Shown here: piece after piece, positions 1-64,000 of the stretch
How positions within the stretch are numbered: position 1 is the first letter of the stretch
Layout of the letters: every line of letters begins with the position of its first letter
From: a phage
Reading direction: 5' to 3' (one strand)
NCBI GenBank assembly: GCA_013585095.1
Contig: GCA_013585095.1_3039.1
Length of the DNA: 64,000 bases
Notes under the pieces: generated by a model
The model's input: the letters and a program-made list of their open reading frames with translations, nothing else
Databases searched by the model: none
Told to the model about the DNA's origin: nothing
Translations under genes and position numbers: made by a program

Positions 1-1565
1 AAGGAATGCTTGAGAACGGATTTAAGCTAGGTAATGCACAGATTGAAACTCCTAAATCAATCGGTGTTGCTACTGCAATTATGGCACAAATTACTGCACA
101 GGTTGCTTCCCATCAATACGGCGGAACGACTTTTGCTAATGTAGATAAAGTACTTTCTCCTTATGTTAAACGCACCTATGCAAAACATATTGAGGATGCA
201 GAAAAATGGCAAATCGCTGATGCGTTGAATTATGCTCAATCTAAAACAGAAAAAGATGTATACGATGCATTCCAAGCTTATGAATATGAAGTAAATACTC
301 TCTTTAGTTCAAACGGACAAACACCTTTTGTAACAATTACATTTGGTACAGGAACTGACTGGACTGAACGAATGATTCAGAAAGCAATTCTGAAAAATCG
401 TATTAAAGGTCTCGGTCGTGATGGGATAACTCCTATTTTCCCTAAGCTTGTTATGTTCGTTGAAGAAGGTGTTAATCTTTATAAAGACGATCCGAACTAT
501 GATATTAAACAGCTTGCTCTAGAGTGCGCAAGCAAAAGAATGTATCCTGATATTATTTCAGCTAAGAACAATAAAGCTATCACTGGTTCATCTGTTCCTG
601 TTTCTCCAATGGGTTGTCGTAGTTTCTTGAGCATATGGAAAGATTCGACTGGCAATGAAATTCTTGATGGACGTAATAATCTCGGTGTTGTAACACTGAA
701 TCTTCCTCGTATTGCGTTAGATTCTTATATTGGAACACAGTTCAATGAACAGAAATTTACTGAATTGTTCAATGAGCGAATGGATTTATGTTTTGAAGCA
801 TTGATGTGTAGAATTAGTTCCTTAAAAGGAGTTAAAGCTACTGTTGCTCCTATTCTTTACCAAGAAGGTGCATTCGGGGTTCGTCTTAAACCTGATGATG
901 ACATAATTGAGTTATTTAAAAACGGTAGAAGTTCAGTGTCCCTAGGATACATTGGTATTCACGAATTGAATATTCTTGTCGGTCGTGATATTGGACAGGA
1001 AATTTTAACTAAAATGAATGCTCGTCTTAAGCAGTGGACTGAAAGAACTGGTTTTGCTTTTAGCTTGTATTCTACACCTGCTGAAAACCTTTGTTATCGC
1101 TTCTGTAAACTTGATACTGAGAAATATGGAAGTGTAAAGGATGTTACTGATAAAGGCTGGTACACTAACAGTTTCCACGTTTCAGTAGAAGAAAATATTA
1201 CTCCGTTTGAAAAGATTTCTCGCGAAGCCCCATATCATTTCATTGCGACAGGCGGTCACATTTCTTATGTTGAACTTCCTGATATGAAAAATAACCTAAA
1301 AGGTCTTGAGGCTGTATGGGATTATGCTGCACAACATTTAGATTATTTTGGTGTTAACATGCCAGTAGATAAATGTTTTACGTGTGGAAGTACCCATGAA
1401 ATGACTCCTACTGAAAACGGGTTTGTTTGTTCTATTTGTGGAGAAACTGATCCTAAAAAGATGAACACAATAAGAAGAACTTGTGGTTATTTGGGAAATC
1501 CGAACGAACGCGGATTTAATCTCGGTAAAAATAAAGAAATCATGCATAGGGTTAAACACCAATGA
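1..1565 (+). CDS. nrdD: anaerobic ribonucleoside-triphosphate reductase NrdD, 5'-truncated at window edge (first full codon at 3)
   Basis: 519-aa ORF; C-terminal zinc ribbon CFTCGS..CSICG and glycyl-radical motif RRTCGYLG; followed by overlapping activase gene. Confidence 0.93.
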   Translation, partial: GMLENGFKLGNAQIETPKSIGVATAIMAQITAQVASHQYGGTTFANVDKVLSPYVKRTYAKHIEDAEKWQIADALNYAQSKTEKDVYDAFQAYEYEVNTLFSSNGQTPFVTITFGTGTDWTERMIQKAILKNRIKGLGRDGITPIFPKLVMFVEEGVNLYKDDPNYDIKQLALECASKRMYPDIISAKNNKAITGSSVPVSPMGCRSFLSIWKDSTGNEILDGRNNLGVVTLNLPRIALDSYIGTQFNEQKFTELFNERMDLCFEALMCRISSLKGVKATVAPILYQEGAFGVRLKPDDDIIELFKNGRSSVSLGYIGIHELNILVGRDIGQEILTKMNARLKQWTERTGFAFSLYSTPAENLCYRFCKLDTEKYGSVKDVTDKGWYTNSFHVSVEENITPFEKISREAPYHFIATGGHISYVELPDMKNNLKGLEAVWDYAAQHLDYFGVNMPVDKCFTCGSTHEMTPTENGFVCSICGETDPKKMNTIRRTCGYLGNPNERGFNLGKNKEIMHRVKHQ

Positions 1566-2032
1566 ATTATGATAGATTTTATCCTTGCGATTTTGTGAAT
1601 GGCCCTGGTTGCAGGGTCGTTCTTTTCGTTACAGGTTGTTTGCATAAATGTGAAGGGTGTTATAATAAATCAACATGGAATGCTAGAAATGGTATTCCAT
1701 TCACTGGTGAAACACTAGAACAATTAATTGAATGTTTGAATAATGATTATATAGAAGGATTAACTATAACTGGAGGAGACCCTCTCTATCCTGATAACCG
1801 AGATGTTATTCATTGCATCGTTCAAACAGTAAAAAATCTTTATCCCAGTAAAAGCATTTGGTTGTGGACAGGATATAAGTTTGAAGATATTAAACAACTA
1901 GAAATGCTTAAATATGTTGATGTTATTATTGATGGGAAGTATGAGAAAAATCTTCCGACCAAAAAGCTGTGGCGAGGATCAGATAATCAGCGACTTTGGT
2001 CAAATACCGATGGGGTGTGGACACATGATTAA
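1562..2032 (+). CDS. nrdG: anaerobic RNR activating enzyme (radical SAM)
   Basis: 156 aa; CLHKCEGC radical-SAM cysteine motif; start overlaps nrdD stop (ATGA). Confidence 0.92.
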   Translation: MNYDRFYPCDFVNGPGCRVVLFVTGCLHKCEGCYNKSTWNARNGIPFTGETLEQLIECLNNDYIEGLTITGGDPLYPDNRDVIHCIVQTVKNLYPSKSIWLWTGYKFEDIKQLEMLKYVDVIIDGKYEKNLPTKKLWRGSDNQRLWSNTDGVWTHD

Positions 2033-2147
2033 ATTGAATTACATTATGGATACTATAAATGATATGATTTTTCATTTTGGTCCAGAATTTTATTCGCAAT
2101 ATAGTTTAGTGCTTATCAATGCTTGGTTAATCAATTAAGGGTAAAAT

Positions 2148-2360
2148 ATGTATAAATTTCGTAAAGGTTTAGCTGATTTTCTTACAACTGTAACATTCTT
2201 TCTGTTTATGGCAGTTGGAGCTATTTTCCTTATTCCTTTTATTGCTATATTTTTCGTGATTAGTTTGATTTCTCCAGAAAAGGGCTTATCTTCTAGCGAG
2301 TTCAATAAGCGTCTAGATAAAATTACTAACAAGCTGAATGCTGCTCTTAGTAAGGAATAG
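2148..2360 (+). CDS. hypothetical small membrane protein
   Basis: 70-aa ORF with long hydrophobic segment FFLFMAVGAIFLIPFIAIFFVISLI. Confidence 0.5.
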   Translation: MYKFRKGLADFLTTVTFFLFMAVGAIFLIPFIAIFFVISLISPEKGLSSSEFNKRLDKITNKLNAALSKE

Positions 2361-2362
2361 TT

Positions 2363-2671
2363 GTGAAACAAAACAAGATTGAAGTATATGGAATTCCAGA
2401 TGAAGTAGGTCGTTGTCCTGGATGTCAATCAGTTACAAAACTTCTAAAGGAGCTCAATGCTCCTTTTACTTTCTATAAAGTTCTTACAAATAATGGTAAG
2501 ATTGAGTATGATCGTCCGCTGATTGTATCTCTTGCTAAACGCGCTGGATTCACATCTCTTAACATTCGTTATCCAGTCATTTTCATTAATGATTCTAGAC
2601 AAAAGAACATTAAACACTTCAAAGAAACTCTCATTTCACTTGGATATGATAGAGATATCATAGAAGACTGA
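2363..2671 (+). CDS. nrdH: glutaredoxin-like protein (NrdH-type)
   Basis: 102 aa; CPGC redox motif near N-terminus; GTG start after AGGA; position next to nrdG. Confidence 0.7.
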   Translation: MKQNKIEVYGIPDEVGRCPGCQSVTKLLKELNAPFTFYKVLTNNGKIEYDRPLIVSLAKRAGFTSLNIRYPVIFINDSRQKNIKHFKETLISLGYDRDIIED

Positions 2672-2674
2672 GAC

Positions 2675-2698
2675 GGGCCCTCTGGGCCTTTCTTTCTT
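2675..2698 (+). terminator. rho-independent terminator-like hairpin
   Basis: GGCCC-tct-GGGCC stem followed by TTTCTTTCTT. Confidence 0.5.
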
Positions 2699-2769
2699 AC
2701 ATTCTGTATATTACCATTCTAAGCTATCGTTCCCTTCTTATCATTCCCTAAAATAATTTTCACAAAGTT

Positions 2770-2799
2770 GTTTACAACGAGCTCAAACTGTGGTATTAT
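2770..2799 (+). promoter_or_regulatory. early sigma70-type promoter
   Basis: GTTTACA, 17-bp spacer, TGG-TATTAT extended -10; upstream of ORF at 2830. Confidence 0.6.
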
Positions 2800-2829
2800 T
2801 AACACATGAATTACCTTTGAGGAATTGAT

Positions 2830-3012
2830 ATGGTTGTGGTTGATAAAGAAATTAAAAAGGGACAGTATTATCTCATTAATGGTAATGCTGTTCGTGTTAC
2901 TCATGTAAATAGTTTTGAAGTTTGCTATATTATACTCAAGTTACATAAACACATGATTTGTGATCGTGCTGTATTTAGTTCAGTTGCTAAGGAAATTAAA
3001 CTCCATGGGTAA
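2830..3012 (+). CDS. hypothetical protein
   Basis: 60-aa ORF with GAGG SD; downstream of early promoter. Confidence 0.4.
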   Translation: MVVVDKEIKKGQYYLINGNAVRVTHVNSFEVCYIILKLHKHMICDRAVFSSVAKEIKLHG

Positions 3013-3298
3013 AACGTATCGTCGTAAAGACTTGAAAGTTCGTGATTATGACTATTTCGGAAAGCGTAAAGCTCCTGATGGGGTAAGTCATAAAGATATG
3101 GTTGAAAACATTTTTCGCTCAGATAAATGGCGTAGAATGAAAGGTATTGATTCAGAAGTTAAAGATGAGCTAAATCGCCAATTACGTGGTGAAGTAAGAA
3201 AGTTGAAAAAATCAGTTTACATTGACGATGATTTTGATTATAATACTTCTCAACGAGTTGCTAAACGTAAATCAAACGAGTGTTATCGTTACAGCTGA
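3005..3298 (+). CDS. hypothetical basic protein
   Basis: ORF-track 2960 (GTG) trimmed to first ATG; Lys/Arg-rich. Confidence 0.4.
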   Translation: MGKTYRRKDLKVRDYDYFGKRKAPDGVSHKDMVENIFRSDKWRRMKGIDSEVKDELNRQLRGEVRKLKKSVYIDDDFDYNTSQRVAKRKSNECYRYS

Positions 3299-3305
3299 GG
3301 AAATT

Positions 3306-3437
3306 ATGAATATCAAACGAATGCTTTTTAAGCAAGGGCTATATACTTTAAATGTTACTCCAAAAGGCGATACAACTAAGTGGTCAGTAAATGACTGGAT
3401 TAAATTCATTGATGAAAATGGTAATTGGGAAATTTAA
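3306..3437 (+). CDS. hypothetical small protein
   Basis: ORF-track 3222 trimmed to internal ATG preceded by GAGGAAATT. Confidence 0.3.
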   Translation: MNIKRMLFKQGLYTLNVTPKGDTTKWSVNDWIKFIDENGNWEI

Positions 3438-3638
3438 ATGAATCCTGAATCTAAATTATCGCAGCGAATTGCCGAAGCTCGTCGTCAGTTCTTTGAAAAT
3501 ATGATAGCCCAAGGTATTGATGACGAAGTTTTTCTAAACTGGTTTTGGAATCACAAATATTCAAGTTGCTCAGGAGCAATATTAATATCAGCCGCAATGA
3601 TGTACGAAGGCTGGAAGGGTGCCAAACAGTTTAGCTAA
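3438..3638 (+). CDS. hypothetical protein
   Basis: 66-aa ORF, start abuts previous stop; followed by terminator. Confidence 0.45.
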   Translation: MNPESKLSQRIAEARRQFFENMIAQGIDDEVFLNWFWNHKYSSCSGAILISAAMMYEGWKGAKQFS

Positions 3639-3655
3639 GGGCTTCGGCCCTTTTT
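3637..3655 (+). terminator. rho-independent terminator
   Basis: GGGC-TTCG-GCCC hairpin plus TTTTT. Confidence 0.7.
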
Positions 3656-3690
3656 GGATAATAAAATTTTAACGCAATTGAGGATAATGT

Positions 3691-4017
3691 ATGACTATTC
3701 AAATTAAAAACGCCATCAATTCTTATGCATATGATAAAGTAGTTTCTCTGCTAGAAAAAGGCGATATTGTAACTCCTCAAATTTTGGATAAATGGGAAAA
3801 AGAGCTTCATCAGACGATGAAACAGAATGATCAGAAGATTGGACGAAATACTGTCCGTGAATTGTTGGTTCAATATATCTTGTCAGAATTTGATGTTAAA
3901 GCTTTTGGTGTAGAATCTAAAGCTTATCAAAAACATGAAATTTCCGATAAAACTATTCGTCGTATGAAAAATCAACGCAAGAAAAAATTTGCTGACCTGA
4001 AAATTGCTAAGGTATGA
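3691..4017 (+). CDS. hypothetical protein
   Basis: 108-aa ORF with AGGA SD. Confidence 0.5.
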   Translation: MTIQIKNAINSYAYDKVVSLLEKGDIVTPQILDKWEKELHQTMKQNDQKIGRNTVRELLVQYILSEFDVKAFGVESKAYQKHEISDKTIRRMKNQRKKKFADLKIAKV

Positions 4018-4235
4018 ATATGAACGAAGCTCTTATTAACGATTTACGTCTTGCCGGATATGAAGTAAATACAAATGGCATTGGTTTAACTCAAATTGAA
4101 GGAAATGGATTCATCCTTGAGTATGAATTTAGCCAATGGTGGTTATACGCTAATTATGGCGAATTGATTGAATACGTTGACCAGTTTGATTCACTAGATG
4201 CAGCTCTCGAAGCGGCTAAGTTGATGAATGTATGA
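4014..4235 (+). CDS. hypothetical protein
   Basis: 73-aa ORF, start overlaps upstream stop. Confidence 0.5.
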   Translation: MNMNEALINDLRLAGYEVNTNGIGLTQIEGNGFILEYEFSQWWLYANYGELIEYVDQFDSLDAALEAAKLMNV

Positions 4236-4501
4236 AATTTATTAATATTTCTATTACTATTGAAAATTATGGAATTTTCTATGTTGACCAATACATGAAA
4301 ATTTCATTTTTCCCAAATAAAACTGGTGTTGGATATTGGGAAAGCCATGTTTCTGAATTAAATGAAAGCGAATATGCTAGCACACATGAAAAGTTTTTAG
4401 ACTTTTTATATCATGCTGATTTAACTAGTCATTATATAGATATTCATGAATTTAAAAAGATGATGGAAAAAGTGTTCCAAGCATACTGTTTACTTAGATA
4501 A
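4232..4501 (+). CDS. hypothetical protein
   Basis: 89-aa ORF, start overlaps upstream stop. Confidence 0.5.
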   Translation: MKFINISITIENYGIFYVDQYMKISFFPNKTGVGYWESHVSELNESEYASTHEKFLDFLYHADLTSHYIDIHEFKKMMEKVFQAYCLLR

Positions 4502-4579
4502 CTGATATCCTCTATGCTTTAAGATAGATCTTCAAATATTATGATATAATAGATCTATGAATTGAGCTAAGAGGTGAAA

Positions 4580-5137
4580 ATGTCAGAAACTAAGCCTAAA
4601 TATAATTACGTAAACAATAAAGAGCTTTTACAAGCTATTATTGATTGGAAAACAGAATTAGCAAATAATAAAGACCCAAATAAAGTAGTTCGTCAGAATG
4701 ATACTATCGGATTAGCCATTATGCTTATTGCAGAAGGCTTATCTAAACGTTTCAACTTTTCAGGATACACCCAGTCTTGGAAACAAGAAATGATTGCAGA
4801 TGGTATAGAAGCTTCTATTAAGGGGCTTCATAATTTTGATGAAACGAAATATAAAAACCCACATGCGTATATAACTCAAGCTTGTTTTAATGCATTCGTC
4901 CAGCGTATTAAAAAAGAACGTAAGGAAGTTGCAAAGAAATACAGTTACTTCGTTCACAATGTCTATGACAGTCGTGACGACGATATGGTTGCGTTAGTAG
5001 ATGAAACTTTTATTCAAGACATCTACGATAAAATGACGCATTACGAAGAATCAACCTATAGAACACCGGGGGCTGAAAAGAAAAGTGTTGTAGACGATTC
5101 TCCTAGTTTGGATTTTTTATATGAGGCTAACGATTAA
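4580..5137 (+). CDS. 55: late-transcription sigma factor gp55
   Basis: 185 aa from ATG after GAGG (ORF-track GTG at 4574 trimmed); N-terminus [17 protein letters not shown] as I recall T4 gp55; T4 synteny before a-gt. Confidence 0.92.
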
Positions 5138-5339
5138 CCTCTCCGGATTCTTGGAAGAAATACCTGAAGTTGAAGCTATTCCCTATTTACTTAAAATGTA
5201 TCTCAGGGAAGTTTTAGCTCTTGACATTGATATTGATCCAGAAAATCCGTATGATACCGCTTTTAAATCTAATGGTGTAGAATTAAACTATCGGTATCAT
5301 TTAACAGATGATGATTTTTATTTTATATTAGAGAAATAA
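5121..5339 (+). CDS. hypothetical protein
   Basis: 72-aa ORF overlapping end of gene 55. Confidence 0.4.
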
Positions 5340-5340
5340 T

Positions 5341-5658
5341 ATGACTGATAAACCCGAAATTAATGATGAAGTGGAAAAGCTTATTTCTTCTATTGAAGAA
5401 AAGAACCGTCTTGAAGCAGAAAGAAAAGCAAATAAGTTATTGTCTAAAAATAAACGCGAACTGAACCGTCTTTATAAACACGCTCAGACTGCAGCTGAAA
5501 ACAATAATTTTGCTCAATACGAATATGCTATCAAGAAAAGTCGGGATATTCTAAAACAGCCATATAACGATGAACTCATTAGTATTCTTTGGAAGACTAC
5601 TAGATCGCAGATTGAGGATATGATTGATGCTTACACGCGTAAAATTCAAGCGTCTTAA
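5341..5658 (+). CDS. hypothetical coiled-coil protein
   Basis: 105-aa ORF, charged and helix-prone. Confidence 0.5.
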   Translation: MTDKPEINDEVEKLISSIEEKNRLEAERKANKLLSKNKRELNRLYKHAQTAAENNNFAQYEYAIKKSRDILKQPYNDELISILWKTTRSQIEDMIDAYTRKIQAS

Positions 5659-5830
5659 AATTAATGCAGGATTTACTGAATCTTTGAATGGTCATCTTTG
5701 CGTGAAAATTTCTGAAAAAGAATACCACGATAGTTCAATTAAAGAAGTTAATCCTCCTATTGTAAGAGCAGACCCTAATATGAAAGTGTGGGTTGATTCC
5801 TATCAAGTCAAAAAATGGTGGCAGTTATGA
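5624..5830 (+). CDS. hypothetical protein
   Basis: 68-aa ORF overlapping previous 3' end in another frame. Confidence 0.4.
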   Translation: MMLTRVKFKRLKINAGFTESLNGHLCVKISEKEYHDSSIKEVNPPIVRADPNMKVWVDSYQVKKWWQL

Positions 5831-5833
5831 AAG

Positions 5834-6007
5834 ATGAACGCCCAGACTTGTGAAATAGATTATAATAAAATTCGTTCCTCTAAAGTAGAAATGATGAGAC
5901 GCTTTAAAGAATCTCATGATAAAGCTAAAGCAGAAGGAACTATAACATATAAGCGTATTAAATTTAGAAGCTCTAATGAGCCTCTGTATGGTGTATTATG
6001 CGGATAG
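5834..6007 (+). CDS. hypothetical small protein (57 aa)
   Basis: ATG 3 nt after previous stop; below ORF-track cut-off; ends in hairpin. Confidence 0.3.
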   Translation: MNAQTCEIDYNKIRSSKVEMMRRFKESHDKAKAEGTITYKRIKFRSSNEPLYGVLCG

Positions 6008-6023
6008 GAGCTTCGGCTCCTAT
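6004..6023 (+). terminator. GC hairpin with UUCG loop (weak terminator or RNA stability element)
   Basis: ATAGGAGC-TTCG-GCTCCTAT, poor U tract. Confidence 0.4.
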
Positions 6024-6025
6024 AT

Positions 6026-6049
6026 TGCTTTACAAATTTTTGGTAAAAT
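6026..6049 (+). promoter_or_regulatory. MotA-box middle promoter upstream of a-gt
   Basis: TGCTTTA box, 11-nt spacer, TAAAAT -10. Confidence 0.5.
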
Positions 6050-6073
6050 AAACCAAAACAATGAGGATATTAA

Positions 6074-7276
6074 ATGAAAGTATGCATTTTTATGGCTCGA
6101 GGTCTTGAAGGTTGCGGTGTAACTAAATTTTCTCTTGAGCAACGTGATTGGTTTATTAAAAATGGTCATGAAGTGACTTTGGTTTATGCTAAAGATAAAT
6201 CATTTACTCGTAATTGCGCGCATGATTATAAATCATTTTCAATTCCGGTTTTATTGGCAAAAGAATACGATAAAACACTTAAGCTGGTAAATGATTGTGA
6301 TATTCTAATTATCAATTCAGTTCCTGCTACTTCGGTTGAAGAAGACACTATTAATAACTATAAAAAAATTATTGATAACATTAAACCTTCTGTTCGTGTT
6401 GTAGTTTATCAGCATGACCATTCTTCTCTTTCTTTGCGTCGAAATTTGGGATTAGAAGAAACTGTTCGTCGAGCTGATGTTATTTTTAGTCATTCTGATA
6501 ATGGTGATTTTAATAAAGTTCTGATGAAAGAATGGTATCCAGAAACTGTTTCTCTGTTTGATGATATTGAAGAAGCACCGACAGTATATAACTTTCAGCC
6601 TCCTATGGATATTGCGAAGGTTCGGTCAACTTACTGGAAAGATGTTTCTGAAATTAACATGAATATCAACCGTTGGATTGGTCGTACGACTACATGGAAA
6701 GGTTTTTATCAGATGTTTGATTTTCACGAAAAACATCTTAAACCTGCAGGACTAAGTACTATTATGGAAGGTCTGGAACGTTCTCCAGCGTTCATTCCTA
6801 TTAAAGAAAAAGGAATTCCATACGAGTATTATCGTCTTCATCAAGTAGACCAAATTAAAATTGCTCCTAATTTGCCAACGCAAATTCTTGACCGTTATGT
6901 AAATAGCGAAATGCTTGAACGTATGAGTAAATCCGGTTTTGGTTATCAGTTGAGTAAGTTGGATAAAAAATATCTACAACGTTCTTTAGAATATACTCAT
7001 CTCGAGCTTGGTGCATGTGGAACAATTCCGGTATTTTGGAAATCTACTGGCGAAAATTTAAAATTCCGTGTTGATAATACTCCTTTGACCTCGCATGATA
7101 GCGGTATCATTTGGTTTGATGAAAATGATATGGAATCAACATTTGAACGTATTAAAGAACTGTCATCTGACCGAGCTCTTTATGACCGTGAGCGAGAAAA
7201 AGCATATGAATTTTTGTATCAGCACCAAGATTCAAGCTTCTGCTTTAAAGAACAGTTTGACATTATTACAAAATAA
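6074..7276 (+). CDS. agt: DNA alpha-glucosyltransferase
   Basis: 400 aa; N-terminus CIFMARGLEGCGVTKFSLEQRDWF as I recall T4 a-gt; T4 synteny between 55 and 47. Confidence 0.9.
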   Translation: MKVCIFMARGLEGCGVTKFSLEQRDWFIKNGHEVTLVYAKDKSFTRNCAHDYKSFSIPVLLAKEYDKTLKLVNDCDILIINSVPATSVEEDTINNYKKIIDNIKPSVRVVVYQHDHSSLSLRRNLGLEETVRRADVIFSHSDNGDFNKVLMKEWYPETVSLFDDIEEAPTVYNFQPPMDIAKVRSTYWKDVSEINMNINRWIGRTTTWKGFYQMFDFHEKHLKPAGLSTIMEGLERSPAFIPIKEKGIPYEYYRLHQVDQIKIAPNLPTQILDRYVNSEMLERMSKSGFGYQLSKLDKKYLQRSLEYTHLELGACGTIPVFWKSTGENLKFRVDNTPLTSHDSGIIWFDENDMESTFERIKELSSDRALYDREREKAYEFLYQHQDSSFCFKEQFDIITK

Positions 7277-7292
7277 AGGGCTTCGGCCCTTT
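7275..7292 (+). terminator. terminator-like hairpin
   Basis: AAAGGGC-TTCG-GCCCTTT then TAGCTTTAT. Confidence 0.55.
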
Positions 7293-7315
7293 AGCTTTAT
7301 ACGGAGTTTGATATA

Positions 7316-7456
7316 ATGATATTTCTTGGATACGTGATACTTTTTCTTGCATTTTATCTATTCACTAGAGCATGTTGGATTGGATTCTTTAGTACTCCAG
7401 ATGGATTTATTTCAATAATTTTATTTTGCATTTCAATGACGGTTCTTGATATATGA
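7316..7456 (+). CDS. hypothetical small hydrophobic protein (46 aa)
   Basis: ORF read from sequence; stop overlaps gene 47 start (ATATGA). Confidence 0.3.
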   Translation: MIFLGYVILFLAFYLFTRACWIGFFSTPDGFISIILFCISMTVLDI

Positions 7457-8472
7457 AAATTTTAAATTTAGGTGATTGGCATTTAGGCGTTAAAGCTGAT
7501 GATGAGTGGGTTCAGTCCATTCAGTTGGATGGAATTAAACAAGCAATAGAATATTCTAAGAAAAATGGAATTACTACCTGGATTCAATATGGTGATATTT
7601 TTGATGTGCGAAAAGCAATCACGCATAAAACTATGGAGTTTGCTCGTGAAATAGTTCAAATGCTTGATGATGCTGGTATTACCCTACATACTGTTGTAGG
7701 AAACCATGATATGCACTTTAAAAATACTTTAACTCCAAATGCCTCTACTGAGCTTTTGGCTAAATATCCCAATGTTAAAGTATATGATAAGCCTACTACA
7801 GTAGATTTTGACGGATGTTTGATTGATTTAATTCCTTGGATGTGTGAAGAAAATACTGGTGAAATTCTTGAACACATCAAAACTTCATCTGCTTCTTTTT
7901 GTGTTGGTCACTGGGAACTGAATGGATTTTATTTTTATAAAGGAATGAAATCTCATGGTCTTGAACCTGATTTCCTTAAGACTTATAAAGAGGTGTGGTC
8001 TGGTCACTTCCATACTATCTCTGAGGCTGCTAACGTCAGATATATTGGGACACCATGGACACTAACTGCAGGTGACGAGAATGACCCTCGCGGGTTCTGG
8101 ATGTTTGATACAGAAACAGAACGAATGGAATTTATTCCAAACAATACTACCTGGCATCGTAGAATTCATTATCCATTTAAAGGAAAAATTGACTATAAAG
8201 ATTTTACAAATCTATCAGTACGTGTTATAGTAACTGAGGTAGACAAAAATCTGACGAAGTTCGAATCTGAACTAGAAAAAGTTGTGCATTCATTACGAGT
8301 TGTGTCAAAAATTGATAACTCTGTCGAGTCAGATGACAGTGAAGAAGTTGAAGTTCAATCTCTTCAGACGTTAATGGAAGAATACATTAATGCAATTCCA
8401 GACATCACTGATTCTGACCGTGAAGCACTTATTCAATATGCAAATCAGTTATATGTAGAGGCAACACAATGA
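7453..8472 (+). CDS. 47: recombination endonuclease subunit gp47 (Mre11-like)
   Basis: 339 aa; phosphoesterase motifs GDWH, GDIFD, GNHD, GHFH. Confidence 0.93.
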   Translation: MKILNLGDWHLGVKADDEWVQSIQLDGIKQAIEYSKKNGITTWIQYGDIFDVRKAITHKTMEFAREIVQMLDDAGITLHTVVGNHDMHFKNTLTPNASTELLAKYPNVKVYDKPTTVDFDGCLIDLIPWMCEENTGEILEHIKTSSASFCVGHWELNGFYFYKGMKSHGLEPDFLKTYKEVWSGHFHTISEAANVRYIGTPWTLTAGDENDPRGFWMFDTETERMEFIPNNTTWHRRIHYPFKGKIDYKDFTNLSVRVIVTEVDKNLTKFESELEKVVHSLRVVSKIDNSVESDDSEEVEVQSLQTLMEEYINAIPDITDSDREALIQYANQLYVEATQ

Positions 8473-8732
8473 CTTTTGATGAATTTAAAAATGTTATGAT
8501 GAGTCAGCATTTTGAATGTGAAGTAAAAGATGATATTGGTCATAAAGAAATTATTGAATATTGGTTTGAACCGTTAGAGGTTGAAGATAATTGTATTAAA
8601 AAGGTTACGGTCTGTACAGATTGGGCTGTATCTTTTAACTTCAACATTTTAGATAATGACACACCTAAATCATTACGAGATATGGCTGTATCTTGTATTA
8701 AGGATGCATACTGTGAAGTTTTCGACATTTGA
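8469..8732 (+). CDS. hypothetical protein
   Basis: 87-aa ORF between 47 and 46. Confidence 0.5.
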   Translation: MTFDEFKNVMMSQHFECEVKDDIGHKEIIEYWFEPLEVEDNCIKKVTVCTDWAVSFNFNILDNDTPKSLRDMAVSCIKDAYCEVFDI

Positions 8733-8919
8733 CATTAATGATGAATTCATAGCAAACATTGATTATACCGAAGAAGATTCTAGATATGTTGGAATAATTT
8801 ACATTACATCAAAAACAGCACAAGGCGTTGTTTGCATGGCTGAATTTGATGAATACTTTTTAGATTATGATGATATGATAGAATGGTCTAAAAGATACAT
8901 TAAAAGGAATCTTTTGTGA
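8704..8919 (+). CDS. hypothetical protein
   Basis: ORF-track 8656 trimmed to ATG after AAGGA. Confidence 0.4.
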   Translation: MHTVKFSTFDINDEFIANIDYTEEDSRYVGIIYITSKTAQGVVCMAEFDEYFLDYDDMIEWSKRYIKRNLL

Positions 8920-10598
8920 AGAATTTTAAACTAAACCGAGTTAGGTATCAAAATATAATGTCAGTAGGTGGAAATCCTATTGACATTCAACTAGATAAGG
9001 TTCAAAAAACTCTTATTACTGGACGAAATGGCGGTGGTAAGTCTACTATGCTAGAAGCCATCACATTTGGGCTTTTTGGTAAGCCATTTCGTGATGTAAA
9101 GAAAGGTCAATTAATAAACAGCACAAATAAGAAAGAACTTTTAGTTGAACTGTGGATGGAATATGATGAGAAAAAGTACTATATCAAAAGAGGACAAAAA
9201 CCAAACGTTTTCGAAATCACCGTTAACGGTACACGTCTTAATGAATCTGCCAGCAGTAAAGATTTCCAAGCAGAATTTGAACAGCTTATCGGAATGTCAT
9301 ATGCCAGTTTCAAGCAGATTGTTGTCCTTGGTACAGCAGGGTATACCCCTTTCATGGGTTTGTCGACCCCTGCGCGAAGAAAGCTTGTGGAAGACCTGCT
9401 TGAGGTAGGAACATTAGCTGAAATGGATAAGCTTAATAAAGCACTAATACGTGAATTAAATTCACAAAACCAAGTGCTTGATGTTAAAAAAGATAGTATT
9501 ATCCAACAAATTAAAATATATAATGATAACGTTGAACGCCAGAAAAAATTAACGGGTGACAACCTTACACGTCTTCAAAATATGTATGATGATTTGGCAA
9601 AAGAAGCTAGAACGCTAAAATCGGAAATAGAAGAAGCTAACGAAAGATTAGTTAATATTGTTTTGGATGAAGACCCGACTGATGCATTTAATAAAATCGG
9701 TCAAGAAGCATTTTTAATTAAATCAAAAATTGATTCGTATAATAAAGTCATTAATATGTATCACGAAGGTGGATTATGTCCAACCTGTTTGTCACAATTA
9801 AGTTCCGGTGATAAAGTTGTTTCTAAAATTAAAGATAAAGTTTCTGAATGCACGCATTCATTTGAACAGCTTTCAACACATCGTGATAATTTAAAAGTTC
9901 TTGTTGATGAATACCGAGATAATATTAAAACCCAGCAGACGTTGGCAAATGATATTCGCAATAAAAAGCAATCTCTAATCACGACGGTAGATAAAGCTAA
10001 AAAAGTTAAAGCAGCTATAGAAAAAGCATCATCCGAGTTTATTGACCATGCTGATGAAATAGCACTGCTTCAAGAAGAACTTGATAAAATTGTTAAGACA
10101 AAAACTAATTTAGTAATGGAAAAATACCACAGAGGAATTTTGACTGACATGCTCAAAGATTCTGGTATTAAAGGTGCTATTATTAAAAAGTACATTCCAT
10201 TATTTAATAAGCAGATTAACCATTATCTTAAAATAATGGAAGCGGATTATGTGTTTACATTAGATGAAGAATTTAATGAGACAATTAAATCCCGTGGTCG
10301 TGAAGATTTTAGTTATGCTTCATTTAGTCAAGGTGAAAAAGCACGAATTGATATTGCTCTTTTATTTACTTGGCGTGATATTGCTGAAAAAGTTTCAGGT
10401 GTTAAAATAAACACACTAATTCTTGATGAAGTTTTTGATTCAGCGACCGACGTTGAAGGTGTAAAAGCTATTTCAACTATTTTAGATAGTTTAAAAAATA
10501 CTAATGTTTTTGTTATTTCACATAGAGACCATGACCCGCAAGCATACGGTCAGCATCTTCAAATGAAGAAAGTTGGTCGATTTACTGTAATGGTTTAA
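8916..10598 (+). CDS. 46: recombination endonuclease subunit gp46 (Rad50/SbcC-like ATPase)
   Basis: 560 aa; Walker A GRNGGGKST, zinc hook CPTC, D-loop LILDEVFD; GTG start after AAGGAA. Confidence 0.93.
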   Translation: MKNFKLNRVRYQNIMSVGGNPIDIQLDKVQKTLITGRNGGGKSTMLEAITFGLFGKPFRDVKKGQLINSTNKKELLVELWMEYDEKKYYIKRGQKPNVFEITVNGTRLNESASSKDFQAEFEQLIGMSYASFKQIVVLGTAGYTPFMGLSTPARRKLVEDLLEVGTLAEMDKLNKALIRELNSQNQVLDVKKDSIIQQIKIYNDNVERQKKLTGDNLTRLQNMYDDLAKEARTLKSEIEEANERLVNIVLDEDPTDAFNKIGQEAFLIKSKIDSYNKVINMYHEGGLCPTCLSQLSSGDKVVSKIKDKVSECTHSFEQLSTHRDNLKVLVDEYRDNIKTQQTLANDIRNKKQSLITTVDKAKKVKAAIEKASSEFIDHADEIALLQEELDKIVKTKTNLVMEKYHRGILTDMLKDSGIKGAIIKKYIPLFNKQINHYLKIMEADYVFTLDEEFNETIKSRGREDFSYASFSQGEKARIDIALLFTWRDIAEKVSGVKINTLILDEVFDSATDVEGVKAISTILDSLKNTNVFVISHRDHDPQAYGQHLQMKKVGRFTVMV

Positions 10599-10612
10599 TT
10601 TATAAGAGATTA

Positions 10613-10636
10613 TGCTTTAATTTATTAGAGTATAAT
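10613..10636 (+). promoter_or_regulatory. MotA-box middle promoter
   Basis: TGCTTTA, 11-nt spacer, TATAAT; flanked by 9-bp inverted repeat AGAGATTAT/ATAATCTCT. Confidence 0.55.
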
Positions 10637-10653
10637 CTCTATGGAGGAAAAAC

Positions 10654-10842
10654 ATGGAATATTCAACTGGACAGCATCTATTAACTATTCCTGAAATAAA
10701 ACGATATATTCTGAGAAATAATTTTTCTAATGAAGAGCATATAGTTACTGAATATATGCTTAGGAATGCATTTAAAGCAGAATATACAAAAATAATGTCC
10801 AATAGAAATGAAGCTTGGACTGTTACTGATTATTATGACTAA
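10654..10842 (+). CDS. hypothetical protein (T4 45.2 position)
   Basis: 62-aa ORF with GGAGG SD. Confidence 0.55.
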   Translation: MEYSTGQHLLTIPEIKRYILRNNFSNEEHIVTEYMLRNAFKAEYTKIMSNRNEAWTVTDYYD

Positions 10843-10851
10843 AGGTGTATT

Positions 10852-11241
10852 ATGACTAAAATTACTGTGAATTATACTGTTGATGTAAAAGATATTCAGC
10901 CAAAACACGTGCGTTCTGAATCAAATCCACAAAACCAAAATAAAATTCGTCGAGCATGGGTTTTGTCTCTTTCTGATAACGCAATGGAAGTTATTCAGAA
11001 CAAAATTAAATCTGCACCTGCTCGTCATGCGTATTATGAAGCTATCGATCGTGAAGTAAGTAATAAATGGATTGAACTAATGCGCAAACATACTGCAGAA
11101 TCCCTAAACGCCGGTGCTAAATTTATTATGACTTCATGTGGTGAACGCCTTGAAGATGAATATTGCGGTAATGCAGATGAACGCCTAATTGTCGCTGCTC
11201 AAATTGTTGCGGAAACAATTGCTGCTGATTTTAATCGTTAA
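10852..11241 (+). CDS. rpbA: RNA polymerase-binding protein RpbA
   Basis: 129 aa, located immediately upstream of gene 45 as in T4. Confidence 0.7.
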
Positions 11242-11296
11242 TTGCTTTATTAAATTAGTTATAAAATTAAATCTCATTTGAATTGAAGGAAATTAC

Positions 11297-11983
11297 ATGA
11301 AACTGTCTAAAGATACCACTGCTCTGCTCAAAAATTTCGCTACTATTAACTCTGGTATTATGCTTAAATCCGGTCAATTTATTATGACTCGCGCGGTTAA
11401 TGGTACAACTTATGCAGAAGCAAATATTTCTGACACTATTGATTTTGATGTAGCGATTTACGATTTGAACGGTTTTCTCGGTATTCTGTCTCTAGTTAAT
11501 GACGATGCAGAAATTTCCCAGTCAGAAGATGGAAATATTAAAATTGCTGATGCCCGTTCAACAATTTTTTGGCCAGCAGCTGATCCGAGTACAGTAGTTG
11601 CTCCTAATAAACCAATTCCATTCCCGGTAGCATCTGTTGTTACCGAAATTAAAGCTGAAGACCTTCAACAACTGTTGCGTGTATCTCGTGGTCTGCAGAT
11701 TGATACAATTGCTATCACAGTAAAAGAAGGTAAAATCGTAATTAACGGTTTTAATAAAGTAGAAGATTCTGCTTTGACCCGCGTTAAATATTCTTTGACT
11801 CTTGGTGATTATGATGGTGAAAATACATTTAATTTCATTATCAATATGGCAAATATGAAAATGCAACCAGGAAATTACAAACTTCTGCTTTGGGCAAAAG
11901 GTAAACAGGGTGCTGCTAAATTTGAAGGTGAACACGCGAATTATGTAGTAGCTCTTGAAGCTGATTCTACCCACGATTTTTAA
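11297..11983 (+). CDS. 45: sliding clamp gp45
   Basis: 228 aa; T4 synteny before 44/62. Confidence 0.93.
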   Translation: MKLSKDTTALLKNFATINSGIMLKSGQFIMTRAVNGTTYAEANISDTIDFDVAIYDLNGFLGILSLVNDDAEISQSEDGNIKIADARSTIFWPAADPSTVVAPNKPIPFPVASVVTEIKAEDLQQLLRVSRGLQIDTIAITVKEGKIVINGFNKVEDSALTRVKYSLTLGDYDGENTFNFIINMANMKMQPGNYKLLLWAKGKQGAAKFEGEHANYVVALEADSTHDF

Positions 11984-11985
11984 TA

Positions 11986-12003
11986 GAGGGCTTCGGCCCT
12001 TTA
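11986..12003 (+). terminator. rho-independent terminator-like hairpin
   Basis: AGGGC-TTCG-GCCCT then TTTAT. Confidence 0.6.
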
Positions 12004-12034
12004 TAATTTACACTAAAACTTGAATGAGGAAATT

Positions 12035-12994
12035 ATGATTACCGTAAATGAAAAAGAACACATTCTTGAACAGAAATATCGTCCATCTACTATCGATGAA
12101 TGTATTCTTCCCGCCTTTGATAAAGAAACCTTTAAATCTATTACAAGTAAAGGTAAAATTCCACATATTATTCTTCATTCTCCTTCTCCAGGAACAGGTA
12201 AAACAACTGTAGCAAAAGCATTGTGTCATGATGTAAATGCTGATATGATGTTTGTGAATGGATCAGACTGTAAAATTGATTTCGTTCGTGGTCCTTTGAC
12301 TAATTTTGCTAGTGCAGCTTCATTTGATGGTCGTCAAAAAGTAATCGTTATTGATGAATTTGACCGTTCAGGGCTAGCAGAGTCTCAGCGACATCTTCGT
12401 TCCTTTATGGAAGCTTATAGTTCGAACTGTAGTATTATTATTACTGCTAACAATATTGATGGTATTATTAAACCACTTCAGTCACGCTGCCGAGTTATTA
12501 CGTTCGGTCAACCGACCGATGAAGATAAAATTGAAATGATGAAGCAGATGATTCGTCGATTGACTGAAATCTGTAAACATGAAGGTATTGCTATAGCTGA
12601 TATGAAAGTTGTAGCAGCTTTGGTTAAAAAGAATTTTCCTGATTTTCGTAAAACTATTGGCGAGCTCGATAGTTATTCATCTAAAGGTGTTTTGGATGCT
12701 GGTATTTTATCACTGGTTACTAACGATCGTGGTGCTATTGATGATGTTCTTGAGTCTCTCAAAAATAAAGATGTTAAACAACTCAGAGCTTTAGCACCAA
12801 AATATGCAGCCGATTATTCGTGGTTCGTGGGTAAACTTGCCGAAGAAATCTATTCACGTGTAACTCCACAGAGTATTATTCGTATGTACGAAATTGTCGG
12901 CGAAAATAATCAGTATCATGGTATTGCAGCTAATACTGAACTGCATTTAGCTTATCTTTTCATTCAGTTAGCATGTGAAATGCAGTGGAAGTGA
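12035..12994 (+). CDS. 44: clamp loader large subunit gp44 (AAA+)
   Basis: ORF-track TTG at 12020 trimmed to ATG after GAGGAAA; Walker A GTGKTT, DEFD, SRC motif. Confidence 0.93.
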
Positions 12995-12995
12995 T

Positions 12996-13559
12996 ATGAG
13001 CTTATTTGAAGATGATATTCAATTAAACGAGCATCAAGTTGCTTGGTATTCAAAAGATTGGACAGCTGTCCAATCCGCTGCTGATTCTTTTAAAGAAAAA
13101 GCTGAAAATGAGTTTTTTGAAATAATTGGAGCTATTAATAATAAAACTAAATGCTCTATTGCTCAAAAAGATTATTCAAAATTCATGGTTGAAAATGCAT
13201 TATCACAATTTCCAGAGTGCATGCCAGCTGTATATGCTATGAATTTAATTGGATCAGGCTTAAGTGATGAAGCTCATTTTAATTATCTAATGGCTGCAGT
13301 TCCTCGTGGTAAAAGATATGGTAAATGGGCAAAACTAGTTGAAGATTCCACCGAAGTATTGATTATTAAGTTAATTGCTAAGCGGTATCAAGTTAATACA
13401 AATGATGCAATTAACTATAAATCAATTCTTACTAAAAATGGAAAACTTCCTTTAGTATTAAAAGAACTAAAAGGTTTAGTCACGGATGATTTTTTGAAAG
13501 AAGTGACTAAGAACGTAAAAGAACAGAAACAACTCAAAAAACTAGCATTGGAATGGTAA
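12996..13559 (+). CDS. 62: clamp loader small subunit gp62
   Basis: ORF-track GTG at 12975 trimmed; ATG 1 nt after gene 44 stop; 187 aa. Confidence 0.9.
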
Positions 13560-13560
13560 A

Positions 13561-13929
13561 ATGATTGAAATTACTCTTAAAAAACCTGAAGATTTTCTGA
13601 AAGTAAAAGAAACTTTGACTCGTATGGGAATTGCTAATAATAAAGATAAAGTTCTGTATCAGTCCTGTCATATTCTTCAGAAAAAAGGACTATACTATAT
13701 CGTTCATTTTAAAGAAATGCTTCGTATGGATGGTCGTCAAGTTGAAATGACAGAAGAAGATGAAGTTCGTCGTGATTCGATTGCATGGTTGTTAGAAGAT
13801 TGGGGATTGATTGAAATCGTTCCTGGTCAAAGAACTTTTATGAAAGATTTAACTAATAACTTCCGAGTTATTTCTTTTAAACAAAAACATGAATGGAAAC
13901 TCGTTCCTAAATATACGATTGGTAATTAA
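13561..13929 (+). CDS. regA: translational repressor RegA
   Basis: 122 aa, between 62 and 43 as in T4. Confidence 0.88.
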   Translation: MIEITLKKPEDFLKVKETLTRMGIANNKDKVLYQSCHILQKKGLYYIVHFKEMLRMDGRQVEMTEEDEVRRDSIAWLLEDWGLIEIVPGQRTFMKDLTNNFRVISFKQKHEWKLVPKYTIGN

Positions 13930-13939
13930 GGTAAATTAT

Positions 13940-14176
13940 ATGACACAATCAGAGATTCAGTTTACCGAAGCTTTTCTAATATTCGAAAATCTAAAACAAA
14001 CATATGGTCTGTCTTCTACCCAACTGGTTTTTGACCTCCCGGAAGATAAACAAATAGAATTCCAAAAAGAATTCCAACGATTAGTTTACCCACGCCAACG
14101 CGCATTTCATGCGATTATCAAAACCACAAATACAGATGGCAAGTCCGTTATATCGCGTCGTACAATAGAAATTTAA
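13940..14176 (+). CDS. hypothetical protein
   Basis: ORF-track 13889 trimmed to ATG after AAGG; 78 aa. Confidence 0.45.
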   Translation: MTQSEIQFTEAFLIFENLKQTYGLSSTQLVFDLPEDKQIEFQKEFQRLVYPRQRAFHAIIKTTNTDGKSVISRRTIEI

Positions 14177-14180
14177 AGCA

Positions 14181-14202
14181 AAGGGGCTTCGGCCCCTTAT
14201 TT
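14181..14202 (+). terminator. rho-independent terminator
   Basis: AAGGGGC-TTCG-GCCCCTT then ATTT. Confidence 0.65.
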
Positions 14203-14219
14203 GGAGTATAATATATCAA

Positions 14220-14256
14220 GAGCCTAATAACTCGGGCTATAAACTAAGGAATATCT
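14220..14256 (+). promoter_or_regulatory. gene 43 translational operator hairpin plus SD
   Basis: AGCCU-AAUAACUC-GGGCU hairpin (5-bp stem, 8-nt loop) then AAGGA and ATG; matches the known gp43 autoregulatory RNA site. Confidence 0.8.
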
Positions 14257-16953
14257 ATGAAAGAATTTTATATCTCTATTGAAACAGTCGGAAATAACAT
14301 TGTTGAGCGTTATATTGATGAAAATGGAAATGAACGTACTCGTGAAGTAGAATATCTTCCAACTATGTTTAGGCATTGTAAGGAAGAGTCAAAGTACAAA
14401 GACATCTATGGTAAAAACTGCGCTCCTCAAAAATTTCCATCAATGAAAGATGCTCGAGATTGGATGAAACGAATGGAAGACATCGGTCTCGAAGCTCTCG
14501 GTATGAACGATTTTAAACTCGCTTATATCAGTGATACATACGGTTCAGAAATTGTTTATGACCGAAAATTTGTTCGTGTAGCTAACTGTGACATTGAGGT
14601 TACTGGTGATAAATTTCCTGACCCAATGAAATCTGAATATGAAATTGATGCTATCACTCATTACGATTCAATTGATGATCGTTTTTATGTTTTCGACCTT
14701 TTGAATTCAATGTACGGTTCAGTATCAAAATGGGATGCAAAGTTAGCTGCTAAGCTTGACTGTGAAGGTGGTGATGAAGTTCCTCAAGAAATTCTTGACC
14801 GAGTAATTTATATGCCATTCGATAATGAGCGTGATATGCTCATGGAATATATTAATCTTTGGGAACAGAAACGACCTGCTATTTTTACTGGTTGGAATAT
14901 TGAGGGATTTGACGTTCCGTATATCATGAATCGCGTTAAAATGGTTCTCGGTGAACGTAGTATGAAACGCTTCTCTCCAATCGGTCGAGTAAAATCTAAA
15001 CTTATCCAAAATATGTACGGTAGCAAAGAAATTTATTCTATTGATGGCGTATCTATTCTTGATTATTTAGATTTGTATAAGAAATTCGCATTTACTAATT
15101 TGCCGTCATTCTCTTTGGAATCAGTTGCTCAGCATGAAACCAAAAAAGGTAAATTACCATACGACGGTCCTATTAATAAACTTCGTGAGACTAATCATCA
15201 ACGATACATTAGTTATAACATCATTGACGTAGAATCAGTTCAAGCAATTGATAAAATTCGCGGGTTTATCGATCTAGTTTTAAGTATGTCTTATTACGCT
15301 AAAATGCCTTTTTCCGGTGTAATGAGTCCTATTAAAACTTGGGATGCTATTATTTTTAACTCATTGAAAGGTGAACATAAGGTTATTCCTCAACAAGGTT
15401 CGCACGTTAAACAGAGTTTTCCGGGTGCATTTGTGTTTGAACCTAAACCAATTGCTCGTCGATATATTATGAGTTTTGACTTGACGTCTCTGTATCCGAG
15501 CATTATTCGTCAGGTTAACATTAGTCCTGAGACTATTCGTGGGCAGTTTAAAGTTCATCCAATTCATGAATATATCGCAGGAACAGCTCCTAAACCAAGT
15601 GATGAATATTCTTGTTCTCCGAATGGATGGATGTATGATAAGCATCAAGAAGGTATCATTCCAAAGGAAATCGCTAAAGTATTTTTCCAGCGTAAAGATT
15701 GGAAAAAGAAAATGTTCGCTGAAGAAATGAATGCCGAAGCTATTAAAAAGATTATTATGAAAGGCGCAGGGTCTTGTTCAACTAAACCTGAAGTTGAACG
15801 ATATGTTAAGTTCAGTGATGATTTCTTAAATGAATTATCGAATTACACTGAATCTGTTCTTAATAGTCTGATCGAAGAATGTGAAAAAGCGGCTACACTT
15901 GCTAACACAAATCAGCTGAACCGTAAAATTCTTATTAACAGTCTTTATGGTGCTCTTGGTAATATTCATTTCCGTTACTATGATTTGCGAAATGCTACTG
16001 CTATCACAATTTTCGGCCAAGTTGGTATTCAGTGGATTGCTCGTAAAATTAATGAATATCTGAATAAAGTATGCGGAACTAATGGCGAAGATTTCATTGC
16101 AGCAGGTGATACTGATTCGGTATATGTTTGTGTAGATAAAGTTATTGAAAAAGTTGGTCTTGACCGATTCAAAGAGCAGAACGATTTAGTTGAATTCATG
16201 AATCAGTTCGGTAAGAAAAAGATGGAACCTATGATTGATGTTGCATATCGTGAGTTATGTGATTATATGAATAACCGCGAGCATCTGATGCATATGGACC
16301 GTGAAGCTATTTCTTGCCCTCCGCTTGGTTCAAAGGGTGTTGGTGGATTTTGGAAAGCGAAAAAGCGTTATGCTCTGAACGTTTATGATATGGAAGATAA
16401 GCGTTTTGCTGAACCACATCTAAAAATCATGGGTATGGAAACTCAGCAGAGTTCAACGCCTAAAGCGGTTCAAGAAGCTCTCGAAGAAAGTATTCGTCGT
16501 ATTCTTCAGGAAGGTGAAGAGTCTGTCCAAGAATATTACAAGAACTTCGAGAAAGAATATCGTCAACTTGACTATAAAGTTATTGCTGAAGTAAAAACTG
16601 CGAACGATATAGCGAAATATGATGATAAAGGTTGGCCAGGATTTAAATGTCCGTTCCATATTCGTGGTGTGCTAACTTATCGTCGAGCTGTTAGCGGTTT
16701 AGGTGTAGCTCCAATTTTGGATGGAAATAAAGTAATGGTTCTTCCATTGCGTGAAGGAAATCCATTTGGTGACAAATGCATTGCTTGGCCGTCGGGTACA
16801 GAACTTCCAAAAGAAATTCGTTCTGACGTACTGTCTTGGATTGACTACTCAACTTTGTTCCAAAAATCGTTTGTTAAACCGCTTGCGGGCATGTGTGAAT
16901 CGGCTGGTATGGACTATGAAGAAAAAGCTTCGTTAGACTTCCTGTTTGGCTGA
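14257..16953 (+). CDS. 43: DNA polymerase gp43 (family B)
   Basis: 898 aa; exonuclease motifs DIE/YNIIDV, polymerase motifs DLTSLYPS, KILINSLYG, GDTDS. Confidence 0.95.
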   Translation: MKEFYISIETVGNNIVERYIDENGNERTREVEYLPTMFRHCKEESKYKDIYGKNCAPQKFPSMKDARDWMKRMEDIGLEALGMNDFKLAYISDTYGSEIVYDRKFVRVANCDIEVTGDKFPDPMKSEYEIDAITHYDSIDDRFYVFDLLNSMYGSVSKWDAKLAAKLDCEGGDEVPQEILDRVIYMPFDNERDMLMEYINLWEQKRPAIFTGWNIEGFDVPYIMNRVKMVLGERSMKRFSPIGRVKSKLIQNMYGSKEIYSIDGVSILDYLDLYKKFAFTNLPSFSLESVAQHETKKGKLPYDGPINKLRETNHQRYISYNIIDVESVQAIDKIRGFIDLVLSMSYYAKMPFSGVMSPIKTWDAIIFNSLKGEHKVIPQQGSHVKQSFPGAFVFEPKPIARRYIMSFDLTSLYPSIIRQVNISPETIRGQFKVHPIHEYIAGTAPKPSDEYSCSPNGWMYDKHQEGIIPKEIAKVFFQRKDWKKKMFAEEMNAEAIKKIIMKGAGSCSTKPEVERYVKFSDDFLNELSNYTESVLNSLIEECEKAATLANTNQLNRKILINSLYGALGNIHFRYYDLRNATAITIFGQVGIQWIARKINEYLNKVCGTNGEDFIAAGDTDSVYVCVDKVIEKVGLDRFKEQNDLVEFMNQFGKKKMEPMIDVAYRELCDYMNNREHLMHMDREAISCPPLGSKGVGGFWKAKKRYALNVYDMEDKRFAEPHLKIMGMETQQSSTPKAVQEALEESIRRILQEGEESVQEYYKNFEKEYRQLDYKVIAEVKTANDIAKYDDKGWPGFKCPFHIRGVLTYRRAVSGLGVAPILDGNKVMVLPLREGNPFGDKCIAWPSGTELPKEIRSDVLSWIDYSTLFQKSFVKPLAGMCESAGMDYEEKASLDFLFG

Positions 16954-16966
16954 TAGAATAAATCTA

Positions 16967-16987
16967 GGGACCTCCGGGTCCTTTTTT
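16967..16987 (+). terminator. rho-independent terminator
   Basis: GGACC-TCCG-GGTCC then TTTTTT. Confidence 0.8.
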
Positions 16988-17050
16988 CATACAAGTAATA
17001 TAAATCTATACTTATGAAAAACAGATGATTCTGGACATTTAGAATTCCCT

Positions 17051-17133
17051 AAAAAATTTTCACAAAACTGTTTACAAGACTGTTCTTCCATGGTACTATA
17101 CAACTATCAACTAATACGGATTTGGAGAATAAA
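17051..17133 (+). promoter_or_regulatory. early promoter plus conserved leader cassette (copy 1 of 5)
   Basis: AAAATTTTCACAAAACTGTTTACA, 17 bp, TACTAT -10, then leader ACAACTATCAACTA..GGAG..AAAATG; near-identical copies at 36363, 44328, 44840, 48137. Confidence 0.6.
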
Positions 17134-17370
17134 ATGAAAATTGTTATGGGATGCTTAGCAGTTTGTTTAGTTGCATTAGCAGCAGTTCCATTTGTTAGTG
17201 TTGAAAATGATACTCAACCTGTGATTGAATCTAGCACCGTTATTCACACTAATGGTAAAATATCAGTTAAAATTGATGATAATCTTCATGTGAATACAAA
17301 TGGATCTTTAGGTGTGCAAATGGGTAATACCTGCATAAGCACTACTGGAGTAATTACTACTTGCATTTGA
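17134..17370 (+). CDS. small secreted protein (signal peptide)
   Basis: 78 aa from ATG (ORF-track TTG trimmed); N-terminal MKIVMGCLAVCLVALAAVPFVSV hydrophobic signal. Confidence 0.5.
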   Translation: MKIVMGCLAVCLVALAAVPFVSVENDTQPVIESSTVIHTNGKISVKIDDNLHVNTNGSLGVQMGNTCISTTGVITTCI

Positions 17371-17380
17371 GGAAATTATT

Positions 17381-17761
17381 ATGAAAATCGCTATTTTGGT
17401 TATTGCATTAGGTCTTACTGGTTGTGTATCTCAAGGACCGGTAGTAAATCAGTCTGATGTAGGAAAAATTGTAAACTGTTCAAGCAAATTTTATAATCCT
17501 AATGTCAAGTGTTATAAAGAAGCTCCAAAGCAAACAGTCGAACAAATGCAGGCGAATTTTGACGAAGCTATTCGTCCAGATGAATCTGCTCAAGCATATC
17601 GTAATTCTGATGTAATTACACGCGAAGAAAAAATTGAAAACTACTGCGCCGAAATTTGGGCTAATTGGGCTAATAATTACCAATGGCGTACTGGTAAAAA
17701 TGCTCCGATGGAGTATGTAGTGAATTCTTATAATTCATGTGTAAAAAATTTGACTAAGTGA
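17381..17761 (+). CDS. putative lipoprotein
   Basis: 126 aa; N-terminal MKIAILVIALGLTGC lipobox; Cys-containing mature part. Confidence 0.55.
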   Translation: MKIAILVIALGLTGCVSQGPVVNQSDVGKIVNCSSKFYNPNVKCYKEAPKQTVEQMQANFDEAIRPDESAQAYRNSDVITREEKIENYCAEIWANWANNYQWRTGKNAPMEYVVNSYNSCVKNLTK

Positions 17762-17768
17762 GGAAAAC

Positions 17769-18020
17769 ATGGAAACTTTAGTAGCAGGTTCAATTTTTAT
17801 GGTTTTAGTTTCAGGTGTGTTGGCTATTATTATATACATGCTTCCATGGTTTATCGCCTTGATGCGTGGGTCAAAATCGACAGTAGGAATCTTTTTCACA
17901 TCTTTACTGTTTAACTGGTCAATTATTGGTTGGTTTATTACATTTATTTGGTCAATTGCTGGTGAAACTAAAAAGTCTGCACAGCCAAATCAGGTAATTA
18001 TCATCAGAGAGAAAGAATGA
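17769..18020 (+). CDS. imm: immunity to superinfection membrane protein Imm
   Basis: 83 aa, two hydrophobic helices, located between 43 and 42 as in T4. Confidence 0.75.
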   Translation: METLVAGSIFMVLVSGVLAIIIYMLPWFIALMRGSKSTVGIFFTSLLFNWSIIGWFITFIWSIAGETKKSAQPNQVIIIREKE

Positions 18021-18166
18021 AAAGCAAAATTATAACAGTGTTGCTTTTAATCTTGATGGTTATAATAAGTATATACTATAGCGTAACGGTTCCTCTTATG
18101 ATTCCAACTATTATTTTAGGTTGGGGTTTATTACTGTTACAAGTTAAATATGAATGTATCAATTGA
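18017..18166 (+). CDS. hypothetical small membrane protein (49 aa)
   Basis: ATG overlaps imm stop; hydrophobic; read from sequence. Confidence 0.3.
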   Translation: MKSKIITVLLLILMVIISIYYSVTVPLMIPTIILGWGLLLLQVKYECIN

Positions 18167-18173
18167 GGTTTAA

Positions 18174-18914
18174 ATGATTAGTGACTCTATGACAGTTGAA
18201 GAAATCCGTCTTCATTTGGGGCTTGCATTAAAAGAAAAAGATTTCGTAGTTGATAAAACTGGTGTTAAAACTATTGAAATTATTGGCGCATCATTTGTAG
18301 CAGATGAACCGTTTATTTTTGGTGCTCTTAATGATGAATACATTCAGCGCGAACTTGAATGGTATAAATCTAAGAGCTTGTTTGTTAAAGATATTCCAGG
18401 TGAAACACCAAAGATTTGGCAGCAGGTAGCATCTTCTAAAGGCGAAATTAACTCGAATTATGGTTGGGCTATTTGGTCAGAAGATAACTATGCCCAGTAT
18501 GATATGTGTTTAGCTGAACTTGGTCAAAATCCTGATTCTCGGCGTGGTATCATGATTTATACTCGTCCATCCATGCAATTTGACTACAATAAAGATGGTA
18601 TGTCAGATTTCATGTGTACGAATACAGTACAGTATCTGATTCGTGATAAGAAAGTCAATGCAGTAGTAAGCATGCGTTCAAATGACGTGGTCTTCGGATT
18701 CCGTAATGATTATGCATGGCAAAAATACGTATTAGATAAATTAGTATCTGATTTGAATGCCGGCGATTCAACTCGTCAGTATAAAGCAGGTTCTATTATA
18801 TGGAATGTCGGAAGTCTTCATGTATATTCTCGTCATTTTTACTTGGTTGATCATTGGTGGAATACTGGCGAAACTCATATTGTGAAAAAAGACTATAAAG
18901 GTGAGTGGAAATGA
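18174..18914 (+). CDS. 42: dCMP hydroxymethylase gp42
   Basis: 246 aa, thymidylate-synthase-like; T4 synteny. Confidence 0.92.
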   Translation: MISDSMTVEEIRLHLGLALKEKDFVVDKTGVKTIEIIGASFVADEPFIFGALNDEYIQRELEWYKSKSLFVKDIPGETPKIWQQVASSKGEINSNYGWAIWSEDNYAQYDMCLAELGQNPDSRRGIMIYTRPSMQFDYNKDGMSDFMCTNTVQYLIRDKKVNAVVSMRSNDVVFGFRNDYAWQKYVLDKLVSDLNAGDSTRQYKAGSIIWNVGSLHVYSRHFYLVDHWWNTGETHIVKKDYKGEWK

Positions 18915-19753
18915 TTCAATTCGTAATTCCAAGTTATCAGCGTGTCGGGGCAGTTTCTGCCCTTGATATGTTTCCGACTGATTATGAACCCCATATTGTA
19001 GTGCGTGAACATGAAGAAAAAGCTTATTATGATGCCTATGGGTCTAGAGCTAAAATTATAACTATTCCTGATGATGTAAACGGAATTGCCGGTACTCGTA
19101 AAGCAATTACTGATATGTATGCAGGCCAACGAATCTGGATGATTGACGATGATACTACTATTCGTATGAGTTCAATGCGAAAAAGAGATGACCGTCGTTG
19201 TGTGGATAAAGTCAATCAATTGACTCATGAACAGTTCTATGAATTGATTCAATACGTCGAAGATGCCATGGATTGCGGGTATTATCACGGTCATGCTCGC
19301 CTACCAATTTTTAAAATTACTTCATCTTGGGGTAATTATCGTGAAAATTCATATGGATTCACGAATACATGGTATGACCTTGGAAAACTTACGACAGAAC
19401 AAATTGGGTATGGAAAAATTGATTTGTGCGAAGATATGTATGCATTTCTCAATTTAATTAATCAAGGTTATCCGCATTTGGCCTTGTTCAAATATCTAGT
19501 TGTATCTGGAAAAGCACAAGCTCCTGGCGGGTGCAGTTCAATTCGTAGTAATTCTAAACATAATAGAGCGCTTGAGCAAATCAATAGAGAGTTTCCAGAG
19601 CAAGCTCGTTGGAAAACATCGAATATTGAAAAACGAAAATCGTTGGGTGAAGAAGACGAGCCATTAAAGGTTCTTCGCATGTGTGTTTCACGTAAAGAAA
19701 AATCAGAAGCATTTCATAAGTTTAATGCTATTCATCCAATAGCAGTTGATTAA
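18911..19753 (+). CDS. DNA glycosyltransferase with DxD motif (occupies the T4 beta-gt locus; possibly beta-glucosyl-HMC alpha-glucosyltransferase type)
   Basis: 280 aa from ATG overlapping gene 42 stop; RIWMIDDDTT motif typical of GT-A enzymes; length and sequence unlike T4 beta-gt (351 aa) as I recall it. Confidence 0.6.
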   Translation: MIQFVIPSYQRVGAVSALDMFPTDYEPHIVVREHEEKAYYDAYGSRAKIITIPDDVNGIAGTRKAITDMYAGQRIWMIDDDTTIRMSSMRKRDDRRCVDKVNQLTHEQFYELIQYVEDAMDCGYYHGHARLPIFKITSSWGNYRENSYGFTNTWYDLGKLTTEQIGYGKIDLCEDMYAFLNLINQGYPHLALFKYLVVSGKAQAPGGCSSIRSNSKHNRALEQINREFPEQARWKTSNIEKRKSLGEEDEPLKVLRMCVSRKEKSEAFHKFNAIHPIAVD

Positions 19754-19777
19754 TGCCTAAATTTATTGTGTTATAAT
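19754..19777 (+). promoter_or_regulatory. possible MotA-box middle promoter upstream of uvsX
   Basis: degenerate box TGCCTAA, 11-nt spacer, TATAAT. Confidence 0.4.
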
Positions 19778-19830
19778 TACTCTATCTTTAACCAGTGAGG
19801 AAAATATAATGATGCCTATGGAAAAAATGA

Positions 19831-21012
19831 ATGTCTATTGCAGATTTAAAATCCCGTTTGATTAAAGCTTCCACTTCTAAAATGACTGCTGAACTGACTA
19901 CATCTAAATTCTTTAATGAAAAGGATGTAATCCGTACAAAAATCCCAATGCTTAATATTGCTATTTCTGGTGCGATTGATGGCGGCATGCAGTCTGGTTT
20001 AACTATTTTCGCAGGGCCTTCTAAACACTTTAAATCAAATATGTCTTTGACTATGGTTGCGGCATATTTGAACAAATATCCTGACGCGGTTTGTCTATTC
20101 TATGATAGTGAATTTGGTATTACTCCAGCTTATTTGCGATCTATGGGAGTTGACCCGGAACGAGTAATTCATACGCCGATTCAGTCAGTTGAACAGCTGA
20201 AAATTGATATGGTGAACCAGCTTGAAGCTATTGAGCGCGGTGAAAAAGTTATTGTATTCATCGACTCAATCGGTAATATGGCTTCTAAGAAAGAAACTGA
20301 AGATGCCTTGAATGAAAAATCTGTGGCAGATATGACTCGTGCTAAATCGCTGAAGTCATTATTCCGTATTGTTACTCCTTACTTTAGCATTAAAAATATT
20401 CCATGCGTTGCGGTTAACCATACAATTGAAACAATTGAAATGTTTAGTAAAACCGTGATGACAGGTGGTACAGGCGTAATGTATTCGGCTGATACCGTAT
20501 TCATTATCGGTAAACGTCAGATTAAAGATGGTTCTGATCTTCAAGGGTATCAATTTGTTCTAAATGTAGAAAAATCTCGTACCGTTAAAGAAAAAAGTAA
20601 ATTCTTTATTGATGTTAAATTTGACGGCGGTATCGATCCTTATTCTGGATTGTTAGATATGGCTCTAGAATTAGGATTCGTGGTAAAACCTAAAAATGGT
20701 TGGTATGCTCGTGAATTTCTTGATGAAGAAACCGGCGAGATGATTCGCGAAGAAAAATCTTGGCGTGCAAAAGATACCAACTGCACTACATTCTGGGGTC
20801 CTTTATTTAAGCATCAACCATTCCGTGATGCTATTAAGCGTGCTTATCAGTTAGGTGCTATTGATAGTAATGAAATTGTTGAAGCTGAAGTTGATGAGTT
20901 GATTAACTCAAAGGTTGAAAAATTTAAATCTCCAGAAAGTAAAAGTAAATCAGCTGCTGATTTAGAAACTGACCTAGATCAGCTAAGTGATATGGAAGAA
21001 TTTAATGAATAA
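19831..21012 (+). CDS. uvsX: RecA-like recombinase UvsX
   Basis: 393 aa; Walker A GPSKHFKS; acidic C-terminal tail. Confidence 0.93.
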   Translation: MSIADLKSRLIKASTSKMTAELTTSKFFNEKDVIRTKIPMLNIAISGAIDGGMQSGLTIFAGPSKHFKSNMSLTMVAAYLNKYPDAVCLFYDSEFGITPAYLRSMGVDPERVIHTPIQSVEQLKIDMVNQLEAIERGEKVIVFIDSIGNMASKKETEDALNEKSVADMTRAKSLKSLFRIVTPYFSIKNIPCVAVNHTIETIEMFSKTVMTGGTGVMYSADTVFIIGKRQIKDGSDLQGYQFVLNVEKSRTVKEKSKFFIDVKFDGGIDPYSGLLDMALELGFVVKPKNGWYAREFLDEETGEMIREEKSWRAKDTNCTTFWGPLFKHQPFRDAIKRAYQLGAIDSNEIVEAEVDELINSKVEKFKSPESKSKSAADLETDLDQLSDMEEFNE

Positions 21013-21349
21013 AGATGATTTAGATTTAGATCTAGAAATTATCGATGAATCCCCCTCTTCGGAGGGGGAAGAAGAAAGAAAAGAACGTCTTTTTAATGAA
21101 TCTCTTAAGATAATTAAATCTGCCATGGAAAATGTTATCCAGGAGATTGTCATTAAACTAGAAGATGGTTCTACACACATTGTGTATGTGACAAAATTAG
21201 ATTGGGTTGATGGAAAAGTCGTAATGGACTTTGCTGTTCTTGACCAAGAAAGAAAAGCTGAGTTAGCTCCTCATGTAGAAAAATGTATTACAATGCAACT
21301 ACAAGATGCATTTAATAAAAGATCAAAGAAAAAGTTTAAATTCTTTTAA
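21005..21349 (+). CDS. 40: head vertex assembly protein gp40
   Basis: ORF-track 20987 trimmed to ATG overlapping uvsX stop; position between uvsX and 41. Confidence 0.7.
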   Translation: MNKDDLDLDLEIIDESPSSEGEEERKERLFNESLKIIKSAMENVIQEIVIKLEDGSTHIVYVTKLDWVDGKVVMDFAVLDQERKAELAPHVEKCITMQLQDAFNKRSKKKFKFF

Positions 21350-21358
21350 GGAGTAAGT

Positions 21359-22786
21359 GTGGTAGAAATTATTCTTTCTCATCTTATATTTGATCAAGCT
21401 TATTTTTCAAAAGTTTGGCCATATATGGATTCAGAATATTTTGAAAGTGGTCCAGCTAAAAATACGTTCAAATTAATTAAATCTCATGTTAATGAGTATC
21501 ATAGCGTTCCATCTATTAATGCGTTAAATGTTGCATTAGAAAATAGTTCATTTACTGAAACAGAATATTCTGGTGTAAAAACACTTATTTCAAAACTGGC
21601 TGATTCTCCAGAAGACCACAGCTGGTTAGTAAAAGAAACAGAAAAATATGTTCAGCAAAGGGCGATGTTTAATGCTACGTCTAAAATAATCGAAATTCAA
21701 ACTAATGCTGAGCTTCCTCCGGAAAAACGAAATAAGAAAATGCCAGATGTAGGTGCTATTCCTGACATCATGCGGCAAGCATTATCTATTTCATTTGATA
21801 GTTACGTTGGTCATGATTGGATGGATGACTATGAAGCACGTTGGCTATCTTATATGAATAAAGCTCGTAAAGTTCCATTTAAACTCAGAATTCTAAACAA
21901 AATTACTAAAGGCGGAGCTGAGACTGGAACACTGAACGTTTTAATGGCTGGCGTTAACGTTGGTAAATCATTAGGATTGTGTTCATTAGCAGCAGATTAT
22001 TTACAGCTCGGACATAATGTTCTTTACATTTCCATGGAAATGGCAGAAGAAGTCTGTGCTAAGCGTATTGACGCTAACATGCTTGATGTTTCTCTTGATG
22101 ACATTGATGATGGGCATATTTCTTACGCTGAATATAAAGGAAAAATGGAAAAATGGCGTGAGAAATCTACCCTTGGTCGTTTAATCGTTAAGCAATATCC
22201 TACTGGTGGAGCAGACGCTAATACATTTCGATCACTTTTAAATGAATTGAAGCTCAAGAAGAATTTTGTTCCAACAATCATTATTGTCGACTATCTAGGT
22301 ATTTGTAAATCTTGCCGCATTAGAGTTTATTCAGAAAATAGTTACACAACTGTTAAAGCTATTGCAGAGGAATTGCGTGCTCTTGCTGTTGAAACCGAAA
22401 CTGTTCTTTGGACTGCAGCACAGGTTGGTAAACAAGCTTGGGATTCTTCTGATGTTAACATGAGCGATATTGCAGAATCTGCTGGTCTTCCAGCAACAGC
22501 TGATTTTATGCTTGCGGTCATTGAAACCGAGGAGCTAGCAGCTGCTGAACAACAACTCATTAAGCAAATCAAATCACGATATGGTGATAAGAACAAATGG
22601 AATAAGTTTTTGATGGGTGTTCAAAAAGGAAATCAAAAATGGGTAGAAATTGAACAAGATTCTACTCCAACCGAAGTGAGTGAAGTAGCAGGTTCACAAC
22701 AGATTCAGGCTGAACAGAATCGCTATCAAAGAAATGAATCCACTCGAGCTCAGTTAGATGCTTTGGCAAATGAATTAAAATTTTAG
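21359..22786 (+). CDS. 41: replicative DNA helicase gp41 (DnaB-like)
   Basis: 475 aa; Walker A GVNVGKS; GTG start after AAGGAG. Confidence 0.93.
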   Translation: MVEIILSHLIFDQAYFSKVWPYMDSEYFESGPAKNTFKLIKSHVNEYHSVPSINALNVALENSSFTETEYSGVKTLISKLADSPEDHSWLVKETEKYVQQRAMFNATSKIIEIQTNAELPPEKRNKKMPDVGAIPDIMRQALSISFDSYVGHDWMDDYEARWLSYMNKARKVPFKLRILNKITKGGAETGTLNVLMAGVNVGKSLGLCSLAADYLQLGHNVLYISMEMAEEVCAKRIDANMLDVSLDDIDDGHISYAEYKGKMEKWREKSTLGRLIVKQYPTGGADANTFRSLLNELKLKKNFVPTIIIVDYLGICKSCRIRVYSENSYTTVKAIAEELRALAVETETVLWTAAQVGKQAWDSSDVNMSDIAESAGLPATADFMLAVIETEELAAAEQQLIKQIKSRYGDKNKWNKFLMGVQKGNQKWVEIEQDSTPTEVSEVAGSQQIQAEQNRYQRNESTRAQLDALANELKF

Positions 22787-22815
22787 TTTACAAACTGACA
22801 AGACTATGGTATAGT
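22786..22815 (+). promoter_or_regulatory. early promoter with stem-loop, starts at the gene 41 stop codon
   Basis: TAG-TTTACA, 17 bp, TATAGT; 8-bp inverted repeat CAAGACTA/TAGTCTTG brackets the -10. Confidence 0.6.
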
Positions 22816-22844
22816 AGTCTTGTTGGTTAAATGAGGAGATTGTT

Positions 22845-23027
22845 ATGGAATTGGTAAAGGTAGTTTTTATGGGGTGGTTTAAGAATGAAAGCATGTTTAC
22901 TAAAGAAATCACAATGATGAAAGATGACGTTCAATGGGCTACTACTCAATATGCTGAAGTTAATAAAGCATTAGTTAAAGCTTTCATTGATGACAAGAAA
23001 GTGTGCGAAGTGGATTGCCGAGGATAA
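22845..23027 (+). CDS. dmd: Dmd-like protein (T4 61.5 position; antitoxin against RnlA/LsoA in T4)
   Basis: 60-aa ORF immediately downstream of gene 41 with GAGGAG SD; assignment by size and position only. Confidence 0.5.
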   Translation: MELVKVVFMGWFKNESMFTKEITMMKDDVQWATTQYAEVNKALVKAFIDDKKVCEVDCRG

Positions 23028-23028
23028 T

Positions 23029-23286
23029 ATGCATATTGTTTTATTTAAACCTACTCCGTATAACGTCAGGAAAAATACTCAATTCAAAGCACTTATTGCA
23101 GATACGTGGGAATTGGTGTTAGATATTCCAGCAGAAGAAAGTCCTCCATTTGGTCGAGTGGAATTTATTAAGTTTGCTGTACGTCCTACGAAGAGGCAGA
23201 TTCGTCAGTATAAAAGGTATTTTCGTAAAATCGTTAAGCTAGAGAAACAGTTTGTAACATGTGATTACGCAGAAGTTTTAAAATAG
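23029..23286 (+). CDS. hypothetical protein (T4 61.4 position)
   Basis: ORF-track 22987 trimmed to ATG after GAGGA; 85 aa. Confidence 0.45.
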   Translation: MHIVLFKPTPYNVRKNTQFKALIADTWELVLDIPAEESPPFGRVEFIKFAVRPTKRQIRQYKRYFRKIVKLEKQFVTCDYAEVLK

Positions 23287-23288
23287 CT

Positions 23289-23318
23289 GTTTACTTTTGT
23301 TGGAAATTGAGATACTAT
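23289..23318 (+). promoter_or_regulatory. early promoter
   Basis: GTTTACT, 17 bp, TACTAT; then GAGGAG SD of next gene. Confidence 0.5.
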
Positions 23319-23346
23319 ATAAACATAAACTACTGAGGAGATTATC

Positions 23347-23640
23347 ATGAAAAAATTTATTTTTGCTACAATTTTTACTTTGGCTTCTTGTGCTGCTCAG
23401 CCTGCTATGGCAGGATATGATAAAGATTTGTGTGAATGGTCTATGACTGCAGATCAGACTGAAGTTGAAACTCAAATTGAAGCGGATATTATGAATATCG
23501 TTGAGCGTGATCGTCCTGAAATGAAAGCTGAAGTGCAAAAACAACTTAAGTCTGATGGTGTAATGCAGTATAATTATGTTCTGTATTGCGATAAAAACTT
23601 TAATAACAAAAATATCGTAACCGAAATCACAGGCGAATAA
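23347..23640 (+). CDS. sp: Sp (spackle)-like periplasmic protein
   Basis: 97 aa; 22-residue signal peptide MKKFIFATIFTLASCAAQPAMA; two Cys in mature part; assignment by size, signal peptide and position. Confidence 0.5.
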   Translation: MKKFIFATIFTLASCAAQPAMAGYDKDLCEWSMTADQTEVETQIEADIMNIVERDRPEMKAEVQKQLKSDGVMQYNYVLYCDKNFNNKNIVTEITGE

Positions 23641-23641
23641 T

Positions 23642-24274
23642 ATGATTTATTATATGCACAAAAATCCACCGTTTAAATACGGTAAATTTCCTGATGCACA
23701 ATGTTATAATATAACGCCTGATGAAAATAACCGTGGATATCTTATTGGCACAATTTTTGTAATTGTTAAAGATAACGAAATCGTTGCCTGGGCAGATTTT
23801 AAAGGTACAACATATGATGTTAATCCGGTGCCTTTCACATATTACAATTTAATGGATTTGGCATACGATTATAATTGGTTTAATCATGACACTTTGGCTC
23901 ATATTGAAGGTGTAGGATTTGATATTTCATATTCGGAATACACTTTAAGCCCTATGAGTCGAGCCCATAAAGAACCTGAATATTTTTCATTTAGGAAACG
24001 TGTAAACTTTAAACGCAGCACAGAGTATGTCGGTGGAATCTTTGTTAAAGATAATCGAATTATTCGTATTAATTATCCTTTGAGCGTTAGTCAAAAAGAT
24101 ATTGATGTTGATTTAGATTTCACTGAAAATAATATTAATAATATTGCTTCTGTGTATTTTGGTATCGATCACAAAATTGTAATATGTGGATATGAATTAC
24201 CGTTTGAAGAACAGCCTAAAGTAAAAGTTTCTATTGACGATCAAATTTTTAATGCTTTTATGAATAAAGGTTAA
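23642..24274 (+). CDS. hypothetical protein (T4 61.2 position), internally duplicated
   Basis: 210 aa; two VKDN-containing modules; C-terminal SIDDQIFNAFMNKG shared with next ORF. Confidence 0.55.
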   Translation: MIYYMHKNPPFKYGKFPDAQCYNITPDENNRGYLIGTIFVIVKDNEIVAWADFKGTTYDVNPVPFTYYNLMDLAYDYNWFNHDTLAHIEGVGFDISYSEYTLSPMSRAHKEPEYFSFRKRVNFKRSTEYVGGIFVKDNRIIRINYPLSVSQKDIDVDLDFTENNINNIASVYFGIDHKIVICGYELPFEEQPKVKVSIDDQIFNAFMNKG

Positions 24275-24275
24275 T

Positions 24276-24632
24276 ATGTATAGTTCTGAATTTTCATATT
24301 TAAAAATGGAAAAAATTTCATACGATTTCATAGATGAAAAGGTTTATTACAGTTTCCATGAACCGCGTTTTAATAGTGAGGTTGGGTTTATTGTAGTAAA
24401 AGACAATTTCATTTTAAAGATATATTCGGCATTAAAGGATTTTCACTACGAAAATATTAACCTAAAATTTGATAAAGAAAACGTTCGTAATTGTGCAGTA
24501 ACAATTACAGGAAATAAAGGTACATGTGTTATGCTATCTGATGAAATTAATGATTTACTAAATGATGCAGAAAATATTACTGCGCCATCTATTGATGACC
24601 AAATTTTTAATGCTTTTATGAATAGAGGTTAA
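24276..24632 (+). CDS. hypothetical protein, paralog of upstream ORF (T4 61.1 position)
   Basis: 118 aa; one VKDN module; C-terminal SIDDQIFNAFMNRG. Confidence 0.55.
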   Translation: MYSSEFSYLKMEKISYDFIDEKVYYSFHEPRFNSEVGFIVVKDNFILKIYSALKDFHYENINLKFDKENVRNCAVTITGNKGTCVMLSDEINDLLNDAENITAPSIDDQIFNAFMNRG

Positions 24633-24633
24633 T

Positions 24634-24798
24634 ATGAAAACATATAAAGAATTTATTAAAGAAGATATGGTCGCTGGAGATTCAGGTGGTAATCCTGAAA
24701 ATATCTCTACTGGAACAACGTCAGGCGCTGTAGTAAATAAAGGTCCTGAGCAGATTCCTAAAAAGAAAAAAGAGGAATCTAAAGAAAAAGAAGAGTAA
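24634..24798 (+). CDS. hypothetical small low-complexity protein (54 aa)
   Basis: ATG 2 nt after previous stop; Gly/Lys/Glu-rich; read from sequence. Confidence 0.3.
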   Translation: MKTYKEFIKEDMVAGDSGGNPENISTGTTSGAVVNKGPEQIPKKKKEESKEKEE

Positions 24799-24800
24799 AA

Positions 24801-25829
24801 ATGTCATCAATACCTTGGATTGATAATGAGTTTGCGTATCGTGCATTAGCTCATTTACCTAAATTCACACAAGTAAATAATAGTTCAACTTTTAAATTAC
24901 GGTTTAGATGCCCAGTTTGTGGAGATTCAAAAACCGACCAGAATAAAGCCCGTGGATGGTATTATGGTGATAATAATGAAGGAAATATTCATTGTTATAA
25001 CTGTAACTATCATGCACCAATCGGAATATATTTAAAGGAGTTTGAACCTGATTTATATCGTGAGTATATCTTTGAAATAAGAAAAGAAAAAGGTAAAAGT
25101 CGTCCAGTAGAAAAACCTAAAGAACTTCCTAAACAACCTGAGAAGAAAATAATTAAATCTCTTCTGTCATGTGTTAGATTAGATAAACTGGCGGAAGACC
25201 ATCCAATTATAAAATATGTAAAAGCTCGTTGTATTCCAAAGGATAAATGGAAATATCTTTGGTTTACAACCGAATGGCCTAAATTAGTTAATAGCATAGC
25301 ACCGGGAACATACAAAAAGGAAATTTCTGAGCCTCGTCTTGTTATTCCAATTTATAATGCTAACGGAAAAGCTGAGTCTTTTCAAGGACGTGCATTAAAG
25401 AAAGATGCTCCACAAAAGTATATCACCATTAAAGCTTATCCTGAGGCAACAAAAATATATGGAGTAGAACGAGTTAAAGATGGTGATGTATATGTTCTAG
25501 AAGGACCTATAGATTCACTTTTTATTGAAAATGGTATAGCTATTACGGGTGGTCAATTAGACCTAGAAGTTGTTCCATTTAAAGATAGACGAGTGTGGGT
25601 TTTAGATAATGAACCTCGTCACCCTGACACTATCAAACGAATGACTAAATTAGTTGATGCAGGAGAAAGGATTATGTTTTGGGATAAATCTCCCTGGAAA
25701 TCTAAAGATGTTAATGATATGATTAGAAAGGAAGGTGCAACCCCTGAACAAATTATGGAATATATGAGAAATAATATTGCCCAGGGGTTGATGGCTAAAA
25801 TGCGGCTATCTAAATATGCTAAGATTTAA
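24801..25829 (+). CDS. 61: DNA primase gp61
   Basis: 342 aa; N-terminal zinc ribbon CPVCGDS..CYNCNYH; TOPRIM-like region. Confidence 0.92.
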   Translation: MSSIPWIDNEFAYRALAHLPKFTQVNNSSTFKLRFRCPVCGDSKTDQNKARGWYYGDNNEGNIHCYNCNYHAPIGIYLKEFEPDLYREYIFEIRKEKGKSRPVEKPKELPKQPEKKIIKSLLSCVRLDKLAEDHPIIKYVKARCIPKDKWKYLWFTTEWPKLVNSIAPGTYKKEISEPRLVIPIYNANGKAESFQGRALKKDAPQKYITIKAYPEATKIYGVERVKDGDVYVLEGPIDSLFIENGIAITGGQLDLEVVPFKDRRVWVLDNEPRHPDTIKRMTKLVDAGERIMFWDKSPWKSKDVNDMIRKEGATPEQIMEYMRNNIAQGLMAKMRLSKYAKI

Positions 25830-26026
25830 ATTAACCCAACCAAAGCAAATGCTAAATCTACGAATGTATCAAGAGTAATTACTGGAATATTAACACCATG
25901 AGCAATAGCAATTGGTGATAAAACAAAATTCCAGAGTAAAATTCCTATCATAGCAGAAATAGTAAAAGCTATACGTTTTTTATTACCTTTTATGGCATTA
26001 ACAAGTGCCATTAATTTTTGTACCAT
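25826..26026 (-). CDS. hypothetical two-helix membrane protein, convergent with gene 61
   Basis: 66-aa ORF; AAGGAGG SD 4 nt before ATG; 3' end overlaps gene 61 stop by 4 nt; fills an otherwise non-coding gap. Confidence 0.5.
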   Translation of the reverse strand: MVQKLMALVNAIKGNKKRIAFTISAMIGILLWNFVLSPIAIAHGVNIPVITLDTFVDLAFALVGLI

Positions 26027-26039
26027 ATGTCCTCCTTGT

Positions 26040-26063
26040 TGCTTTATATATTTATTGTATAAT
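26040..26063 (+). promoter_or_regulatory. MotA-box middle promoter upstream of gene 56
   Basis: TTGCTTTA box, 11-nt spacer, TATAAT. Confidence 0.55.
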
Positions 26064-26097
26064 TAATCTACTAACCCATGAATTGAAAGGAAAAATA

Positions 26098-26616
26098 ATG
26101 GCTTACTTTAATGAATGTGCTCATTTGATCGAAGGTGTTGATAAAGCAAATCGTGCATATGCTGAGAATATTATGCACAATATTGACCCACTGCAGGTTA
26201 TGCTTGATATGCAGCGGCATTTACAGATTCGTTTGGCTAATGATAAACCAGAAACAAATCGTCATCCTGATTCACTTGAAACCGCAGGAGAAGTTCTTGC
26301 TTGGTTGCGAAACCAAGACGATTATATCGCAGATGAAACTCGCGAACTATATACTTCTCTTGGTGGTATGAGTAATGGTGAAAAAGAAGCTTCTGCTGTA
26401 TGGAAACCTTGGAAGAAACGTTATTCTGAAATGCAATCCAAGAAAATTCAAGATTTATCTCCCGAAGATCAGCTTGAAATTAAATTTGAACTGATTGACC
26501 AATTTCACTTTTTCATGAATAAATTTATTGCTCTTGGAATGTCAGCTGAAGAAATCTTTAAACTTTATTACCTGAAAAATGCTGAAAACTTCGCTCGTCA
26601 AGACCGAGGTTATTAA
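26098..26616 (+). CDS. 56: dCTP pyrophosphatase gp56
   Basis: ORF-track 26005 trimmed to MAYFNECAHLIEGVD after GGAAAAATA; 172 aa; C-terminal FKLYYLKNAENFARQDRGY as I recall T4 gp56. Confidence 0.88.
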   Translation: MAYFNECAHLIEGVDKANRAYAENIMHNIDPLQVMLDMQRHLQIRLANDKPETNRHPDSLETAGEVLAWLRNQDDYIADETRELYTSLGGMSNGEKEASAVWKPWKKRYSEMQSKKIQDLSPEDQLEIKFELIDQFHFFMNKFIALGMSAEEIFKLYYLKNAENFARQDRGY

Positions 26617-26816
26617 TGGCTCGTTTAAATAAGCGTCAGCTTAAGAAAGCCCATAAGAAACGTATTGACCAGCTATTTAAAGATTATAACAAGGAGCTCG
26701 TATGTGAGCTCTTAACTAATCAACTTCGTATGGTTGATTGGGTTATAGAAGAAGGTCCTGACGAAATTTTTGTCAGCGAAGAAGCCTTAAAATTAATTAT
26801 AGAGCATTCAAAATGA
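26616..26816 (+). CDS. hypothetical basic protein
   Basis: 66-aa ORF, overlaps gene 56 stop. Confidence 0.5.
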   Translation: MARLNKRQLKKAHKKRIDQLFKDYNKELVCELLTNQLRMVDWVIEEGPDEIFVSEEALKLIIEHSK

Positions 26817-27022
26817 AATTTGATTTCTACGCGTGGCAAAAAGCCGGGAGACCGGCTACTCGAGCATTTGGTTCTGATGGATATAATATTAGAGCCCATT
26901 GGAAATTTAATGCTCCAGAAGATTATTCTCCGGTAATTATTAACGGCGATATTGTTATATTAACTAAAATTGGGTATTTTAACGTTCCGCGAGAATTTAT
27001 TATAAATAATCATGTAATTTAA
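26813..27022 (+). CDS. hypothetical protein
   Basis: 69-aa ORF; contains the soc late promoter at its 3' end. Confidence 0.5.
   Translation: MKFDFYAWQKAGRPATRAFGSDGYNIRAHWKFNAPEDYSPVIINGDIVILTKIGYFNVPREFIINNHVI
27001..27008 (+). promoter_or_regulatory. late promoter (TATAAATA) for soc
   Basis: exact TATAAATA about 30 nt upstream of soc ATG. Confidence 0.7.
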
Positions 27023-27038
27023 ATAAAAGGAGAATTAC

Positions 27039-27284
27039 ATGGCTAGTACTCGCGGTTATGTTAATATCAAAACATTTGAGCAGAAATTAGATGGAAATAA
27101 GAAAATTGAAGGAAAGGAAATTTCTGTAGCTTTCCCTCTTTATTCTGACGTTCACAAAATTTCTGGTGCTCATTATCAGACATTCCCTTCAGAAAAAGCA
27201 GCATATTCTACAGTATATGAAGAAAATCAACGTACTGAATGGATTGCTGCAAATGAAGATTTGTGGAAAGTAACTGGTGAATAA
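27039..27284 (+). CDS. soc: small outer capsid protein Soc
   Basis: 81-aa ORF; late promoter upstream and strong terminator downstream. Confidence 0.82.
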   Translation: MASTRGYVNIKTFEQKLDGNKKIEGKEISVAFPLYSDVHKISGAHYQTFPSEKAAYSTVYEENQRTEWIAANEDLWKVTGE

Positions 27285-27290
27285 ATTCAA

Positions 27291-27316
27291 GGACTCCTTC
27301 GGGAGTCCTTTTTTTT
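27291..27316 (+). terminator. rho-independent terminator
   Basis: GGACTCC-TTCG-GGAGTCC then TTTTTTTT. Confidence 0.85.
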
Positions 27317-27326
27317 CATTTAAATG

Positions 27327-27356
27327 GTTTACTTTCCAAAATGAGTATGGTATAAT
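27327..27356 (+). promoter_or_regulatory. early promoter
   Basis: GTTTACT, 17 bp, TGG-TATAAT. Confidence 0.65.
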
Positions 27357-27382
27357 AGAATTATCTTATAGAGGAGAGCACT

Positions 27383-27589
27383 ATGTTAAATCGCTGGATT
27401 AAACCAAATGAAGATTTAGATATTATCATTTCACGACATGTAATGAAGAAATATGAACTACAGCCATGGTCTACAGAAGTTGTTGTGCATTCATTTATGA
27501 TGTACGCAGATGGTTCTGTCGAATTTAATGCAGAGATTCGATATGATTATGGCGAGAAGCAAGTCGAATTTAAGAGAGGCTTTTTGTAA
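27383..27589 (+). CDS. hypothetical protein
   Basis: 68-aa ORF with GAGGAG SD. Confidence 0.5.
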   Translation: MLNRWIKPNEDLDIIISRHVMKKYELQPWSTEVVVHSFMMYADGSVEFNAEIRYDYGEKQVEFKRGFL

Positions 27590-28083
27590 TGTTTATCTTT
27601 AATTGGTTTAAAAGTTTCTTTACAGATTTTTTCTCTACGACTCCTGGGGAAGGTGTAGTTCCTATTTCAAATGACTACCTTCCTTTAACTGTAGTTGAGT
27701 ATGTTTATATGGGAGATGGAACAGTAGAAGCAGTTACTATGACTTATGAAGAAGCCCAAGAATATTATAAAAATCCTTGGCGCTGGTCAACACCTACTAC
27801 ATCATCTAATACACAGTCTAGTTCTGATTCATATGATACTAATGTTTATGCGAGCGACGATACGATGGAAGAAATTATTCGTCAACCAGAAAAAGCTGGT
27901 AATGTTGGTGCAGGTGCGCTTCCATTGAATTCTAAAAAGTTAAAAGAACATTTAGATTCAAGACGTTCAGAAAGCTATATCGATACCGCTCCTATTATAA
28001 CAGTCACGGCTGTTAGTTCTTGGACTGGTGATTCATGTGGAAGTTCTTGTGATTCTGGTTGTTCATCTACATCTTGCGATTGA
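27589..28083 (+). CDS. hypothetical protein with Ser/Cys-rich C-terminal tail
   Basis: 164 aa; hydrophobic N-terminus; C-terminus [22 protein letters not shown]. Confidence 0.5.
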
Positions 28084-28091
28084 GGAAAATT

Positions 28092-28577
28092 ATGGAAGCG
28101 ATTTTGTTTGAAATGTATATTAGCAGTAATAGCATGTCGTTTGCTAAAGATGTTCCAATTACTGTAGCCGTAGTGATTGATAAGGGTTATTGTAATCCTA
28201 TGTATCTCGTAGAAAATTTCGTTTCAATGCCAGTTCCAGAAGATGTTGAAATAAAACTTAAAAAGATCGGAATTATTGAAACTGTGCCAAATAGTCCGTT
28301 TAGAGCAATTGAAGCATTTACTAAATCCGAATACATTAATGTTAGCGCAGAACAATATAATGGTAATCCTTTATCTTTTTATTCGTACGATTCAGTATAT
28401 GACTGGAAAATAAATGAAGGAAATAAATTTATAATTGCGAGTGAAGATGCTTTATCATACTTTATTTATTATGTATGGAATAATTTAAATCCAAAATTGC
28501 TAAAAATTCATGAATTTGACGATGCTCCTACTATTGTTTTAGGTAAAACAAATGAAAGTTCTGAAGAAGATGCTTGA
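28092..28577 (+). CDS. hypothetical protein
   Basis: ORF-track 28059 trimmed to ATG after GAGGAAAATT; 161 aa. Confidence 0.5.
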
Positions 28578-28755
28578 ATGGTTCAGTAGACCAAACTCAA
28601 TGTATATTGATGATGGTTGGGTTGAACAGGCAAATAAAGAAATACAGAACGAGTCAGAAGAATGGATGAAATCAATGATTAGTGCTGAGAAAGAAAAGAA
28701 ATTAGAACGCTCAGCGCTTAAATTGATGAGAGACATCTATGGGGATAAATCGTGA
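28552..28755 (+). CDS. hypothetical protein
   Basis: 67-aa ORF overlapping previous 3' end. Confidence 0.4.
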
Positions 28756-28763
28756 ACAGAGAT

Positions 28764-28916
28764 ATGACGCTAGAAGAGGCCAAGGCTAAAGCAAATGAAG
28801 CATTGGATTTGCTTCTTAAAATTGGCAGTAAAATGATGGAAGAAAATGAGAAATATATCCAGGAAAACAAAATTCCTGACGGCCCATTAGTAGGCAAGAG
28901 GAAATCACATGATTGA
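28764..28916 (+). CDS. hypothetical small protein (50 aa)
   Basis: read from sequence; stop overlaps next ATG. Confidence 0.3.
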
Positions 28917-29379
28917 AGTAGCAAAACATTATTCAATAGAATTTATGTCCAAAGAAGGTAAATCAGTAAATACACTTGATAAAAAATGCTCGTTAATTAT
29001 TCCTTTAGCAGAAAATCCGGACATTTTAATTAAAGATATAAAAGAAAGAAAATATCCAGAAAATGTTATTCTAATTATAAAGCATACTGAAGATATTTTG
29101 CAGAATACAGATTCACCATTTTCTTCTTCTGAAGCTTTAACTATTAAAGGCTATAAAAGAGCTCATGAATATGGTCTTTTTGACATGTTTGAAGACGATA
29201 AAGTTAAATTAGCGAGTCAACCTTCTAAAAGTAAAACATTCATTATTGAAGATATTAAAGATATAAATGCATTTGTTAGGATGGTCTGGGCTCATTTTGA
29301 TGTTGGACTACGCTGGAGAATGTCTGAAGAAGAAAGAAAGATTGTTGAAGCTAATCGTCACTTTGGTTTTTATCGCTAG
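28909..29379 (+). CDS. hypothetical protein
   Basis: 156-aa ORF with AGGAAA SD. Confidence 0.5.
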
Positions 29380-29387
29380 GAATTAAT

Positions 29388-29570
29388 ATGGATTTATTTG
29401 AGATGTTAGAAGATAATCATTCTACGAATATCCAGAATGATTCTAGTGATTATAAGAAAGAGTACCGTATAGTATTACAGAATTATGGAATTGAAGCCCC
29501 AGATGCTCTTCTAGAAGAACTAGCTTCATACCATCTTGACCCTCCGCCTTGGGCTCCCTGGGCAAAATAA
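29388..29570 (+). CDS. hypothetical acidic protein
   Basis: 60-aa ORF. Confidence 0.45.
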   Translation: MDLFEMLEDNHSTNIQNDSSDYKKEYRIVLQNYGIEAPDALLEELASYHLDPPPWAPWAK

Positions 29571-29581
29571 TTCAAAAAGTT

Positions 29582-29611
29582 GTTTACTTTCCTTTCTAAC
29601 GATGATATGAT
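29582..29611 (+). promoter_or_regulatory. early promoter
   Basis: GTTTACT, 17 bp, TATGAT; then GGAGG SD of next gene. Confidence 0.55.
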
Positions 29612-29637
29612 AGCTTCTGAAGTATACGGAGGCTATC

Positions 29638-30261
29638 ATGATTATTAATCCTGCAGATGTTGAACAGTTATCTATAAAAGCTGAAAGCGTTGATTTTCAA
29701 TATGATATGTATAAAAAGGTCTGTGAAAAATTTACTGATTTTGAGCAGTCTGTTCTTTGGCAATGTATGGAAGCAAAAAAGAATGAAGCTCTTCACAGAC
29801 AGTTGAATAAAATCATTAAAAAGCATTTAACTAAATCGCCTTATCAATTATATCGTGGTATATCAAAATCGACAAAAGAACTTATTAAAGATTTGCAAGT
29901 TGGAGAAGTGTTTTCAACGAACAGGGTAGATTCATTTACTACTAGTTTGCATACAGCGTGTTCTTTTTCTTATGCTGAATATTTCACTGAAACAATACTT
30001 CGTTTAAAAACTGATAAAGCTTTTAATTACTCTGACCATATCAGCGATATTATACTTTCTTCTCCTAATACTGAGTTTAAGTACACGTATGAAGACACTG
30101 ATGGATTAGATTCAGAGCGTACTGATAACTTAATGATGATTGTACATGAACAAGAATGGATGATTCCAATTGGAAAGTATAAAATAACTTCTATTTCAAA
30201 AGAAAAATTACACGATTCATTTGGAACATTTAAAGTTTATGATATTGAGGTAGTTGAATGA
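29638..30261 (+). CDS. modB: ADP-ribosyltransferase (ModB-like)
   Basis: 207 aa; R-S-E triad elements: LYRGI, STS, EQEWMIP. Confidence 0.65.
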   Translation: MIINPADVEQLSIKAESVDFQYDMYKKVCEKFTDFEQSVLWQCMEAKKNEALHRQLNKIIKKHLTKSPYQLYRGISKSTKELIKDLQVGEVFSTNRVDSFTTSLHTACSFSYAEYFTETILRLKTDKAFNYSDHISDIILSSPNTEFKYTYEDTDGLDSERTDNLMMIVHEQEWMIPIGKYKITSISKEKLHDSFGTFKVYDIEVVE

Positions 30262-30860
30262 AATACTCAGTAATGCAACTAAAAGATTTTAAAATAAAAT
30301 CAATGGATGCATCGGTGCGTGCTTCTATTCGTGAAGAATTACTTTCTGAAGGGTTTAATTTATCTGAAATTGAACTTTTAATTCATTGTATTACTAATAA
30401 GCCAGATGACCATACTTGGTTAAATGAAATAATCAAATCTCGTTTGGTTCCAAACGATAAACCTCTTTGGAGAGGTGTTCCAGTCGAGACTAAGCAGGTG
30501 TTAAATCAAGGAATTGATATTATTACATTTGATAAAGTCGTATCAGCTTCATATGATAAAAATATAGCTCTACATTTTGCTTCCGGTTTAGAGTATAACA
30601 CACAAGTTATTTTTGAATTCAAAGCTCCTATGGTATTCAATTTCCAGGAGTATGCTATAAAAGCTCTACGCTGTAAAGAATACAATCCAAACTTTAAGTT
30701 TCCGGATAGCCATCGTTATCGTAATATGGAATTAGTTTCAGATGAACAAGAAGTAATGATACCAGCTGGAAGTGTATTTAGAATTGCAGATAGATATGAG
30801 TACAAAAAGTATTCAACATACACTATCTATACTCTTGATTTTGAAGGATTTAATCTATAA
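30258..30860 (+). CDS. modA: ADP-ribosyltransferase (ModA-like)
   Basis: 200 aa; LWRGV, SASYD, EQEVMIP; paralog of upstream gene. Confidence 0.65.
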   Translation: MKYSVMQLKDFKIKSMDASVRASIREELLSEGFNLSEIELLIHCITNKPDDHTWLNEIIKSRLVPNDKPLWRGVPVETKQVLNQGIDIITFDKVVSASYDKNIALHFASGLEYNTQVIFEFKAPMVFNFQEYAIKALRCKEYNPNFKFPDSHRYRNMELVSDEQEVMIPAGSVFRIADRYEYKKYSTYTIYTLDFEGFNL

Positions 30861-30916
30861 TGGAAGGACTTAGATTCATTATACCATGAAATTTTTAAAG
30901 CATTTTTCATAAAGTT

Positions 30917-30946
30917 GTTTACAAGCTGAAGTAAAAATGTTATAGT
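30917..30946 (+). promoter_or_regulatory. early promoter
   Basis: GTTTACA, 17 bp, TATAGT. Confidence 0.6.
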
Positions 30947-30983
30947 ATAAGTAGTTAACCCGTCCGTAAGATGTGAGAAAAAT

Positions 30984-31730
30984 ATGAAGCTGTCTAATAA
31001 CCAAATTCGTAAAATTAAACGTCGTTTAGAGCATACTCAGGCATCTGCAAAAAGACGTTCTAAAGATTTTAACTTAGACTTCAATTACATTAAGAACATT
31101 TTAGATCAAAAAGTTTGTGCTTACTCGGGAGAACCTTTTGATAATCGTATTGAAGGCGAGAAATTATCATTAGAACGTTTTGATAATAACGTTGGATACA
31201 TTAAAGGGAATGTTATTGCAGTAAAGAAAAAGTATAATACATTTCGTTCTGATTATACTTTAGAAGAGTTGATTGAAAAGCGTGATTTATTTGCTTTGCG
31301 AATTGGTCGTTCATCTGCGAAAAAAGTTCATAAACTAAATTTAGATGAAAAGAAATGGGCTAAAATCAAAAAGACTTATAATCAAATTAAAGCTATACAG
31401 AAAAAACGTGAAAACCGAATTGAGCACATTTCTCAGCTTTCTAAATCAAAACAAACCTCTGACATTAAGCTAAGAATTATAGCACTTAAAGCTCGTATTG
31501 ATGGTTCTCGTATAGCAGAAGGCGCTGAAGTTGTTAAATTGAACGTTCTTCTTAAAGGCTCGGATTGGAAAATTGTGAAAAAGTTGTCAGAAGCAGAAAT
31601 GCAATATGATATGTGTGATAAAATTATTCAAGGTGTAGAGCGGTATCAAAACTTGTCTTTTATTGATAAACTTAAACTGAAAAGAGGATATCCGCTGAAT
31701 TGTTCAATTTTTAAACTTATCCGAGGATAA
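30984..31730 (+). CDS. hypothetical protein at the T4 srd position, with a degenerate HNH-like segment
   Basis: 248 aa; segment CAYSGEPF..LSLERFDNNVGYIKGNV resembles an HNH core but lacks the histidines. Confidence 0.45.
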   Translation: MKLSNNQIRKIKRRLEHTQASAKRRSKDFNLDFNYIKNILDQKVCAYSGEPFDNRIEGEKLSLERFDNNVGYIKGNVIAVKKKYNTFRSDYTLEELIEKRDLFALRIGRSSAKKVHKLNLDEKKWAKIKKTYNQIKAIQKKRENRIEHISQLSKSKQTSDIKLRIIALKARIDGSRIAEGAEVVKLNVLLKGSDWKIVKKLSEAEMQYDMCDKIIQGVERYQNLSFIDKLKLKRGYPLNCSIFKLIRG

Positions 31731-31731
31731 T

Positions 31732-32043
31732 ATGTTTTATGTATATGCGATAGTGTATAGAGATAAAGATGGATTTGCGGTGCCTGTTCCTCTTGATGAA
31801 CATCGTCCTGCTGTATTTTTTGAAAGGGAGATTGCTGATAAAGTATTTACTACTCTTAAAGAGCAGTATCGACTAGCTTTAGGTATGGGAATTCCGAGAT
31901 TAGTTGAGACTCCACGCAAGTTTTGGTTTAATAAAATAGAAGTTAAACATGTTAAGCCTGATGTAGACACGCAAAGATTATATCAACGAATTCTAGATAC
32001 TGGGCGTATTGTTAGTATTCCAATTGCAGGGACTTTCCGATGA
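31732..32043 (+). CDS. hypothetical protein (T4 dda.1 position)
   Basis: 103-aa ORF; stop overlaps dda start. Confidence 0.5.
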   Translation: MFYVYAIVYRDKDGFAVPVPLDEHRPAVFFEREIADKVFTTLKEQYRLALGMGIPRLVETPRKFWFNKIEVKHVKPDVDTQRLYQRILDTGRIVSIPIAGTFR

Positions 32044-33359
32044 CATTTGATGATTTGACAGAAGGCCAGAAAAATGCCTTTAACATCGTTATGAGGGCTA
32101 TTAAAGAAAAGAAACATCATGTAACTATTAATGGACCTGCTGGTACTGGTAAGACTACTCTTACAAAATTCATCATTGAAGCTTTAATATCTACGGGTGA
32201 AACTGGTATTATTTTAGCAGCTCCTACTCATGCAGCTAAAAAGATTCTTTCAAAACTGTCGGGGAAAGAAGCGAGTACTATTCACAGTATTCTTAAAATT
32301 AACCCAGTTACGTATGAAGAAAACGTTCTTTTTGAACAAAAAGAAGTACCAGATTTAGCTAAATGTAGGGTATTAATCTGCGACGAAGTGTCAATGTATG
32401 ATAGAAAGCTCTTCAAAATTTTGCTTTCAACTATCCCACCGTGGTGTACTATAATTGGAATAGGCGATAATAAGCAAATTAGACCTGTTGACCCAGGAGA
32501 AAATACTGCTTATATCAGTCCATTCTTTACACACAAAGATTTTTATCAGTGTGAACTTACTGAAGTTAAACGCAGTAATGCTCCTATTATTGATGTAGCT
32601 ACTGATGTTCGCAACGGTAAGTGGATTTATGATAAAGTTGTTGACGGGCATGGAGTACGTGGATTTACTGGTGATACCGCTTTACGCGATTTTATGGTAA
32701 ATTATTTTTCAATCGTAAAATCATTAGATGATTTGTTTGAAAATCGCGTAATGGCATTTACGAATAAATCTGTTGACAAGTTAAATAGCATTATTCGTAA
32801 AAAGATTTTTGAAACTGATAAAGATTTTATTGTTGGTGAAATTATTGTAATGCAGGAACCATTAATTAAAACATATAAAATTGATGGAAAGCCTGTGTCA
32901 GAAATTATTTTTAATAACGGACAATTAGTTCGTATTATAGAAGCAGAGTATACATCAACGTTTGTTAAAGCTCGTGGTGTTCCTGGAGAATACTTAATTC
33001 GTCATTGGGATTTAACAGTAGAAACTTATGGCGATGATGAATATTATCGTGAAAAGATTAAAATAATTTCATCTGATGAAGAGTTATATAAGTTTAACCT
33101 GTTTTTAGGTAAAACGGCAGAAACTTATAAAAATTGGAATAAAGGCGGAAAGGTTCCGTGGAGTGATTTTTGGGATGCTAAATCACAGTTTAGTAAAGTG
33201 AAAGCACTTCCTGCATCAACATTCCATAAAGCTCAGGGTATGTCTGTAGACCGTGCTTTCATTTATACGCCTTGTATTCATTATGCAGATGCTGAACTAG
33301 CTCAGCAGCTTCTTTATGTTGGTGTAACACGTGGTCGTTATGATGTGTTTTATGTGTGA
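32040..33359 (+). CDS. dda: SF1 DNA helicase Dda
   Basis: 439 aa; Walker A GPAGTGKTT, motif II CDEVSM. Confidence 0.92.
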   Translation: MTFDDLTEGQKNAFNIVMRAIKEKKHHVTINGPAGTGKTTLTKFIIEALISTGETGIILAAPTHAAKKILSKLSGKEASTIHSILKINPVTYEENVLFEQKEVPDLAKCRVLICDEVSMYDRKLFKILLSTIPPWCTIIGIGDNKQIRPVDPGENTAYISPFFTHKDFYQCELTEVKRSNAPIIDVATDVRNGKWIYDKVVDGHGVRGFTGDTALRDFMVNYFSIVKSLDDLFENRVMAFTNKSVDKLNSIIRKKIFETDKDFIVGEIIVMQEPLIKTYKIDGKPVSEIIFNNGQLVRIIEAEYTSTFVKARGVPGEYLIRHWDLTVETYGDDEYYREKIKIISSDEELYKFNLFLGKTAETYKNWNKGGKVPWSDFWDAKSQFSKVKALPASTFHKAQGMSVDRAFIYTPCIHYADAELAQQLLYVGVTRGRYDVFYV

Positions 33360-33365
33360 GGCTAT

Positions 33366-33626
33366 ATGATTAACATCAATTCAAAATATTTAAATCGTCT
33401 AATAGATGGTATAAGGAAGCATACTAATAAGCAAGATAATCTCGATGTTATGGTAACAGGAGCTGAGCTCCTTCATAAGCTTTATCTTATAAGTGATACT
33501 ATATTAGCAATTAAACGAATTGAAAAACAATCATATCACAGTAATACAGATACGGTAATTACACTAGATGAAAGTGTCTGTAAATTACTAATTAAATTTG
33601 AGGAAGCTATTCGTGGAAATAACTAA
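33366..33626 (+). CDS. hypothetical protein
   Basis: 86-aa ORF. Confidence 0.45.
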   Translation: MININSKYLNRLIDGIRKHTNKQDNLDVMVTGAELLHKLYLISDTILAIKRIEKQSYHSNTDTVITLDESVCKLLIKFEEAIRGNN

Positions 33627-33858
33627 AGATCAGTTTTATCTTCTTCAGGATAAAGTTAGCGAAATTTATGAATTAGCTTATAGTAAAAATCGTAGAAATG
33701 TAAAAATTGAATCTGGAAAGTTAATGCTTCAATTAGAAGAAATTGAACGAGATTTAATTGCGTTAGAATTCTTTTGTGGTGAAGTGAAAACTGTCACAAT
33801 CTGTGATTATGTTTTAGGTGAAATTAGCCATCTTTATGAGGCGATTATTAATGATTGA
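33613..33858 (+). CDS. hypothetical protein (start uncertain)
   Basis: ORF-track 33598 (TTG); GTG at 33613 after GAGGAAG is an alternative start. Confidence 0.35.
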   Translation: MEITKDQFYLLQDKVSEIYELAYSKNRRNVKIESGKLMLQLEEIERDLIALEFFCGEVKTVTICDYVLGEISHLYEAIIND

Positions 33859-34093
33859 ATTAAGTTGGTACCAGTTTAAATCTCTTATGACAAATGTTAA
33901 AGCTGTCATTCAAGAAAATCCAGGACCTGATAATGTTACTATTCGCGAAAAAGCTTCAAAGATAGTATACAGTCTTGAAGAGATACAAAAAGACATTGAA
34001 TCTATGGCAAAATTTATTGATGAGCCTATTAATAAAGTTTATATTCAAGACTATACTGTAGGTCAAATTCGTGATTTAGCGAGGAAAATTTAA
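33851..34093 (+). CDS. hypothetical protein
   Basis: ORF-track 33818 trimmed to ATG after GAGG; similar to the preceding two ORFs. Confidence 0.4.
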   Translation: MIELSWYQFKSLMTNVKAVIQENPGPDNVTIREKASKIVYSLEEIQKDIESMAKFIDEPINKVYIQDYTVGQIRDLARKI

Positions 34094-34776
34094 TGTTTGA
34101 TTTTATTATAGATTTTGAAACAATGGGAAGCGGTGAAAAAGCAGCTGTTATTGATTTGGCTGTAATTGCTTTTGACCCTAACCCAGAAGTAGTTGAAACA
34201 TTTGATGAATTAGTTTCACGTGGCATTAAAATCAAATTTGATTTAAAAAGCCAAAAAGGACATCGTCTTTTTACTAAAAGCACTATCGAATGGTGGAAAA
34301 ATCAATCTCCTGAAGCTCGAAAAAATATTGCACCATCCGATGAAGATGTAAGCACTATCGACGGTATTGTAAAATTTAATGATTACATCAATGCACATAA
34401 TATCGATCCTTGGAAATCTCAAGGCTGGTGCCGTGGAATGTCGTTTGATTTTCCAATTTTAGTCGATCTCATTCGTGATATTCAACGTCTTAATGGTGTT
34501 TCTGAGAATGAGCTTGACACATTTAAGTTAGAACCATGTAAATTCTGGAATCAGCGTGATATTCGTACCAGAATTGAAGCACTTCTGCTTGTTCGTGATA
34601 TGACAACATGTCCTCTTCCAAAGGGAACCTTAGATGGATTCGTTGCGCATGATTCTATTCATGACTGTGCGAAAGACATCCTGATGATGAAGTATGCTTT
34701 GCGATACGCTATGGGTCTTGAAGATGCTCCGTCAGAGGAAGAGTGCGATCCTCTGTCTCTTCCAACAAAACGATAA
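34093..34776 (+). CDS. dexA: exonuclease A (DEDD 3'-5' exonuclease)
   Basis: 227 aa; N-terminal FIIDFETMG motif. Confidence 0.88.
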   Translation: MFDFIIDFETMGSGEKAAVIDLAVIAFDPNPEVVETFDELVSRGIKIKFDLKSQKGHRLFTKSTIEWWKNQSPEARKNIAPSDEDVSTIDGIVKFNDYINAHNIDPWKSQGWCRGMSFDFPILVDLIRDIQRLNGVSENELDTFKLEPCKFWNQRDIRTRIEALLLVRDMTTCPLPKGTLDGFVAHDSIHDCAKDILMMKYALRYAMGLEDAPSEEECDPLSLPTKR

Positions 34777-34782
34777 AAAGTT

Positions 34783-34812
34783 GTTTACTTCCTCGGTTAG
34801 TTGTGGTATTAT
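34783..34812 (+). promoter_or_regulatory. early promoter
   Basis: GTTTACT, 17 bp, TGG-TATTAT. Confidence 0.6.
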
Positions 34813-34839
34813 AACACCATAGCTACTGAGGATAATAAA

Positions 34840-35343
34840 ATGAAAATTTATCGTGTTGAATCATCATTTAGTATTCTTAATTATGAAGATGCTATAACAA
34901 TACGTCGAGATCTTTGTGTTCAAATAACGCCATACAGGAGTATAATGGATTCATGGAGCGAAGAGTGGTTATTACACGTAGGTTATGACAGACCTAATTT
35001 TATGCATCATAGTAATGATAATAAAAGAATTCCTCTTCCGCACGAAGACAAACTATTAGTTAAAAATGCTAATATAGCAATTAATACTAATTTTGAGAAA
35101 GAAGAATATGTAGGCGTAGATCACTATATTCCAGGATGGTTTATAGCTCTTTATCATTTTGCTTTTGCTAGTGAATATGATATGATGAGATGGTTCACAC
35201 GAGAAGAGCGTGAAGAATTAGCTTCTAAAGGATTTTATCTTGCTGTATACGAAGTACCTGAAGATAAAGTTATCATTGGTGGGCATCAAGTAATGTTCCG
35301 TAAATCCCATGCCGAATTAAAAGGCTTTATTACCTTAGATTAA
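34840..35343 (+). CDS. hypothetical protein
   Basis: ORF-track 34801 (TTG) trimmed to ATG after GAGGA; 167 aa. Confidence 0.5.
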   Translation: MKIYRVESSFSILNYEDAITIRRDLCVQITPYRSIMDSWSEEWLLHVGYDRPNFMHHSNDNKRIPLPHEDKLLVKNANIAINTNFEKEEYVGVDHYIPGWFIALYHFAFASEYDMMRWFTREEREELASKGFYLAVYEVPEDKVIIGGHQVMFRKSHAELKGFITLD

Positions 35344-35353
35344 AGAGAAAATT

Positions 35354-35791
35354 ATGATTAAAAATAATGCTGTTTATCAATTGAAAAAATTTGATGAAAT
35401 TAAGAATTTTTCGGTACTGTCTAATACAGCTCATAATAAGTTTTGTGAACTTCTTGGTTTAACTGGCGGATATCCTTTTACTGTTATTAGTGTTAATAGC
35501 GGAATTCTTATCGGTATGATGTATATTGAAATTAGAAACTATTATGGAATGGTATCACCGCTTATTATTTATGAAAAAGATTTTAGTCTATTGACAGAAA
35601 TTGAAAAACCTGAAGATCCAACTGATCTACTGTGTAAGGCAGTTTATATTCGTCGTCCATTCGCGAATCCTGTGGGTGGATGGGTGACTGATCAGTGGAT
35701 TGAAGATGGTGTTGAACTTCTGAACGTAGTTCATGCTGGAGAGTACTCTGTAGTTCCTCGCAGCGCAGTGATTAATGTTCGTGTAAGCTAG
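35354..35791 (+). CDS. hypothetical protein, paralogous C-terminus to next gene
   Basis: 145 aa; C-terminal TDQWIEDGVELLNVVHAGEYSVVP. Confidence 0.5.
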   Translation: MIKNNAVYQLKKFDEIKNFSVLSNTAHNKFCELLGLTGGYPFTVISVNSGILIGMMYIEIRNYYGMVSPLIIYEKDFSLLTEIEKPEDPTDLLCKAVYIRRPFANPVGGWVTDQWIEDGVELLNVVHAGEYSVVPRSAVINVRVS

Positions 35792-35820
35792 TTTACAAAC
35801 TCTTGGGACCAGAGTATAAT
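35791..35820 (+). promoter_or_regulatory. early promoter with stem-loop, starts at upstream stop codon
   Basis: TAG-TTTACA, 17 bp, TATAAT; inverted repeat GGACCA/TGGTCC around the -10. Confidence 0.6.
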
Positions 35821-35864
35821 GGTCCTGCGGAGTATAAAATCTTTTTAACAAGTGAGAGATAACT

Positions 35865-36356
35865 ATGATTATTAATATTGGTGAATTAGCTCGTGTATCT
35901 GATAAATCCCGCTCTAAAGCAGCAGGAAAATTGGTCGAAGTTGTAAGCATTCAGCTTAAACACGGTGTTAAAGATGAAGATTCTGAAGTAAAAGTGCGTA
36001 TCATTCCTAAAGATGGAAAGTCTAAAACTCAGTTTGGCTATGTTCGTGCGAAATTTCTTGAATCTGCGTTTTTGAAAGCTGTTCCTGCTAAAGGAATTGA
36101 AACGATTGATACTTCGCATGTAGGTGTAGACTTTAAGTGGAAACTCGGTCAGGCTATTAAGTTCGTTGCTCCTTATGAGTTTGAATTTACTGAAGGTGAG
36201 GAAGGTGTTGTTAACCGTACTCGCGCTATGTGTGCATACATTACTGATCAATGGGTAGAAGATGGCGTTAAGTTATACAACGCGGTATTTTTAGGAACAT
36301 ACAAAGTCATTCCTGAAAGTTGGATTAAACACTACAGCAAAGCTCGCTATGCATAA
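35865..36356 (+). CDS. MotB-like protein (by size and position)
   Basis: 163 aa; C-terminal TDQWVEDGVKLYNAVFLGTYKVIP. Confidence 0.45.
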   Translation: MIINIGELARVSDKSRSKAAGKLVEVVSIQLKHGVKDEDSEVKVRIIPKDGKSKTQFGYVRAKFLESAFLKAVPAKGIETIDTSHVGVDFKWKLGQAIKFVAPYEFEFTEGEEGVVNRTRAMCAYITDQWVEDGVKLYNAVFLGTYKVIPESWIKHYSKARYA

Positions 36357-36362
36357 AGTTTA

Positions 36363-36453
36363 AAATTTTTTCATAAAACTATATACATCAGTAGTTGATT
36401 ATGGTACTATATCAATATCAACTACTGATACAGAAAACAACTTGGAGAATAAA
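36363..36453 (+). promoter_or_regulatory. promoter-leader cassette copy 2 (degenerate -35)
   Basis: TTTTTTCATAAAAC..ATATAC, 17 bp, TACTAT, leader ATCAATATCAACTACTGATACAGAA..GGAG..AAAATG. Confidence 0.5.
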
Positions 36454-36723
36454 ATGGAAAATTTAATTATCATCGAGCAATCTTTCAATGATTATGGTAT
36501 GGCTTACGGTTATCGTGCGATAATGGAAGATTCTCGTGGATGTGTTATCGATATTGCTGAATGTAAAGATTTACTGCAGCTTTTGAAGATTGTTCGCAAA
36601 AATTGGGATTGTGAAAACATTAAAGCTCGTGTTGTAACGGAAGAAGAAACTGTTTTTCATGATGTAAAATTCGCTAAAGGTGCTGCTACTCTTCTGAAAC
36701 GCATCGCTCCACTGTTCAATTAA
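36454..36723 (+). CDS. hypothetical protein
   Basis: ORF-track 36442 (TTG) trimmed to ATG; 89 aa. Confidence 0.5.
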   Translation: MENLIIIEQSFNDYGMAYGYRAIMEDSRGCVIDIAECKDLLQLLKIVRKNWDCENIKARVVTEEETVFHDVKFAKGAATLLKRIAPLFN

Positions 36724-36736
36724 TGAGGAAATTGTA

Positions 36737-36952
36737 ATGAAACGTAAAATTGTTCAGAATTGCACTAATGACGAATTTGAAGATGTATTATTCGATCCAG
36801 ATTTGGTAGTAGTTCAAAAAGAACATACCGTTAAGTTTACTCACTTGACTTCGGTTTATGTGTATGAAAAGGTTGGTGATAAACAACCAATTTACGGTGT
36901 ATTTCGTGAAATTACTGAAGATGGCACAACTTACTGGAAGGAAACTTATTAA
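36737..36952 (+). CDS. hypothetical protein (T4 cef position)
   Basis: 71-aa ORF. Confidence 0.4.
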
Positions 36953-37377
36953 TGGCTATTAGATTTGAAGTTAATAAATGGTATCAATTTAAAAATAAAC
37001 AAGCTCAAGAAAATTTTATTAAAGATCATACTGATAACGGAATCTATGCACGCCGTTTAGGTATGCATCCTTTTAAAATTTTAGATGTTGACCATCTTGG
37101 TCGTCCTACTAAAATTGTGACATCTACTGGCACAATTGGATATGCAACACATGGTGATATCCTTGACGAAAACTTTATCTGGCTCTCTACTAACGAAGCC
37201 GAGTTCTTTGATGAAGTGGAAAATCCATATCAGGCAGCTGAAGAGCAAGAGCAGGAAGAGAAAGAGCAAGAACAAATAGAAGATTTCACAGAATTCCCAG
37301 TCATGAAAGTTACTATTGAAAATAATGAACAGGCATGGTCCTTGTATCAGATGTTGAAAGCTCACTTTAAGGAATAA
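36952..37377 (+). CDS. hypothetical protein with acidic [12 protein letters not shown] stretch (T4 goF position)
   Basis: 141-aa ORF. Confidence 0.4.
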
Positions 37378-37379
37378 TT

Positions 37380-37556
37380 ATGCCAATGTATGATTATAAA
37401 TGCCAATCCGAAGATTGCGGGCATGAATATGAAAAAATTAAAAAGATTTCTGAACGAGAAAATGATGTTTGCCCTAAATGTCATCGTCTGTCTACTCGTC
37501 GGCCTTCTGCTCCTAAGCATGTGAATGGCGGATTTTACGACTTACTTAAAGGATAA
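37380..37556 (+). CDS. small zinc-ribbon protein (58 aa)
   Basis: MPMYDYKC..DC..(17 aa)..CPKC; four-Cys ribbon resembling FmdB-type; read from sequence. Confidence 0.45.
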   Translation: MPMYDYKCQSEDCGHEYEKIKKISERENDVCPKCHRLSTRRPSAPKHVNGGFYDLLKG

Positions 37557-37558
37557 TT

Positions 37559-37930
37559 ATGTTTAAAATCGGTAAGAAATATCGTATTCGCGAAGGCGAA
37601 GAAAAGAAATATCTAATGTCTGCTATTTATAGGAATGGTTCTATTAATGCTGTAATATCTACAAGCGAATTTATCGTTGAAGATATGAAAGGTCATAATG
37701 TTACGATGATTAGTACAGCGTCTGGAAATAACGGAAAAATTCTTCACAGTTTTCAGAGTAATGTTCTAATTTATGCTGAAGAATTTGACTTCTTCGAAGA
37801 AGTCACAGAAGATTTTGATTTTGAATGCACTATTACCATGAAATCTGGCGACCCTCTTTCCTTTACAGTTAAAGATGAAAGAAGTCGCTTGAGAATTATT
37901 AGTCTTCTTCAAGCTATTAAATTTAAGTGA
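37559..37930 (+). CDS. hypothetical protein
   Basis: 123-aa ORF. Confidence 0.5.
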   Translation: MFKIGKKYRIREGEEKKYLMSAIYRNGSINAVISTSEFIVEDMKGHNVTMISTASGNNGKILHSFQSNVLIYAEEFDFFEEVTEDFDFECTITMKSGDPLSFTVKDERSRLRIISLLQAIKFK

Positions 37931-38196
37931 AAATTATGAAATATATTAATCGTTCTATCGCAGCATTAGTATTAGCAGTATCTTTAGTAGGATGTACTGA
38001 TGCTGATAATGCAACTAAAATTTTATCATCAAGTGGTTTTACGAATATTGAAATCACTGGATATAACTGGTTCGGTTGCTCTGAAAATGATTTCCAACAT
38101 ACTGGATTTCGTGCTATTGGACCTACCGGGCAGAAAGTAGAAGGAACAGTATGTTCTGGGCTGTTCTTTAAGGATTCAACTATTCGTTTTAAATAA
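37927..38196 (+). CDS. putative lipoprotein
   Basis: 89 aa; N-terminal signal with LVGC lipobox. Confidence 0.55.
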   Translation: MKIMKYINRSIAALVLAVSLVGCTDADNATKILSSSGFTNIEITGYNWFGCSENDFQHTGFRAIGPTGQKVEGTVCSGLFFKDSTIRFK

Positions 38197-38213
38197 AAGG
38201 CCTTCGGGCCTTT
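38197..38213 (+). terminator. terminator-like hairpin
   Basis: AAGGCC-TTCG-GGCCTT then TAGCTTTAT; near-copy of the element at 7275. Confidence 0.55.
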
Positions 38214-38265
38214 AGCTTTATGATTACTGGAGTATAATATTCCCGAAACCAAACGAGGATAAGTG

Positions 38266-40083
38266 ATGATTAAGAATGAAATTAAAATTCTGAGCGATAT
38301 TGAACATATCAAAAAGCGTAGCGGCATGTACATTGGCTCTTCAGCTAATGAAATGCATGAGCGCTTTCTGTTTGGTAAATGGGAAAGTGTTCAGTATGTA
38401 CCTGGTCTTGTTAAGCTTATTGATGAAATTATCGATAACTCAGTAGATGAAGGTATTCGTACTAAGTTTAAATTCGCAAATAAAATTAATGTTACTATCA
38501 AAAACAATCAAGTAACAGTTGAAGATAACGGTCGTGGTATTCCACAAGCGATGGTTAAAACACCTACCGGTGAAGAAATTCCTGGTCCAGTTGCTGCTTG
38601 GACTATTCCAAAAGCGGGTGGTAACTTCGGTGATGATAAAGAACGCGTCACCGGTGGTATGAATGGTGTTGGTTCTAGTTTGACAAACATTTTTTCTGTG
38701 ATGTTTGTCGGTGAAACTGGCGACGGTCAAAATAATATTGTAGTTCGTTGTTCAAATGGCATGGAAAATAAATCCTGGGAAGATATTCCTGGAAAATGGA
38801 AAGGAACCCGTGTTACTTTCATTCCTGATTTTATGTCATTTGAAACTAATGAGCTGTCCCAAGTTTATCTTGACATTACACTGGATCGTCTCCAGACACT
38901 TGCTGTTGTTTATCCTGATATTCAATTTACCTTTAATGGTAAAAAGGTTCAGGGCAATTTTAAGAAATATGCACGACAGTATGATGAACATGCTATTGTT
39001 CAAGAACAAGAAAATTGTTCTATTGCGGTTGGTCGTTCACCGGATGGTTTTCGTCAGTTAACATACGTCAATAACATTCACACTAAGAATGGTGGCCATC
39101 ATATTGACTGTGTTATGGATGATATTTGTGAAGACCTCATTCCACAAATCAAGCGCAAGTTCAAAATTGATGTAACTAAAGCGCGTGTCAAAGAATGTTT
39201 GACTATCGTTATGTTTGTTCGTGATATGAAAAACATGCGATTTGATTCTCAGACTAAAGAGCGTTTGACTTCTCCATTTGGTGAAATTCGTAGTCATATT
39301 CAGCTTGATGCTAAAAAGATTTCACGCGCTATTCTAAATAATGAAGCTATTTTGATGCCAATTATTGAAGCTGCCTTGGCCCGTAAATTAGCAGCAGAAA
39401 AAGCAGCAGAAACTAAAGCAGCTAAAAAGGCTTCTAAAGCTAAGGTTCATAAACATATCAAAGCGAATCTTTGCGGTAAAGATGCTGATACTACTCTTTT
39501 CTTGACTGAGGGTGATTCTGCTATCGGATATCTTATTGATGTTCGTGATAAAGAACTTCATGGTGGTTATCCATTACGTGGTAAAGTTCTTAACAGCTGG
39601 GGTATGTCATATGCTGATATGCTTAAAAACAAAGAACTGTTTGATATTTGCGCAATCACTGGATTAGTTCTTGGTGAAAAAGCTGAAAACTTGAATTATC
39701 ATAATATTGCTATTATGACCGATGCTGACCATGATGGTTTAGGAAGCATTTATCCTTCTCTGCTCGGATTTTTTAGTAATTGGCCAGAATTGTTTGAGCA
39801 AGGACGAATTCGCTTCGTCAAAACTCCTGTAATCATCGCTCAGGTCGGTAAAAAACAAGAATGGTTTTATACAGTCGCTGAATATGAGAGTGCCAAAGAT
39901 GCTCTACCTAAACATAGCATCCGTTATATTAAAGGACTTGGCTCTTTGGAAAAATCTGAATATCGTGAGATGATTCAAAATCCAGTATATGATGTTGTTA
40001 AACTTCCTGAGAATTGGAAAGAGCTTTTTGAAATGCTCATGGGAGATAATGCTGACCTTCGTAAAGAATGGATGAGCCAGTAG
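38266..40083 (+). CDS. 39: type II DNA topoisomerase ATPase subunit, single fused gene 39 (equivalent to T4 39 plus 60)
   Basis: 605 aa continuous; GHKL ATPase motifs at N-terminus; ORF-track GTG trimmed to ATG. Confidence 0.92.
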   Translation: MIKNEIKILSDIEHIKKRSGMYIGSSANEMHERFLFGKWESVQYVPGLVKLIDEIIDNSVDEGIRTKFKFANKINVTIKNNQVTVEDNGRGIPQAMVKTPTGEEIPGPVAAWTIPKAGGNFGDDKERVTGGMNGVGSSLTNIFSVMFVGETGDGQNNIVVRCSNGMENKSWEDIPGKWKGTRVTFIPDFMSFETNELSQVYLDITLDRLQTLAVVYPDIQFTFNGKKVQGNFKKYARQYDEHAIVQEQENCSIAVGRSPDGFRQLTYVNNIHTKNGGHHIDCVMDDICEDLIPQIKRKFKIDVTKARVKECLTIVMFVRDMKNMRFDSQTKERLTSPFGEIRSHIQLDAKKISRAILNNEAILMPIIEAALARKLAAEKAAETKAAKKASKAKVHKHIKANLCGKDADTTLFLTEGDSAIGYLIDVRDKELHGGYPLRGKVLNSWGMSYADMLKNKELFDICAITGLVLGEKAENLNYHNIAIMTDADHDGLGSIYPSLLGFFSNWPELFEQGRIRFVKTPVIIAQVGKKQEWFYTVAEYESAKDALPKHSIRYIKGLGSLEKSEYREMIQNPVYDVVKLPENWKELFEMLMGDNADLRKEWMSQ

Positions 40084-40112
40084 TTTACTTTACCACAAGG
40101 ATGTGGTATAAT
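40083..40112 (+). promoter_or_regulatory. early promoter, starts at gene 39 stop codon
   Basis: TAG-TTTACT, 17 bp, TGG-TATAAT; inverted repeat CCACA/TGTGG in spacer. Confidence 0.6.
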
Positions 40113-40137
40113 TAATTGGGCAAATGAGGATATTGAA

Positions 40138-40341
40138 ATGAAATCATATAGAGTAAATTTAGAACTTTTTGATAAAGCAGTTCATCGAGAATATAGAATC
40201 ATTCAACGCTTTTTCGATATGGGAGAAGCCGAAGAATTTAAAAACCGCTTTAAAGATATTAGAGATAAAATTCAATCCGACACTGCAACTAAAGATGAAC
40301 TACTAGAAGTTGCTGAAGTTATTAAGCGTAATATGAATTAA
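40138..40341 (+). CDS. hypothetical protein (T4 rIIA.1 position)
   Basis: 67-aa ORF with GAGGA SD. Confidence 0.5.
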
Positions 40342-40351
40342 TGAGGAAATT

Positions 40352-42529
40352 ATGATTATCACCACTGAAAAAGAAACAATTCTTGGCAATGGTTCTAAAT
40401 CAAAAGCATTTAGCATCGCAGCAAATCCTAAAGTATTTAAAATTCTATCATCTGATTTGTATACAAACAAGATTCGCGCAGTGGTCCGTGAATTGATTAC
40501 CAACATGATTGATGCCCATGCTCTCAATGGAAATCCTGAAAAATTTATCATTCAAGTTCCTGGACGTTTAGATCCACGATTTGTTTGCCGAGATTTTGGT
40601 CCCGGTATGAGTGATTTTGATATTCAGGGTGATGATAATTCTCCCGGTCTGTATAATTCATACTTCAGTTCATCTAAGGCTGAATCTAACGATTTCATTG
40701 GCGGATTTGGTTTAGGTTCTAAATCTCCGTTTAGTTATACTGATACATTTAGTATTACTTCGTATCATAAAGGTGAAATTCGTGGCTATGTAGCTTACAT
40801 GGATGGTGATGGTCCACAGATTAAACCTACATTCGTAAAAGAAATGGGTCCAGATGATAAAACTGGTATTGAAATCGTAGTTCCAGTTGAAGAAAAAGAC
40901 TTTAGAAACTTTGCTTATGAAGTTTCTTATATCATGCGACCGTTCAAAGATTTGGCTATCATTAATGGTCTTGACCGTGAAATTGATTATTTTCCGGATT
41001 TTGATGATTATTACGGTGTAAATCCAGAAAGATACTGGCCTGATCGTGGTGGATTATATGCTATCTATGGCGGTATTGTTTATCCTATCGATGGTGTTAT
41101 TAGAGACCGTAATTGGCTAAGCATTCGCAATGAAGTGAATTACATTAAGTTTCCAATGGGTTCACTTGATATTGCTCCATCTCGCGAGGCTCTTTCACTT
41201 GATGATCGTACTCGTAAAAATATTATTGAGCGAGTTAAAGAACTCAGTGAGAAAGCATTTAATGAAGATGTAAAACGATTTAAAGAATCTACATCTCCTC
41301 GTCACACATATCGTGAATTGATGAAGATGGGGTATTCTGCTCGAGATTATATGATTAGTAATTCGGTCAAATTCACGACTAAAAATCTGTCATATAAAAA
41401 GATGCAGAGCATGTTTGAACCTGACAGTAAGTTATGTAATGCAGGCGTGGTGTATGAAGTAAATCTTGACCCTCGACTGAAGCGCATTAAGCAAAGTCAT
41501 GAAACATCAGCCGTTGCATCAAGTTATCGTCTGTTTGGTATTAATACAACAAAAATTAATATCGTTATTGATAATATTAAAAATCGTGTTAATATTGTCC
41601 GTGGATTAGCGCATGCGTTAGATGATAGTGAATTTAATAACACTTTGAATATTCATCATAACGAACGCCTTTTGTTTATTAACCCAGAAGTAGAATCGCA
41701 GATTGATTTACTCCCTGATATTATGGCGATGTTTGAAAGTGATGAAGTTAACATTCATTATTTGTCAGAAATTGAAGCTTTAGTTAAAAGCTATATTCCA
41801 AAGGTAGTTAAAAGTAAAGCTCCTCGTCCTAAAGCTGCTACAGCATTTAAATTTGAAATTAAAGATGGACGATGGGAAAAAGAGGAACTATTTACACTTA
41901 CGTCAGAAGCAGATGAAATTACTGGTTATGTAGCGTATATGCATCGTTCTGATATTTTCTCTATGGATGGTACTACATCGCTTTGTCATCCATCTATGAA
42001 TATTTTGATTCGTATGGCTAATCTTATTGGCATTAATGAATTTTATGTTATTCGTCCGCTTTTGCAGAAAAAGGTAAAAGAGCTTGGTCAGTGCCAATGT
42101 ATTTTTGAAGCTTTACGTGATTTATATGTAGATGCTTTTGATGATGTAGATTATGATAAGTATGTAGGTTATTCAAGTTCAGCTCAACGATATATTGATA
42201 AAATTATCAAGTATCCTGAACTAGATTTTATGATGAAGTACTTCAGTACAGATGAAGTTTCTGAAGAATATACACGACTTGGTAATATGGTTAGTTCATT
42301 ACGCGGTGTGTATTTCAATGGTGGAAAAGATACCATCGGTCATGATATCTGGACAGTAACTAATCTCTTTGATGAATTATCACGTAATGCTTCAAAAAAT
42401 AGTGATAAAATGGTTGCTGAGTTTACCAAGAAATTCCGTATTGTTTCCGACTTCATCGGTTATCGCAACTCTTTAAGTGATGATGAAGTTTCCCAAATCG
42501 CTAAAACTATGAAGGCCCTTGCGGCCTAA
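40352..42529 (+). CDS. rIIA: rIIA protein
   Basis: 725 aa; N-terminal ATPase-like region; T4 synteny after 39. Confidence 0.9.
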
Positions 42530-42540
42530 TAAGGAAAATT

Positions 42541-43479
42541 ATGTACAATATTAAATGCCTGACCAAAAACGAACAAGCTGAAATTGTTAAATTGTATTCA
42601 AGCGGTAATTACACCCAACAGGAATTGGCTGATTGGCAAGGTGTATCGGTTGACACAATTCGTCGTGTTTTGAAAAATGCTGAAGAAGCTAAACGCTCTA
42701 AAGTTACTATTAGCGGTGACATTACGGTTAAAGTTAATAGCGATACAGCTATTGCTCCAGTTACTAAATCTGACATTATTTGGAATGCATCTAAAAAATT
42801 CATTTCAATTACTGTTGACGGTGTAACTTATAACGCAACTCCTAATACTCATTCAAACTTCCAGGAAATTCTTAATCTGCTTGTAGCAGATAAGTTGGAA
42901 GAAGCGGTACAAAAAATTAATGTTCGTCGCGCTGTTGAAAAATATATTTCCGGCGATGTTCGAATTGAAGGCGGAAGCTTGTTCTATCAAAATATCGAAT
43001 TACGGTCTGGTTTAGTTGATCGTATTCTCGATTCGATGGAAAAAGGTGAAAACTTTGAATTTTATTTTCCGTTCTTGGAAAATCTGCTGGAAAACCCAAG
43101 CCAGAAAGCGGTATCTCGACTCTTTGATTTCTTGGTAGCAAACGATATTGAAATTACAGAAGATGGTTACTTCTATGCTTGGAAAGTAGTTCGTGACAAC
43201 TACTTTGACTGTCACTCAAACACCTTTGATAACAGTCCTGGTAAAGTAGTTAAAATGCCGCGTACTCGTGTGAATGACGATGATACACAAACTTGTTCTC
43301 GTGGTCTGCATGTGTGTTCTAAATCTTATATTCGTCACTTTGGCAGTTCAACCAGCCGAGTTGTAAAAGTTAAAGTACATCCACGTGATGTAGTATCAAT
43401 TCCGATTGATTACAACGATGCTAAAATGCGTACCTGCCAATACGAAGTAGTTGAAGACGTTACTGAACAATTTAAATAA
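42541..43479 (+). CDS. rIIB: rIIB protein
   Basis: 312 aa, immediately downstream of rIIA. Confidence 0.88.
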   Translation: MYNIKCLTKNEQAEIVKLYSSGNYTQQELADWQGVSVDTIRRVLKNAEEAKRSKVTISGDITVKVNSDTAIAPVTKSDIIWNASKKFISITVDGVTYNATPNTHSNFQEILNLLVADKLEEAVQKINVRRAVEKYISGDVRIEGGSLFYQNIELRSGLVDRILDSMEKGENFEFYFPFLENLLENPSQKAVSRLFDFLVANDIEITEDGYFYAWKVVRDNYFDCHSNTFDNSPGKVVKMPRTRVNDDDTQTCSRGLHVCSKSYIRHFGSSTSRVVKVKVHPRDVVSIPIDYNDAKMRTCQYEVVEDVTEQFK

Positions 43480-43493
43480 GGGCTTCGGCCCTT
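43478..43493 (+). other. GC hairpin with UUCG loop (RNA stability element or weak terminator)
   Basis: AAGGGC-TTCG-GCCCTT, weak U tract. Confidence 0.45.
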
Positions 43494-43511
43494 ATCATAT
43501 TAAGGAAAATT

Positions 43512-43706
43512 ATGTTAGGTTATCAAGCACGAGTAAAAGAAGAATACGATCAATTAATGCTCAAAATTAATGCACTGAGCAAATTTTTAGAAAGCACAAA
43601 GTTTCTAACGGTTAGTGCAGTTGAGCAAGAACTGCTGCTTTCACAGTTCATCTCAATGAAATCTTATGCTGAGTGTCTAGAGAAAAGAATCGCACAATTC
43701 AAATAA
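43512..43706 (+). CDS. hypothetical helical protein
   Basis: 64-aa ORF with AGGAAAA SD. Confidence 0.5.
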   Translation: MLGYQARVKEEYDQLMLKINALSKFLESTKFLTVSAVEQELLLSQFISMKSYAECLEKRIAQFK

Positions 43707-43709
43707 AAT

Positions 43710-43732
43710 AAGGGCTTCGGCCCTTTTGTTTT
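43710..43732 (+). terminator. rho-independent terminator
   Basis: GGGC-TTCG-GCCC then TTTTGTTTT. Confidence 0.8.
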
Positions 43733-43769
43733 AAGAGAAATTATGATTCCGACATAAAGGAAAGTTTAA

Positions 43770-44327
43770 ATGCAGAAAACGAATCCGGGTTTGCAGAGAC
43801 TATTTCAGATTCCGACATTTACTCTATCGAACAGCGATTTAACCAATGAAATGAAGGTCAAAATTGCTGATACAGCAAGATACTCTTTAAAACAAAACCC
43901 GAACCAGGATAAGGCAGAAGTTATCGAAAGATGTCGTATCGCTGTGTATGCTGAGTATGTTGTAGCAGATTGGTTAAGCGGGTATGTTAATAAAGGTCAA
44001 GAAGATGTCGATGATCCGTACACATATGCATGGGATGTTTTAGCGCATCCAAAATATTGCGGGCTTCGTGTAGAAGTCAAAACACATCAAACTGACTCGC
44101 GTTGGATTTCGGTAACAACGGGATGCAGCGGAGAGTATCCATATGGTTCTGGAATAAATTTAGGGCCCATTCTAAATCATCAAGTCGCTGACTGTATAAT
44201 TATATTCAACACTAAAGAAATTCATCCAGGTGTCATCCAGTACACTCCGAAGTTCATCGGTGACAGAGAAGACCTTCGTAAGGTTGTAAGAAAAAGCAAC
44301 TACAACGGATGGTATCTTTCCATTTAA
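43770..44327 (+). CDS. denB: endonuclease IV DenB
   Basis: 185 aa, downstream of rIIB as in T4. Confidence 0.8.
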   Translation: MQKTNPGLQRLFQIPTFTLSNSDLTNEMKVKIADTARYSLKQNPNQDKAEVIERCRIAVYAEYVVADWLSGYVNKGQEDVDDPYTYAWDVLAHPKYCGLRVEVKTHQTDSRWISVTTGCSGEYPYGSGINLGPILNHQVADCIIIFNTKEIHPGVIQYTPKFIGDREDLRKVVRKSNYNGWYLSI

Positions 44328-44403
44328 AAATTTTTTCACAAAACGGTTTACATACCACAAGGACCGTGGTACTATTACCCTATCAACTACGGAGGAGCGG
44401 AAA
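44328..44403 (+). promoter_or_regulatory. promoter-leader cassette copy 3
   Basis: TTTTTTCACAAAACGGTTTACA, 17 bp, TACTAT, leader TACCCTATCAACTACGGAGGAG..AAAATG. Confidence 0.6.
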
Positions 44404-44667
44404 ATGAAATTTAAATTTTATTACGCTAAACATAAAATAACTGATGAGTTTGTGTCAGTTGAATATTCTAGCGATGATGAAGGTATGATTTATACTCGCT
44501 TAGGATTATCGCATTGGGAGTCTGATACGCCTTATTTTTCAACTCCCGAAGAAATTACACGCTTAGTTAATGGTCATATGAATGACCACTGGAATGTAAT
44601 TCTTTCAGATAGTCTTAAAGCGGCTATTAATAGTAATGAAATGAAAATCGCTGAGATTGAGTTATGA
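44404..44667 (+). CDS. hypothetical protein
   Basis: 87-aa ORF. Confidence 0.5.
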   Translation: MKFKFYYAKHKITDEFVSVEYSSDDEGMIYTRLGLSHWESDTPYFSTPEEITRLVNGHMNDHWNVILSDSLKAAINSNEMKIAEIEL

Positions 44668-44839
44668 GTTCACTATGGTGGTGTTTCGTTTGGTTAATTA
44701 GTATTCCATTAATTTGTTTAACATTTACTTTTGTAATGAGATTATTATGAAAATTTTGAATTCTGTACTTATTGCTTGCGCGTGGTGGGTTGCACAGGTT
44801 TCAGCGGTAGTAGTTGGTATTCACATTTATTACGAATAT

Positions 44840-44910
44840 TTTTAAAAAAGTTGTTTACAAGACTGTTCTTCCGTGGTACTATTACTCTATCAACTACGGA
44901 GGAACAGAAA
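44840..44910 (+). promoter_or_regulatory. promoter-leader cassette copy 4
   Basis: AAAAAAGTTGTTTACAAGACTGTTCTTCCGTGG-TACTAT, leader TACTCTATCAACTACGGAGGAAC..AAAATG. Confidence 0.6.
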
Positions 44911-45024
44911 ATGAAAAAGATTATTAAAGCTATATGGAATGTAGTTATAATATTAATAGTTTTGAGTATATTCCCAATCGTTTTAATGATTGATGTATTA
45001 AACGCTTACTTTGGATTTATGTGA
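44911..45024 (+). CDS. hypothetical small membrane protein (37 aa)
   Basis: ORF-track 44776 trimmed to ATG after GGAGGAACAGAAA; one hydrophobic helix. Confidence 0.4.
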   Translation: MKKIIKAIWNVVIILIVLSIFPIVLMIDVLNAYFGFM

Positions 45025-45031
45025 GGAAAAT

Positions 45032-45229
45032 ATGAAGCGTAAACGCAGTGCTTTTACATTTATTGAATGGTTTTTCGATAATATTTTTCCGGCTTTATTC
45101 ATTTTCATGCTGATTTTTGCCTTAGGTTCAGTTGTAGTTGGAATCTATTTGATGGCGGTAGTCGGAATGGATATTCATCAAAATGGTTTAAAATCCGTAG
45201 TTGAAACAATTTGGAATGGTGTAAAATAA
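45032..45229 (+). CDS. hypothetical membrane protein
   Basis: ORF-track 45011 (TTG) trimmed to ATG after GAGGAAAAT; 65 aa, two hydrophobic segments. Confidence 0.45.
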   Translation: MKRKRSAFTFIEWFFDNIFPALFIFMLIFALGSVVVGIYLMAVVGMDIHQNGLKSVVETIWNGVK

Positions 45230-45336
45230 TGAATTTACTAAACATTTGGTTTTATATTCTTATGTTTTACATTGGCGCAAATTTTCCATATTGGATGGGA
45301 TGGTCAACAACTGCATTTGGATTTTATACTCCTTGA
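45229..45336 (+). CDS. hypothetical tiny hydrophobic protein (35 aa)
   Basis: ATG overlaps previous stop (TAATG); read from sequence. Confidence 0.3.
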   Translation: MNLLNIWFYILMFYIGANFPYWMGWSTTAFGFYTP

Positions 45337-45344
45337 GGTGAATT

Positions 45345-45560
45345 ATGAAAATCTTTAAAGATGTAAAAGTTGGTGAAATTTTCTGTTTAGATAACGGTGA
45401 TCAGTTAATTCGTATTTCACCTCTTAAGAGCACTAGCGAGAAACCGACAGTTAATGCTACTTTAGCAAATAATAGTAATGAACGTTTCTGTATTGAAAAT
45501 GATACTGAAACTTACACCGTAGAAGAATTCTGGGAATTGAGCGTCGACTGCGACGAGTAA
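45345..45560 (+). CDS. hypothetical protein
   Basis: 71-aa ORF with GAGGTGAATT SD. Confidence 0.5.
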   Translation: MKIFKDVKVGEIFCLDNGDQLIRISPLKSTSEKPTVNATLANNSNERFCIENDTETYTVEEFWELSVDCDE

Positions 45561-45620
45561 TTTAATGGCCGTGTGTATTCATGCGGCCTTGGAGTAGAAA
45601 ATAATTTAGAGGAAATTAAT

Positions 45621-46079
45621 ATGAAATATATGACTGTTACTGATCTGAACAACGCAGGTGCTACTGTTATTGGTACAATCAAGGGTGGTGAATGGTTTTT
45701 GGGAACTCCGCATAAAGATATTTTATCTAAACCTGGATTTTACTTTTTAGTAAGTAAATTAGATGGTCGTCTATTTAGTAATCCATGCGTGTCTGCACGA
45801 TTTTATGTAGGTAATCAGCGTTCTAAGCAAGGATTCAGTGCAGTTCTAAGTCATATTCGTCAACGTCGGTCTCAGCTTGCACGTACTATTGCAAATAACA
45901 ATGTTCCATACACAGTATTTTATCTGCCTGCTTCTAAGATGAAACCTCTGACGACAGGATTTGGTAAAGGTCAGTTAGCTTTGGCGTTTACTCGTAATCA
46001 TCATTCTGAGTATCAAACACTTGAAGAAATGAACCGTATGTTGGCTGATAACTTTAAATTCGTTTTGCAGGCATATTAA
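45621..46079 (+). CDS. ndd: nucleoid disruption protein Ndd
   Basis: ORF-track 45573 trimmed to ATG after GAGGAAATTAAT; 152 aa; position between denB and stp/ac. Confidence 0.85.
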
Positions 46080-46159
46080 TGAGTAATTTCCACAACGAAC
46101 ACGTGATGCAGTTCTATCGTAACAATCTTAAAACCAAAGGCGTCTTCGGACGCCAGTGA
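46079..46159 (+). CDS. stp: Stp peptide (26 aa; activator of the host PrrC anticodon nuclease in T4)
   Basis: 26-codon ORF, ATG overlapping ndd stop (TAATG), sequence [26 protein letters not shown]; read from sequence. Confidence 0.65.
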
Positions 46160-46166
46160 GGAAAAT

Positions 46167-46322
46167 ATGAAATTTGTTCACGGTATAGCCTTTTTCTGTT
46201 GGTTCTTTTTATGCATCGGAACAGTAATAACTGGAGAAACTTCAGTATTTTTGCAAGCATCAGCTCAGGGCGTATTAGCGATTTTATCATTATTCGCGTA
46301 CATTGGTTCTAAAAATAGTTGA
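46167..46322 (+). CDS. small membrane protein, paralog of Ac (51 aa)
   Basis: GAGGAAAAT SD; shares FxCW..SVF.QA.AQG pattern with next ORF; read from sequence. Confidence 0.4.
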   Translation: MKFVHGIAFFCWFFLCIGTVITGETSVFLQASAQGVLAILSLFAYIGSKNS

Positions 46323-46332
46323 GGAGAATATT

Positions 46333-46491
46333 ATGAATATCGCAAAATTATTAGGAGTTATTTCATTTATTTGTTGGATAGTAGCATGTGTTTTAACTAT
46401 CTGTATTGATGCTAGCAGTGTGTTTTCGCAAGCTTTAGCTCAGGGTATGTGTGCATATTTAACATTTGTGTTGTTATCTACTAATGATTAA
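46333..46491 (+). CDS. ac: Ac-like small membrane protein (acriflavine sensitivity locus position)
   Basis: ORF-track 46303 (TTG) trimmed to ATG after GAGGAGAATATT; 52 aa hydrophobic. Confidence 0.5.
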   Translation: MNIAKLLGVISFICWIVACVLTICIDASSVFSQALAQGMCAYLTFVLLSTND

Positions 46492-46624
46492 GAAAATCTT
46501 GGGCTATTCATTAGCCCTTGCTATTTTATTAATAGCACTATATTATGGAGTAATGTTTGGATTAATTCAAGTCGTGCTTTTCATTTCTGATGTTATTATG
46601 GCACTACATTCACTAGTATGGTAA
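46484..46624 (+). CDS. hypothetical small membrane protein (46 aa)
   Basis: overlaps ac 3' end; hydrophobic; read from sequence. Confidence 0.3.
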   Translation: MIKKILGYSLALAILLIALYYGVMFGLIQVVLFISDVIMALHSLVW

Positions 46625-46628
46625 ATTT

Positions 46629-47957
46629 ATGCAACTGAATAATCGCGATTTAAAAAGTATCATTGATAATGAAGCATTGGCTTATGCTATGTACACGGTT
46701 GAAAATCGTGCTATTCCAAATATGATTGATGGATTTAAGCCAGTTCAACGATTTGTTATTGCTCGAGCTCTTGATTTGGCACGAGGAAATAAAGATAAGT
46801 TTCACAAACTCGCTTCTATTGCAGGTGGTGTAGCGGACCTTGGATATCACCATGGTGAAAACTCTGCACAAGATGCGGGGGCTTTGATGGCTAACACTTG
46901 GAATAATAACTTTCCTTTATTAGATGGTCAAGGAAACTTCGGTTCTCGTACTGTCCAAAAGGCAGCAGCTAGTCGTTATATTTTTGCTCGTGTAAGTAAA
47001 AATTTCTATAACGTATATAAAGATACTGAATATGCTCCAGTACATCAAGATAAAGAACACATTCCGCCTGCTTTCTATTTGCCTATTATTCCTACTGTTC
47101 TTCTTAATGGCGTTTCCGGTATTGCAACTGGTTATGCAACTTACATTCTTCCTCATAGTGTTTCTTCTGTTAAGAAAGCTGTACTGCAAGCTCTTCAAGG
47201 AAAGAAAGTAACTAAACCGAAGGTAGAATTCCCAGAATTTCGTGGTGAAGTCGTTGAAATTGATGGGCAATATGAAATTCGTGGAACATATAAGTTTACT
47301 TCACGAACTCAAATGCATATCACTGAGATTCCGTATAAGTATGATCGTGAAACTTATGTGAGTAAAATCTTAGACCCACTTGAAGATAAAGGCTTCATTA
47401 CATGGGATGATGCTTGTGGTGAGCATGGTTTTGGATTCAAAGTTAAATTCCGTAAAGAATATTCTTTGAGCGATAATGAAGAAGAACGCCATGCAAAAAT
47501 TATGAAAGACTTCGGGTTGATTGAGCGTCGTTCTCAGAATATTACCGTCATTAATGAGAAAGGAAAACTGCAAGTTTACGATAACGTAGTTGATTTAATT
47601 AAAGACTTTGTTGAAGTTCGTAAAACTTATGTCCAAAAACGAATTGATAACAAAATCAAAGAAACTGAGTCAGCTTTTCGTTTAGCCTTTGCCAAGGCAC
47701 ATTTCATTAAGAAAGTAATTTCAGGTGAAATTGTTGTACAAGGTAAAACTCGCAAAGAACTGACCGAAGAACTTTCTAAAATTGATATGTATTCTTCTTA
47801 TGTTGATAAACTAGTTGGAATGAATATTTTTCATATGGCTTCCGACGAAGCAAAGAAACTTGCTGAAGAAGCTAAAGCTAAAAAAGAAGAAAACGAATAT
47901 TGGAAAACTACTGATGTAGTTACAGAATACACCAAAGATTTAGAGGAAATCAAATGA
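46629..47957 (+). CDS. 52: type II DNA topoisomerase medium subunit gp52
   Basis: 442 aa; GyrA/ParC-like N-terminal region. Confidence 0.9.
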   Translation: MQLNNRDLKSIIDNEALAYAMYTVENRAIPNMIDGFKPVQRFVIARALDLARGNKDKFHKLASIAGGVADLGYHHGENSAQDAGALMANTWNNNFPLLDGQGNFGSRTVQKAAASRYIFARVSKNFYNVYKDTEYAPVHQDKEHIPPAFYLPIIPTVLLNGVSGIATGYATYILPHSVSSVKKAVLQALQGKKVTKPKVEFPEFRGEVVEIDGQYEIRGTYKFTSRTQMHITEIPYKYDRETYVSKILDPLEDKGFITWDDACGEHGFGFKVKFRKEYSLSDNEEERHAKIMKDFGLIERRSQNITVINEKGKLQVYDNVVDLIKDFVEVRKTYVQKRIDNKIKETESAFRLAFAKAHFIKKVISGEIVVQGKTRKELTEELSKIDMYSSYVDKLVGMNIFHMASDEAKKLAEEAKAKKEENEYWKTTDVVTEYTKDLEEIK

Positions 47958-48103
47958 GTCCATTCATAGGTATTACAAGCGCTGCATTAGTATCCGGTAG
48001 CATTTTACTGGCGGGTTTAGGTGTTGTTCCAGCCGTAGCAGGAGGTCTTCTTGCGTTCGGAATTCAACGTGTTATCATGACAGTTATCACAGTCATGCAG
48101 TAA
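47954..48103 (+). CDS. hypothetical small membrane protein (49 aa)
   Basis: ATG overlaps gene 52 stop; Gly/Ala/Val-rich helix; followed by strong terminator. Confidence 0.35.
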   Translation: MSPFIGITSAALVSGSILLAGLGVVPAVAGGLLAFGIQRVIMTVITVMQ

Positions 48104-48108
48104 TTTTA

Positions 48109-48134
48109 GGGAGAGCCTCGGCTCTCCCTTTTTT
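48109..48134 (+). terminator. rho-independent terminator
   Basis: GGGAGAGC-CTCG-GCTCTCCC then TTTTTT. Confidence 0.85.
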
Positions 48135-48136
48135 AT

Positions 48137-48229
48137 TTTAAAATTTTTTCACAAAACGGTTTACAACCAAAGCATTCTATGGTACTATACAACTATCAAC
48201 TACTGATACAGAATTACGGAGATTAGAAA
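48137..48229 (+). promoter_or_regulatory. promoter-leader cassette copy 5 (motA promoter)
   Basis: TTTTTTCACAAAACGGTTTACA, 17 bp, TACTAT, leader ACAACTATCAACTACTGATACAGAA..GGAG..AAAATG. Confidence 0.6.
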
Positions 48230-48865
48230 ATGTCTAAAGTAACTTACATCATTAAAGCTTCTAACGATGTTCTGAATGAAAAAACTGCTGCGATTTTAAT
48301 TACCATTGCTAAGAAAGATTTCATTACAGCTGCAGAAGTTCGTGAGGTGCATCCAGATTTAGGTAACGCAGTAGTTAATAGTAATATTGGGGTATTGATT
48401 AAAAAAGGCCTGGTGGAGAAATCTGGTGATGGATTAATCATTACTGGTGAAGCTCAGGATATTATTTCAAATGCAGCAACTTTATACGCACAGGAAAACG
48501 CTCCTGAACTGCTGAAAAAACGAGCAACTCGTAAAGCTCGCGAAATTACTTCTGATATGGAAGAAGATAAAGACTTCATGTTAAAACTTTTGGATGAAAA
48601 TGGATTTGTTCTTAAAAAGGTTGAAACTTATCGTAGTAACTATCTCGCTATTTTAGAAAAACGCACTCACGGAATTCGTAATTTTGAAATTAACAACAAT
48701 GGAAATATGCGAATTTTTGGATACAAAATGATGGAACATCATATTCAGAAATTTACTGACATCGGAATGTCATGTAAAATCGCTAAAAACGGTAATGTGT
48801 ATCTTGACATTAAACGCTCGGCAGAAAACATTGAAGCAGTAATCACTGTAGCATCTGAACTGTGA
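48230..48865 (+). CDS. motA: middle-transcription activator MotA
   Basis: 211 aa; T4 synteny after gene 52. Confidence 0.88.
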   Translation: MSKVTYIIKASNDVLNEKTAAILITIAKKDFITAAEVREVHPDLGNAVVNSNIGVLIKKGLVEKSGDGLIITGEAQDIISNAATLYAQENAPELLKKRATRKAREITSDMEEDKDFMLKLLDENGFVLKKVETYRSNYLAILEKRTHGIRNFEINNNGNMRIFGYKMMEHHIQKFTDIGMSCKIAKNGNVYLDIKRSAENIEAVITVASEL

Positions 48866-48875
48866 GGAATAAATA

Positions 48876-49205
48876 ATGAACAAGTTAGAAATTGTCAATG
48901 AACTTCGTCGTTGTGCAGAACCTACTCAAGAGGGTTGGGATATTTGGTACCATGGAGCTTATCTTGGAACTATTGTAAAGATTAAGACTGGTAAATACAT
49001 GATTATTCGTGAAAGTAAAGATGCTCCAGTAGGTATTCGCAATAATTTTATGGCAGCGATAAGTTCCTTTACAGATGCAGCTTACGAAATTTACCTTGCC
49101 GATTATAAAGAATTCCAGGAATCTCAACCGGTTATTCGTTCAATTGGTGTTAACAAAGCTCAACAGAAAACTTTGTGGCAGCGTATTAAAGGATGGTTTA
49201 AATGA
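48876..49205 (+). CDS. hypothetical protein
   Basis: 109-aa ORF with GAGGAATAAATA SD. Confidence 0.5.
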
Positions 49206-49663
49206 AAACTTTTAAAGAACGTTTAGCTCTGTTAGATAAAGCTTTATCTCGTGAGACTCCGGAAAGTCTGGCTGCTAAATTAGCTTCTTATGGTGGTGAA
49301 TATACAGAACAAAATGTTTTAGATGAAGTTCCTGAAATCTGTTGGCAGACTGCATATTGGGATGAAAACCAAAAGTATCAACGACGAATTGTCTGTGCAG
49401 CCAACCGTTTTAAATTAAAAGATGGACGAACTCTTATTATTCCAGGTGCTCGTCATTATTCTAAAGATATGGCAGAAGTTTTAGATGTAGTTAAACCTCA
49501 ATTAGTTACTCAACAAGTTTGTGATGATGACCAAGGGTTTATTGACCAATATAGTAATTATTGGACTCGCGAAGAAGCAATGATTATTGCAACTTACGCT
49601 GGACAAGTACGTATTGAACGTGGTGGTAGTGAAAAAGAACTTTACTCTGAGGACCTTTACTAA
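49202..49663 (+). CDS. hypothetical protein
   Basis: 153-aa ORF. Confidence 0.5.
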
Positions 49664-49959
49664 TGAATATTAAAAAGTTTCAAATCGATGGAATTATGAA
49701 TCAAATCCAGGCACTAGAATATGCCAATAAAATGATGTCAACTAATTGGGGAATTTATACCAATGAGCCGGGATTTAAGTTCTGTGATATGGAATTTACT
49801 AAAAAGCTTGTAGGAAAAGATTATGTATGTCCATTTAGTTCTATAATAAATGACATGCTAAAACCTGCTTTACGCGATCTTTATATTGCGATGAACGAAG
49901 AGATGATAAAAGAGCTAAAACGTCAACTGAAGGTGATTCAATTTGGCCAGGGAAATTAA
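49663..49959 (+). CDS. hypothetical protein
   Basis: 98-aa ORF. Confidence 0.5.
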   Translation: MNIKKFQIDGIMNQIQALEYANKMMSTNWGIYTNEPGFKFCDMEFTKKLVGKDYVCPFSSIINDMLKPALRDLYIAMNEEMIKELKRQLKVIQFGQGN

Positions 49960-50161
49960 TTCAAAATCTGACTATTTTAATTCTCTTAATGATAAAGATA
50001 AAAATCTAATACGGCATTTTATTGTTGAGATGGGATATACCGATACACGCGATTTAAGAGAACATATATTTGAATGTGGTGTAGCTAAAAAGTTTTCATT
50101 CACATGCAAATGTTTAAGAGAGGTAATTCAGCACTATGAACAATTTAGTCGCAAAACATAA
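49943..50161 (+). CDS. hypothetical protein
   Basis: 72-aa ORF. Confidence 0.45.
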   Translation: MAREINSKSDYFNSLNDKDKNLIRHFIVEMGYTDTRDLREHIFECGVAKKFSFTCKCLREVIQHYEQFSRKT

Positions 50162-50244
50162 TTTTAATAAAGCTTCTGTTCATAAGGATAAGAAGAAAGC
50201 GTTTAAAGAATCTAATCGCAAACAGAAACATAAGGGGAAGGTCT

Positions 50245-50523
50245 ATGATTATTGATTCTCAGTCCGTGGTTCAATATACAATCAAAATTGATATTCTAGA
50301 AAAGCTATATAAGTTTCTACCAAATTTATACCACTCAATTGTTAATGAATTAGTTGAAGAACTACATCTTGAGAATAATGATTTCTTGATTGGAACTTAT
50401 AAAGACCTCTCAAAAGCAGGATATTTTTACGTAATTCCAGCTCCAGGAAAAAGTATTGATGATGTATTAAAAACTATAATGATTTACGTCCATGATTATG
50501 AAATTGAAGATTATTTCGAATGA
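50245..50523 (+). CDS. arn: Arn-like protein (anti-restriction nuclease position)
   Basis: 92 aa, acidic, located just upstream of asiA; assignment by size and position. Confidence 0.45.
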   Translation: MIIDSQSVVQYTIKIDILEKLYKFLPNLYHSIVNELVEELHLENNDFLIGTYKDLSKAGYFYVIPAPGKSIDDVLKTIMIYVHDYEIEDYFE

Positions 50524-50672
50524 GTCATAATCTTGAAAAAGTAATCGAGCATAATGTAGCTCAGGAACGTAAGTCGTTCAAGGAATTCGTAGAAAAAATT
50601 TTTGAAGAAAATAACACAGACCAGTTTACAAATCAAGCGTCTGATGATATTATAACAAAGTCAACTAATTGA
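50520..50672 (+). CDS. hypothetical small protein (50 aa)
   Basis: ATG overlaps previous stop (ATGA); read from sequence. Confidence 0.3.
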   Translation: MSHNLEKVIEHNVAQERKSFKEFVEKIFEENNTDQFTNQASDDIITKSTN

Positions 50673-50684
50673 GTGGTATAGTTA

Positions 50685-50957
50685 ATGAATAAAAATATTG
50701 ATACAGTTCGTGAAATTATTACTGTTGCGTCTATTTTGATTAAATTTTCCAGAGAAGATATTGTTGAGAATCGTGCTAATTTTATTGCATTTCTGAATGA
50801 GATTGGAGTAACGCATGAAGGTAGAAAGTTAAATCAGAATTCATTCCGTAAAATTGTTTCTGAATTAACTCAGGAAGATAAGAAAACCCTCATCGACGAA
50901 TTCAACGAGGGTTTTGAGGGTGTATATCGATATCTAGAGATGTATACGAACAAATAA
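50685..50957 (+). CDS. asiA: anti-sigma70 factor AsiA
   Basis: 90 aa; N-terminus MNKNIDTVREIITVASILIKF as I recall T4 AsiA; position next to t. Confidence 0.8.
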   Translation: MNKNIDTVREIITVASILIKFSREDIVENRANFIAFLNEIGVTHEGRKLNQNSFRKIVSELTQEDKKTLIDEFNEGFEGVYRYLEMYTNK

Positions 50958-51614
50958 TTATTTAGCCCTTCCTAATATTCTGGCCGCCTGAGCACATATT
51001 GATTCAAGGCGGTCATTACTTATATGATCATTTCTATACCAGTACATGGTTATTGTTCCAGCATAGATATTATCCAAATTAAAATATGGACAACTGTACA
51101 TGTAGTTTATTTCGGGAGTAGGCTTTTTAGTTGGTAAAAAAGCAAATTTTGAGTTGGAATAATAATGACGTCCATTTAAATGAACTGCATATTCATCCAT
51201 AGTTTTATCAACAGGATATCCTCCAAGTGATTTTTCACTTATTGTTGAAGGTAATTTTCCTTCATATGCTATAATATCAACAAAATAGTTTAAGTTTTTA
51301 GGGCGGAAAGAATACACCGCACTAAAGTCTGCCTCAGATGATATGTGAACTATCTGGAGTTGTTCCAGGGCGACAGATTCAAAGCGTGCATTTCTTTCCT
51401 TTTCAATAATTTCACTGTATGTTTCATACTTTGATTGCTTATAGTACTCAAAGAAACTATCTCCCCTATACCAAACAATCGCCATCATAAACAAAAGAAT
51501 TACGACAGCTACCCGGGAAGCAAGAACTTTCCCGGTAGCGTTATCTTTGAACAAGCGATCTAGAACACCAAATAGAATATCAGAGGGCGAAAGTGATATT
51601 CTAGGTGCTGCCAT
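50958..51614 (-). CDS. t: holin T
   Basis: 218 aa; single N-terminal TM segment and large periplasmic domain; convergent with asiA. Confidence 0.9.
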   Translation of the reverse strand: MAAPRISLSPSDILFGVLDRLFKDNATGKVLASRVAVVILLFMMAIVWYRGDSFFEYYKQSKYETYSEIIEKERNARFESVALEQLQIVHISSEADFSAVYSFRPKNLNYFVDIIAYEGKLPSTISEKSLGGYPVDKTMDEYAVHLNGRHYYSNSKFAFLPTKKPTPEINYMYSCPYFNLDNIYAGTITMYWYRNDHISNDRLESICAQAARILGRAK

Positions 51615-51646
51615 AGACCCTCCTTTTAAGGATATTTATTCAAAAA

Positions 51647-52432
51647 TTATACTCTTGAACCATATATTGTGCCAACTTTAGTCCAAGTTGGAGCATTACC
51701 AGTAACAGCTTTACCAGCCGCACCGCCGTTATATTCTGATCCTTGACCACGAATATTACATTTACCACCTGCGGCACCAGCATCACCGCCGTTTCCGCCA
51801 TTGTAGATACCGTTTACAGACCCTTTACCGGGTGCAGAAATAGTACCAGCAGTAGCACCTTGTTCCATATTAGCAGACCCACCAGCAGCGCCAAATGGAC
51901 GACCGCCGCCACCGCCAAAGGTTAATCTCATTTGTGAAAAAGGAGAATAATACCCGCCGCCACCGCCGCCACCGCCGCCTGCGATAACACCATTGTTGTT
52001 AATACGTAATCTAGTTCCAATTCCGTTATTTATTGCAGTTCCTCCTGCTCCACCAGCAGAGTTATTTCCGCCATTCCCGCCGCGACCCCAAACATGCACG
52101 CCTGAATTGATATTAAGTGTCACGTATGCATTAGTTAATGAGCTAGGAAAATCTAAGCACGGTTGACCTGTCGATGAAGAAACGATATTGCCTGTAATTG
52201 TAATAACAACAGGAGTACTTCCTTGGGCTTTTATCCAATTTATTAGTGTGTCTTTATTGTAAGAATTGCTAGCACCAATGCTATAATATACTTCTTTAGA
52301 TTGCCCAGCCATTGAACTCATCCAACCGGGAACTGAAACACGAACAGCTTTCATAGCAGCATCCATCCAGCGTTGTCCAGTTTCATTCACGGCAGATTCG
52401 CCAATCCAGCCAGGAACACCTACAATTGCCAT
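51647..52432 (-). CDS. 38: long tail fiber adhesin gp38 (T2-type)
   Basis: 261 aa with glycine-rich motifs (GGNGGNNSAGGAGG, GGGGGGGGGYY, GGGGGRPFGAAGG) between variable segments; downstream of gene 37. Confidence 0.85.
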   Translation of the reverse strand: MAIVGVPGWIGESAVNETGQRWMDAAMKAVRVSVPGWMSSMAGQSKEVYYSIGASNSYNKDTLINWIKAQGSTPVVITITGNIVSSSTGQPCLDFPSSLTNAYVTLNINSGVHVWGRGGNGGNNSAGGAGGTAINNGIGTRLRINNNGVIAGGGGGGGGGYYSPFSQMRLTFGGGGGRPFGAAGGSANMEQGATAGTISAPGKGSVNGIYNGGNGGDAGAAGGKCNIRGQGSEYNGGAAGKAVTGNAPTWTKVGTIYGSRV

Positions 52433-52444
52433 TAAAAATCCTTA

Positions 52445-52460
52445 GAGGGCCGAAGCCCTC
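52445..52460 (-). other. intercistronic RNA hairpin between genes 37 and 38
   Basis: minus-strand GAGGGC-UUCG-GCCCUC followed by AAGGA SD of gene 38. Confidence 0.5.
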
Positions 52461-52462
52461 TT

Positions 52463-55400
52463 TTACATAAGTTTAGATTCAAGTTCTTTTACACGAGCAG
52501 AAAGTGTTTTCACAGCTTCAACTAGAAGAGCAATCTGGGATTGAGAAGAAACAGTGAGTATTTTATTACCCTTAATATCTTCAACTTCACGAACTGCTTC
52601 TGGTAAAACATCTTGCAGTGTTTGAGCCACAATACCCGCTTCAGTCTGAACAATTTCACCGCCTATATAGTCAGCTTTATCATAGATTAAACCATCAAGC
52701 TGTTCAACCTTTTCAAGAGCATTTTCAATAGGTCTGAAATTAGATTTCAAATGAATATCAGAACGAATATAAACGTTTGGTGCATTTATATTCATGTCAG
52801 AATAAGTGTCACCCGACTGAAATCTCATTCGGCGTGCGGCGTTAGTAATGATATCAAGAATTCCGTCACCGGATTGTTTAATTCCAGTATCATTATCACC
52901 AAATGCTATACTATTTCCACCAAGTGCGTTATTGATATTAATACCAAATGAATTTGTTTGATTAATACCAGCTACAGTAGCATTATTTACTACAAAGCGG
53001 TTAGCTCCACCTGGAGTCTTTTCAAAGTAAGCAATATAGTTAGTTTCATCTGCAATTTCAATGCGGTTACCGCGAGAAGCATCGCCAGCATGAAATATTC
53101 TCATATTTCTCGGGTTAGCACCAGACTTATCAAAGTTAATGCTTCCATTATTTTTGATGTTAAGGCCATTATAAAACTCTGATGCCCCAGAAACGCTCAT
53201 AGAGTTTGAAATAGTTACTTTACCTGAAGCGATATTGATAGAAAAAGGTCTCAAGCTATTATAAGAACCCGAGGCTTTAGTTTTATCAGTATCGGTATTT
53301 TTATCTGTTAATAATATGTGGAACGTAGTACCATCATTATAAAACAGAGCAGCTGCAGAGCCACTTTCGTCGCCGTTAGATTTGTGACGGTATCCTATAG
53401 TAGTATTTGCCACAAAAGTTGCATTTGTAGAAATATTAGAACTACCCGCGTCAAAAACGCCTGAGCTATTATTAAGAAGTTTAAAAACACGACCTTTAAC
53501 AATATCTACAGGAAGCTCTTCTACCGGTGATTGCGTAGGCCCATATAATCCATGAACTACCACAGAAGCATTTTCTGAAGTGCTATATTCTATGGTAAGT
53601 CTATTTAAATAAGTGCCACAACTAATATAAACATCATACTCATCGCCTGAGGTATTAATATACGCAATATCTTTAATAGCATCTGTTTCACGTTGCCACA
53701 AAACACCGTTAATTCCTTTAGGTGTATTATTACCAGAACGTAATACAATTTCATTAATTGTTGCTTGTTTGAAAATACCAACGTTAAAACCGGAACCGCC
53801 TGTTATTTTAAATTGGACCGTAGCTACACCTTGAGGCATAGTTACTGTTGCCAATTTATACCAACCGCTTACAGAAGAATAGTTAATCCAGCCGGTAGTT
53901 ACTTTATGGTTTAAAGTCGTATCTAAGTTAGCAAAATTGCCAGAACCACCGGTAATATTACCAGTTCTATCAAATCTGACTTTGCCTGCTATTAAATCGC
54001 GAGGTGAAATAAAATCACCGTTTTTAATAAATTCCCATCCAAAATCAGCAGTCTGTGGACCTGTAGAACCGTTATCTCCGCCGCCATGGTAATGAACTCG
54101 GAAATTACCATTATTAATTAAAGTCCCTAATGAATAGCAGCCGTTGCCTTGAACATATCGTTGTTTCAAAATCGGAACATATGTACTAGTATCAGTTCTA
54201 TCAATATTCATATAGAACGGCGCACGGACATTTTCATTATTCTGAGAAGCAAATGAACCCGCGCCTGCCGGGCGAACAGCATCAGTACATTCTGCATCAA
54301 TGTACGCAGCCTGACCTATCTGCATACGATAATTAGGAGAAATACGACTATGACTAGTAACAACAACAAGTTTATTATCGTTGTCTACGGTAATCATATT
54401 GCCACCTCTACCATCATCGCCTAACGTGACAGAATGACGCATTTGTACCATACCGTTATTAAGGCTGATACTTAACGGGCGAAGATTACTTATTCCACCA
54501 CTTTCACCAGCATCTTTAGGGGTTGGAATAATATGCAATGATGCTTCTGAACGACGGAAAATAGCACCATATTCAGCATTCCAAATTCTTAATGCATCTG
54601 CCGTTCCACCAAATTTAGCCTGACCATTTACAGATAATCCATTATTTGCAACTAAACTTGATTCAGTAACAATAGAACCAGATGATGTAATACCACCACC
54701 GGTTAATAATGCTCCAGCAACTCTAAATTGAATTACTCCAGTTGTTGAACCTGGTGCAGGAGCTATACGTTGCGCATAAAAATAATAACCTTGTCCATCA
54801 GCTACTTCAAAAACTGATTCACGAGTGCGATCGCCAGATGCGTTAAATGAATTACCCCACGCTTTAATAGATACATAACTTTTATTCTGACCTGCGCGAG
54901 TACCACCAGCCCACAGTATAGTTTTAGTGCCATCTACTGATGTAGGCGCATCAAGTTGAATACCATCAGGTCTAGCACCAGTAAGAACTAATCCGTTATC
55001 AAATTTAATTCTTTGTATTGAAGATACTGTTCCATTAGCATAAAACTGTACGTTATTAGAGCCAGTTACCAATTTCAAAATACCAGGGTTAATTTCCATA
55101 CCTTCCTGCGTATTAATGTTGGTTTGGCCTTTACCGCGGAAATAATGGGAAAATTTACCGCCAGAATTATATCCAATGTGGGTTTGACCATCGCCTGCGT
55201 TATTCACATCTGCCTGGGTTTGAACAGACAAGAGAGCAGCGTTCGTTCCAGGCATTGTCCAGGTTCCGCCTTGGTCTTCTGAACGTCCAAATAAACCTTT
55301 GCGAGTACTGCGGAAACTGTCAGGAGTAATAGAAGCAACAGAATTCCAATTACCTACTAAATCATAAACACCTTGCTTAATATATTTTAAACCGGTTGCA

Positions 55401-56362
55401 GCATCACCCAAAGCAATATATCTTTCTCCCATTGGAGTAGGAGAGCCGTAGTTGTTAGTATTTTCGTCAGTGGTAATTGTGCCAATAGCAAGTGAACGAC
55501 GTAATACCATTGCGCCATCATTACGAAGACCCATTAATTTAGTAGTAAGTGTATTTCCGGTCCACCAAGAAATTTCATCATTTTTACCGGTTTGAGCTGA
55601 AGCGATTTCATGGTAAATAGTTCCGCCTGATTTAGCTCGAACTTTACGAAGATAGTTTATACCGTTTTCTTCACCGGTTCCAGGATAAACATATTGAACT
55701 AATGATTGCGAATCGTATTGTCCAAATGCTTTTGTGTCTAAAACAATGGTTTTCGTATTAACTTGTGGAGCAGAAACTATTCCAGTAGCTGAATTAATAT
55801 TGCCTGAAGCGGAAATATTACCTTTGCTGACAAATAAATCGCCTGTGTCAACTTGGAAATTACCATTACGATTAAAAGTCCAATATTTCGAATCCCCAGA
55901 TTCATTGATGTAATGAATCTTAAAACTTCCTTCAGCAACCAATGTACCCGCTGAAAAAGTTCCATCTTTATAGCGTTGCTTAATGAGTGGATGATATTCT
56001 GAAATAGAAGTAGTTGAACTTAAATCTGTAAAGATAGGAGCTTTATTTAGGTGTTGATTTGCCCACGCACCATTACCAGCTGTTTTAGGTAAAAATTCAA
56101 TATATTTTCCTGCATAAACAAACTGATTTCCATTGAGATTGTATGTACCGTTCTGTAAATAATCTCCAGTTTGAGTGATATTACCACTGATATTACCGCC
56201 AGTGGAAATGCTTAAGTCAATGATATTTCCTGAATCATCTTTAGTAAAAAGAGTACGGTCTTTTAAGTTTATAGCCAATTCGCCTTCGGCTAATACTGAA
56301 GCAGCAGGACGTGCACCTGCGATTTTGCTTCTTTTAAATTGTATTTGTTTTAAAGTAGCCAT
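52463..56362 (-). CDS. 37: long tail fiber distal subunit gp37 with C-terminal intramolecular chaperone-like domain
   Basis: 1299 aa; conserved N-terminus [16 protein letters not shown]; C-terminal about 100 aa start SDIHLK (Ser..Lys dyad spacing of S74-type self-cleaving chaperones). Confidence 0.9.
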
Positions 56363-56370
56363 AAGTCCTC

Positions 56371-57033
56371 TTAATAATAGCCGAAATCTTGAACAGAATC
56401 CTTAATTACGATTTGGTCAAATCGTGGAACGTGTGAAGGTTGAGATGCAGGATTCTGCGAAAAAAAGTTTGGTGCGGTTAAGTTTCCCGTCATAGTGTCA
56501 CCAGATCGTAACACTCTAGAGTTAGCATTTGCCGTAACAGTATTTATTGCTCCATCAACATAGTCCTTTCTAGTAAGGTCATTTGCTGATACAGGAGAAA
56601 CTGCATTACTTCTTATTTGACCTACTGCTGTCACAACGCCTTTTGTACTAATATCACCATTACGTGCATTAATTACAACAGTTCGGTCTGCTGAACCTTG
56701 TGATGATTTAAAACCAATACCATTCCACGAAACGATGTCAATATTTGCCATAGCAAAAGTAGCTGCATCACCGTTACCTGGATAAACACCGCACTGTTGA
56801 CTACTACCTATAGTAGGAACATGTACTCCTCCATTAAATCGAACAGTCGCGGCGTAAGTACCACCATTAGCTTTAGAAACAAAATCGTTATCAACAGCTT
56901 GTGGTTTATTGTATTCTGAATATATTTTAAATGATTTATAGAGTACATCGTCACCAGCTGGATTCAATGGAAAATTTCCTTGATGCCAAATGACAGAGCC
57001 TCCGGTTGTTGAACCTACTTTTAAATCAGCCAT
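56371..57033 (-). CDS. 36: long tail fiber distal connector gp36
   Basis: 220 aa; synteny 35-36-37. Confidence 0.88.
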
Positions 57034-57061
57034 TGTATGCCCCTTTATTTTAATAGTATTT

Positions 57062-57091
57062 ATAAAGAAAAAGGGAACCCGAAGGCTCCCT
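57062..57091 (-). terminator. minus-strand rho-independent terminator after gene 35
   Basis: minus-strand GGGAGCC-UUCG-GGUUCCC (one G-U pair) followed by UUUUUCUUU. Confidence 0.6.
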
Positions 57092-57095
57092 CAAT

Positions 57096-58211
57096 TTATA
57101 CTTCTCTAAATTCTTGCCCAAACACTTTACCAGTTTTAGACGATGCTTGCGTAGGAAGTACCATTATATCCGGAGGTGAAGCAGATTCACAGATATAATT
57201 AACACGAATACCATTGACGCCAAATTCAGCAGGTTTTGAAATGCCGCCATTTCTTGATACTTCAGAAAAGCTTAAATTTCTCATGCCACCTTGACCAGCT
57301 TGTGCAGTTCTTTGTGCGTATATCGTAAATCCCACAGCGTTTTCTGGAACAACTACATAATCTTCCTTTAATTCCCAAGACCCAGCTTGTCCGGTGAACT
57401 CAGCTTGTGTTGAAGAAATATATCCATTAGATGCATTATAAAAACGGATGGATATATTTGTGGTTCCAAGCGCAAGTAAATCAGCATCAGCATATAACTG
57501 AGCTTTAAGATAAAGAACATCACCAGGAATTAAATTATAATCAGATAATTTACTTATAGCAGCTGAAGTTGGTAGACGCGCAATTTCGTTATTAGTTCCA
57601 CCAACCGCTGACATAAATTGCTCAACGCTTTCATACGTTCTTCTTGGAAACCCGGTAGCTCCGACGTCTTCTAAACTGTCAAATACAACATCTAAAATAG
57701 TTTGATAATCATCTGTGCTTTTTCTATTACTCAGTTTAACATGCTCTAATGCAATAGCTCTTTTAGAAGAAGTATAAAAAGCAGCATATGATACGTCAAA
57801 TCTTGACAATATAGAGTCAGATGGAAAGGCAGACGTTCCGGCGGTTCTTAACCAAGATACTACTTCAGGAGGAAAATTAACCTTTCCGTTAGTTAATATA
57901 GCAACAATTCGATTATTCGTCAAAGAATTCATGAAACTAACAAAAGCAGCTGATGTAGTATCATTTGAAGTCGAAAAAGCATATGATTTACTATCAACTA
58001 ATGCTCCGGTGGAAGGGTCAAAAACTCTTAAATGAAGGCCTGCGCTAAATGTTTGACTTCCTACAGGATTATCCTGAAATTTAACGTATGGTCCTGCTGT
58101 AGAAAGCGGGCAAGAACCCGCTATACTTATTTTGTATCTTACTGAATTACTTTCCGATAAAAATGGCGTTTGGACATATCCTTGTCCAAACTCTGCCATA
58201 AATTTTTCCAT
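57096..58211 (-). CDS. 35: long tail fiber hinge protein gp35
   Basis: 371 aa; synteny. Confidence 0.88.
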   Translation of the reverse strand: MEKFMAEFGQGYVQTPFLSESNSVRYKISIAGSCPLSTAGPYVKFQDNPVGSQTFSAGLHLRVFDPSTGALVDSKSYAFSTSNDTTSAAFVSFMNSLTNNRIVAILTNGKVNFPPEVVSWLRTAGTSAFPSDSILSRFDVSYAAFYTSSKRAIALEHVKLSNRKSTDDYQTILDVVFDSLEDVGATGFPRRTYESVEQFMSAVGGTNNEIARLPTSAAISKLSDYNLIPGDVLYLKAQLYADADLLALGTTNISIRFYNASNGYISSTQAEFTGQAGSWELKEDYVVVPENAVGFTIYAQRTAQAGQGGMRNLSFSEVSRNGGISKPAEFGVNGIRVNYICESASPPDIMVLPTQASSKTGKVFGQEFREV

Positions 58212-58219
58212 AATACCTC

Positions 58220-61200
58220 TTATTCAACCCATTCAAATTTAACAGTTTTATTCACTGGGTCAGGAATAATGCGAACATTACCAATTCGCAAGAAATCGCG
58301 AATAGTAAGATTCCCCATTGTAGCATTATCAGATGGTAAAGCACCGATATCAGATGGTTGAGGAGGGTTACCTCCATCAAATACCTGAACAAAACTTGAC
58401 CAAGAGTTTTTGGTTTTCTGCCATGTACGTGTCCAGCGAGTGGTACGCGCTTCTGGTGTCGTTGGATAAGTAATCCAATCTTGGTAAAGCGAATCAAGTG
58501 TGTTACCAAATTGTGTCAGTGTACCAGGAGATTTAACTTCTTCGCCACGTTCTAAGTACGGAAGTCCAGTCACTTCATTAGTTTTTTCAACCATTTTAAA
58601 ATAACCCGGGAACTGGTTATAAGTAGCTGAATCATTAATATCAATTGACCAGAATCCTACAGTATCAGATGTTGGTGCGCGAGTGTATAAATCAGCAGTT
58701 TTAGTACCCTGAGAACGAATTCTCGAGTTAACGGTTAAACCACCAGAATTTATAGTAGCGCCTTTGGCAATGATTAAGCTTTCACCGATCGTTACTTGTC
58801 CAGATGCATTATTAATAGCTAAAGGGCGTAATCCATTAAATCCACCGGTCTGATCACCCGATGCAGTAAGCATAAAATAGGTGTTAGCAGCATCATTGCG
58901 AATAAAGAATCCATAGTCGCCATTTATTGCTCTGAAAGCATTTGTTGATTTACTGATGAATTCGCCATTAGCAGTAACTGAACTACCAAATGTTGCAACG
59001 CCGTTAGCGTTCAAAGAACCTGAAGCGTTAACATTTATCGGCATCACAGTACCATTAATGCTAAACGTTATATTCCCAGCTTTATTACGTTGAGAATAAA
59101 AGTGATTAGACGTTTCATCACCAACTTCAAATACAGTAGAACGTGTTGTATCTGAACCGCCACCAAACTGATTTCCCCAAACTCTGATAGTCATCGTCTG
59201 CGCTGGGTTAGTTCCAGTTTGAGGTCCTTTCTCAAAAATCAGACGAGTTGCCGTTCCAGTATTAGAAATAGTTAATGTACTATTTGCCGAAACTGAACCA
59301 CCAAACGTAGCAGTACTAGATGATACAAGAGGGGCACTCAGATTCGTTTGTTGGGTTAAGGTTAGTGAACCATTAACCGTCTGTGCAATATCCCTACGAA
59401 TGAACTGAGATGAATCTAGGCCATCTAATAAATTTGCGTCAGCAGCTTTTGCTTTTAACGGCAGATAATTTGCTAATACACGGTTTAATTCATATGGTGA
59501 TACCGCATAGCTATTTTTCTCATACAGTTCTAAATCTTGGGTAGAACCGACTGTATCATTACCAACGAATGTAATTGAACCAGATGAAGTTTTAACAAAA
59601 CCTCTTATTGCAGTAGTAGCTGCCCAAGTAGGTTCACTCTGCACAATCCATTTTAAATTTTTTGGAGATACAGCAGTATTTGCTGATGTTCCAGCTACGG
59701 TTTCAGCTTGAGTTGCAACTTTAATAACACCTTCTTGCGATTCGGTAGATTTAGTACCTAAAAGCTTTTTAGGAGTTATTAAAACATTATCTAATGTTCC
59801 TGCAGCAGCTTCAACTTGTGTAGCTACACGAAGTGTACCACGTTGCGTCTCATTTGCTTCAAGAATATTAAGGGTATAATGGTCCCAGAGAGTTCCTGAT
59901 TCAACTAATCCAGATAGAGCAACAACAGAAGTACGATCAGTACTATTAAATCTGGTTTTAATTTTTAATGGTGTAGAGATACGAGTATCGTCGACGCCTG
60001 CGTCGAATTCAACTTGTGTAGCAATTTCAGCTATACCACTTAAACTTTCAGTTGCTCTACGGTCATTTAAAGTTTTAGGAGTGACTGCACGAGTATAATC
60101 AGTTCCTGTATTAACTTCACTTTGCGTAGCAATTTCAATTAAACCAATTCTTGCATCAGTTGATGTCTTTTTATGTAACGTTTCTGGCGTTACAACCGCA
60201 TTTGCCCATCCTTCTTGGCTTTGTCCAGCAATTACTTCACTTTCAACTGCTAAAATTACTGCACCTTGCTGTGTTGGAGTAGCTTTATACTGATCCAAAG
60301 CTTTAGGTGAAACAACTAAATTATTAGTGTTTTTATTATAAACATTCGTACCATTTAATTCACGGCTAGAAGCTGGAGTAGCTCCTGCAGTAGATACAAA
60401 AGTTACAATACCAGATAATGATTCAGAACCTTGACGAGCTTGAAGCTTTTTAGGAGTAATGATTGTAGTATCATCAGTACCTGCATTAGTTTCTTGCTGC
60501 GTAGCAATTTCTGCGACACCTCTGCGAGTTTCTGTAGCAGTTCTTTCATTCAGCTTTTTAGGAGTGATGATAATATCATCAGCAAAAGAGAATGTGGTGT
60601 TCTGATTCACTTGAGCAGTAGTTGCTATTCTTGCGATACCTCTACGAGTTTCTGTAGCAGTACGATTAGCTAACGTTTCTGGAGTAATTGCTAATTCTTT
60701 TTGTGGAGAATTTTCTAAATCGACATTAGCTTGAGCTTGTGTAGCTAAAGCAATTACGCCTAATCTTGCTCTAGTAGAATCATTTAAAGAATCTACTCTT
60801 TCGACAGTTGGAACGTTTTGCTGTACAACCCAGTATTTTCCATCAGAATCTTCTATATAAGCAAGCTCTAAAACTGGAACATAATTAGTTTCACCATTAA
60901 AAACTAATTCTTGAACTGTAACCCACTCAGCTTCAGGCGGATATTCTGAGCGTTTTGGGAATTGCAGCAATTGAACTGAAGAAGCAATTTTATCTTCACC
61001 AGCAGCTTTGATTTTAACTGTTTGTCCTTTTCTCATGTAATTCATGGAAATTTTAACAGTATCACCAACAGAGATATCAGTAGGAAGCTGAAGCTCAATT
61101 GTCTGAGTCATTCCATTATTCGCTCCAAATACCATAACTTCTTCATTTGGACGAATGTTTGAATTAGTCGTTATAATACGTAAACGTGCTTTACTGTCCC

Positions 61201-62089
61201 CGTCAAACAATCTCCACAATTTCTCGTTATCATCAAACATCAAGAAACCGTCAATCGATGTACGGCCTTCAATAGAATGAGTTCCATCTTCTTGTATTGA
61301 AGTAGTTTCATCGTATGTAGTAACAATTGTATGATAAAGTGGATTCAGTTTATCTAAATCGACGAAATTAATAATATCGCCATGATTAGCAAATCTTGGA
61401 AGCTTAATATTTATCGGTGCAGCAGAAGTAAATCTACGTACGATAAAATCGTTTGATTGCGCTTGATAAGTATTCGCTGGTGTTACAATTACAGCTTCTC
61501 TACTATAATCAGCAACATACATTTGCCACAGACGATTACTAAAAATTAAAACTAGCTGTGACTTTGGATGAGTCATTAGTACTGAACGTACTTGTTCACC
61601 TCTGAAGTTTACAATACTTTGCACTGGAGCTACAATTAAAACTTGGTTAACTCCAGGTTTTCCTCCAATATCTTGGAGAACGATAGTATCACCATCAATT
61701 GGGGTAGATGGTAAAGTAAATGTAATATCATTACCAGCTGCGGTGTTAACCGAAATAGCTTCACCGGATTTTAATTGATATGAACCAGATGAAACCGTAA
61801 TCCAGTTAGCATCGGTACGTAATGCTCTCCAGCGTCCGCTATTAAAAGCTCCTGCCGGTTTTGGAATATCATTTATAGCAGCCCAAAAGCGGTTATCATA
61901 AATGATTACAAAATCTTTTAAATATCCACGAGTTGGATCATATTGTTGAACTGTGTTTTCTTGAATTAAGTAATCAACGTTAACACCGTCAGTTCCTACG
62001 GCACGATCAGCTAAAGCTACGTTGATTATTTTATCGCCACCTGCGTCCAGACCGTCTTCTGCTCTGAACTTTCTTTTAATCTCGGCCAT
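58220..62089 (-). CDS. 34: long tail fiber proximal subunit gp34
   Basis: 1289 aa; about six 40-aa internal repeats (..TETRRG.A.IAT..E...GTD.T.ITPKKL). Confidence 0.92.
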   Translation of the reverse strand: MAEIKRKFRAEDGLDAGGDKIINVALADRAVGTDGVNVDYLIQENTVQQYDPTRGYLKDFVIIYDNRFWAAINDIPKPAGAFNSGRWRALRTDANWITVSSGSYQLKSGEAISVNTAAGNDITFTLPSTPIDGDTIVLQDIGGKPGVNQVLIVAPVQSIVNFRGEQVRSVLMTHPKSQLVLIFSNRLWQMYVADYSREAVIVTPANTYQAQSNDFIVRRFTSAAPINIKLPRFANHGDIINFVDLDKLNPLYHTIVTTYDETTSIQEDGTHSIEGRTSIDGFLMFDDNEKLWRLFDGDSKARLRIITTNSNIRPNEEVMVFGANNGMTQTIELQLPTDISVGDTVKISMNYMRKGQTVKIKAAGEDKIASSVQLLQFPKRSEYPPEAEWVTVQELVFNGETNYVPVLELAYIEDSDGKYWVVQQNVPTVERVDSLNDSTRARLGVIALATQAQANVDLENSPQKELAITPETLANRTATETRRGIARIATTAQVNQNTTFSFADDIIITPKKLNERTATETRRGVAEIATQQETNAGTDDTTIITPKKLQARQGSESLSGIVTFVSTAGATPASSRELNGTNVYNKNTNNLVVSPKALDQYKATPTQQGAVILAVESEVIAGQSQEGWANAVVTPETLHKKTSTDARIGLIEIATQSEVNTGTDYTRAVTPKTLNDRRATESLSGIAEIATQVEFDAGVDDTRISTPLKIKTRFNSTDRTSVVALSGLVESGTLWDHYTLNILEANETQRGTLRVATQVEAAAGTLDNVLITPKKLLGTKSTESQEGVIKVATQAETVAGTSANTAVSPKNLKWIVQSEPTWAATTAIRGFVKTSSGSITFVGNDTVGSTQDLELYEKNSYAVSPYELNRVLANYLPLKAKAADANLLDGLDSSQFIRRDIAQTVNGSLTLTQQTNLSAPLVSSSTATFGGSVSANSTLTISNTGTATRLIFEKGPQTGTNPAQTMTIRVWGNQFGGGSDTTRSTVFEVGDETSNHFYSQRNKAGNITFSINGTVMPINVNASGSLNANGVATFGSSVTANGEFISKSTNAFRAINGDYGFFIRNDAANTYFMLTASGDQTGGFNGLRPLAINNASGQVTIGESLIIAKGATINSGGLTVNSRIRSQGTKTADLYTRAPTSDTVGFWSIDINDSATYNQFPGYFKMVEKTNEVTGLPYLERGEEVKSPGTLTQFGNTLDSLYQDWITYPTTPEARTTRWTRTWQKTKNSWSSFVQVFDGGNPPQPSDIGALPSDNATMGNLTIRDFLRIGNVRIIPDPVNKTVKFEWVE

Positions 62090-62123
62090 TCTCCCGGGCT
62101 CCTATTGTGTTTTCAATAATAAG

Positions 62124-62131
62124 TATTTATA
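62124..62131 (-). promoter_or_regulatory. late promoter (TATAAATA) for gene 34
   Basis: exact TATAAATA on minus strand about 35 nt upstream of gene 34 ATG. Confidence 0.7.
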
Positions 62132-62134
62132 CTT

Positions 62135-62164
62135 GTTTACTTTAAGATTTGGATGGTATATAAT
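62135..62164 (+). promoter_or_regulatory. early promoter for rnh, divergent from gene 34 late promoter
   Basis: GTTTACT, 17 bp, TATAAT. Confidence 0.6.
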
Positions 62165-62193
62165 AAAAATCTCACTAATTGAACGAGGTTCAT

Positions 62194-63111
62194 ATGGATT
62201 TAGAAATGATGTTGGATGAAGATTACAAAGAAGGAATTTGCTTTATTGACTTTAGTCAAATTGCGCTTTCAACTGCTTTAGTAAACTTCCCAGATAAAGA
62301 AAAAATTAATTTATCAATGGTTCGTCATTTGATATTGAACTCAATTAAGTTTAATGTCAAAAAAGCAAAAACGCTTGGATACACTAAAATTGTACTGTGT
62401 ATTGATAACGCGAAATCTGGATACTGGCGTCGTGATTTCGCGTATTATTATAAGAAAAACCGTGGAAAAGCACGAGAAGAATCGACTTGGGACTGGGAAG
62501 GTTATTTTGAATCCAGCCATAAAGTTATAGATGAATTGAAAGCTTATATGCCATACATTGTTATGGATATTGATAAGTATGAAGCAGATGACCACATTGC
62601 TGTTCTTGTTAAAAAGTTCTCTTTAGAAGGACACAAGATTTTAATCATTTCATCGGATGGTGACTTTACTCAACTTCACAAATATCCAAATGTTAAGCAA
62701 TGGTCACCGATGCATAAGAAATGGGTTAAAATTAAAAGCGGTTCTGCTGAAATTGACTGTATGACTAAAATCCTTAAAGGCGATAAAAAGGATAACGTTG
62801 CTTCAGTTAAAGTACGATCTGACTTTTGGTTTACCAAAGTTGAAGGTGAACGAACTCCTTCAATGAAAACTTCAATCGTTGAAGCTATTGCTAATGACCG
62901 TGAGCAAGCTAAGGTGCTTCTCACAGAATCTGAATATAATCGTTATAAAGAAAATTTAGTTCTAATTGATTTTGATTATATTCCTGATAATATTGCTTCA
63001 AACATTGTGAATTACTATAATTCATATAAATTACCACCGCGTGGCAAAATTTATTCATATTTTGTAAAAGCGGGTCTTTCTAAATTAACTAATAGCATTA
63101 ATGAATTTTGA
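62194..63111 (+). CDS. rnh: RNase H (5'-3' exonuclease, FEN-1 family)
   Basis: ORF-track TTG trimmed to ATG; 305 aa; N-terminus MDLEMMLDEDYKEGIC. Confidence 0.9.
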   Translation: MDLEMMLDEDYKEGICFIDFSQIALSTALVNFPDKEKINLSMVRHLILNSIKFNVKKAKTLGYTKIVLCIDNAKSGYWRRDFAYYYKKNRGKAREESTWDWEGYFESSHKVIDELKAYMPYIVMDIDKYEADDHIAVLVKKFSLEGHKILIISSDGDFTQLHKYPNVKQWSPMHKKWVKIKSGSAEIDCMTKILKGDKKDNVASVKVRSDFWFTKVEGERTPSMKTSIVEAIANDREQAKVLLTESEYNRYKENLVLIDFDYIPDNIASNIVNYYNSYKLPPRGKIYSYFVKAGLSKLTNSINEF

Positions 63112-63119
63112 GGTGAATA

Positions 63120-63389
63120 ATGGCTAAAAAAGAAATGGTTGAATTTGATGAAGCTATCCATGGCGAAGACTTGGCTAAATTTATTAAAGAAGCATCTGAT
63201 CATAAACTGAAAATTTCCGGTTATAATGAACTGATTAAAGATATTCGAATTCGTGCTAAAGATGAACTTGGCGTTGATGGTAAGATGTTTAATCGTCTAT
63301 TAGCTTTGTATCATAAAGATAACCGTGATGTGTTTGAAGCTGAAACTGAAGAGGTAGTTGAACTTTATGACACAGTTTTCTCTAAATGA
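63120..63389 (+). CDS. dsbA: double-stranded DNA-binding protein DsbA
   Basis: 89 aa between rnh and 33 as in T4. Confidence 0.82.
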   Translation: MAKKEMVEFDEAIHGEDLAKFIKEASDHKLKISGYNELIKDIRIRAKDELGVDGKMFNRLLALYHKDNRDVFEAETEEVVELYDTVFSK

Positions 63390-63705
63390 TATTCGTCCGG
63401 TCGATGAGACCGGTCTTTCAGAAAAAGAACTTTCAATTAAGAAAGAAAAGGATGAAATTGCAAAGCTTCTTGACCGCCAAGAAAATGGATTTATTATTGA
63501 AAAAATGGTAGAAGAGTTTGGAATGAGTTATCTTGAAGCTACAACAGCATTCTTGGAAGAAAATTCTATTCCTGAAACTCAATTTGCTAAATTTATTCCT
63601 TCGGGTATAATTGAAAAAATTCAGTCAGAAGCTATTGACGAAAATCTTTTACGTCCTTCTGTTGTTCGTTGTGAAAAAACTAATACATTAGATTTTCTAT
63701 TATGA
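63367..63705 (+). CDS. 33: late promoter transcription co-activator gp33
   Basis: ORF-track TTG trimmed to ATG; 112 aa. Confidence 0.88.
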   Translation: MTQFSLNDIRPVDETGLSEKELSIKKEKDEIAKLLDRQENGFIIEKMVEEFGMSYLEATTAFLEENSIPETQFAKFIPSGIIEKIQSEAIDENLLRPSVVRCEKTNTLDFLL

Positions 63706-64000
63706 TTAAACTCCGCATGCCTGCTGGTGGTGAAAGATATATTGATGGTAAATCAGTTTATAAATTATACTTAATGATAAAACAACATATGAATGGAAAG
63801 TATGATGTAATTAAGTATAATTGGTGCATGCGGGTGTCTGATGCCGCTTATCAAAAGCGAAGGGATAAGTATTTTTTCCAGAAGTTATCAGAAAAATATA
63901 AATTAAAGGAACTTGCTTTAATTTTTATAAGTAATTTGGTTGCTAACCAAGATGCTTGGATTGGCGACATCTCTGACGCTGATGCACTTGTGTTTTATCG
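63702..64000 (+). CDS. 59: helicase loader gp59, 3'-truncated at window edge
   Basis: ATG overlaps gene 33 stop; N-terminus MIKLRMPAGGERYIDGKSVYKLY. Confidence 0.88.
   Translation, partial: MIKLRMPAGGERYIDGKSVYKLYLMIKQHMNGKYDVIKYNWCMRVSDAAYQKRRDKYFFQKLSEKYKLKELALIFISNLVANQDAWIGDISDADALVFY

Follow-up and report, generated by a model that had tools for sequence, protein, structure and literature searches.

In the T-even phages T4 and T2, the GATC-specific N6-adenine methyltransferase Dam is encoded between gene 56 and gene 61, while T6 lacks it at the same locus. T4 also carries a small open reading frame (ORF) at positions 17738-17938 of NC_000866, in the 309-bp gap between dam and gene 61, which is not annotated in the T4 records NC_000866 and AF158101. 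Elsewhere the ORF is known as RB69ORF029w (AAP75931) in RB69, as dam.1 (AXN58073) in T6 and as a hypothetical protein in hundreds of newer records. The family is also listed as PHROG 2024 and pVOG VOG1982, hypothetical proteins of Tevenvirinae. Early and middle transcripts of T4 all share a single polarity, and both directions of transcription occur only among the late transcripts (PMC2988020). In a list of 50 T4 late promoters, 32 show the perfect TATAAATA motif, and an A at position -13 is the commonest variant, found in nine of the 50 (Geiduschek and Kassavetis, PMC2988020). Middle promoters follow the MotA consensus (a/t)(a/t)(a/t)TGCTTtA, which is separated by 12 ± 1 bp from TAtaaT (Hinton, PMC2988021).

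We analyzed a stretch of 64,000 nucleotides (the window), which represents the early region of a T4-like phage of the genus Tequatrovirus and is written with the early genes on the plus strand. The 268 bp between the end of gene 61 (25829) and the start of gene 56 (26098) hold a 66-aa ORF on the minus strand (Table 1). An earlier reading of the window, made from the sequence alone (the sequence-only reading), had described this spacing together with the minus-strand ORF, its AAGGAGG element and a 4-nt overlap with gene 61, and the coordinates agree with it on all of these points. The four shared nucleotides (25826-25829) contain both stop codons. In position, in orientation beside the primase gene and in length, the ORF corresponds to dam.1 of T6 and RB69ORF029w, and we regard the three as the same gene. 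Downstream of gene 56, soc.2-like ORFs are found where T4 has segF. According to the annotation of phage teqdroes and the positions of motifs and ORFs in the window, the small ORF is the sole minus-strand gene up to about 51.6 kb, where the late genes t, 38, 37, 36, 35 and 34 begin. The statement that it is the only minus-strand gene within some 50 kb of plus-strand early genes is therefore correct. Phage teqdroes is the closest complete genome; its aligned blocks are 92.8-97.6% identical to the window and leave only about 51.6-54.8 kb of it uncovered.

Table 1. Features of the interval between gene 61 and gene 56 (positions refer to the window).
Feature	Position	Strand	Remarks
Gene 61 (DNA primase)	24801-25829	+	Identity of 97% to its T4 counterpart; convergent with the small gene
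66-aa gene (dam.1 / RB69ORF029w family, PHROG 2024)	25826-26026	-	Based on ORF list, profile match and conservation
Shine-Dalgarno sequence AAGGAGG	26031-26037	-	4 nt before the ATG at 26026-26024
AATAAATA, candidate variant T4-type late promoter of the small gene	26049-26056	-	22 nt between its end and the ATG
MotA-type middle promoter of gene 56	26040-26063	+	TGCTTTA at 26040-26046, 11-bp spacer, -10 element TATAAT at 26058-26063
Stretch separating two blocks of T4 homology	26038-26057		20 bp; site of the dam cassette in T4
Gene 56 (dCTPase)	26098-26616	+	T6 type; DNA identity to T4 gene 56 only 75%

The explanation that we favor combines two elements, and we consider it quite probable as a whole: The interval between genes 61 and 56 would be an ordinary dam-less allele of the T-even phages, and it would carry a conserved, late-transcribed gene for a small inner-membrane protein.

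Regarding the first element, tblastn searches with T4 Dam detected no homologue in the window or in the teqdroes genome (best E 0.7 in both cases), and no methyltransferase is annotated in teqdroes. The absence of dam suspected by the sequence-only reading was thus confirmed, as was its statement that no ORF displays methyltransferase motifs. The lone [DNS]PP[YFW] motif among the long ORFs of the window is an NPPF in gp61.2, which was ruled out as a methyltransferase by its Pfam assignment as the anti-DarT factor AdfA. In a blastn comparison, T4 and the window are 97% identical from gene 61 through the small ORF to position 26037, and similarity resumes at 26058, with 75% identity, into gene 56. 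Neither dam nor segF of T4 has a counterpart in the window in this comparison. The 20 bp that separate the two blocks of homology mark the point at which the dam cassette is located in T4 and in about 180 other Tequatrovirus records. In our reading, dam does not belong to the genome studied here and represents an accessory cassette that phages either possess or lack at precisely this site.

The idea that the dam-less layout is an unusual loss was not confirmed. The classical phage T6 has the same layout as the window (61, small ORF, 56, soc.2-type ORFs, soc) and is 95% identical over this stretch. The 1.8-kb block of gene 61, small ORF and gene 56 is present as a whole in at least 340 phage records, compared with about 182 records containing a T4-type Dam at ≥90% identity. 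In addition, dam was not found at this locus in the examined representatives of Mosigvirus (RB69, JK42), Gaprivervirus (VR26, RZ), Dhakavirus and Marfavirus. Judging from the deposited records, the dam-less layout is the majority state among sequenced Tequatroviruses. Its occurrence is a normal polymorphism that needs no special explanation, and it predicts virion DNA without phage-made GATC methylation for this phage. Nor is the small gene tied to the dam-less state or a replacement for dam: T4 has the small ORF next to dam, and T6 has it without dam.

In many dam-carrying Tequatroviruses an ORF of 186 aa precedes dam, of which T4 retains only an 80-bp remnant. Both gain and loss of dam at this locus fit the data, because a T4-like phage of Aeromonas, AhFM11, also has dam just downstream of its primase gene. 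We did not accept AhFM11 as proof of an ancestral neighborhood of dam and primase, as its intervening ORF is unrelated to the 186-aa ORF of Tequatrovirus.

The second element concerns the small gene itself, which we found in 693 phage records, in about 500 of them at ≥90% identity. The 66-aa protein matches PHROG 2024 with an E-value of 8.2e-31 (residues 2-66 against profile positions 1-65 of 65). At the amino acid level, the window protein is identical to that of Salmonella phage F13076 (100%), about 92-94% identical to those of T4 and T6 and about 50% identical to those of RB69 and VR26. To follow the gene across genera, we compared the loci of the window, T4, T6, RB69, JK42, VR26, RZ, Dhakavirus and Marfavirus. 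In all of them, spanning five genera, the small gene is convergent with the primase gene. In RZ, a Gaprivervirus, the two flank a homing endonuclease gene. The last 4 nt are common to the small ORF and gene 61 in four of the five genera, leaving aside the VR26 copy that adjoins gene 61. Karamvirus PG7 has no family member at this position and carries a 94-aa ORF on the same strand instead. VR26 contains a diverged tandem paralogue, and the family can be divided accordingly: Subfamily A occurs in Tequatro-, Mosig- and Gaprivervirus, while subfamily B comprises the second tandem copy of VR26 and the sole copy of Dhaka- and Marfavirus. The subfamily B protein of Dhakavirus also matches PHROG 2024 (E 6.5e-28).

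Several lines of evidence show how this ORF evolves. Within a genus, dN/dS ranges from 0.10 to 0.25. Between genera, synonymous sites are saturated, yet about 50% amino acid identity is maintained, and the frame stays open at 65-66 codons in five genera. Variable sites are distributed over codon positions 1, 2 and 3 as 7/2/12 within the genus and as 43/19/56 overall. Five residues (W32, N33, P38, G44 and P48) are invariant in both subfamilies, giving a W-N...P...G...P core, and all genera compared possess a strong Shine-Dalgarno sequence (AAGGAGG, AAGGAG or AGGAGG). An overlapping gene does not explain this conservation, because the small ORF occupies an intergenic gap. By these comparative measures, the ORF is a genuine gene whose protein product is under purifying selection. 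The sequence-only reading, which had proposed a gene for a small hydrophobic protein here, is supported by the dN/dS values, the intact length and the paralogue in VR26.

It could be argued that the ORF is a chance antisense reading frame annotated by gene callers. AT-rich T4-type DNA is rich in antisense ORFs of 30-100 aa, and the curated T4 reference records do not list this one. Antisense ORFs longer than 66 aa are present within gene 61, one of them 101 aa long, so that the length of the small ORF alone is within chance. What exceeds chance, on the comparative data, is the cross-genus conservation of the ORF, of its Shine-Dalgarno sequence and of its promoter motif. Against a chance frame stand the constant intact length across five genera despite saturated dS, the concentration of substitutions at third codon positions, the retention of both control elements and the paralogue pair in VR26. 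The probability of a chance ORF is in our view close to negligible, and the pattern of conservation has already refuted it, insofar as comparative data are able to do so.

The putative promoter of the gene was described by the sequence-only reading as a late-promoter-like motif about 22 nt upstream of the ATG, and this is where we found AATAAATA. It has an A instead of the T at -13 of the canonical TATAAATA. In Tequatro-, Mosig-, Gapriver-, Dhaka- and Marfavirus, a conserved motif of the form NATAAATA precedes the ATG by 16-22 nt: The window and RB69 have AATAAATA, T4 has GATAAATA, Gaprivervirus has CATAAATA, and Dhakavirus and Marfavirus have the canonical TATAAATA. The G at -13 in T4 and its closest relatives and the C in Gaprivervirus are rarer late-promoter variants, which counts against a late-promoter function. 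The sequence contexts around the conserved motif are otherwise diverged; the leaders of T4 and Dhakavirus are nearly identical downstream of it. Being conserved, and canonical in two genera, the motif behaves in the comparative analysis as expected for a T4-type late promoter.

The distribution of such motifs points in the same direction. WATAAATA is depleted in the window (10 sites versus 25 ± 5 expected), and half of the 10 sites precede the start codon of soc, t, 36, 34 or the small gene by 18-34 nt. The first four of these genes serve as positive controls for the late-promoter motif. In the case of the holin gene t, AATAAATA is located 18 nt before the ATG, and this is the same variant as at the small gene. 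A counterargument comes from Nolan et al. (2006), whose hidden Markov model predicted no late promoter ahead of RB69ORF029w.

Because its orientation opposes all early and middle transcription, the small gene is most likely transcribed only late. We infer that the RNA polymerase modified by gp55/gp33/gp45 would recognize the variant promoter AATAAATA at late times and that the protein would be translated from a short leader with a strong Shine-Dalgarno sequence. The T4 late genes such as soc and t, with their TATAAATA-type, gp55/gp33/gp45-dependent promoters, have the same organization: The 8-bp motif precedes the start codon by 18-34 nt, and the AT-rich leader is short and contains a strong Shine-Dalgarno sequence. 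Unlike soc and t, the small gene stands alone within about 50 kb in which the early and middle genes occupy the other strand, and its promoter candidate overlaps a middle promoter. It would thus be a clean case of a late gene embedded antisense in an early region, provided that the proposed timing is correct.

On the plus strand, the 72-bp gap in front of gene 56 contains TGCTTTA, an 11-bp spacer and TATAAT, which fits both the MotA-box consensus and its spacing. The counterpart in T4 is P(M) 16.53 upstream of gene 56, and the distance of 35 nt between the -10 element and the ATG is identical in the T4 annotation. The T4 record places oriA in the 5' part of gene 56 and names the gene 56 transcript as the primer RNA of origin A. 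Between the MotA box and the -10 element, in the spacer, lies the late-promoter motif of the minus strand. RB69 and VR26 retain both promoter elements in a slightly different arrangement. About 70 bp would therefore serve two genes at different stages of infection. The interleaving of a putative late promoter with the middle promoter that primes origin A in T4 could make this locus a compact system for the analysis of promoter competition in the course of the switch from middle to late transcription.

The opposing orientation also raises the question of whether the RNA itself is the functional product. A late antisense RNA could pair with the primase mRNA and shut primase off late in infection, with the ORF being incidental. 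Such a function would be in line with the convergence with gene 61 at every locus examined and with the 4 nt shared in four of the five genera. Moreover, we found no minus-strand terminator after the ORF, so that read-through into gene 61 is likely. On the plus strand, a hairpin with a T-run inside the small ORF (25992-26011) was considered as a terminator of gene 61 and rejected: It has three G-C pairs, is weak and at chance level, and is absent outside Tequatrovirus. An incidental ORF is difficult to reconcile with dN/dS values of 0.1-0.25, with protein motifs that stay conserved although synonymous sites are saturated, and with a strong Shine-Dalgarno sequence maintained in all lineages, all of which show selection on the protein, and in an intergenic ORF no constraint from an overlapping gene can mimic such selection. 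We therefore regard a purely antisense function as very unlikely; an antisense effect could exist in addition to the protein, but not as the only function.

Returning to the protein-coding gene, the features of its product point to the membrane. Hydropathy analysis confirmed the two hydrophobic segments noticed in the sequence-only reading and placed them at residues 19-42 and 48-66. All five basic residues (Lys/Arg) lie at positions 4-18, including a KGNKKR cluster. The second segment carries D53 and D57, and the protein ends with ...AFALVGLI. Between the two hydrophobic helices is a conserved turn, LWNF..P.A.AHG..P, which reads AHGVNIP here. An AlphaFold2 model, computed from a shallow alignment of nine sequences (mean pLDDT 77), contains helices at residues 2-12, 16-42 and 52-63. 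For RB69ORF029w, one transmembrane segment was predicted at residues 21-41 (Nolan et al., 2006). We infer from this arrangement that the 66-aa protein is inserted into the inner membrane with its N-terminus inside. The amphipathic, Lys-rich N-terminal end would reside in the cytoplasm, followed by one long transmembrane helix (about residues 19-42) and the turn AHGVNIP. The short C-terminal hydrophobic helix with its two acidic residues would in that case be located at the periplasmic face or dip back into the membrane.

The sequence-only reading had suggested an alignment against T4 and T6 and a homology search with the 66-aa protein. Both were performed and placed the protein in an existing family, PHROG 2024, but yielded nothing of known function. 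Pfam and NCBIfam scans gave no match at E-values up to 10, and no match was obtained among families with solved structures. A profile search of 1.84 billion representative proteins resulted in six clusters, none with a name or context: four are near full length and similar in size (two of them matched to phage copies), and two or three are shorter fragments. In 5.8 billion proteins, the profile retrieved 108 clusters, all hypothetical except for two, of which one is named 'Holin' and the other, evidently in error, 'DNA packaging ATPase'. When the AlphaFold2 model was compared with viral models by Foldseek, only the protein's own family scored below an E-value of 0.001. Weak matches were two 63-aa proteins, one of them from Karamvirus (E 0.06-0.17, 25-27% identity). 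Family, profile and fold searches thus found no homologue of known function, and literature searches on RB69ORF029w, dam.1, unannotated T4 ORFs and T4 ribosome profiling returned no paper on the small gene. No transcript, 5' end, peptide or mutant phenotype of it came to light either.

The small gene and the dam polymorphism are both already contained in databases, and the finding is real but largely ordinary, with modest practical value. Its main consequence concerns the T4 reference annotation (NC_000866, AF158101), which lacks a gene conserved in at least five genera of T4-like phages. Omics studies and genetic screens built on this annotation are blind to the small gene because it is omitted there. 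For example, a T4 multi-omics study counted only the features of NC_000866, which do not include the small ORF.

As for the role of the protein, we would guess at an accessory task performed late in infection at the inner membrane, for instance in envelope integrity, membrane potential or lysis timing; the homology searches lend this proposal no support. The late envelope or lysis-timing factor envisaged by the sequence-only reading likewise found no backing in family assignments, motifs or published experiments. A more specific candidate is a factor of lysis control, that is a holin-, pinholin- or antiholin-like protein or an accessory of lysis inhibition which tunes the triggering of holin T. 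Small size, the late-type promoter and the membrane prediction are compatible with this role, and promoter and leader resemble those of gene t in the window (AATAAATA, short leader, AAGGAGG). Ala, Gly, Ser and Thr are abundant in the first transmembrane segment, above all in RB69, a composition reminiscent of signal-anchor-release domains like the one in T4 RI. One UniRef entry names a homologue 'Holin', but this automated, unreviewed name stands alone among more than 100 hypothetical clusters, and neither Pfam nor NCBIfam gives a match to a holin family. Holins typically end in a charged, hydrophilic tail, which the protein does not have: its charges are N-terminal and its C-terminus is a hydrophobic helix. 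For these reasons, we did not adopt the holin assignment. Furthermore, the lysis set of T4 is complete and well studied (t, e, rI, rIII and the spanins), and the teqdroes annotation contains all of these genes. Overall, a lysis-control factor appears unlikely.

The small membrane proteins of T4 offer a further comparison. Holin T, antiholin RI, Imm and Ac are small and located at the inner membrane, as predicted for the protein studied here, which shares no sequence similarity with any of them. T and RI have a periplasmic domain and class I/II holins a charged C-terminal tail, whereas the small protein has neither. Imm and Ac, in turn, are early genes, unlike the presumably late small gene. 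In a more far-reaching and distinctly improbable version, dam.1 might be an overlooked late inner-membrane effector of the T-even phages. It could be a release-prone or hairpin protein that shifts the membrane potential or acts as a modulator of holin T and in this way contributes to lysis timing or lysis inhibition; alternatively, it could provide late envelope protection. Its expression might also be coupled to the activity of oriA via the interleaved promoter.

Within the accessory role that we prefer, an essential function in virion structure or replication is not what we would expect, though this too is a guess. In the T6 copy of the gene, ATT replaces the ATG and the annotated product begins at Met6; given this start codon, the full-length small protein may be dispensable in some phages.

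Many dam-carrying Tequatroviruses encode a 186-aa ORF (PHROG 8706) directly ahead of dam, with its stop overlapping the start of the methyltransferase gene. By eye, we spotted a D-x12-E-I-K motif in this ORF. In Pfam, it matched DpnII, a restriction enzyme for GATC, at a score that stayed below the threshold (E 0.0045, 16.8 bits; cut-off 23), and sequence searches for a relative with a solved structure returned none. In T4, just the final ~80 bp of the ORF are retained, and the 540 bp lost from this copy are flanked by two copies of ATC(G/A)CAAA. As a lead only, these features raise the possibility that T-even dam provides the methylase part, one of two halves, of a cassette resembling a restriction-modification system.

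Gene 56 of the window is only 75% identical to its T4 counterpart, whereas the flanks reach 97%. The window lacks segF, which in T4 encodes a homing endonuclease, and at that position carries a pair of small ORFs, one of 66 aa followed by one of 69 aa that belongs to Pfam DUF7422. T6 carries an equivalent pair, soc.2 and T6ORF029. SegF drives the exchange of the gene 56/segF segment between T-even phages, and both the diverged gene 56 and the absent segF fit such an exchange.

Both subfamilies of the small minus-strand gene that the window holds between genes 61 and 56 (dam.1 in T6) are present in tandem in the Gaprivervirus VR26. The second copy is gone in its relative RZ, where a homing endonuclease gene separates the remaining copy from the primase gene. 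T6 has ATT in place of the ATG start codon, and its record (MH550421) begins the protein at the internal Met6, resulting in 61 aa. Either ATT would serve as the start codon in T6 or a shortened protein would be made.

Codons 5-11 of the small gene include an 8-bp hairpin on the early-transcript strand, which could terminate gene 61 transcripts ahead of gene 56. The hairpin is also found in T4, a counterpart is absent outside Tequatrovirus, and its occurrence lies within chance expectation.

Coordinates of the features discussed
Feature	Sequence	Position	Strand	Remarks
gp61.2	window	23642-24274	+	anti-DarT factor AdfA, Pfam PF23813, E 3e-139
118-aa ORF	window	24276-24632	+	directly after gp61.2 gene; AdfA match, E 1e-7
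8-bp hairpin	window	25992-26011	+	ATGGCATTAACAAGTGCCAT, then TAATTTTTGT
Junction at the dam cassette site	window	26038-26057		
Two small ORFs	window	26616-27022	+	at place of T4 segF
186-aa ORF and dam region	L006 (IMG/VR UViG_2974787500_000001)	1062-2401		
186-aa ORF remnant region	T4 (NC_000866)	about 17,626-17,737		
Small gene copies	VR26 (L012)	1995-2401		
Small gene locus	RZ (L013)	2001-3127		
Small gene	T6 (L023, MH550421)	2232-2432		first codon ATT

Further upstream, T4 has one 61.2 gene where the window holds both gp61.2 and a 118-aa ORF. The match between this ORF and AdfA is confined to AdfA's C-terminal half, which gives the ORF the look of a tandem paralogue that has been truncated.

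Follow-up and report, generated by a model that had tools for sequence, protein, structure and literature searches.

Five copies of a probable early-promoter cassette, with short leader and translation start, in a Tequatrovirus genome

Five repeats in the window, the whole 64,000-nucleotide stretch of phage DNA analysed here, are very probably T-even early promoters (Pe), each joined to a short leader with its translation start, that serve as crossover points of the PeSL type. The earlier note on this DNA had recognised their promoter-leader nature, although it missed their identity as classic T4 Pe and PeSL cassettes. What follows relies on the literature for the function of sigma-70 and UP, for cleavage by RegB and for recombination at PeSL; the anatomy, family size, leader folding, hairpins and junctions come from our own analysis, in which we infer where transcription starts in this phage and what the +1 to +9 block does.

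Anatomy of the five cassettes

The window belongs to the genus Tequatrovirus. Positions 44300-44920 are 99.7% identical to phage AR1, and hundreds of Tequatrovirus genomes match 43500-49500 at 94-97.5%. The early (minus) strand of T4 corresponds to the + strand of the window, and the gene order at the locus (rIIB, denB.1, denB, small ORFs, ndd, ac, 52, motA.1, motA) is the same in the AR1 and T4 annotation. All five copies listed in the earlier note were confirmed in the window sequence, each directly 5′ of a different ORF (78-aa, 89-aa, 87-aa, 37-aa and motA), and T4 orthologues exist for every one of them. Their +1 positions were placed 7 nt after the -10, on the basis of spacing and T4 coordinates. 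The cassettes, their downstream genes and the terminators beside them are as follows.

16966-16983, + strand: G+C-rich hairpin with a T-run, terminator-like, about 87 nt 5′ of the P17070 -35
17047-17136, + strand: cassette P17070; UP-like tract 17047-17068, GTTTACA (-35) at 17070, TGG at 17091, TACTAT (-10) at 17094-17099; predicted +1 at 17106 (ATCAACTAA), RegB/S1-type site and Shine-Dalgarno GGAGAATAAAA at 17124-17134, ATG at 17134
17134-17370, + strand: 78-aa ORF behind P17070, with a signal-peptide-like N-terminus, phrog_4189
36358-36456, + strand: cassette P36381; UP-like tract 36358-36379, degenerate -35 ATATACA at 36381, TACTAT (-10) at 36405-36410; predicted +1 at 36417, GGAGAATAAAA at 36444-36454, ATG at 36454
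36454-36723, + strand: 89-aa ORF behind P36381, phrog_3720
44323-44406, + strand: cassette P44346; UP-like tract 44323-44344, GTTTACA (-35) at 44346, -10 at 44370-44375; predicted +1 at 44382, GGAGGAGCGGA at 44391, ATG at 44404
44404-44667, + strand: 87-aa ORF behind P44346, phrog_2390, AR1_278
44830-44913, + strand: cassette P44853; A/T-rich upstream tract 44830-44851, GTTTACA (-35) at 44853, -10 at 44877-44882; predicted +1 at 44889, GGAGGAACAGA at 44898, ATG at 44911
44911 (ATG), + strand: 37-aa hydrophobic, membrane-like ORF behind P44853, which corresponds to the T4 ndd.4-side promoter
48108-48129, + strand: intrinsic terminator, a 9-bp hairpin (6 G-C pairs) with a T-run, after motA.1 and directly 5′ of the motA cassette
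48136-48232, + strand: cassette P48159, the motA early promoter; UP-like tract 48136-48157, -35 at 48159, -10 at 48183-48188; predicted +1 at 48195, GGAGATTAGAA at 48218, motA ATG at 48230

P17070 is the orthologue of the T4 promoter whose start lies at map unit 27,044, and the UP-like region of P44346 overlaps the denB stop codon. The four small ORFs behind the cassettes matched PHROG families of unknown function.

Mean column identity across the aligned copies was 74%, with invariant columns in the upstream T-run and AAA, in T.TACA (-35), in TGGTACTAT, in TATCAACTA and in the terminal (G)GA...AAAATG. An unsupervised repeat search recovered the same five copies, which formed its two highest-ranking direct-repeat families (D1 and D2). 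The core TGGTACTAT-N5-TATCAACTA (TGGTACTATNNNNNTATCAACTA, at most one mismatch) was found at exactly these five sites in the window, all on the + strand, and in none of 100 dinucleotide-preserving shuffles, by which chance resemblance in AT-rich DNA was ruled out. Moreover, the block CTATCAACTAC, at -2 to +9, was identical in all five copies, so that conservation beyond the -10 far exceeds chance, as had been proposed. The copies form the tightest subfamily in the window, though not a closed set of five: approximately 16 early-promoter-like sites lie on the + strand, with weaker relatives of the subfamily at 23289 (ATAAACTACTGAGGAG), 34783 and 50624.

The spacing described in the earlier note, GTTTACA-17 bp-TACTAT, was reproduced in all five copies as a 17-bp spacer before TGGTACTAT (TGG plus TACTAT, an extended -10), but the exact GTTTACA in only four. 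The fifth, P36381, reads ATATACA at the -35, and with so poor a hexamer it may have little or no promoter activity. At about -40 to -57 lies an A/T-rich tract, AAAATTTTTTCACAAAAC in four copies and ATATTTTTAAAAAAGT in P44853, which we take to resemble the E. coli UP consensus of Estrem et al. T4 early promoters rank among the strongest sigma-70 promoters known, and conservation around the T4 start site was reportedly described by Liebig and Rüger (1989). A middle (MotA-dependent) promoter was ruled out by inspection, there being no TGCTT box at -30 and GTTTACA at -35.

The placement of +1 agreed with T4: the same rule applied there gave 27,044, 41,225 and 150,727, which are published Pe map units (PMC6024815). 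Additionally, the -35 and -10 of the motA promoter are annotated at the homologous site in T4 record Z48569; the annotation of the T4 GenBank record holds no promoter features. By this anatomy, the UP element, GTTTACA, 17-bp spacer and TGGTACTAT would recruit unmodified host sigma-70 polymerase immediately upon infection, making each cassette a putative self-contained early expression unit. Transcription would begin at the A of CTATCAAC, 7 nt past the -10, and a start at that base would place the invariant block in the promoter consensus, as its start-site and initial-transcribed portion.

Leaders, Shine-Dalgarno sites and hairpins

The leaders are G-poor and end in a GGAG Shine-Dalgarno in an A-rich context, with GGAG predicted to be unpaired in all five when RNA starts at the cassette's own promoter. 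Folded from +1 to 30 nt past the ATG, the leaders gave 0 to -7 kcal/mol and no common fold; z-scores were -0.5, 0.3, 1.2 and 0.2 for four of them, and -2.6 for the fifth, the latter due to a hairpin in the coding region. No Rfam family reached threshold in a search of the whole window. A structured leader RNA or known RNA family was thus rejected, and the shared 5′-UTR element that had been suggested holds as a conserved promoter-plus-leader cassette but not as a discrete RNA element, given unstructured leaders, no Rfam match and a -2 to +9 block that includes the start site and hence straddles it rather than lying wholly within the transcript.

RegB together with ribosomal protein S1 cuts early T4 messages within GGAG (PMC1702504, PMC3014915). 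The target consensus published for RegB/S1 reads GGAGRAYARAA; in T4 its optimum is GGAGAAUAAAA, and RegB cleaves the Shine-Dalgarno of motA (Durand et al. 2006, PMC1702504; Uzan and Miller 2010, PMC3014915). The 11-nt optimum occurs unaltered in P17070 and P36381, motA matches it at 10 of 11 positions, and P44346 (GGAGGAGCGGA) and P44853 (GGAGGAACAGA) fit the 3′ part of the consensus poorly. Judged from these matches, the conserved 3′ end of the cassette is a Shine-Dalgarno combined with a putative RegB/S1 site of the published type. Its GGAG and A-rich 3′ context would be a RegB/S1 target, so that the messages would be shut off after a few minutes, and an open leader would suit both ribosomes and RegB because RNA structure protects against RegB. 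The fusion of early promoters to RegB-sensitive ribosome-binding sites would explain the burst-and-shut-off expression of early genes.

RNA that enters from upstream is predicted to behave differently at two copies, where the -35/-10 region is complementary to the leader.

36387-36429, + strand: P36381 hairpin; 20-nt arms, 85% complementary, -20.2 kcal/mol, z = -4.2
44863-44907, + strand: P44853 hairpin, 15 bp; -22.7 kcal/mol, z = -3.9, 0/200 shuffles

The P36381 hairpin straddles the -10 and the start site and, since its left arm is 5′ of +1, could form only in read-through RNA. In P44853, the left arm is the -35/-10 spacer and the right arm, ACUACGGAGGAACAG, includes the Shine-Dalgarno. Folding RNA from the -35 onward placed the -10 and +1 in the loop in both. 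This complementarity between spacer and leader would let read-through RNA fold, hiding the Shine-Dalgarno in P44853; RNA begun at the cassette's own promoter would stay open, and read-through RNA would have its Shine-Dalgarno hidden or be attenuated. The scan of early promoters in the window, for which shuffles preserved mononucleotide composition only, also returned strong hairpins at four promoters outside the subfamily (22786-22850, 29582-29650, 34783-34850 and 35791-35850), at -19 to -24 kcal/mol and z of -4.2 to -6.3 by these mononucleotide shuffles. In all four the -10 is in or near the loop and the stem runs across the predicted start, and at 29582 and 34783 the Shine-Dalgarno lies within the 3′ arm.

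A different hairpin, with a UUCG tetraloop (GGGCTTCGGCCC or GGCCTTCGGGCC), occurs at six intergenic sites (3627-3667, 7270-7300, 11980-12010, 38191-38221, 43468-43508 and 43700-43740), which make up repeat families D4 and D5, overlapping at 43700-43740. These are presumably the classic, very stable intercistronic hairpins or terminators of T4.

Module exchange at the cassettes

Alignment of the window to T4 gave 21 breakpoints, three of which fall within 60 nt downstream of a Pe start, all three in the subfamily. The binomial probability of this is 0.004 when all early promoters are counted and 0.00013 when only the subfamily is, under a null that ignores the bias of indels towards intergenic sites. 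At junction 17147/17381, the 78-aa ORF separates the cassette from imm.1 in the window, while the T4 cassette abuts imm.1, and ATGAAAAT is common to both start codons. At junction 36463/36662, T4 has a deletion within the 89-aa ORF at AAAATT microhomology, leaving an 11-codon stub. At junction 44393/44635, T4 lacks the 87-aa ORF save its last eight codons (MKIAEIEL), and the T4 leader there is of the imm.1 type; the sequence is consistent with an exchange that used the -10/start core at one end and AATGAAATGAAAATCGCT at the other. The first two of these T4 junctions involve 6-8 nt of microhomology (ATGAAAAT and AAAATT) at or inside the first codons, and are not cassette-to-cassette.

The region of the 87-aa ORF is intact in 398 of 501 matching records; with about 80% of records keeping it, T4 represents the derived state. 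The 78-, 89- and 87-aa ORFs (PHROGs 4189, 3720 and 2390, respectively) are present in many relatives and are deleted or truncated in T4.

Exchanges were also seen among other strains. The promoter half downstream of denB is followed by varied modules, namely an extra 68-aa ORF with an nrdC.10-type leader in BYEP01 and bov10K1, and ACAACT with a short leader in ECO07P5. A search of IMG/VR for loci by their MotA returned 13 loci, among which the motA promoter itself had been swapped: three contigs (L140-L142) encode a MotA 100% identical to that of the window behind a Dhakavirus-type motA cassette, ATCAAATAAATGAACTGAAACGGAGATTAAAATG. The swapped cassette lies at about 296-400, against 48125-48229 in the window, and homology resumes at the Shine-Dalgarno. 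With three of the five cassettes at indel junctions relative to T4, and swaps of leader plus ORF in other strains, the suggestion that the repeats are recombination substrates was borne out. Many copies share 20-60 nt of near-identical sequence that would serve as crossover points, at which modules of leader plus gene would be inserted, deleted or swapped. The repetition of the cassette would in this way reshuffle small accessory genes among related phages.

Other repeated sequences were noted alongside the cassettes. In T4 (AF158101), the early promoter pairs 146839/55348, 136300/123057 and 57954/20576 share upstream halves or spacer plus leader and then diverge abruptly, so mosaic paralogy is general among T4 early promoters rather than specific to the subfamily. 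In the window, a 49-nt direct repeat (24230-24278 and 24588-24636, 94% identical), comprising a gene end, a ribosome-binding site and an ATG, flanks approximately 310 bp that are absent from T4, where 19128-19176 aligns with both copies; this is a repeat-bounded insertion or deletion of a small ORF, unrelated to the promoter cassettes. Four degenerate repeats of about 68 nt, 62-74% identical, are located in the long tail-fibre gene region (59712-60688, - strand coding) and presumably reflect repeated structural units of the fibre protein.

The start-site block and comparison with known systems

The subfamily extends well beyond the window. In T4, the same filter gave 35 early-promoter candidates, of which 15 start with ATC, 11 with ATCAA and eight with ATCAACTA. 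In total, 8-9 T4 copies have ATCAACTA at +1, plus weaker relatives, and the T4 subfamily includes the promoters of motA, the ndd.4 side, the ndd.6 side, imm.1, e.8, trna.4, nrdC.8, nrdC.10 and denV. A sensitive BLAST search with the motA cassette gave matches at 3921 places across 545 phage records, which amounts to about seven in each genome; nearly all are Tequatrovirus. A loose pattern scan of IMG/VR (TACTAT-N5-TATCAACTA) returned mostly chance matches in unrelated contigs, together with a few T4-like genomes.

Outside the genus, the motA promoter orthologues of Moonvirus, Karamvirus, Mosigvirus and Dhakavirus read TA...T-N6-ATCAA(A)..., with spacers and discriminators that differ, and their leaders are G-poor and then reach sites of the GGAGAAAYAAA type. 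Moreover, in the Mosigvirus ST0 (50 kb), ATC was at +1 in nine of 12 early promoters (binomial P ~5e-14 against composition), several of which read ATCAACTAC at the start. Judged by these comparisons, the ATCAA start motif predates the genus Tequatrovirus. Because ATCAA recurs at early promoters of other Tevenvirinae genera, the conservation past the -10 probably represents a functional consensus rather than chance. The 17-bp spacers, in contrast, are unrelated in most pairs of the five copies; that they are so while -2 to +9 is identical speaks for the block having been selected, not only inherited. The block looks like a DNA-level extension of the T-even promoter and initial-transcribed consensus, and the conservation past the -10 is probably functional, as a promoter extension plus the Shine-Dalgarno/RegB site rather than as an RNA motif.

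Several other readings of this conservation were weighed. The identity past the -10 could have no function of its own and be the footprint of recent duplication and gene conversion, that is, of concerted evolution. The copies are indeed mosaic, in that P17070 and P44853 have the same spacer, AGACTGTTCTTCC, with differing leaders, and P36381 and P48159 share CTACTGATACAGAA with differing spacers; likewise, pairs of T4 promoters have whole upstream halves in common (e.g., those starting at 146839 and 55348), and strains share the upstream half of the denB promoter but differ in the leader behind it. We nevertheless consider this rather unlikely as an explanation, in view of a block that is uniform across cassettes with mostly unrelated spacers, the enrichment of ATC(AA) at the non-orthologous promoters of ST0, its retention at the orthologous motA promoters in four other genera despite divergence of their spacers and discriminators, and the demonstrated function of the GGAG-A-rich end. 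A cis-regulatory RNA fold in all five mRNAs, be it a riboswitch, a thermosensor or a protein-binding hairpin, would account for a conserved 5′ UTR of 20-45 nt ahead of unrelated genes, yet it is scarcely credible given the weak and dissimilar leader folds, the empty Rfam search of the window, a conserved AUCAACUAC that is unpaired or weakly paired in the predicted folds, and strong hairpins that occur in just two of the five copies and need sequence 5′ of +1.

Alternatively, the block may bind a phage or host factor, on DNA or on nascent RNA, with early shut-off or the Alt-modified polymerase as candidate roles. Reviews call the mechanism of early-promoter shut-off unknown and state that the -35, TGn and -10 do not account for the stimulation by Alt; in addition, -2 to +9 is the sole conserved part of the cassette lacking an assigned function while being kept across genera. 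Against such a factor, which we regard as very improbable, many bona fide T4 early promoters are without the block, and in a mutational analysis of P8.1 no single position was responsible for the Alt effect (PMC2988021). Similarly, we give a slim chance to the block CTATCAAC(TAC) being a discrete element with its own reader, e.g., a cis-target of early shut-off or of the Alt-modified polymerase. If so, the start block would be more than an optimised initial-transcribed sequence kept uniform by recombination; ATCAAC(TAC) at +1 to +9 is the one part of the cassette that has no assigned role, and its core ATCAA is kept across genera.

The preferred reading, early promoters fused to a leader and translation start, was compared with four published systems. 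T4 Pe have been described as 'uber' UP/-35/TGn/-10 promoters with additional consensus regions (Hinton 2010, PMC2988021), and GTTTAC has been placed at -36 to -31 of early promoters (Nolan et al. 2006, PMC1524935). The cassettes share this GTTTAC placement, the A-rich UP, TGn with TA(C/T)(T/A)AT at the -10 and an A at +1, and they lie on the early strand 5′ of early genes. They differ in that the published logos examined end at approximately the start site, whereas conservation here was traced to +9 and to the Shine-Dalgarno, and in the degenerate -35 of a single copy, P36381; nothing essential sets them apart. Regarding RegB/S1 sites, the likeness lies in a single-stranded GGAG within early Shine-Dalgarno sequences followed by A-rich sequence, with motA (GGAGAUUAGAA) being itself a published substrate; the GGAGGAACAGA of P44853 is similar to the nrdC.8 site, which was reported to be cut only moderately.

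The hairpins recall those of T4 e, soc, 49 and I-TevI (PMC3014915), in which a hairpin sequesters the Shine-Dalgarno in transcripts from upstream promoters, and a promoter within the 5′ arm or loop yields translatable RNA that lacks the 5′ arm, an arrangement seen in P44853 and also at 29582 and 34783. The embedded promoter is late in the published cases but early here, and the predicted logic would consequently be to translate only from the gene's own early transcript.

The closest resemblance is to the PeSL (Arbiol et al. 2010, PMC2839356; Comeau et al. 2014, PMC4122927), which likewise combine an A/T-rich upstream region, early promoter, Shine-Dalgarno and ATG, are associated with a stem-loop, and are likewise concentrated in variable regions beside indels and ORF swaps. 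In the PeSL model, flanking cassettes recombine to release mini-circles; between the cassettes at 44328 and 44840, this would be a 507-bp unit. The T4/PST pair examined by Comeau et al. (2014, PMC4122927) has an ndd.4/.5 exchange in the same denB-ndd interval. In RB49, PeSL crossovers were located by mapping in the interval from the -10 to the ATG, with which the denB-promoter swaps reported here agree, and the RB49 stem-loops are located between the -35 and -10 or overlap the -10 (PMC2839356, PMC4122927). In our cassettes, by comparison, the stem-loop is internal in two copies (P36381 and P44853) and replaced by an upstream terminator in two others (P48159 and P17070), while a search at P44346 found neither a stem-loop nor an upstream terminator; the stem-loop half of the PeSL definition thus applies to the cassettes unevenly. 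A further difference is that two of the three T4 junctions involve start-codon microhomology rather than by cassette-to-cassette homology. Because Pe, RegB/S1 sites, promoter-embedded hairpins and PeSL shuffling between T4 and PST have all been published, the cassettes are already known, and the earlier note correctly rediscovered a textbook system. By-products of the analysis are three precisely resolved T4 junctions and clear swaps of leader-plus-gene modules behind one promoter.

Follow-up and report, generated by a model that had tools for sequence, protein, structure and literature searches.

Four short plus-strand open reading frames occupy positions 46079-46624 of the window (the whole stretch of 64,000 nucleotides of phage DNA), between ndd and the topoisomerase gene 52. 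The resulting cluster, ndd-stp-ac-52.1-52, lies entirely on the plus strand in an early-gene segment of a T4-like phage (Table 1). The ORF list and the sequence bore out the sizes given by an earlier sequence-only reading (26, 51, 52 and 46 aa) as well as its description of the frames as overlapping or abutting. The DNA is 99.7% identical to that of Aplg8, for which the products are annotated as gp52.1 and, twice, as 'acridine resistance protein', and the genes are nearly identical to annotated T4T genes. The gene cluster is ordinary and its annotations are already in GenBank. The modest oddity of the locus is that both known versions of Ac stand side by side here, whereas T4 has one. It is considered probable that the region is a Tequatrovirus early-gene segment with a tandem of diverged Ac-family genes, here termed ac1 and ac2, and not a single one, inserted in the slot that separates stp from 52.1.

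Table 1. Genes and sequence features between ndd and gene 52 (positions in the window; a dot marks a feature without strand)
Feature	Position	Strand	Description and support
ndd (nucleoid disruption protein)	45621..46079	+	PF06591 Phage_T4_Ndd, 7e-95; phrog_1102; named ndd in Aplg8 and T4T
15-nt direct repeat ATATTAATGAGTAAT	46073..46087	+	ndd/stp junction; partner ATATTATGGAGTAAT at 46540-46554 inside 52.1; 13/15 identical
stp	46079..46159	+	26 aa; PF08133; phrog_6763
Hairpin GGCGUC-UUCG-GACGCC	46139..46154	+	inverted repeat inside the stp 3' end, just upstream of the ac1 Shine-Dalgarno sequence
166-bp segment absent from T4	46165..46330	.	T4T pairwise, multi-phage and unit alignments
ac1	46167..46322	+	51 aa; Ac family, widespread 'TGETSV' type; phrog_2501, 4.9e-26
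Direct-repeat core of the paralogy	46245..46291	+	encodes SVF.QA.AQG...; partner 46420-46466; 47 nt, 72% identity, spacing 175
ac2	46333..46491	+	52 aa from its ATG; T4 ac ortholog; phrog_2501, 3.7e-25, positions 1-50 of 50
52.1	46484..46624	+	46 aa from its ATG, hydrophobic; PF24129 DUF7396, 1.3e-22; phrog_3595
Gene 52 (DNA topoisomerase II medium subunit)	46629..47957	+	ORF list; Aplg8 and T4T annotation

The 26-codon ORF that follows ndd had been recognized as Stp, and this assignment was verified by matches to PF08133 (Nuclease_act; 2e-21, 75.3 bits against a cut-off of 25, positions 1-26 of 26) and phrog_6763 (4.4e-21) and by identity with T4T Stp at all 26 residues. The gene also shares with T4 stp its position and the overlap of its ATG with the ndd stop codon (TAATG), so that there is no detectable difference between the two. 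Among 10 phages with two ac copies, stp carries 4 synonymous and 0 nonsynonymous changes, and its pairwise dN/dS ranges from 0 to 0.37. Stp is an inhibitor of type Ic restriction and the trigger of the PrrC anticodon nuclease: by binding to complexes of type Ic enzymes (EcoprrI, EcoR124I), the soluble 26-residue peptide prevents restriction of DNA, which in prr+ hosts unmasks the tRNA-Lys anticodon nuclease activity of PrrC (PMC3014915). Loss-of-function mutations cluster in the conserved N-terminal residues 4-14 (PMC3014915), a region that is intact here, as the sequence equals that of T4 Stp. Identity with the characterized T4 peptide suggests that Stp of this phage would likewise inhibit type Ic restriction and activate PrrC. 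The hairpin at the 3' end of stp is the sole stable element in the centroid fold and is kept in T4T, RB51, RPN226, REP4 and UPEC01. Nevertheless, the hairpin region folds no better overall than shuffled sequence (z = -1.5) and no RNA structure is therefore claimed.

At the other end of the cluster, 52.1 (named as such in T4T, RB51 and JS98) matches PF24129 over its entire length (80.1 bits against a cut-off of 27, positions 1-46 of 46). It is without a Shine-Dalgarno sequence and overlaps ac2 by 8 nt (ATGATTAA), an overlap through which it is predicted to be translationally coupled to ac2; gene 52 starts 4 nt past the 52.1 stop codon. T4T gp52.1 is identical at 44 of 46 residues, the other two being conservative substitutions, and in T4 both the position and the coupling to ac are the same as here. 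Across genera, dN/dS of 52.1 lies between 0.06 and 0.4 for most pairs. A relationship of this third hydrophobic ORF to Ac was rejected (hhalign probability 0.2), and 52.1 is regarded as a separate, conserved membrane peptide.

The first two hydrophobic ORFs had been interpreted as a duplication of an ac-like membrane-peptide gene. This paralogy was corroborated by BLASTP (17 of 40 identities, ungapped, E 6e-10) and by end-to-end matches of both proteins to phrog_2501 at about 1e-25 (positions 1-50 of 50 in each case). The Ac family corresponds to Pfam PF26944 (Phage_T4_Ac) and phrog_2501, and precomputed PF26944 matches exist on close homologs of both ac1 and ac2. A Pfam scan of ac1 and ac2 gave no match, but the release scanned was without the PF26944 model and the result does not amount to an absence; a search of NCBIfam returned nothing meaningful. 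The shared pattern proposed earlier, F.CW...C..(T/I)..(E/D)(T/A)SVF.QA.AQG, matches neither protein with its literal spacing, but the ungapped form F.CW...C..T......SVF.QA.AQG matches both. The hydropathy profiles of the two proteins (GRAVY 1.15 for ac1 and 1.42 for ac2) fit two hydrophobic helices with a short polar loop. For ac1, AlphaFold2 modelled such a hairpin with helices at residues 2-22 and 25-49 (pLDDT 80), and the same two-helix layout was obtained for T4 Ac with ESMFold (bioRxiv 10.1101/2025.06.30.662393).

The second copy is the ortholog of T4 ac, a gene established genetically through knockouts and point mutants (bioRxiv 10.1101/2025.06.30.662393). It equals T4T Ac with one inserted Thr near the C-terminus, the genes otherwise showing 4 synonymous and 0 nonsynonymous differences (pairwise dN/dS = 0). 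Like T4 ac, it lies directly upstream of 52.1, which it overlaps by 8 nt, in the interval that follows stp; T4 has this single copy where the phage here has two. A strong Shine-Dalgarno sequence, GAGGAG at 46321-46326, overlaps the ac1 stop codon. The first copy is about 39-43% identical to T4 Ac, with which it shares the family, length, two-helix layout and the W / T / SV.Q...QG motif. It differs in carrying a TGETSV loop where T4 Ac has CIDASS, and in ending on KNS followed by a separate spacer, whereas T4 Ac overlaps 52.1. The ac1 Shine-Dalgarno sequence is also strong (GAGGAAAATATG), its GAGG at 46158-46161 overlapping the stp stop codon. The 'ac' genes of RB51, RB33 and RB68, which represent the TGETSV-type Ac of some Tequatroviruses and of Mosig-, Dhaka-, Gapriver- and Jiaodaviruses, are single-copy; their type is 71-88% identical to ac1 at the protein level and has the Shine-Dalgarno sequence and the stp junction in common with it. 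These genes overlap 52.1 and end on ...KND; here, in contrast, a second ac gene follows, and the last codon and stop of ac1 are provided by a copy of the stp 3' end.

The region has a G+C content of 34%, short ORFs are common in every frame and some annotators skip the hydrophobic ORFs of the cluster, all of which would suit a reading of these ORFs as untranslated chance frames in AT-rich DNA. This reading is judged highly improbable. Frames, lengths and motifs are kept across five genera of Tevenvirinae with an excess of synonymous changes, dedicated family models exist, and T4 ac is known from knockouts and point mutants. The earlier proposal had named missing translation together with a lack of frame conservation in related phages as what would speak against it; all four frames are kept, with dN/dS below 1, and the proposal thus stands unrefuted. 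For a competing ORF on the minus strand (46114-46290), neither a family match nor any other support was seen. The further statement that such short peptides are usually missed by gene callers held in part. The top 40 matches include 35 annotated records, of which 12 label both ac copies 'acridine resistance' but only 4 give stp a name; 52.1 is frequently left unannotated. Among the papers searched there were no relevant reports of ribosome profiling or small-protein detection in T4, nor ribosome-profiling or proteomic data for ac1 or 52.1. Searches for regulatory elements gave no assignment within the cluster: the count of sigma-70-like promoters (24) does not exceed the expectation from shuffled sequences (18.5 ± 4.5), and Rfam returned for positions 45400-46800 no known RNA element, its only match being a chance-level one to TarB (20 bits against a gathering score of 80). 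The terminator scan placed the first strong terminator-like hairpin downstream at 48108-48129.

Analysis of matching phage records allowed us to place the two copies within the Ac family. The position of ac between stp (or ndd) and 52.1/52 is the same in the T4-like phages examined, which cover five genera. The TGETSV type was found in 173 records from Tequatro-, Mosig-, Dhaka-, Gapriver- and Jiaodavirus and is the sole ac of RB51-like phages and of Mosig-, Dhaka-, Gapriver- and Jiaodaviruses; in RB51, RB33 and related records it carries the name 'ac'. The T4 type was found in 463 records, nearly all with at least 90% identity and 330 with at least 99%. By this distribution, the canonical T4 ac is the divergent type and is confined to phages close to T4. 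About 51 of the 751 matching records (approximately 7%) contain both types, with Aplg8, ECML-134 and phage 132 as examples of two-copy phages, and ac1 itself is present at 95% identity or more in 48 phage records. As each copy resembles the single-copy gene of another phage, the tandem is regarded as a polymorphic arrangement. A scan of IMG/VR with the Ac alignment yielded only 6 loci.

The sequences around the two copies bear on how the tandem arose. T4T is without ac1, and in the pairwise alignment this absence falls within the 166-bp gap, the ends of which are ambiguous by a few nt owing to a TATGAA repeated at both. In front of ac2, the spacer (AGTTGAGGAGAAT) duplicates the 3' end of stp together with the Shine-Dalgarno sequence found there (CAGTGAGGAAAAT). 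A 166-bp repeat unit is thereby defined, which extends from this segment to ac codon 50. In addition, the 15-nt direct repeat shared by the ndd/stp junction and 52.1 might provide the microhomology for an unequal crossover that involves the small-gene unit as a whole. In JS98 a 52.1 fragment is fused to a stp fragment exactly at the GAGTAAT motif of this repeat, and in both JS98 and REP4 remnants of 52.1 and stp lie at the junctions of extra cassettes; one of the additional genes, orfX of REP4, was tried as an Ac paralog and rejected (hhalign probability 0.3). Divergence between ac1 and ac2 (dN approximately 0.6, dS approximately 1.1) far exceeds that between either copy and its single-copy counterpart (dS 0.13-0.32), and these values indicate that the pair is not a recent local duplication. 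Most likely, the tandem pair arose by unequal recombination in the small-gene slot between stp and 52.1. The proposed route is an exchange between phages with two allelic forms of Ac, after which the pair would have persisted as a polymorphism in about 7% of the matching sequenced phage records.

The same divergence values count in favour of another reading, in which the two-copy state is ancestral to Tequatrovirus. Under it, an old tandem duplication would have diverged, and deletions spanning from one repeated Shine-Dalgarno/ATG or AAT/stop motif to the next would later have removed ac1 from T4-like and ac2 from RB51-like phages. The T4 Shine-Dalgarno spacer agrees with such a history in being that of ac1 (GAGGAAAATATG) and not that of ac2 (GAGGAGAATATTATG), as a deletion between units would leave it. 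However, in every other genus examined 52.1 is abutted by just one gene of the TGETSV type. A metagenomic contig (L027), moreover, has one ac copy whose product is intermediate between the types, and this points to divergence of the T4 type as an allele rather than as an additional copy. Unequal crossover between different phage lineages does happen at this locus, as shown by the scars in JS98 and REP4. An ancestral duplication is accordingly regarded as a possible but rather doubtful origin, even though unequal crossover between alleles and ancestral duplication with reciprocal loss may both fit the data. Unequal recombination in this slot would resemble the hyperplastic regions of T4-type genomes, which undergo PeSL-mediated cassette shuffling (PMC2839356, PMC4122927). 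In both cases, short conserved flanks allow a single locus to gain, lose and exchange small non-essential ORFs, but the flanks at the present locus are translation-initiation and overlap motifs (GAGGAAAATATG, AATGATTAAG, GAGTAAT), while hyperplastic cassettes are flanked by an early promoter plus stem-loop.

If the pair is a product of such recombination, ac1 could be a redundant passenger: a tiny and harmless by-product with no role beyond that of ac2, perhaps slowly decaying. Approximately 410 of the 463 phages with a T4-type ac do without ac1, and RB51-like phages do without ac2, so a single copy suffices. The ac gene is moreover non-essential and its loss even advantageous in the presence of acridines (bioRxiv 10.1101/2025.06.30.662393), and the T2 record PV648363 has an ac with a nonsense mutation. 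While dN/dS for pairs of ac1-type genes ranges from 0.11 to 0.67, the close comparisons, based on fewer than 11 substitutions, gave 0.67 for the pair with T4_ev151 and 0.42 among the two-copy phages. These moderately low values from few substitutions may reflect relaxed constraint on a redundant copy. On the other hand, ac1 is intact and its Shine-Dalgarno sequence unchanged in all 11 two-copy phages examined, and no frameshift or nonsense allele of ac1 was seen; 40 records match it with at least 99% identity, and the family motif is fully kept. We therefore think it unlikely that ac1 is a mere passenger, and it would be expressed and active as an Ac protein.

In older work, the acridine phenotype associated with ac was read as increased uptake. 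T4 Ac sensitizes infected cells to acridines and its loss leads to resistance, and the proposal that it does so by blocking AcrAB-TolC is the hypothesis of one 2025 preprint (bioRxiv 10.1101/2025.06.30.662393; further literature on Ac: PMC13250531). The Ac form with the additional Thr, as in phage PP01, was reported to keep acriflavine sensitivity, while the G38R substitution in T4 Ac causes acriflavine resistance (bioRxiv 10.1101/2025.06.30.662393); G38 is the conserved G of the AQG motif common to ac1 and ac2. It is thus probable that ac2 confers acridine sensitivity in the present phage as well. With approximately 50 residues and two predicted transmembrane helices, ac2 would, during early infection, insert into the inner membrane of the host and raise the intracellular acridine level, according to the current hypothesis by interfering with AcrAB-TolC efflux. 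The ac1 product would act similarly, via the common membrane-embedded face W..T / SV..Q...QG..A, possibly with a preference for another variant of the host target. The suggestion that these membrane peptides modulate transporters agrees with the preprint hypothesis (bioRxiv 10.1101/2025.06.30.662393), but the alternative link to anticodon-nuclease defence is known for Stp alone and not for the hydrophobic ORFs.

Proteins of the AcrZ type, which bind RND pumps, resemble Ac in size (approximately 50 aa) and inner-membrane location and, by the preprint hypothesis, in a proposed action on AcrAB-TolC. AcrZ has one helix, while Ac has two predicted helices. When profiles built from the Ac and the 52.1 alignment were searched against the chains of the PDB, pump complexes included, 0 matches were obtained at E values up to 10, and a sequence relationship of Ac or 52.1 to AcrZ or another solved membrane peptide was rejected on this basis. 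This result weakens the view of Ac as an AcrZ homolog, but not the view that it acts on the pump. A bolder idea, to which only a slim chance is given, is that the stp/52.1 slot serves as a swap site for small two-helix inner-membrane effectors (TGETSV-type Ac, T4-type Ac and the unrelated orfX of REP4, JS98 and L027), each tuned to a different host membrane target or variant, for example to different RND pumps or hosts, so that a phage stacking two of them, like the present one, would control envelope transport of the host more broadly or more strongly. A heteromer with a new specificity might even form, should the two Ac types pair via the conserved Gln/Gly face.

The region confirms the T4-like phage origin of the window, and both Stp and the Ac paralogy had been recognized correctly from sequence alone. 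Its importance is small beyond housekeeping. For the family, the comparison indicates that the textbook ac of T4 is an atypical member, and that the TGETSV type is the common form among Tevenvirinae. Phages that naturally carry both forms provide ready material for asking how Ac benefits the phage. If Ac does inhibit a multidrug efflux pump, the two types would represent natural inhibitors of approximately 50 residues with two diverged specificities, which would be of some applied interest.

Five genes are packed head to tail on the plus strand of the window ahead of gene 52 (sequence and ORF list), and the ORF coordinates and sizes put forward by the sequence-only reading, namely a Stp peptide followed by three small hydrophobic proteins, proved right. 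For the 26-aa product a full-length match to Pfam PF08133 (anticodon nuclease activator; 2e-21) and one to phrog_6763 were obtained, and its identity to Stp of the T4 record used for comparison (T4T) bears out the proposed assignment. The 46-aa product is identified as T4 gene 52.1 by its matches to PF24129 (DUF7396; 1.3e-22) and phrog_3595. The two ORFs in between, ac1 and ac2, match phrog_2501 end to end (4.9e-26 and 3.7e-25), in agreement with their reading as ac-like membrane peptides; Pfam names this family PF26944 Phage_T4_Ac. Identity over the 1128 bp of the region amounts to 99.9% with Escherichia phage 132 and 99.7% with phage Aplg8, which together with the family matches places the window in a Tequatrovirus. 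In Aplg8 both ac ORFs are annotated as 'acridine resistance protein' and the third ORF as gp52.1. The locus is a known gene cluster, and its four small genes are already present in public annotation.

Genes from ndd to gene 52 in the window
Feature	Coordinates	Strand	Basis or remark
ndd	45621-46079	+	ORF list
stp, 26 codons	46079-46159	+	ATG overlaps ndd stop (TAATG)
ac1, 51 codons	46167-46322	+	ORF list
ac2, 52 codons	46333-46491	+	ORF list
gene 52.1, 46 codons	46484-46624	+	8-nt overlap with ac2 (ATGATTAA)
gene 52	from 46629	+	ORF list

Strong Shine-Dalgarno sequences were found for ac1 (GAGG, 46158-46161, overlapping the stp stop codon) and ac2 (GAGGAG, 46321-46326, overlapping the ac1 stop codon). 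Both stp and 52.1 are devoid of such a sequence and appear to be translationally coupled. A GGCGUC-UUCG-GACGCC tetraloop hairpin lies in the last stp codons (46139-46154), directly 5' of the ac1 Shine-Dalgarno sequence, and is kept in all related phages examined but one, the T2 record PV648363, in which the stp 3' end is replaced (…NLKNFGILGFKK) and the hairpin is missing. Within the 52.1 coding sequence (46501-46517) lies GGGCTATTCATTAGCCC, a terminator-like hairpin with a T-rich run after it; the motif is near-palindromic and scores on both strands. Upstream of ndd (44776-45560) there is a run of very small hydrophobic ORFs, predicted membrane peptides, as is usual for this region, annotated ndd.1-ndd.6 in T4 and Aplg8.

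The proposed paralogy of the first two hydrophobic ORFs is upheld by an ungapped protein alignment with 43% identity over 40 residues (E 6e-10), by the common phrog_2501 match and by a DNA core of 47 nt that is 72% identical. The common motif F.CW...C..T......SVF.QA.AQG fits both proteins, but the pattern as originally written fits neither, its spacing being off. A relationship of 52.1 to Ac was ruled out (hhalign probability 0.2). Alignment with T4T leaves a clean 166-bp gap that corresponds exactly to ac1, with near-identity on either side, and the second ORF, ac2, is recognized as the T4 ac gene; T4 lacks ac1, whereas the phage of the window carries both. Apart from one inserted Thr, ac2 and T4 Ac are identical in protein sequence (4 synonymous and 0 nonsynonymous differences). 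PP01 also has the +Thr form of Ac and is reported to have kept acriflavine sensitivity (bioRxiv 10.1101/2025.06.30.662393).

Searches with tblastn revealed two types of Ac with different distributions. The ac1 query detected 173 phage records, 48 of them at 95% identity or more, with copies in RB51, RB33, Shfl2 and wV7 at approximately 70-88% and more distant ones in Mosigvirus, Dhakavirus, Gaprivervirus and Klebsiella Jiaodaviruses. The ac2 query detected 463 records, nearly all at 90% identity or more and all T4-close phages of Escherichia, Shigella, Yersinia, Salmonella and similar hosts. In RB51 an ac1-type gene is the only ac and overlaps 52.1 exactly like T4 ac. The two-copy state was found in only 51 of the 751 records matching the 550-bp region (coverage of at least 80%). 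As the loop motif TGETSV (or TGE.SV) is common to ac1 and all members outside the T4-close group, while T4 Ac has CIDASSVF at this position, ac1 represents the common form and the textbook T4 ac the divergent one; the TGETSV form is probably ancestral. The family is tiny, with 29 clusters at 90% identity among 5.8 billion proteins and 12 clusters at 50% identity among 1.84 billion representatives, and all members with a named or examined source have a T4-like phage context.

The AlphaFold2 model of ac1, built with a 27-sequence family alignment, contains helices at residues 2-22 and 25-49 (mean pLDDT 80), and the hydropathy of both proteins (GRAVY 1.15 for ac1, 1.42 for ac2) is consistent with a two-span hairpin. 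Lys residues close to both termini and an acidic loop suggest an N-in/C-in topology for ac1. In ac1, W12, T19, S26, V27, Q30, Q34, G35 and A38 are invariant or nearly so. The G38R exchange reported to abolish T4 Ac function (bioRxiv 10.1101/2025.06.30.662393) affects the conserved AQG glycine. A profile search of all PDB chains yielded no solved structure with sequence likeness to Ac or 52.1.

The same reading frames, lengths and motifs recur in five Tevenvirinae genera, with dN/dS values (Nei-Gojobori) below 1: the ac1 type gives 0.11-0.67, ac2 gives 0, stp 0-0.37 and 52.1 mostly 0.06-0.4. All four genes are intact in each of 11 two-copy phages. The minimal changes in ac1 among these phages are 6 nonsynonymous and 4 synonymous (ratio 0.42), the nonsynonymous ones stemming for the most part from an N-terminal mosaic segment in T4_ev151. 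Both ac (the ac2 counterpart), by deletions and point mutants (bioRxiv 10.1101/2025.06.30.662393), and stp (PMC3014915) are genetically defined. A literature search on T4 ribosome profiling and small proteins turned up nothing on the translation of ac1 or 52.1. Variant alleles were observed elsewhere. The T4-type ac of T2 record PV648363 (L007, ~785-946) has a nonsense codon 11 (TCA to TAA) and is probably an acridine-resistant or degenerate allele of laboratory origin. In the Gaprivervirus UPEC01 (L006, 729-887), stp is annotated at 52 aa with a hydrophobic N-terminal extension, which may reflect the annotator's choice of an upstream in-frame start or else a genuine fusion resembling a signal peptide. 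In an 81-aa metagenomic protein (P0022), Stp and Ac (PF08133 + PF26944) are fused in frame as a result of a changed stp 3' end; the fusion may be due to a sequencing or assembly indel or be a real read-through variant.

The 26-residue Stp is both required and by itself sufficient for activation of the PrrC tRNA-Lys anticodon nuclease, acts through inhibition of EcoprrI, the type Ic restriction enzyme associated with PrrC, also inhibits EcoR124I and has its functional residues at positions 4-14 (PMC3014915). Because its sequence is identical to T4 Stp, the window Stp would with near certainty share these PrrC-activating and type Ic-inhibiting functions. T4 ac deletions and point mutants are acriflavine-resistant, and plasmid-borne Ac sensitizes E. 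coli to acriflavine and ampicillin; insertion into the membrane and blocking of AcrAB-TolC were proposed by the authors, and increased uptake in an older proposal (bioRxiv 10.1101/2025.06.30.662393; Ac work is also cited in PMC13250531). Judged by orthology, ac2 should act like T4 ac. Family membership suggests the same action for ac1, perhaps with another target preference.

The junctions provide clues to the origin of the tandem. The spacer 5' of ac2 (AGTTGAGGAGAATATTATG) can be recognized as a duplicate of the stp 3' end and Shine-Dalgarno sequence (CAGTGAGGAAAATATG) found 5' of ac1 and T4 ac, and the ac1 3' end reads ...AAAAAT-AGT-TGA versus ...AAAAAT-GAT-TAA in single-copy ac, where it overlaps 52.1; the repeat unit therefore comprises ~166 bp from the last stp bases to ac codon 50. 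Some phages carry between stp/ndd and ac a third kind of ~52-aa two-helix ORF, orfX (MIILIFIELIMAIVCSVCFFLGVWTPGP...), for which hhalign detected no homology with Ac (probability 0.3). In REP4 (L010), the order is stp, orfX (710-871; 53 aa, two-helix, unrelated to Ac), 14 nt left over from the start of 52.1, a TGETSV-type ac and 52.1. In JS98 (L008), stp and ac are followed by a frameshifted 5' fragment of 52.1, a start-less T4-type stp, orfX and intact 52.1, the fragment being joined to the stp copy at GAGTAAT (scar ~641-941); the record leaves the intervening 300 nt without annotation. A 15-mer direct repeat with GAGTAAT (13 of 15 positions identical) spans the ndd-stop/stp-start junction of the window (46073-46087) and recurs within 52.1 (46540-46554). 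As it matches the JS98 junction motif, it is a candidate site for unequal crossover involving the small-gene unit as a whole. The metagenomic contig L027 has orfX (~744-902) and a single Ac intermediate between the two types (TGES loop, CAYLTF tail). An old ac duplication with subsequent reciprocal losses is possible but less likely: the Shine-Dalgarno spacer of T4 equals that 5' of ac1, as expected from deletion between units, but the REP4 and JS98 scars and the L027 intermediate are counted for unequal recombination instead. Taken together with the spacer copy and the 15-mer, they make unequal recombination between the differing alleles of co-infecting phages the favoured origin. Hyperplastic regions of T4-type phages are known to shuffle cassettes by way of short conserved flanks (PMC2839356, PMC4122927); at the ac locus, in contrast, the flanks identified are translation signals and not PeSL elements.

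The observation of a Stp gene followed by duplicated ac-like genes is thus confirmed and its interpretation was essentially right. What is new is only mildly so: the division of the Ac family into two types, the minority status of the tandem and the recombination scars that would explain it.

Follow-up and report, generated by a model that had tools for sequence, protein, structure and literature searches.

The window that we analyzed, a single stretch of 64,000 nt, derives from the genome of a Tequatrovirus, a T4-like coliphage. A 20 kb portion of it (30000-50000), which contains rIIA, the topoisomerase genes, dda, rIIB and motA, shares 96-97% nucleotide identity with Shigella phage Sf22, phage Kha5h and many others, and megablast matched g37 of Tequatrovirus phages. 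Scans of the whole window for tRNAs and against Rfam returned no matches. The long-tail-fiber operon lies on the minus strand and runs from about 62.1 kb to 51.6 kb in the order g34-g35-g36-g37-g38, followed by the holin gene t; genes were assigned from the ORF list together with Pfam and PHROG matches. The genes and features considered here, all on the minus strand, are as follows:

58220-62089, minus strand: g34
57096-58211, minus strand: g35
56371-57033, minus strand: g36
52463-56362, minus strand: g37, long tail fiber distal subunit precursor (1299 aa plus stop)
52763-56362, minus strand: predicted mature gp37, residues 1-1200, ending ...NAPNVYIR, with the cleavage position inferred from the junction alignment with T2, fPS and S16
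52466-52762, minus strand: C-terminal intramolecular chaperone (Peptidase_S74) domain of gp37, residues 1201-1299
52760-52762, minus strand: Ser1201 codon (TCT), encoding the predicted nucleophile with which the released chaperone would begin
52751-52753, minus strand: His1204 codon (CAT)
52745-52747, minus strand: Lys1206 codon (AAA), which would supply the general base of the Ser-Lys dyad
52444-52461, minus strand: intercistronic hairpin with a 7 bp stem and a UUCG loop, located after the g37 stop and before the ribosome-binding site (Shine-Dalgarno) of g38
51647-52432, minus strand: g38, tail-fiber tip adhesin (261 aa plus stop)
52307-52432, minus strand: N-terminal attachment domain of gp38 (PF21721), residues 1-42, with Trp9, Trp22 and Trp37
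51683-52087, minus strand: gp38 specificity region, approximately residues 116-250, in which glycine-rich motifs and hypervariable segments take turns
51953-51979, minus strand: nine-glycine run, gp38 residues 152-160, aligning with the long glycine-rich motif of S16 gp38
50958-51614, minus strand: holin gene t

All 1299 residues of gp37 are covered by phrog_1699 ('long tail fiber protein distal subunit', 1129 bits), and the start of g38 follows 30 nt past the g37 stop. The hairpin in this gap scored as terminator-like, with a predicted fold of -13.4 kcal/mol and a z-score of -2.1. T2 and Bas39 have the identical sequence, while in T6 another hairpin takes this place. Phages compared in this study include T2, S16, the Yersinia fPS type, NR1, Bas39 and T6:
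CHARACTERISED

A first-pass annotation of this DNA had described the final 99 residues of gp37 as a self-cleaving chaperone-like domain of the S74 family. We found the domain to be placed as described, beginning at Ser1201 and extending exactly 99 residues to the C-terminus; the end coordinate given at that time (52765) takes in one extra codon, that of Arg1200. Residues 1201-1258 match PF13884 (Peptidase_S74, chaperone of endosialidase) with an E-value of 3.4e-12 and 46.9 bits, spanning the whole profile (positions 1-58 of 58), and the isolated C-terminal 100 aa reached 52.5 bits, against a gathering score of 22 bits for this family. With a score above the curated threshold and matches to solved chaperone domains, assignment of the gp37 C-terminus to the S74 family is confirmed. 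The argument originally offered for it, the Ser-x4-Lys spacing, led to the right family but does not itself discriminate: gp37 contains six instances of it, where its composition predicts 5.1. Because this is chance frequency, we rejected the spacing as evidence and rely on the domain match instead. The fuller pattern SD...K occurs once in the protein.

Structural matches point in the same direction. When the C-terminus was searched against the PDB as a single sequence, the sole convincing match was S16 gp37 (6F45_A), and MyRF, 8JOV and GA-1 were reached only with a profile of 31 sequences. This profile, in which alignment row A1 lacks Ile1199 with no effect on the result, matched 6F45_A (E 8.7e-17), the ICA domain of MyRF (7DC3, E 2e-11), the tail fiber 8JOV (E 9e-11) and the released chaperone of the GA-1 neck appendage (3GUD, E 1.6e-4). 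Homology of the C-terminus to autoproteolytic chaperone domains was thus detected both by Pfam and by profile search of the PDB. An AlphaFold monomer model was mediocre (pLDDT 66.8), and Foldseek with this model gave nothing at E<=0.001.

A homologue search using the last 145 residues of gp37 gave only seven short fragments, too few to align well. Diversity came instead from searching 1.84 billion representative proteins exhaustively with HMMER; this yielded 13,322 clusters at E<=0.001, from which we built a 157-row alignment consisting of the window sequence, the 150 best representatives of these clusters and six earlier hits. In gp37, the long tail fiber distal subunit, the S74 domain forms the extreme C-terminus, and in 141 of the 156 homologues it likewise lies no more than 10 residues from the end of the protein. 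Each of Ser1201, Asp1202 and Lys1206 is kept in 151 of the 157 rows. These residues make up an S-D-x-x-x-K motif at the start of the domain, where SDIHLK of the present sequence aligns with SDRRIK of S16 and SDERHK of GA-1 (3GUD). Ser1201 falls on the first residue of the released GA-1 chaperone and on the S587 position of MyRF, and the equivalents of Lys1206 are K916 in endoNF, K592 in MyRF and K1269 in T5 pb1.

Members of the S74 family, which also include the K1F endosialidase (3GW6), the GA-1 neck appendage (3GUD), the T5 pb1 L-shaped fiber (4UW8) and MyRF (7DC3), cleave by a Ser-Lys dyad (S911/K916 in endoNF, S1264/K1269 in T5, S587/K592 in MyRF) that is active only in the folded trimer (PMC4690869; PMC8326128). 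Sequence around the predicted cut is also shared: the junction NVYIR|SD recurs unchanged in T2 and aligns with DVYIR^SDGRLKI in fPS and with the S16 cleavage site DLNVS^SDRRIKK. In S16, the last 113 residues of gp37 autocleave at this site and expose a docking surface, and the same cleavage has been predicted at DVYIR^SDGRLKI in T2-like Yersinia phages (PMC7917993). The chaperone domain of our sequence is identical to that of T2 at 86 of 99 positions (87%). In T2, processing of the gp37 C-terminus and its subsequent capping by gp38 are documented (Drexler, Riede and Henning, 1986, as relayed by Trojet et al., 2011, PMC3157838). By analogy with processed T2 and with autocleaving S16, gp37 would release its chaperone autoproteolytically.

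We considered whether a separate phage or host protease might instead make this cut, leaving the S74-like part as a trimerization and folding module only. The 1986 work on T2, in so far as it is cited in PMC3157838, showed processing and did not identify the protease, and our literature search met no enzymology of a T-even gp37. Conservation of the catalytic Ser and Lys over thousands of homologues is not expected of a purely structural module and so disfavors one. Moreover, cleavage of MyRF is blocked by changing either Ser or Lys to Ala, the same dyad has been reported for endoNF and transposed to T5 pb1 (PMC8326128; PMC4690869), and gp37 of S16, the nearest solved relative, is reported to autocleave (PMC7917993). 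We regard an outside protease as very unlikely and favor self-cleavage. In endoNF and T5, folding is sensed by an Arg of the neighboring chain 14 residues upstream of the Ser (R897 and R1250, respectively). There is no Arg at this distance from Ser1201 in gp37, where the candidate sensors are R1180, conserved in T2, and R1200.

An oddity of this domain is His1204. Arg occupies the aligned position in 115 of the 157 sequences and Lys in 16, and only the present sequence has His there; the nearest relatives, P0001 and P0002 (99% identical), carry Arg. The equivalent MyRF mutant, R590A, still cleaves, but does so incompletely and at aberrant sites (PMC8326128). Because His1204 replaces the Arg or Lys of 131 of the 157 sequences, and because R590A cleavage is partial and aberrant, the efficiency of gp37 cleavage could be reduced here. 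Taken to its extreme, the same evidence would describe a crippled S74 domain, in which R1204H blocks or slows autocleavage, gp37 stays full-length or is otherwise trimmed, and docking of gp38 is impaired or rerouted. We judge this unlikely. Ser1201, Asp1202 and Lys1206 are all intact, and 22 homologues naturally carry non-basic residues at 1204 (N, T or S, with single cases of D, Q, G and A). R590A cleavage in MyRF is not abolished, His retains a partial positive charge, and g37 and g38 are both intact ORFs in what we assume to be a viable source phage.

With self-cleavage retained as the preferred reading, His1204 could be a neutral variant, could reflect a sequencing difference or could alter the kinetics modestly. 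There is little chance that His1204 tunes autocleavage, for instance by slowing it or making it dependent on pH, or that the mosaic shaft of gp37, which reaches at most 89% nucleotide identity to any sequenced phage, carries a new secondary binding activity. If the tuning were real, this phage would provide a natural variant for the timing of chaperone release relative to gp38 docking.

The second part of the earlier description concerned gp38, which was said to be a 261 aa protein with up to nine consecutive glycines; both its size and its glycine runs were verified. Glycine makes up 23% of the protein, which has nine GG pairs and runs of nine (residues 152-160) and five (residues 173-177). 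Residues 47-261 match PF05268 (E 2e-71, 240.7 bits), residues 1-42 match PF21721 (Gp38_N; E 7e-18, 64.8 bits), and the protein belongs to phrog_2056 ('tail fiber protein; host specificity'). Residues 8-259 align to the S16 adhesin structure 6F45_D (E 4e-49), and gp38 also matches the gp38 moiety of a GFP-gp38 fusion (9V85_A, E 2.5e-32). The three Trp by which S16 gp38 docks into the gp37 tip have aligned counterparts in Trp9, Trp22 and Trp37, and the nine-glycine run corresponds to the S16 motif that forms helix 3 of the polyglycine sandwich (PMC6851490).

In T4, genes of the same names occupy the same genomic position. There, gp37 has its own receptor-binding tip, gp38 and gp57 are separate chaperones, and gp38 is an unrelated protein absent from the virion (PMC3157838; PMC6851490). 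Many records of gp38 homologues are labelled 'distal long tail fiber assembly catalyst' or 'tail assembly protein', which would suit a T4-like assembly chaperone that is lost from the virion and leaves receptor recognition to gp37. Such labels are legacy transfers from T4. A Pfam scan of gp38 at E<=1 gave only PF05268 and PF21721, both adhesin matches, and no tail-assembly-chaperone family. The docking Trp are conserved, the structure matched by 6F45_D is the virion-tip adhesin of S16, and the literature puts gp38 proteins of this kind on the fiber tip as determinants of host range (PMC6851490; PMC3157838). On the Pfam and 6F45_D matches we rejected a T4-chaperone identity, which we hold to be improbable in the extreme, and the earlier reading of gp38 as an adhesin is upheld.

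Classification of this adhesin as T2-type, also proposed previously, is correct for its attachment domain and not for its specificity domain. Over its first 115 residues, gp38 shares 76% identity with T2 and 45% with T6, whereas the remainder is 79% identical to T6 and 60% to T2. When gp38 was aligned with its counterparts from T2, T6 and Bas39, the glycine-rich motifs were conserved and the segments between them variable, an organization described by Trojet et al. (PMC3157838). According to the same study, the N-terminal subtype of gp38 co-varies with the C-terminal subtype of gp37, while specificity domains are freely exchanged. The gp37 C-terminus and gp38 N-terminus of our sequence are both of the T2 subtype, as this lock-and-key rule demands (PMC3157838), and a modular gp38 with a T2-like N-terminus and T6-like specificity fits the published rule.

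The gp38 protein is nearly identical to those of characterized phages, with 99.6% identity to phage NR1 and 98.5% to BASEL phage FriedrichMiescher (Bas39, MZ501066). Together with Bas39, about 30 Tequatrovirus isolates (NR1, slur02/04, REP1, Sf24, JK38, teqhal and others) fall within 98.5-99.6% identity and have the same gene order, and at least 31 phage records carry a specificity domain that is 99-100% identical. The primary receptor of Bas39 is Tsx, with an additional dependence on the deep LPS core (supplementary table of PMC8594841). Given the 98.5% identity of gp38 to that of a Tsx-dependent phage, the nucleoside channel Tsx is probably the receptor here as well. This assignment is probable rather than certain, since specificity can be altered by one substitution in hypervariable segment 2 or 3 (PMC3157838) and one residue of segment 2 differs from Bas39 (R here, K in Bas39).

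Taken together, these features suggest the following course of maturation. Synthesized as a 1299-residue precursor, gp37 would use its last 99 residues as an S74 intramolecular chaperone, which would trimerize through a C-terminal coiled coil and nucleate folding of the trimeric beta-helical fiber. After the trimer has folded, each chain would be cut between Arg1200 and Ser1201 by the Lys1206-activated Ser1201, and the chaperone trimer would then depart. This would expose a blunt gp37 tip ending in ...NVYIR, to which a single gp38 would dock by its N-terminal helical bundle, with Trp9, Trp22 and Trp37 entering three symmetry-related pockets; the resulting 3:1 stoichiometry is expected by homology. 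The polyglycine sandwich of gp38 would hold the hypervariable loops toward the host receptor, most probably Tsx. We consider this account, of a self-cleaved gp37 capped by a gp38 adhesin, to be highly likely as a whole.

The interpretation given in the first-pass annotation is therefore supported, and the locus is a routine member of a well-described system. A C-terminally processed gp37 with a gp38 cap has been known from T2 since 1986 and from the S16 structure since 2018. The earlier inference restates published biology, as T2 processing, S16 autocleavage and the Yersinia prediction were all in print. Because T2-type maturation and capping were shown in 1986, rationalized structurally in 2018 and are now routine in phage genome papers, no new biological question arises. 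The value of the present result is practical only. Annotation can be improved, with mature gp37 predicted to end at Arg1200 and gp38 recorded as an adhesin in place of the 'assembly catalyst' of many records, and the Tsx prediction may help in choosing phages by host range and in composing phage-therapy cocktails.

The closest known systems nevertheless differ in detail. T2 has the same g37-g38-t order, but its receptors are FadL and OmpF, and the specificity part of our gp38 lies nearer to T6. Its gp37 is also longer (1341 aa, versus 1299 aa with a mosaic shaft here) and carries Arg in place of His1204. In the S16 gp37-gp38 tip (PDB 6F45; Dunne et al., 2018), gp37 forms a trimeric beta-helix whose C-terminal chaperone is removed by autocleavage, and gp38 is a monomer that combines an attachment domain bearing three Trp with a beta-helix and a polyglycine sandwich. 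The same architecture is recognizable here at the level of sequence. In S16, however, the stalk before the cut is unrelated except for the last few residues (DLNVS|SD versus NVYIR|SD), the chaperone has 113 residues rather than 99, and the hypervariable loops, host and receptor are different. Bas39 departs from the present phage in gp37, where the shaft is mosaic and the chaperone domain is identical at 85 of 99 positions; the latter has 99% amino-acid identity to REP4 instead. Mosaicism is likewise apparent across the locus, for which the best whole-locus nucleotide identity is 89% (KFS-EC3), with the chaperone nearest to REP4 and gp38 nearest to NR1.

The locus at 51647-56362, which encodes the tail-fibre tip adhesin gp38 and the distal long tail fibre subunit precursor gp37, is a mosaic in which the nearest relative differs from module to module. 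Phage KFS-EC3 shares 89% nucleotide identity with the window over the whole locus, while the gp37 chaperone domain is 99% identical in amino acids to that of REP4, gp38 is 99.6% identical to that of NR1, and the genome flanking the locus matches Sf22 and Kha5h at 96-97% identity. Within and between the two genes, we considered the following features:

51647-52432, minus strand: gp38, chimeric in type
52444-52461, minus strand: hairpin between g37 and g38
52751-52753, minus strand: codon of gp37 His1204
about 54467-54838, minus strand: gp37 shaft (residues 509-632), two stretches matching PF21446

The attachment half of gp38 is T2-like (76% identity to T2 vs. 45% to T6), whereas its specificity half is T6-like (79% to T6 vs. 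60% to T2). Such a chimera fits with specificity domains being swapped as modules. Adhesins of this type are still labelled “assembly catalyst” or “tail assembly protein” in many database records. In the T6 record (AP018814), the annotated gp38 (10711-11508) has four additional codons (LEKI) ahead of the conserved MAVVGVPGW, with which gp38 starts in the other phages; the extension is probably a start-codon misannotation.

Position four of the SDxRLK cleavage motif in gp37 is occupied by His1204, found only in the window among the 157 aligned sequences. Arg stands at this position in 115 of them and Lys in 16; relatives at 99% identity have Arg. The difference from Arg is a single base (CAT vs. 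CGT). In MyRF, a eukaryotic protein with a related domain, the equivalent substitution R590A resulted in incomplete cleavage (PMC8326128).

The gp37 shaft matches the gp34 C-terminal trimerisation domain (PF21446; E = 2.4e-10) and gp34 residues 919-1158 match the gp37 PHROG family, indicating shaft modules common to the proximal and distal half-fibres.

Across the window (1-64000), no tRNA genes were found, nor any Rfam families at the gathering threshold. Near 50 kb the GC skew reverses its sign, coinciding with the change of coding strand to the minus-strand block of t and g38-g34. Directly between the stop codon of g37 and the ribosome-binding site of g38 sits the intercistronic hairpin. 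It has a GC-rich 7-bp stem and a UUCG tetraloop (-13.4 kcal/mol), and may serve as an mRNA-stabilising or attenuating element. An identical hairpin is present in T2 and Bas39, whereas T6 carries a different one at the same location.
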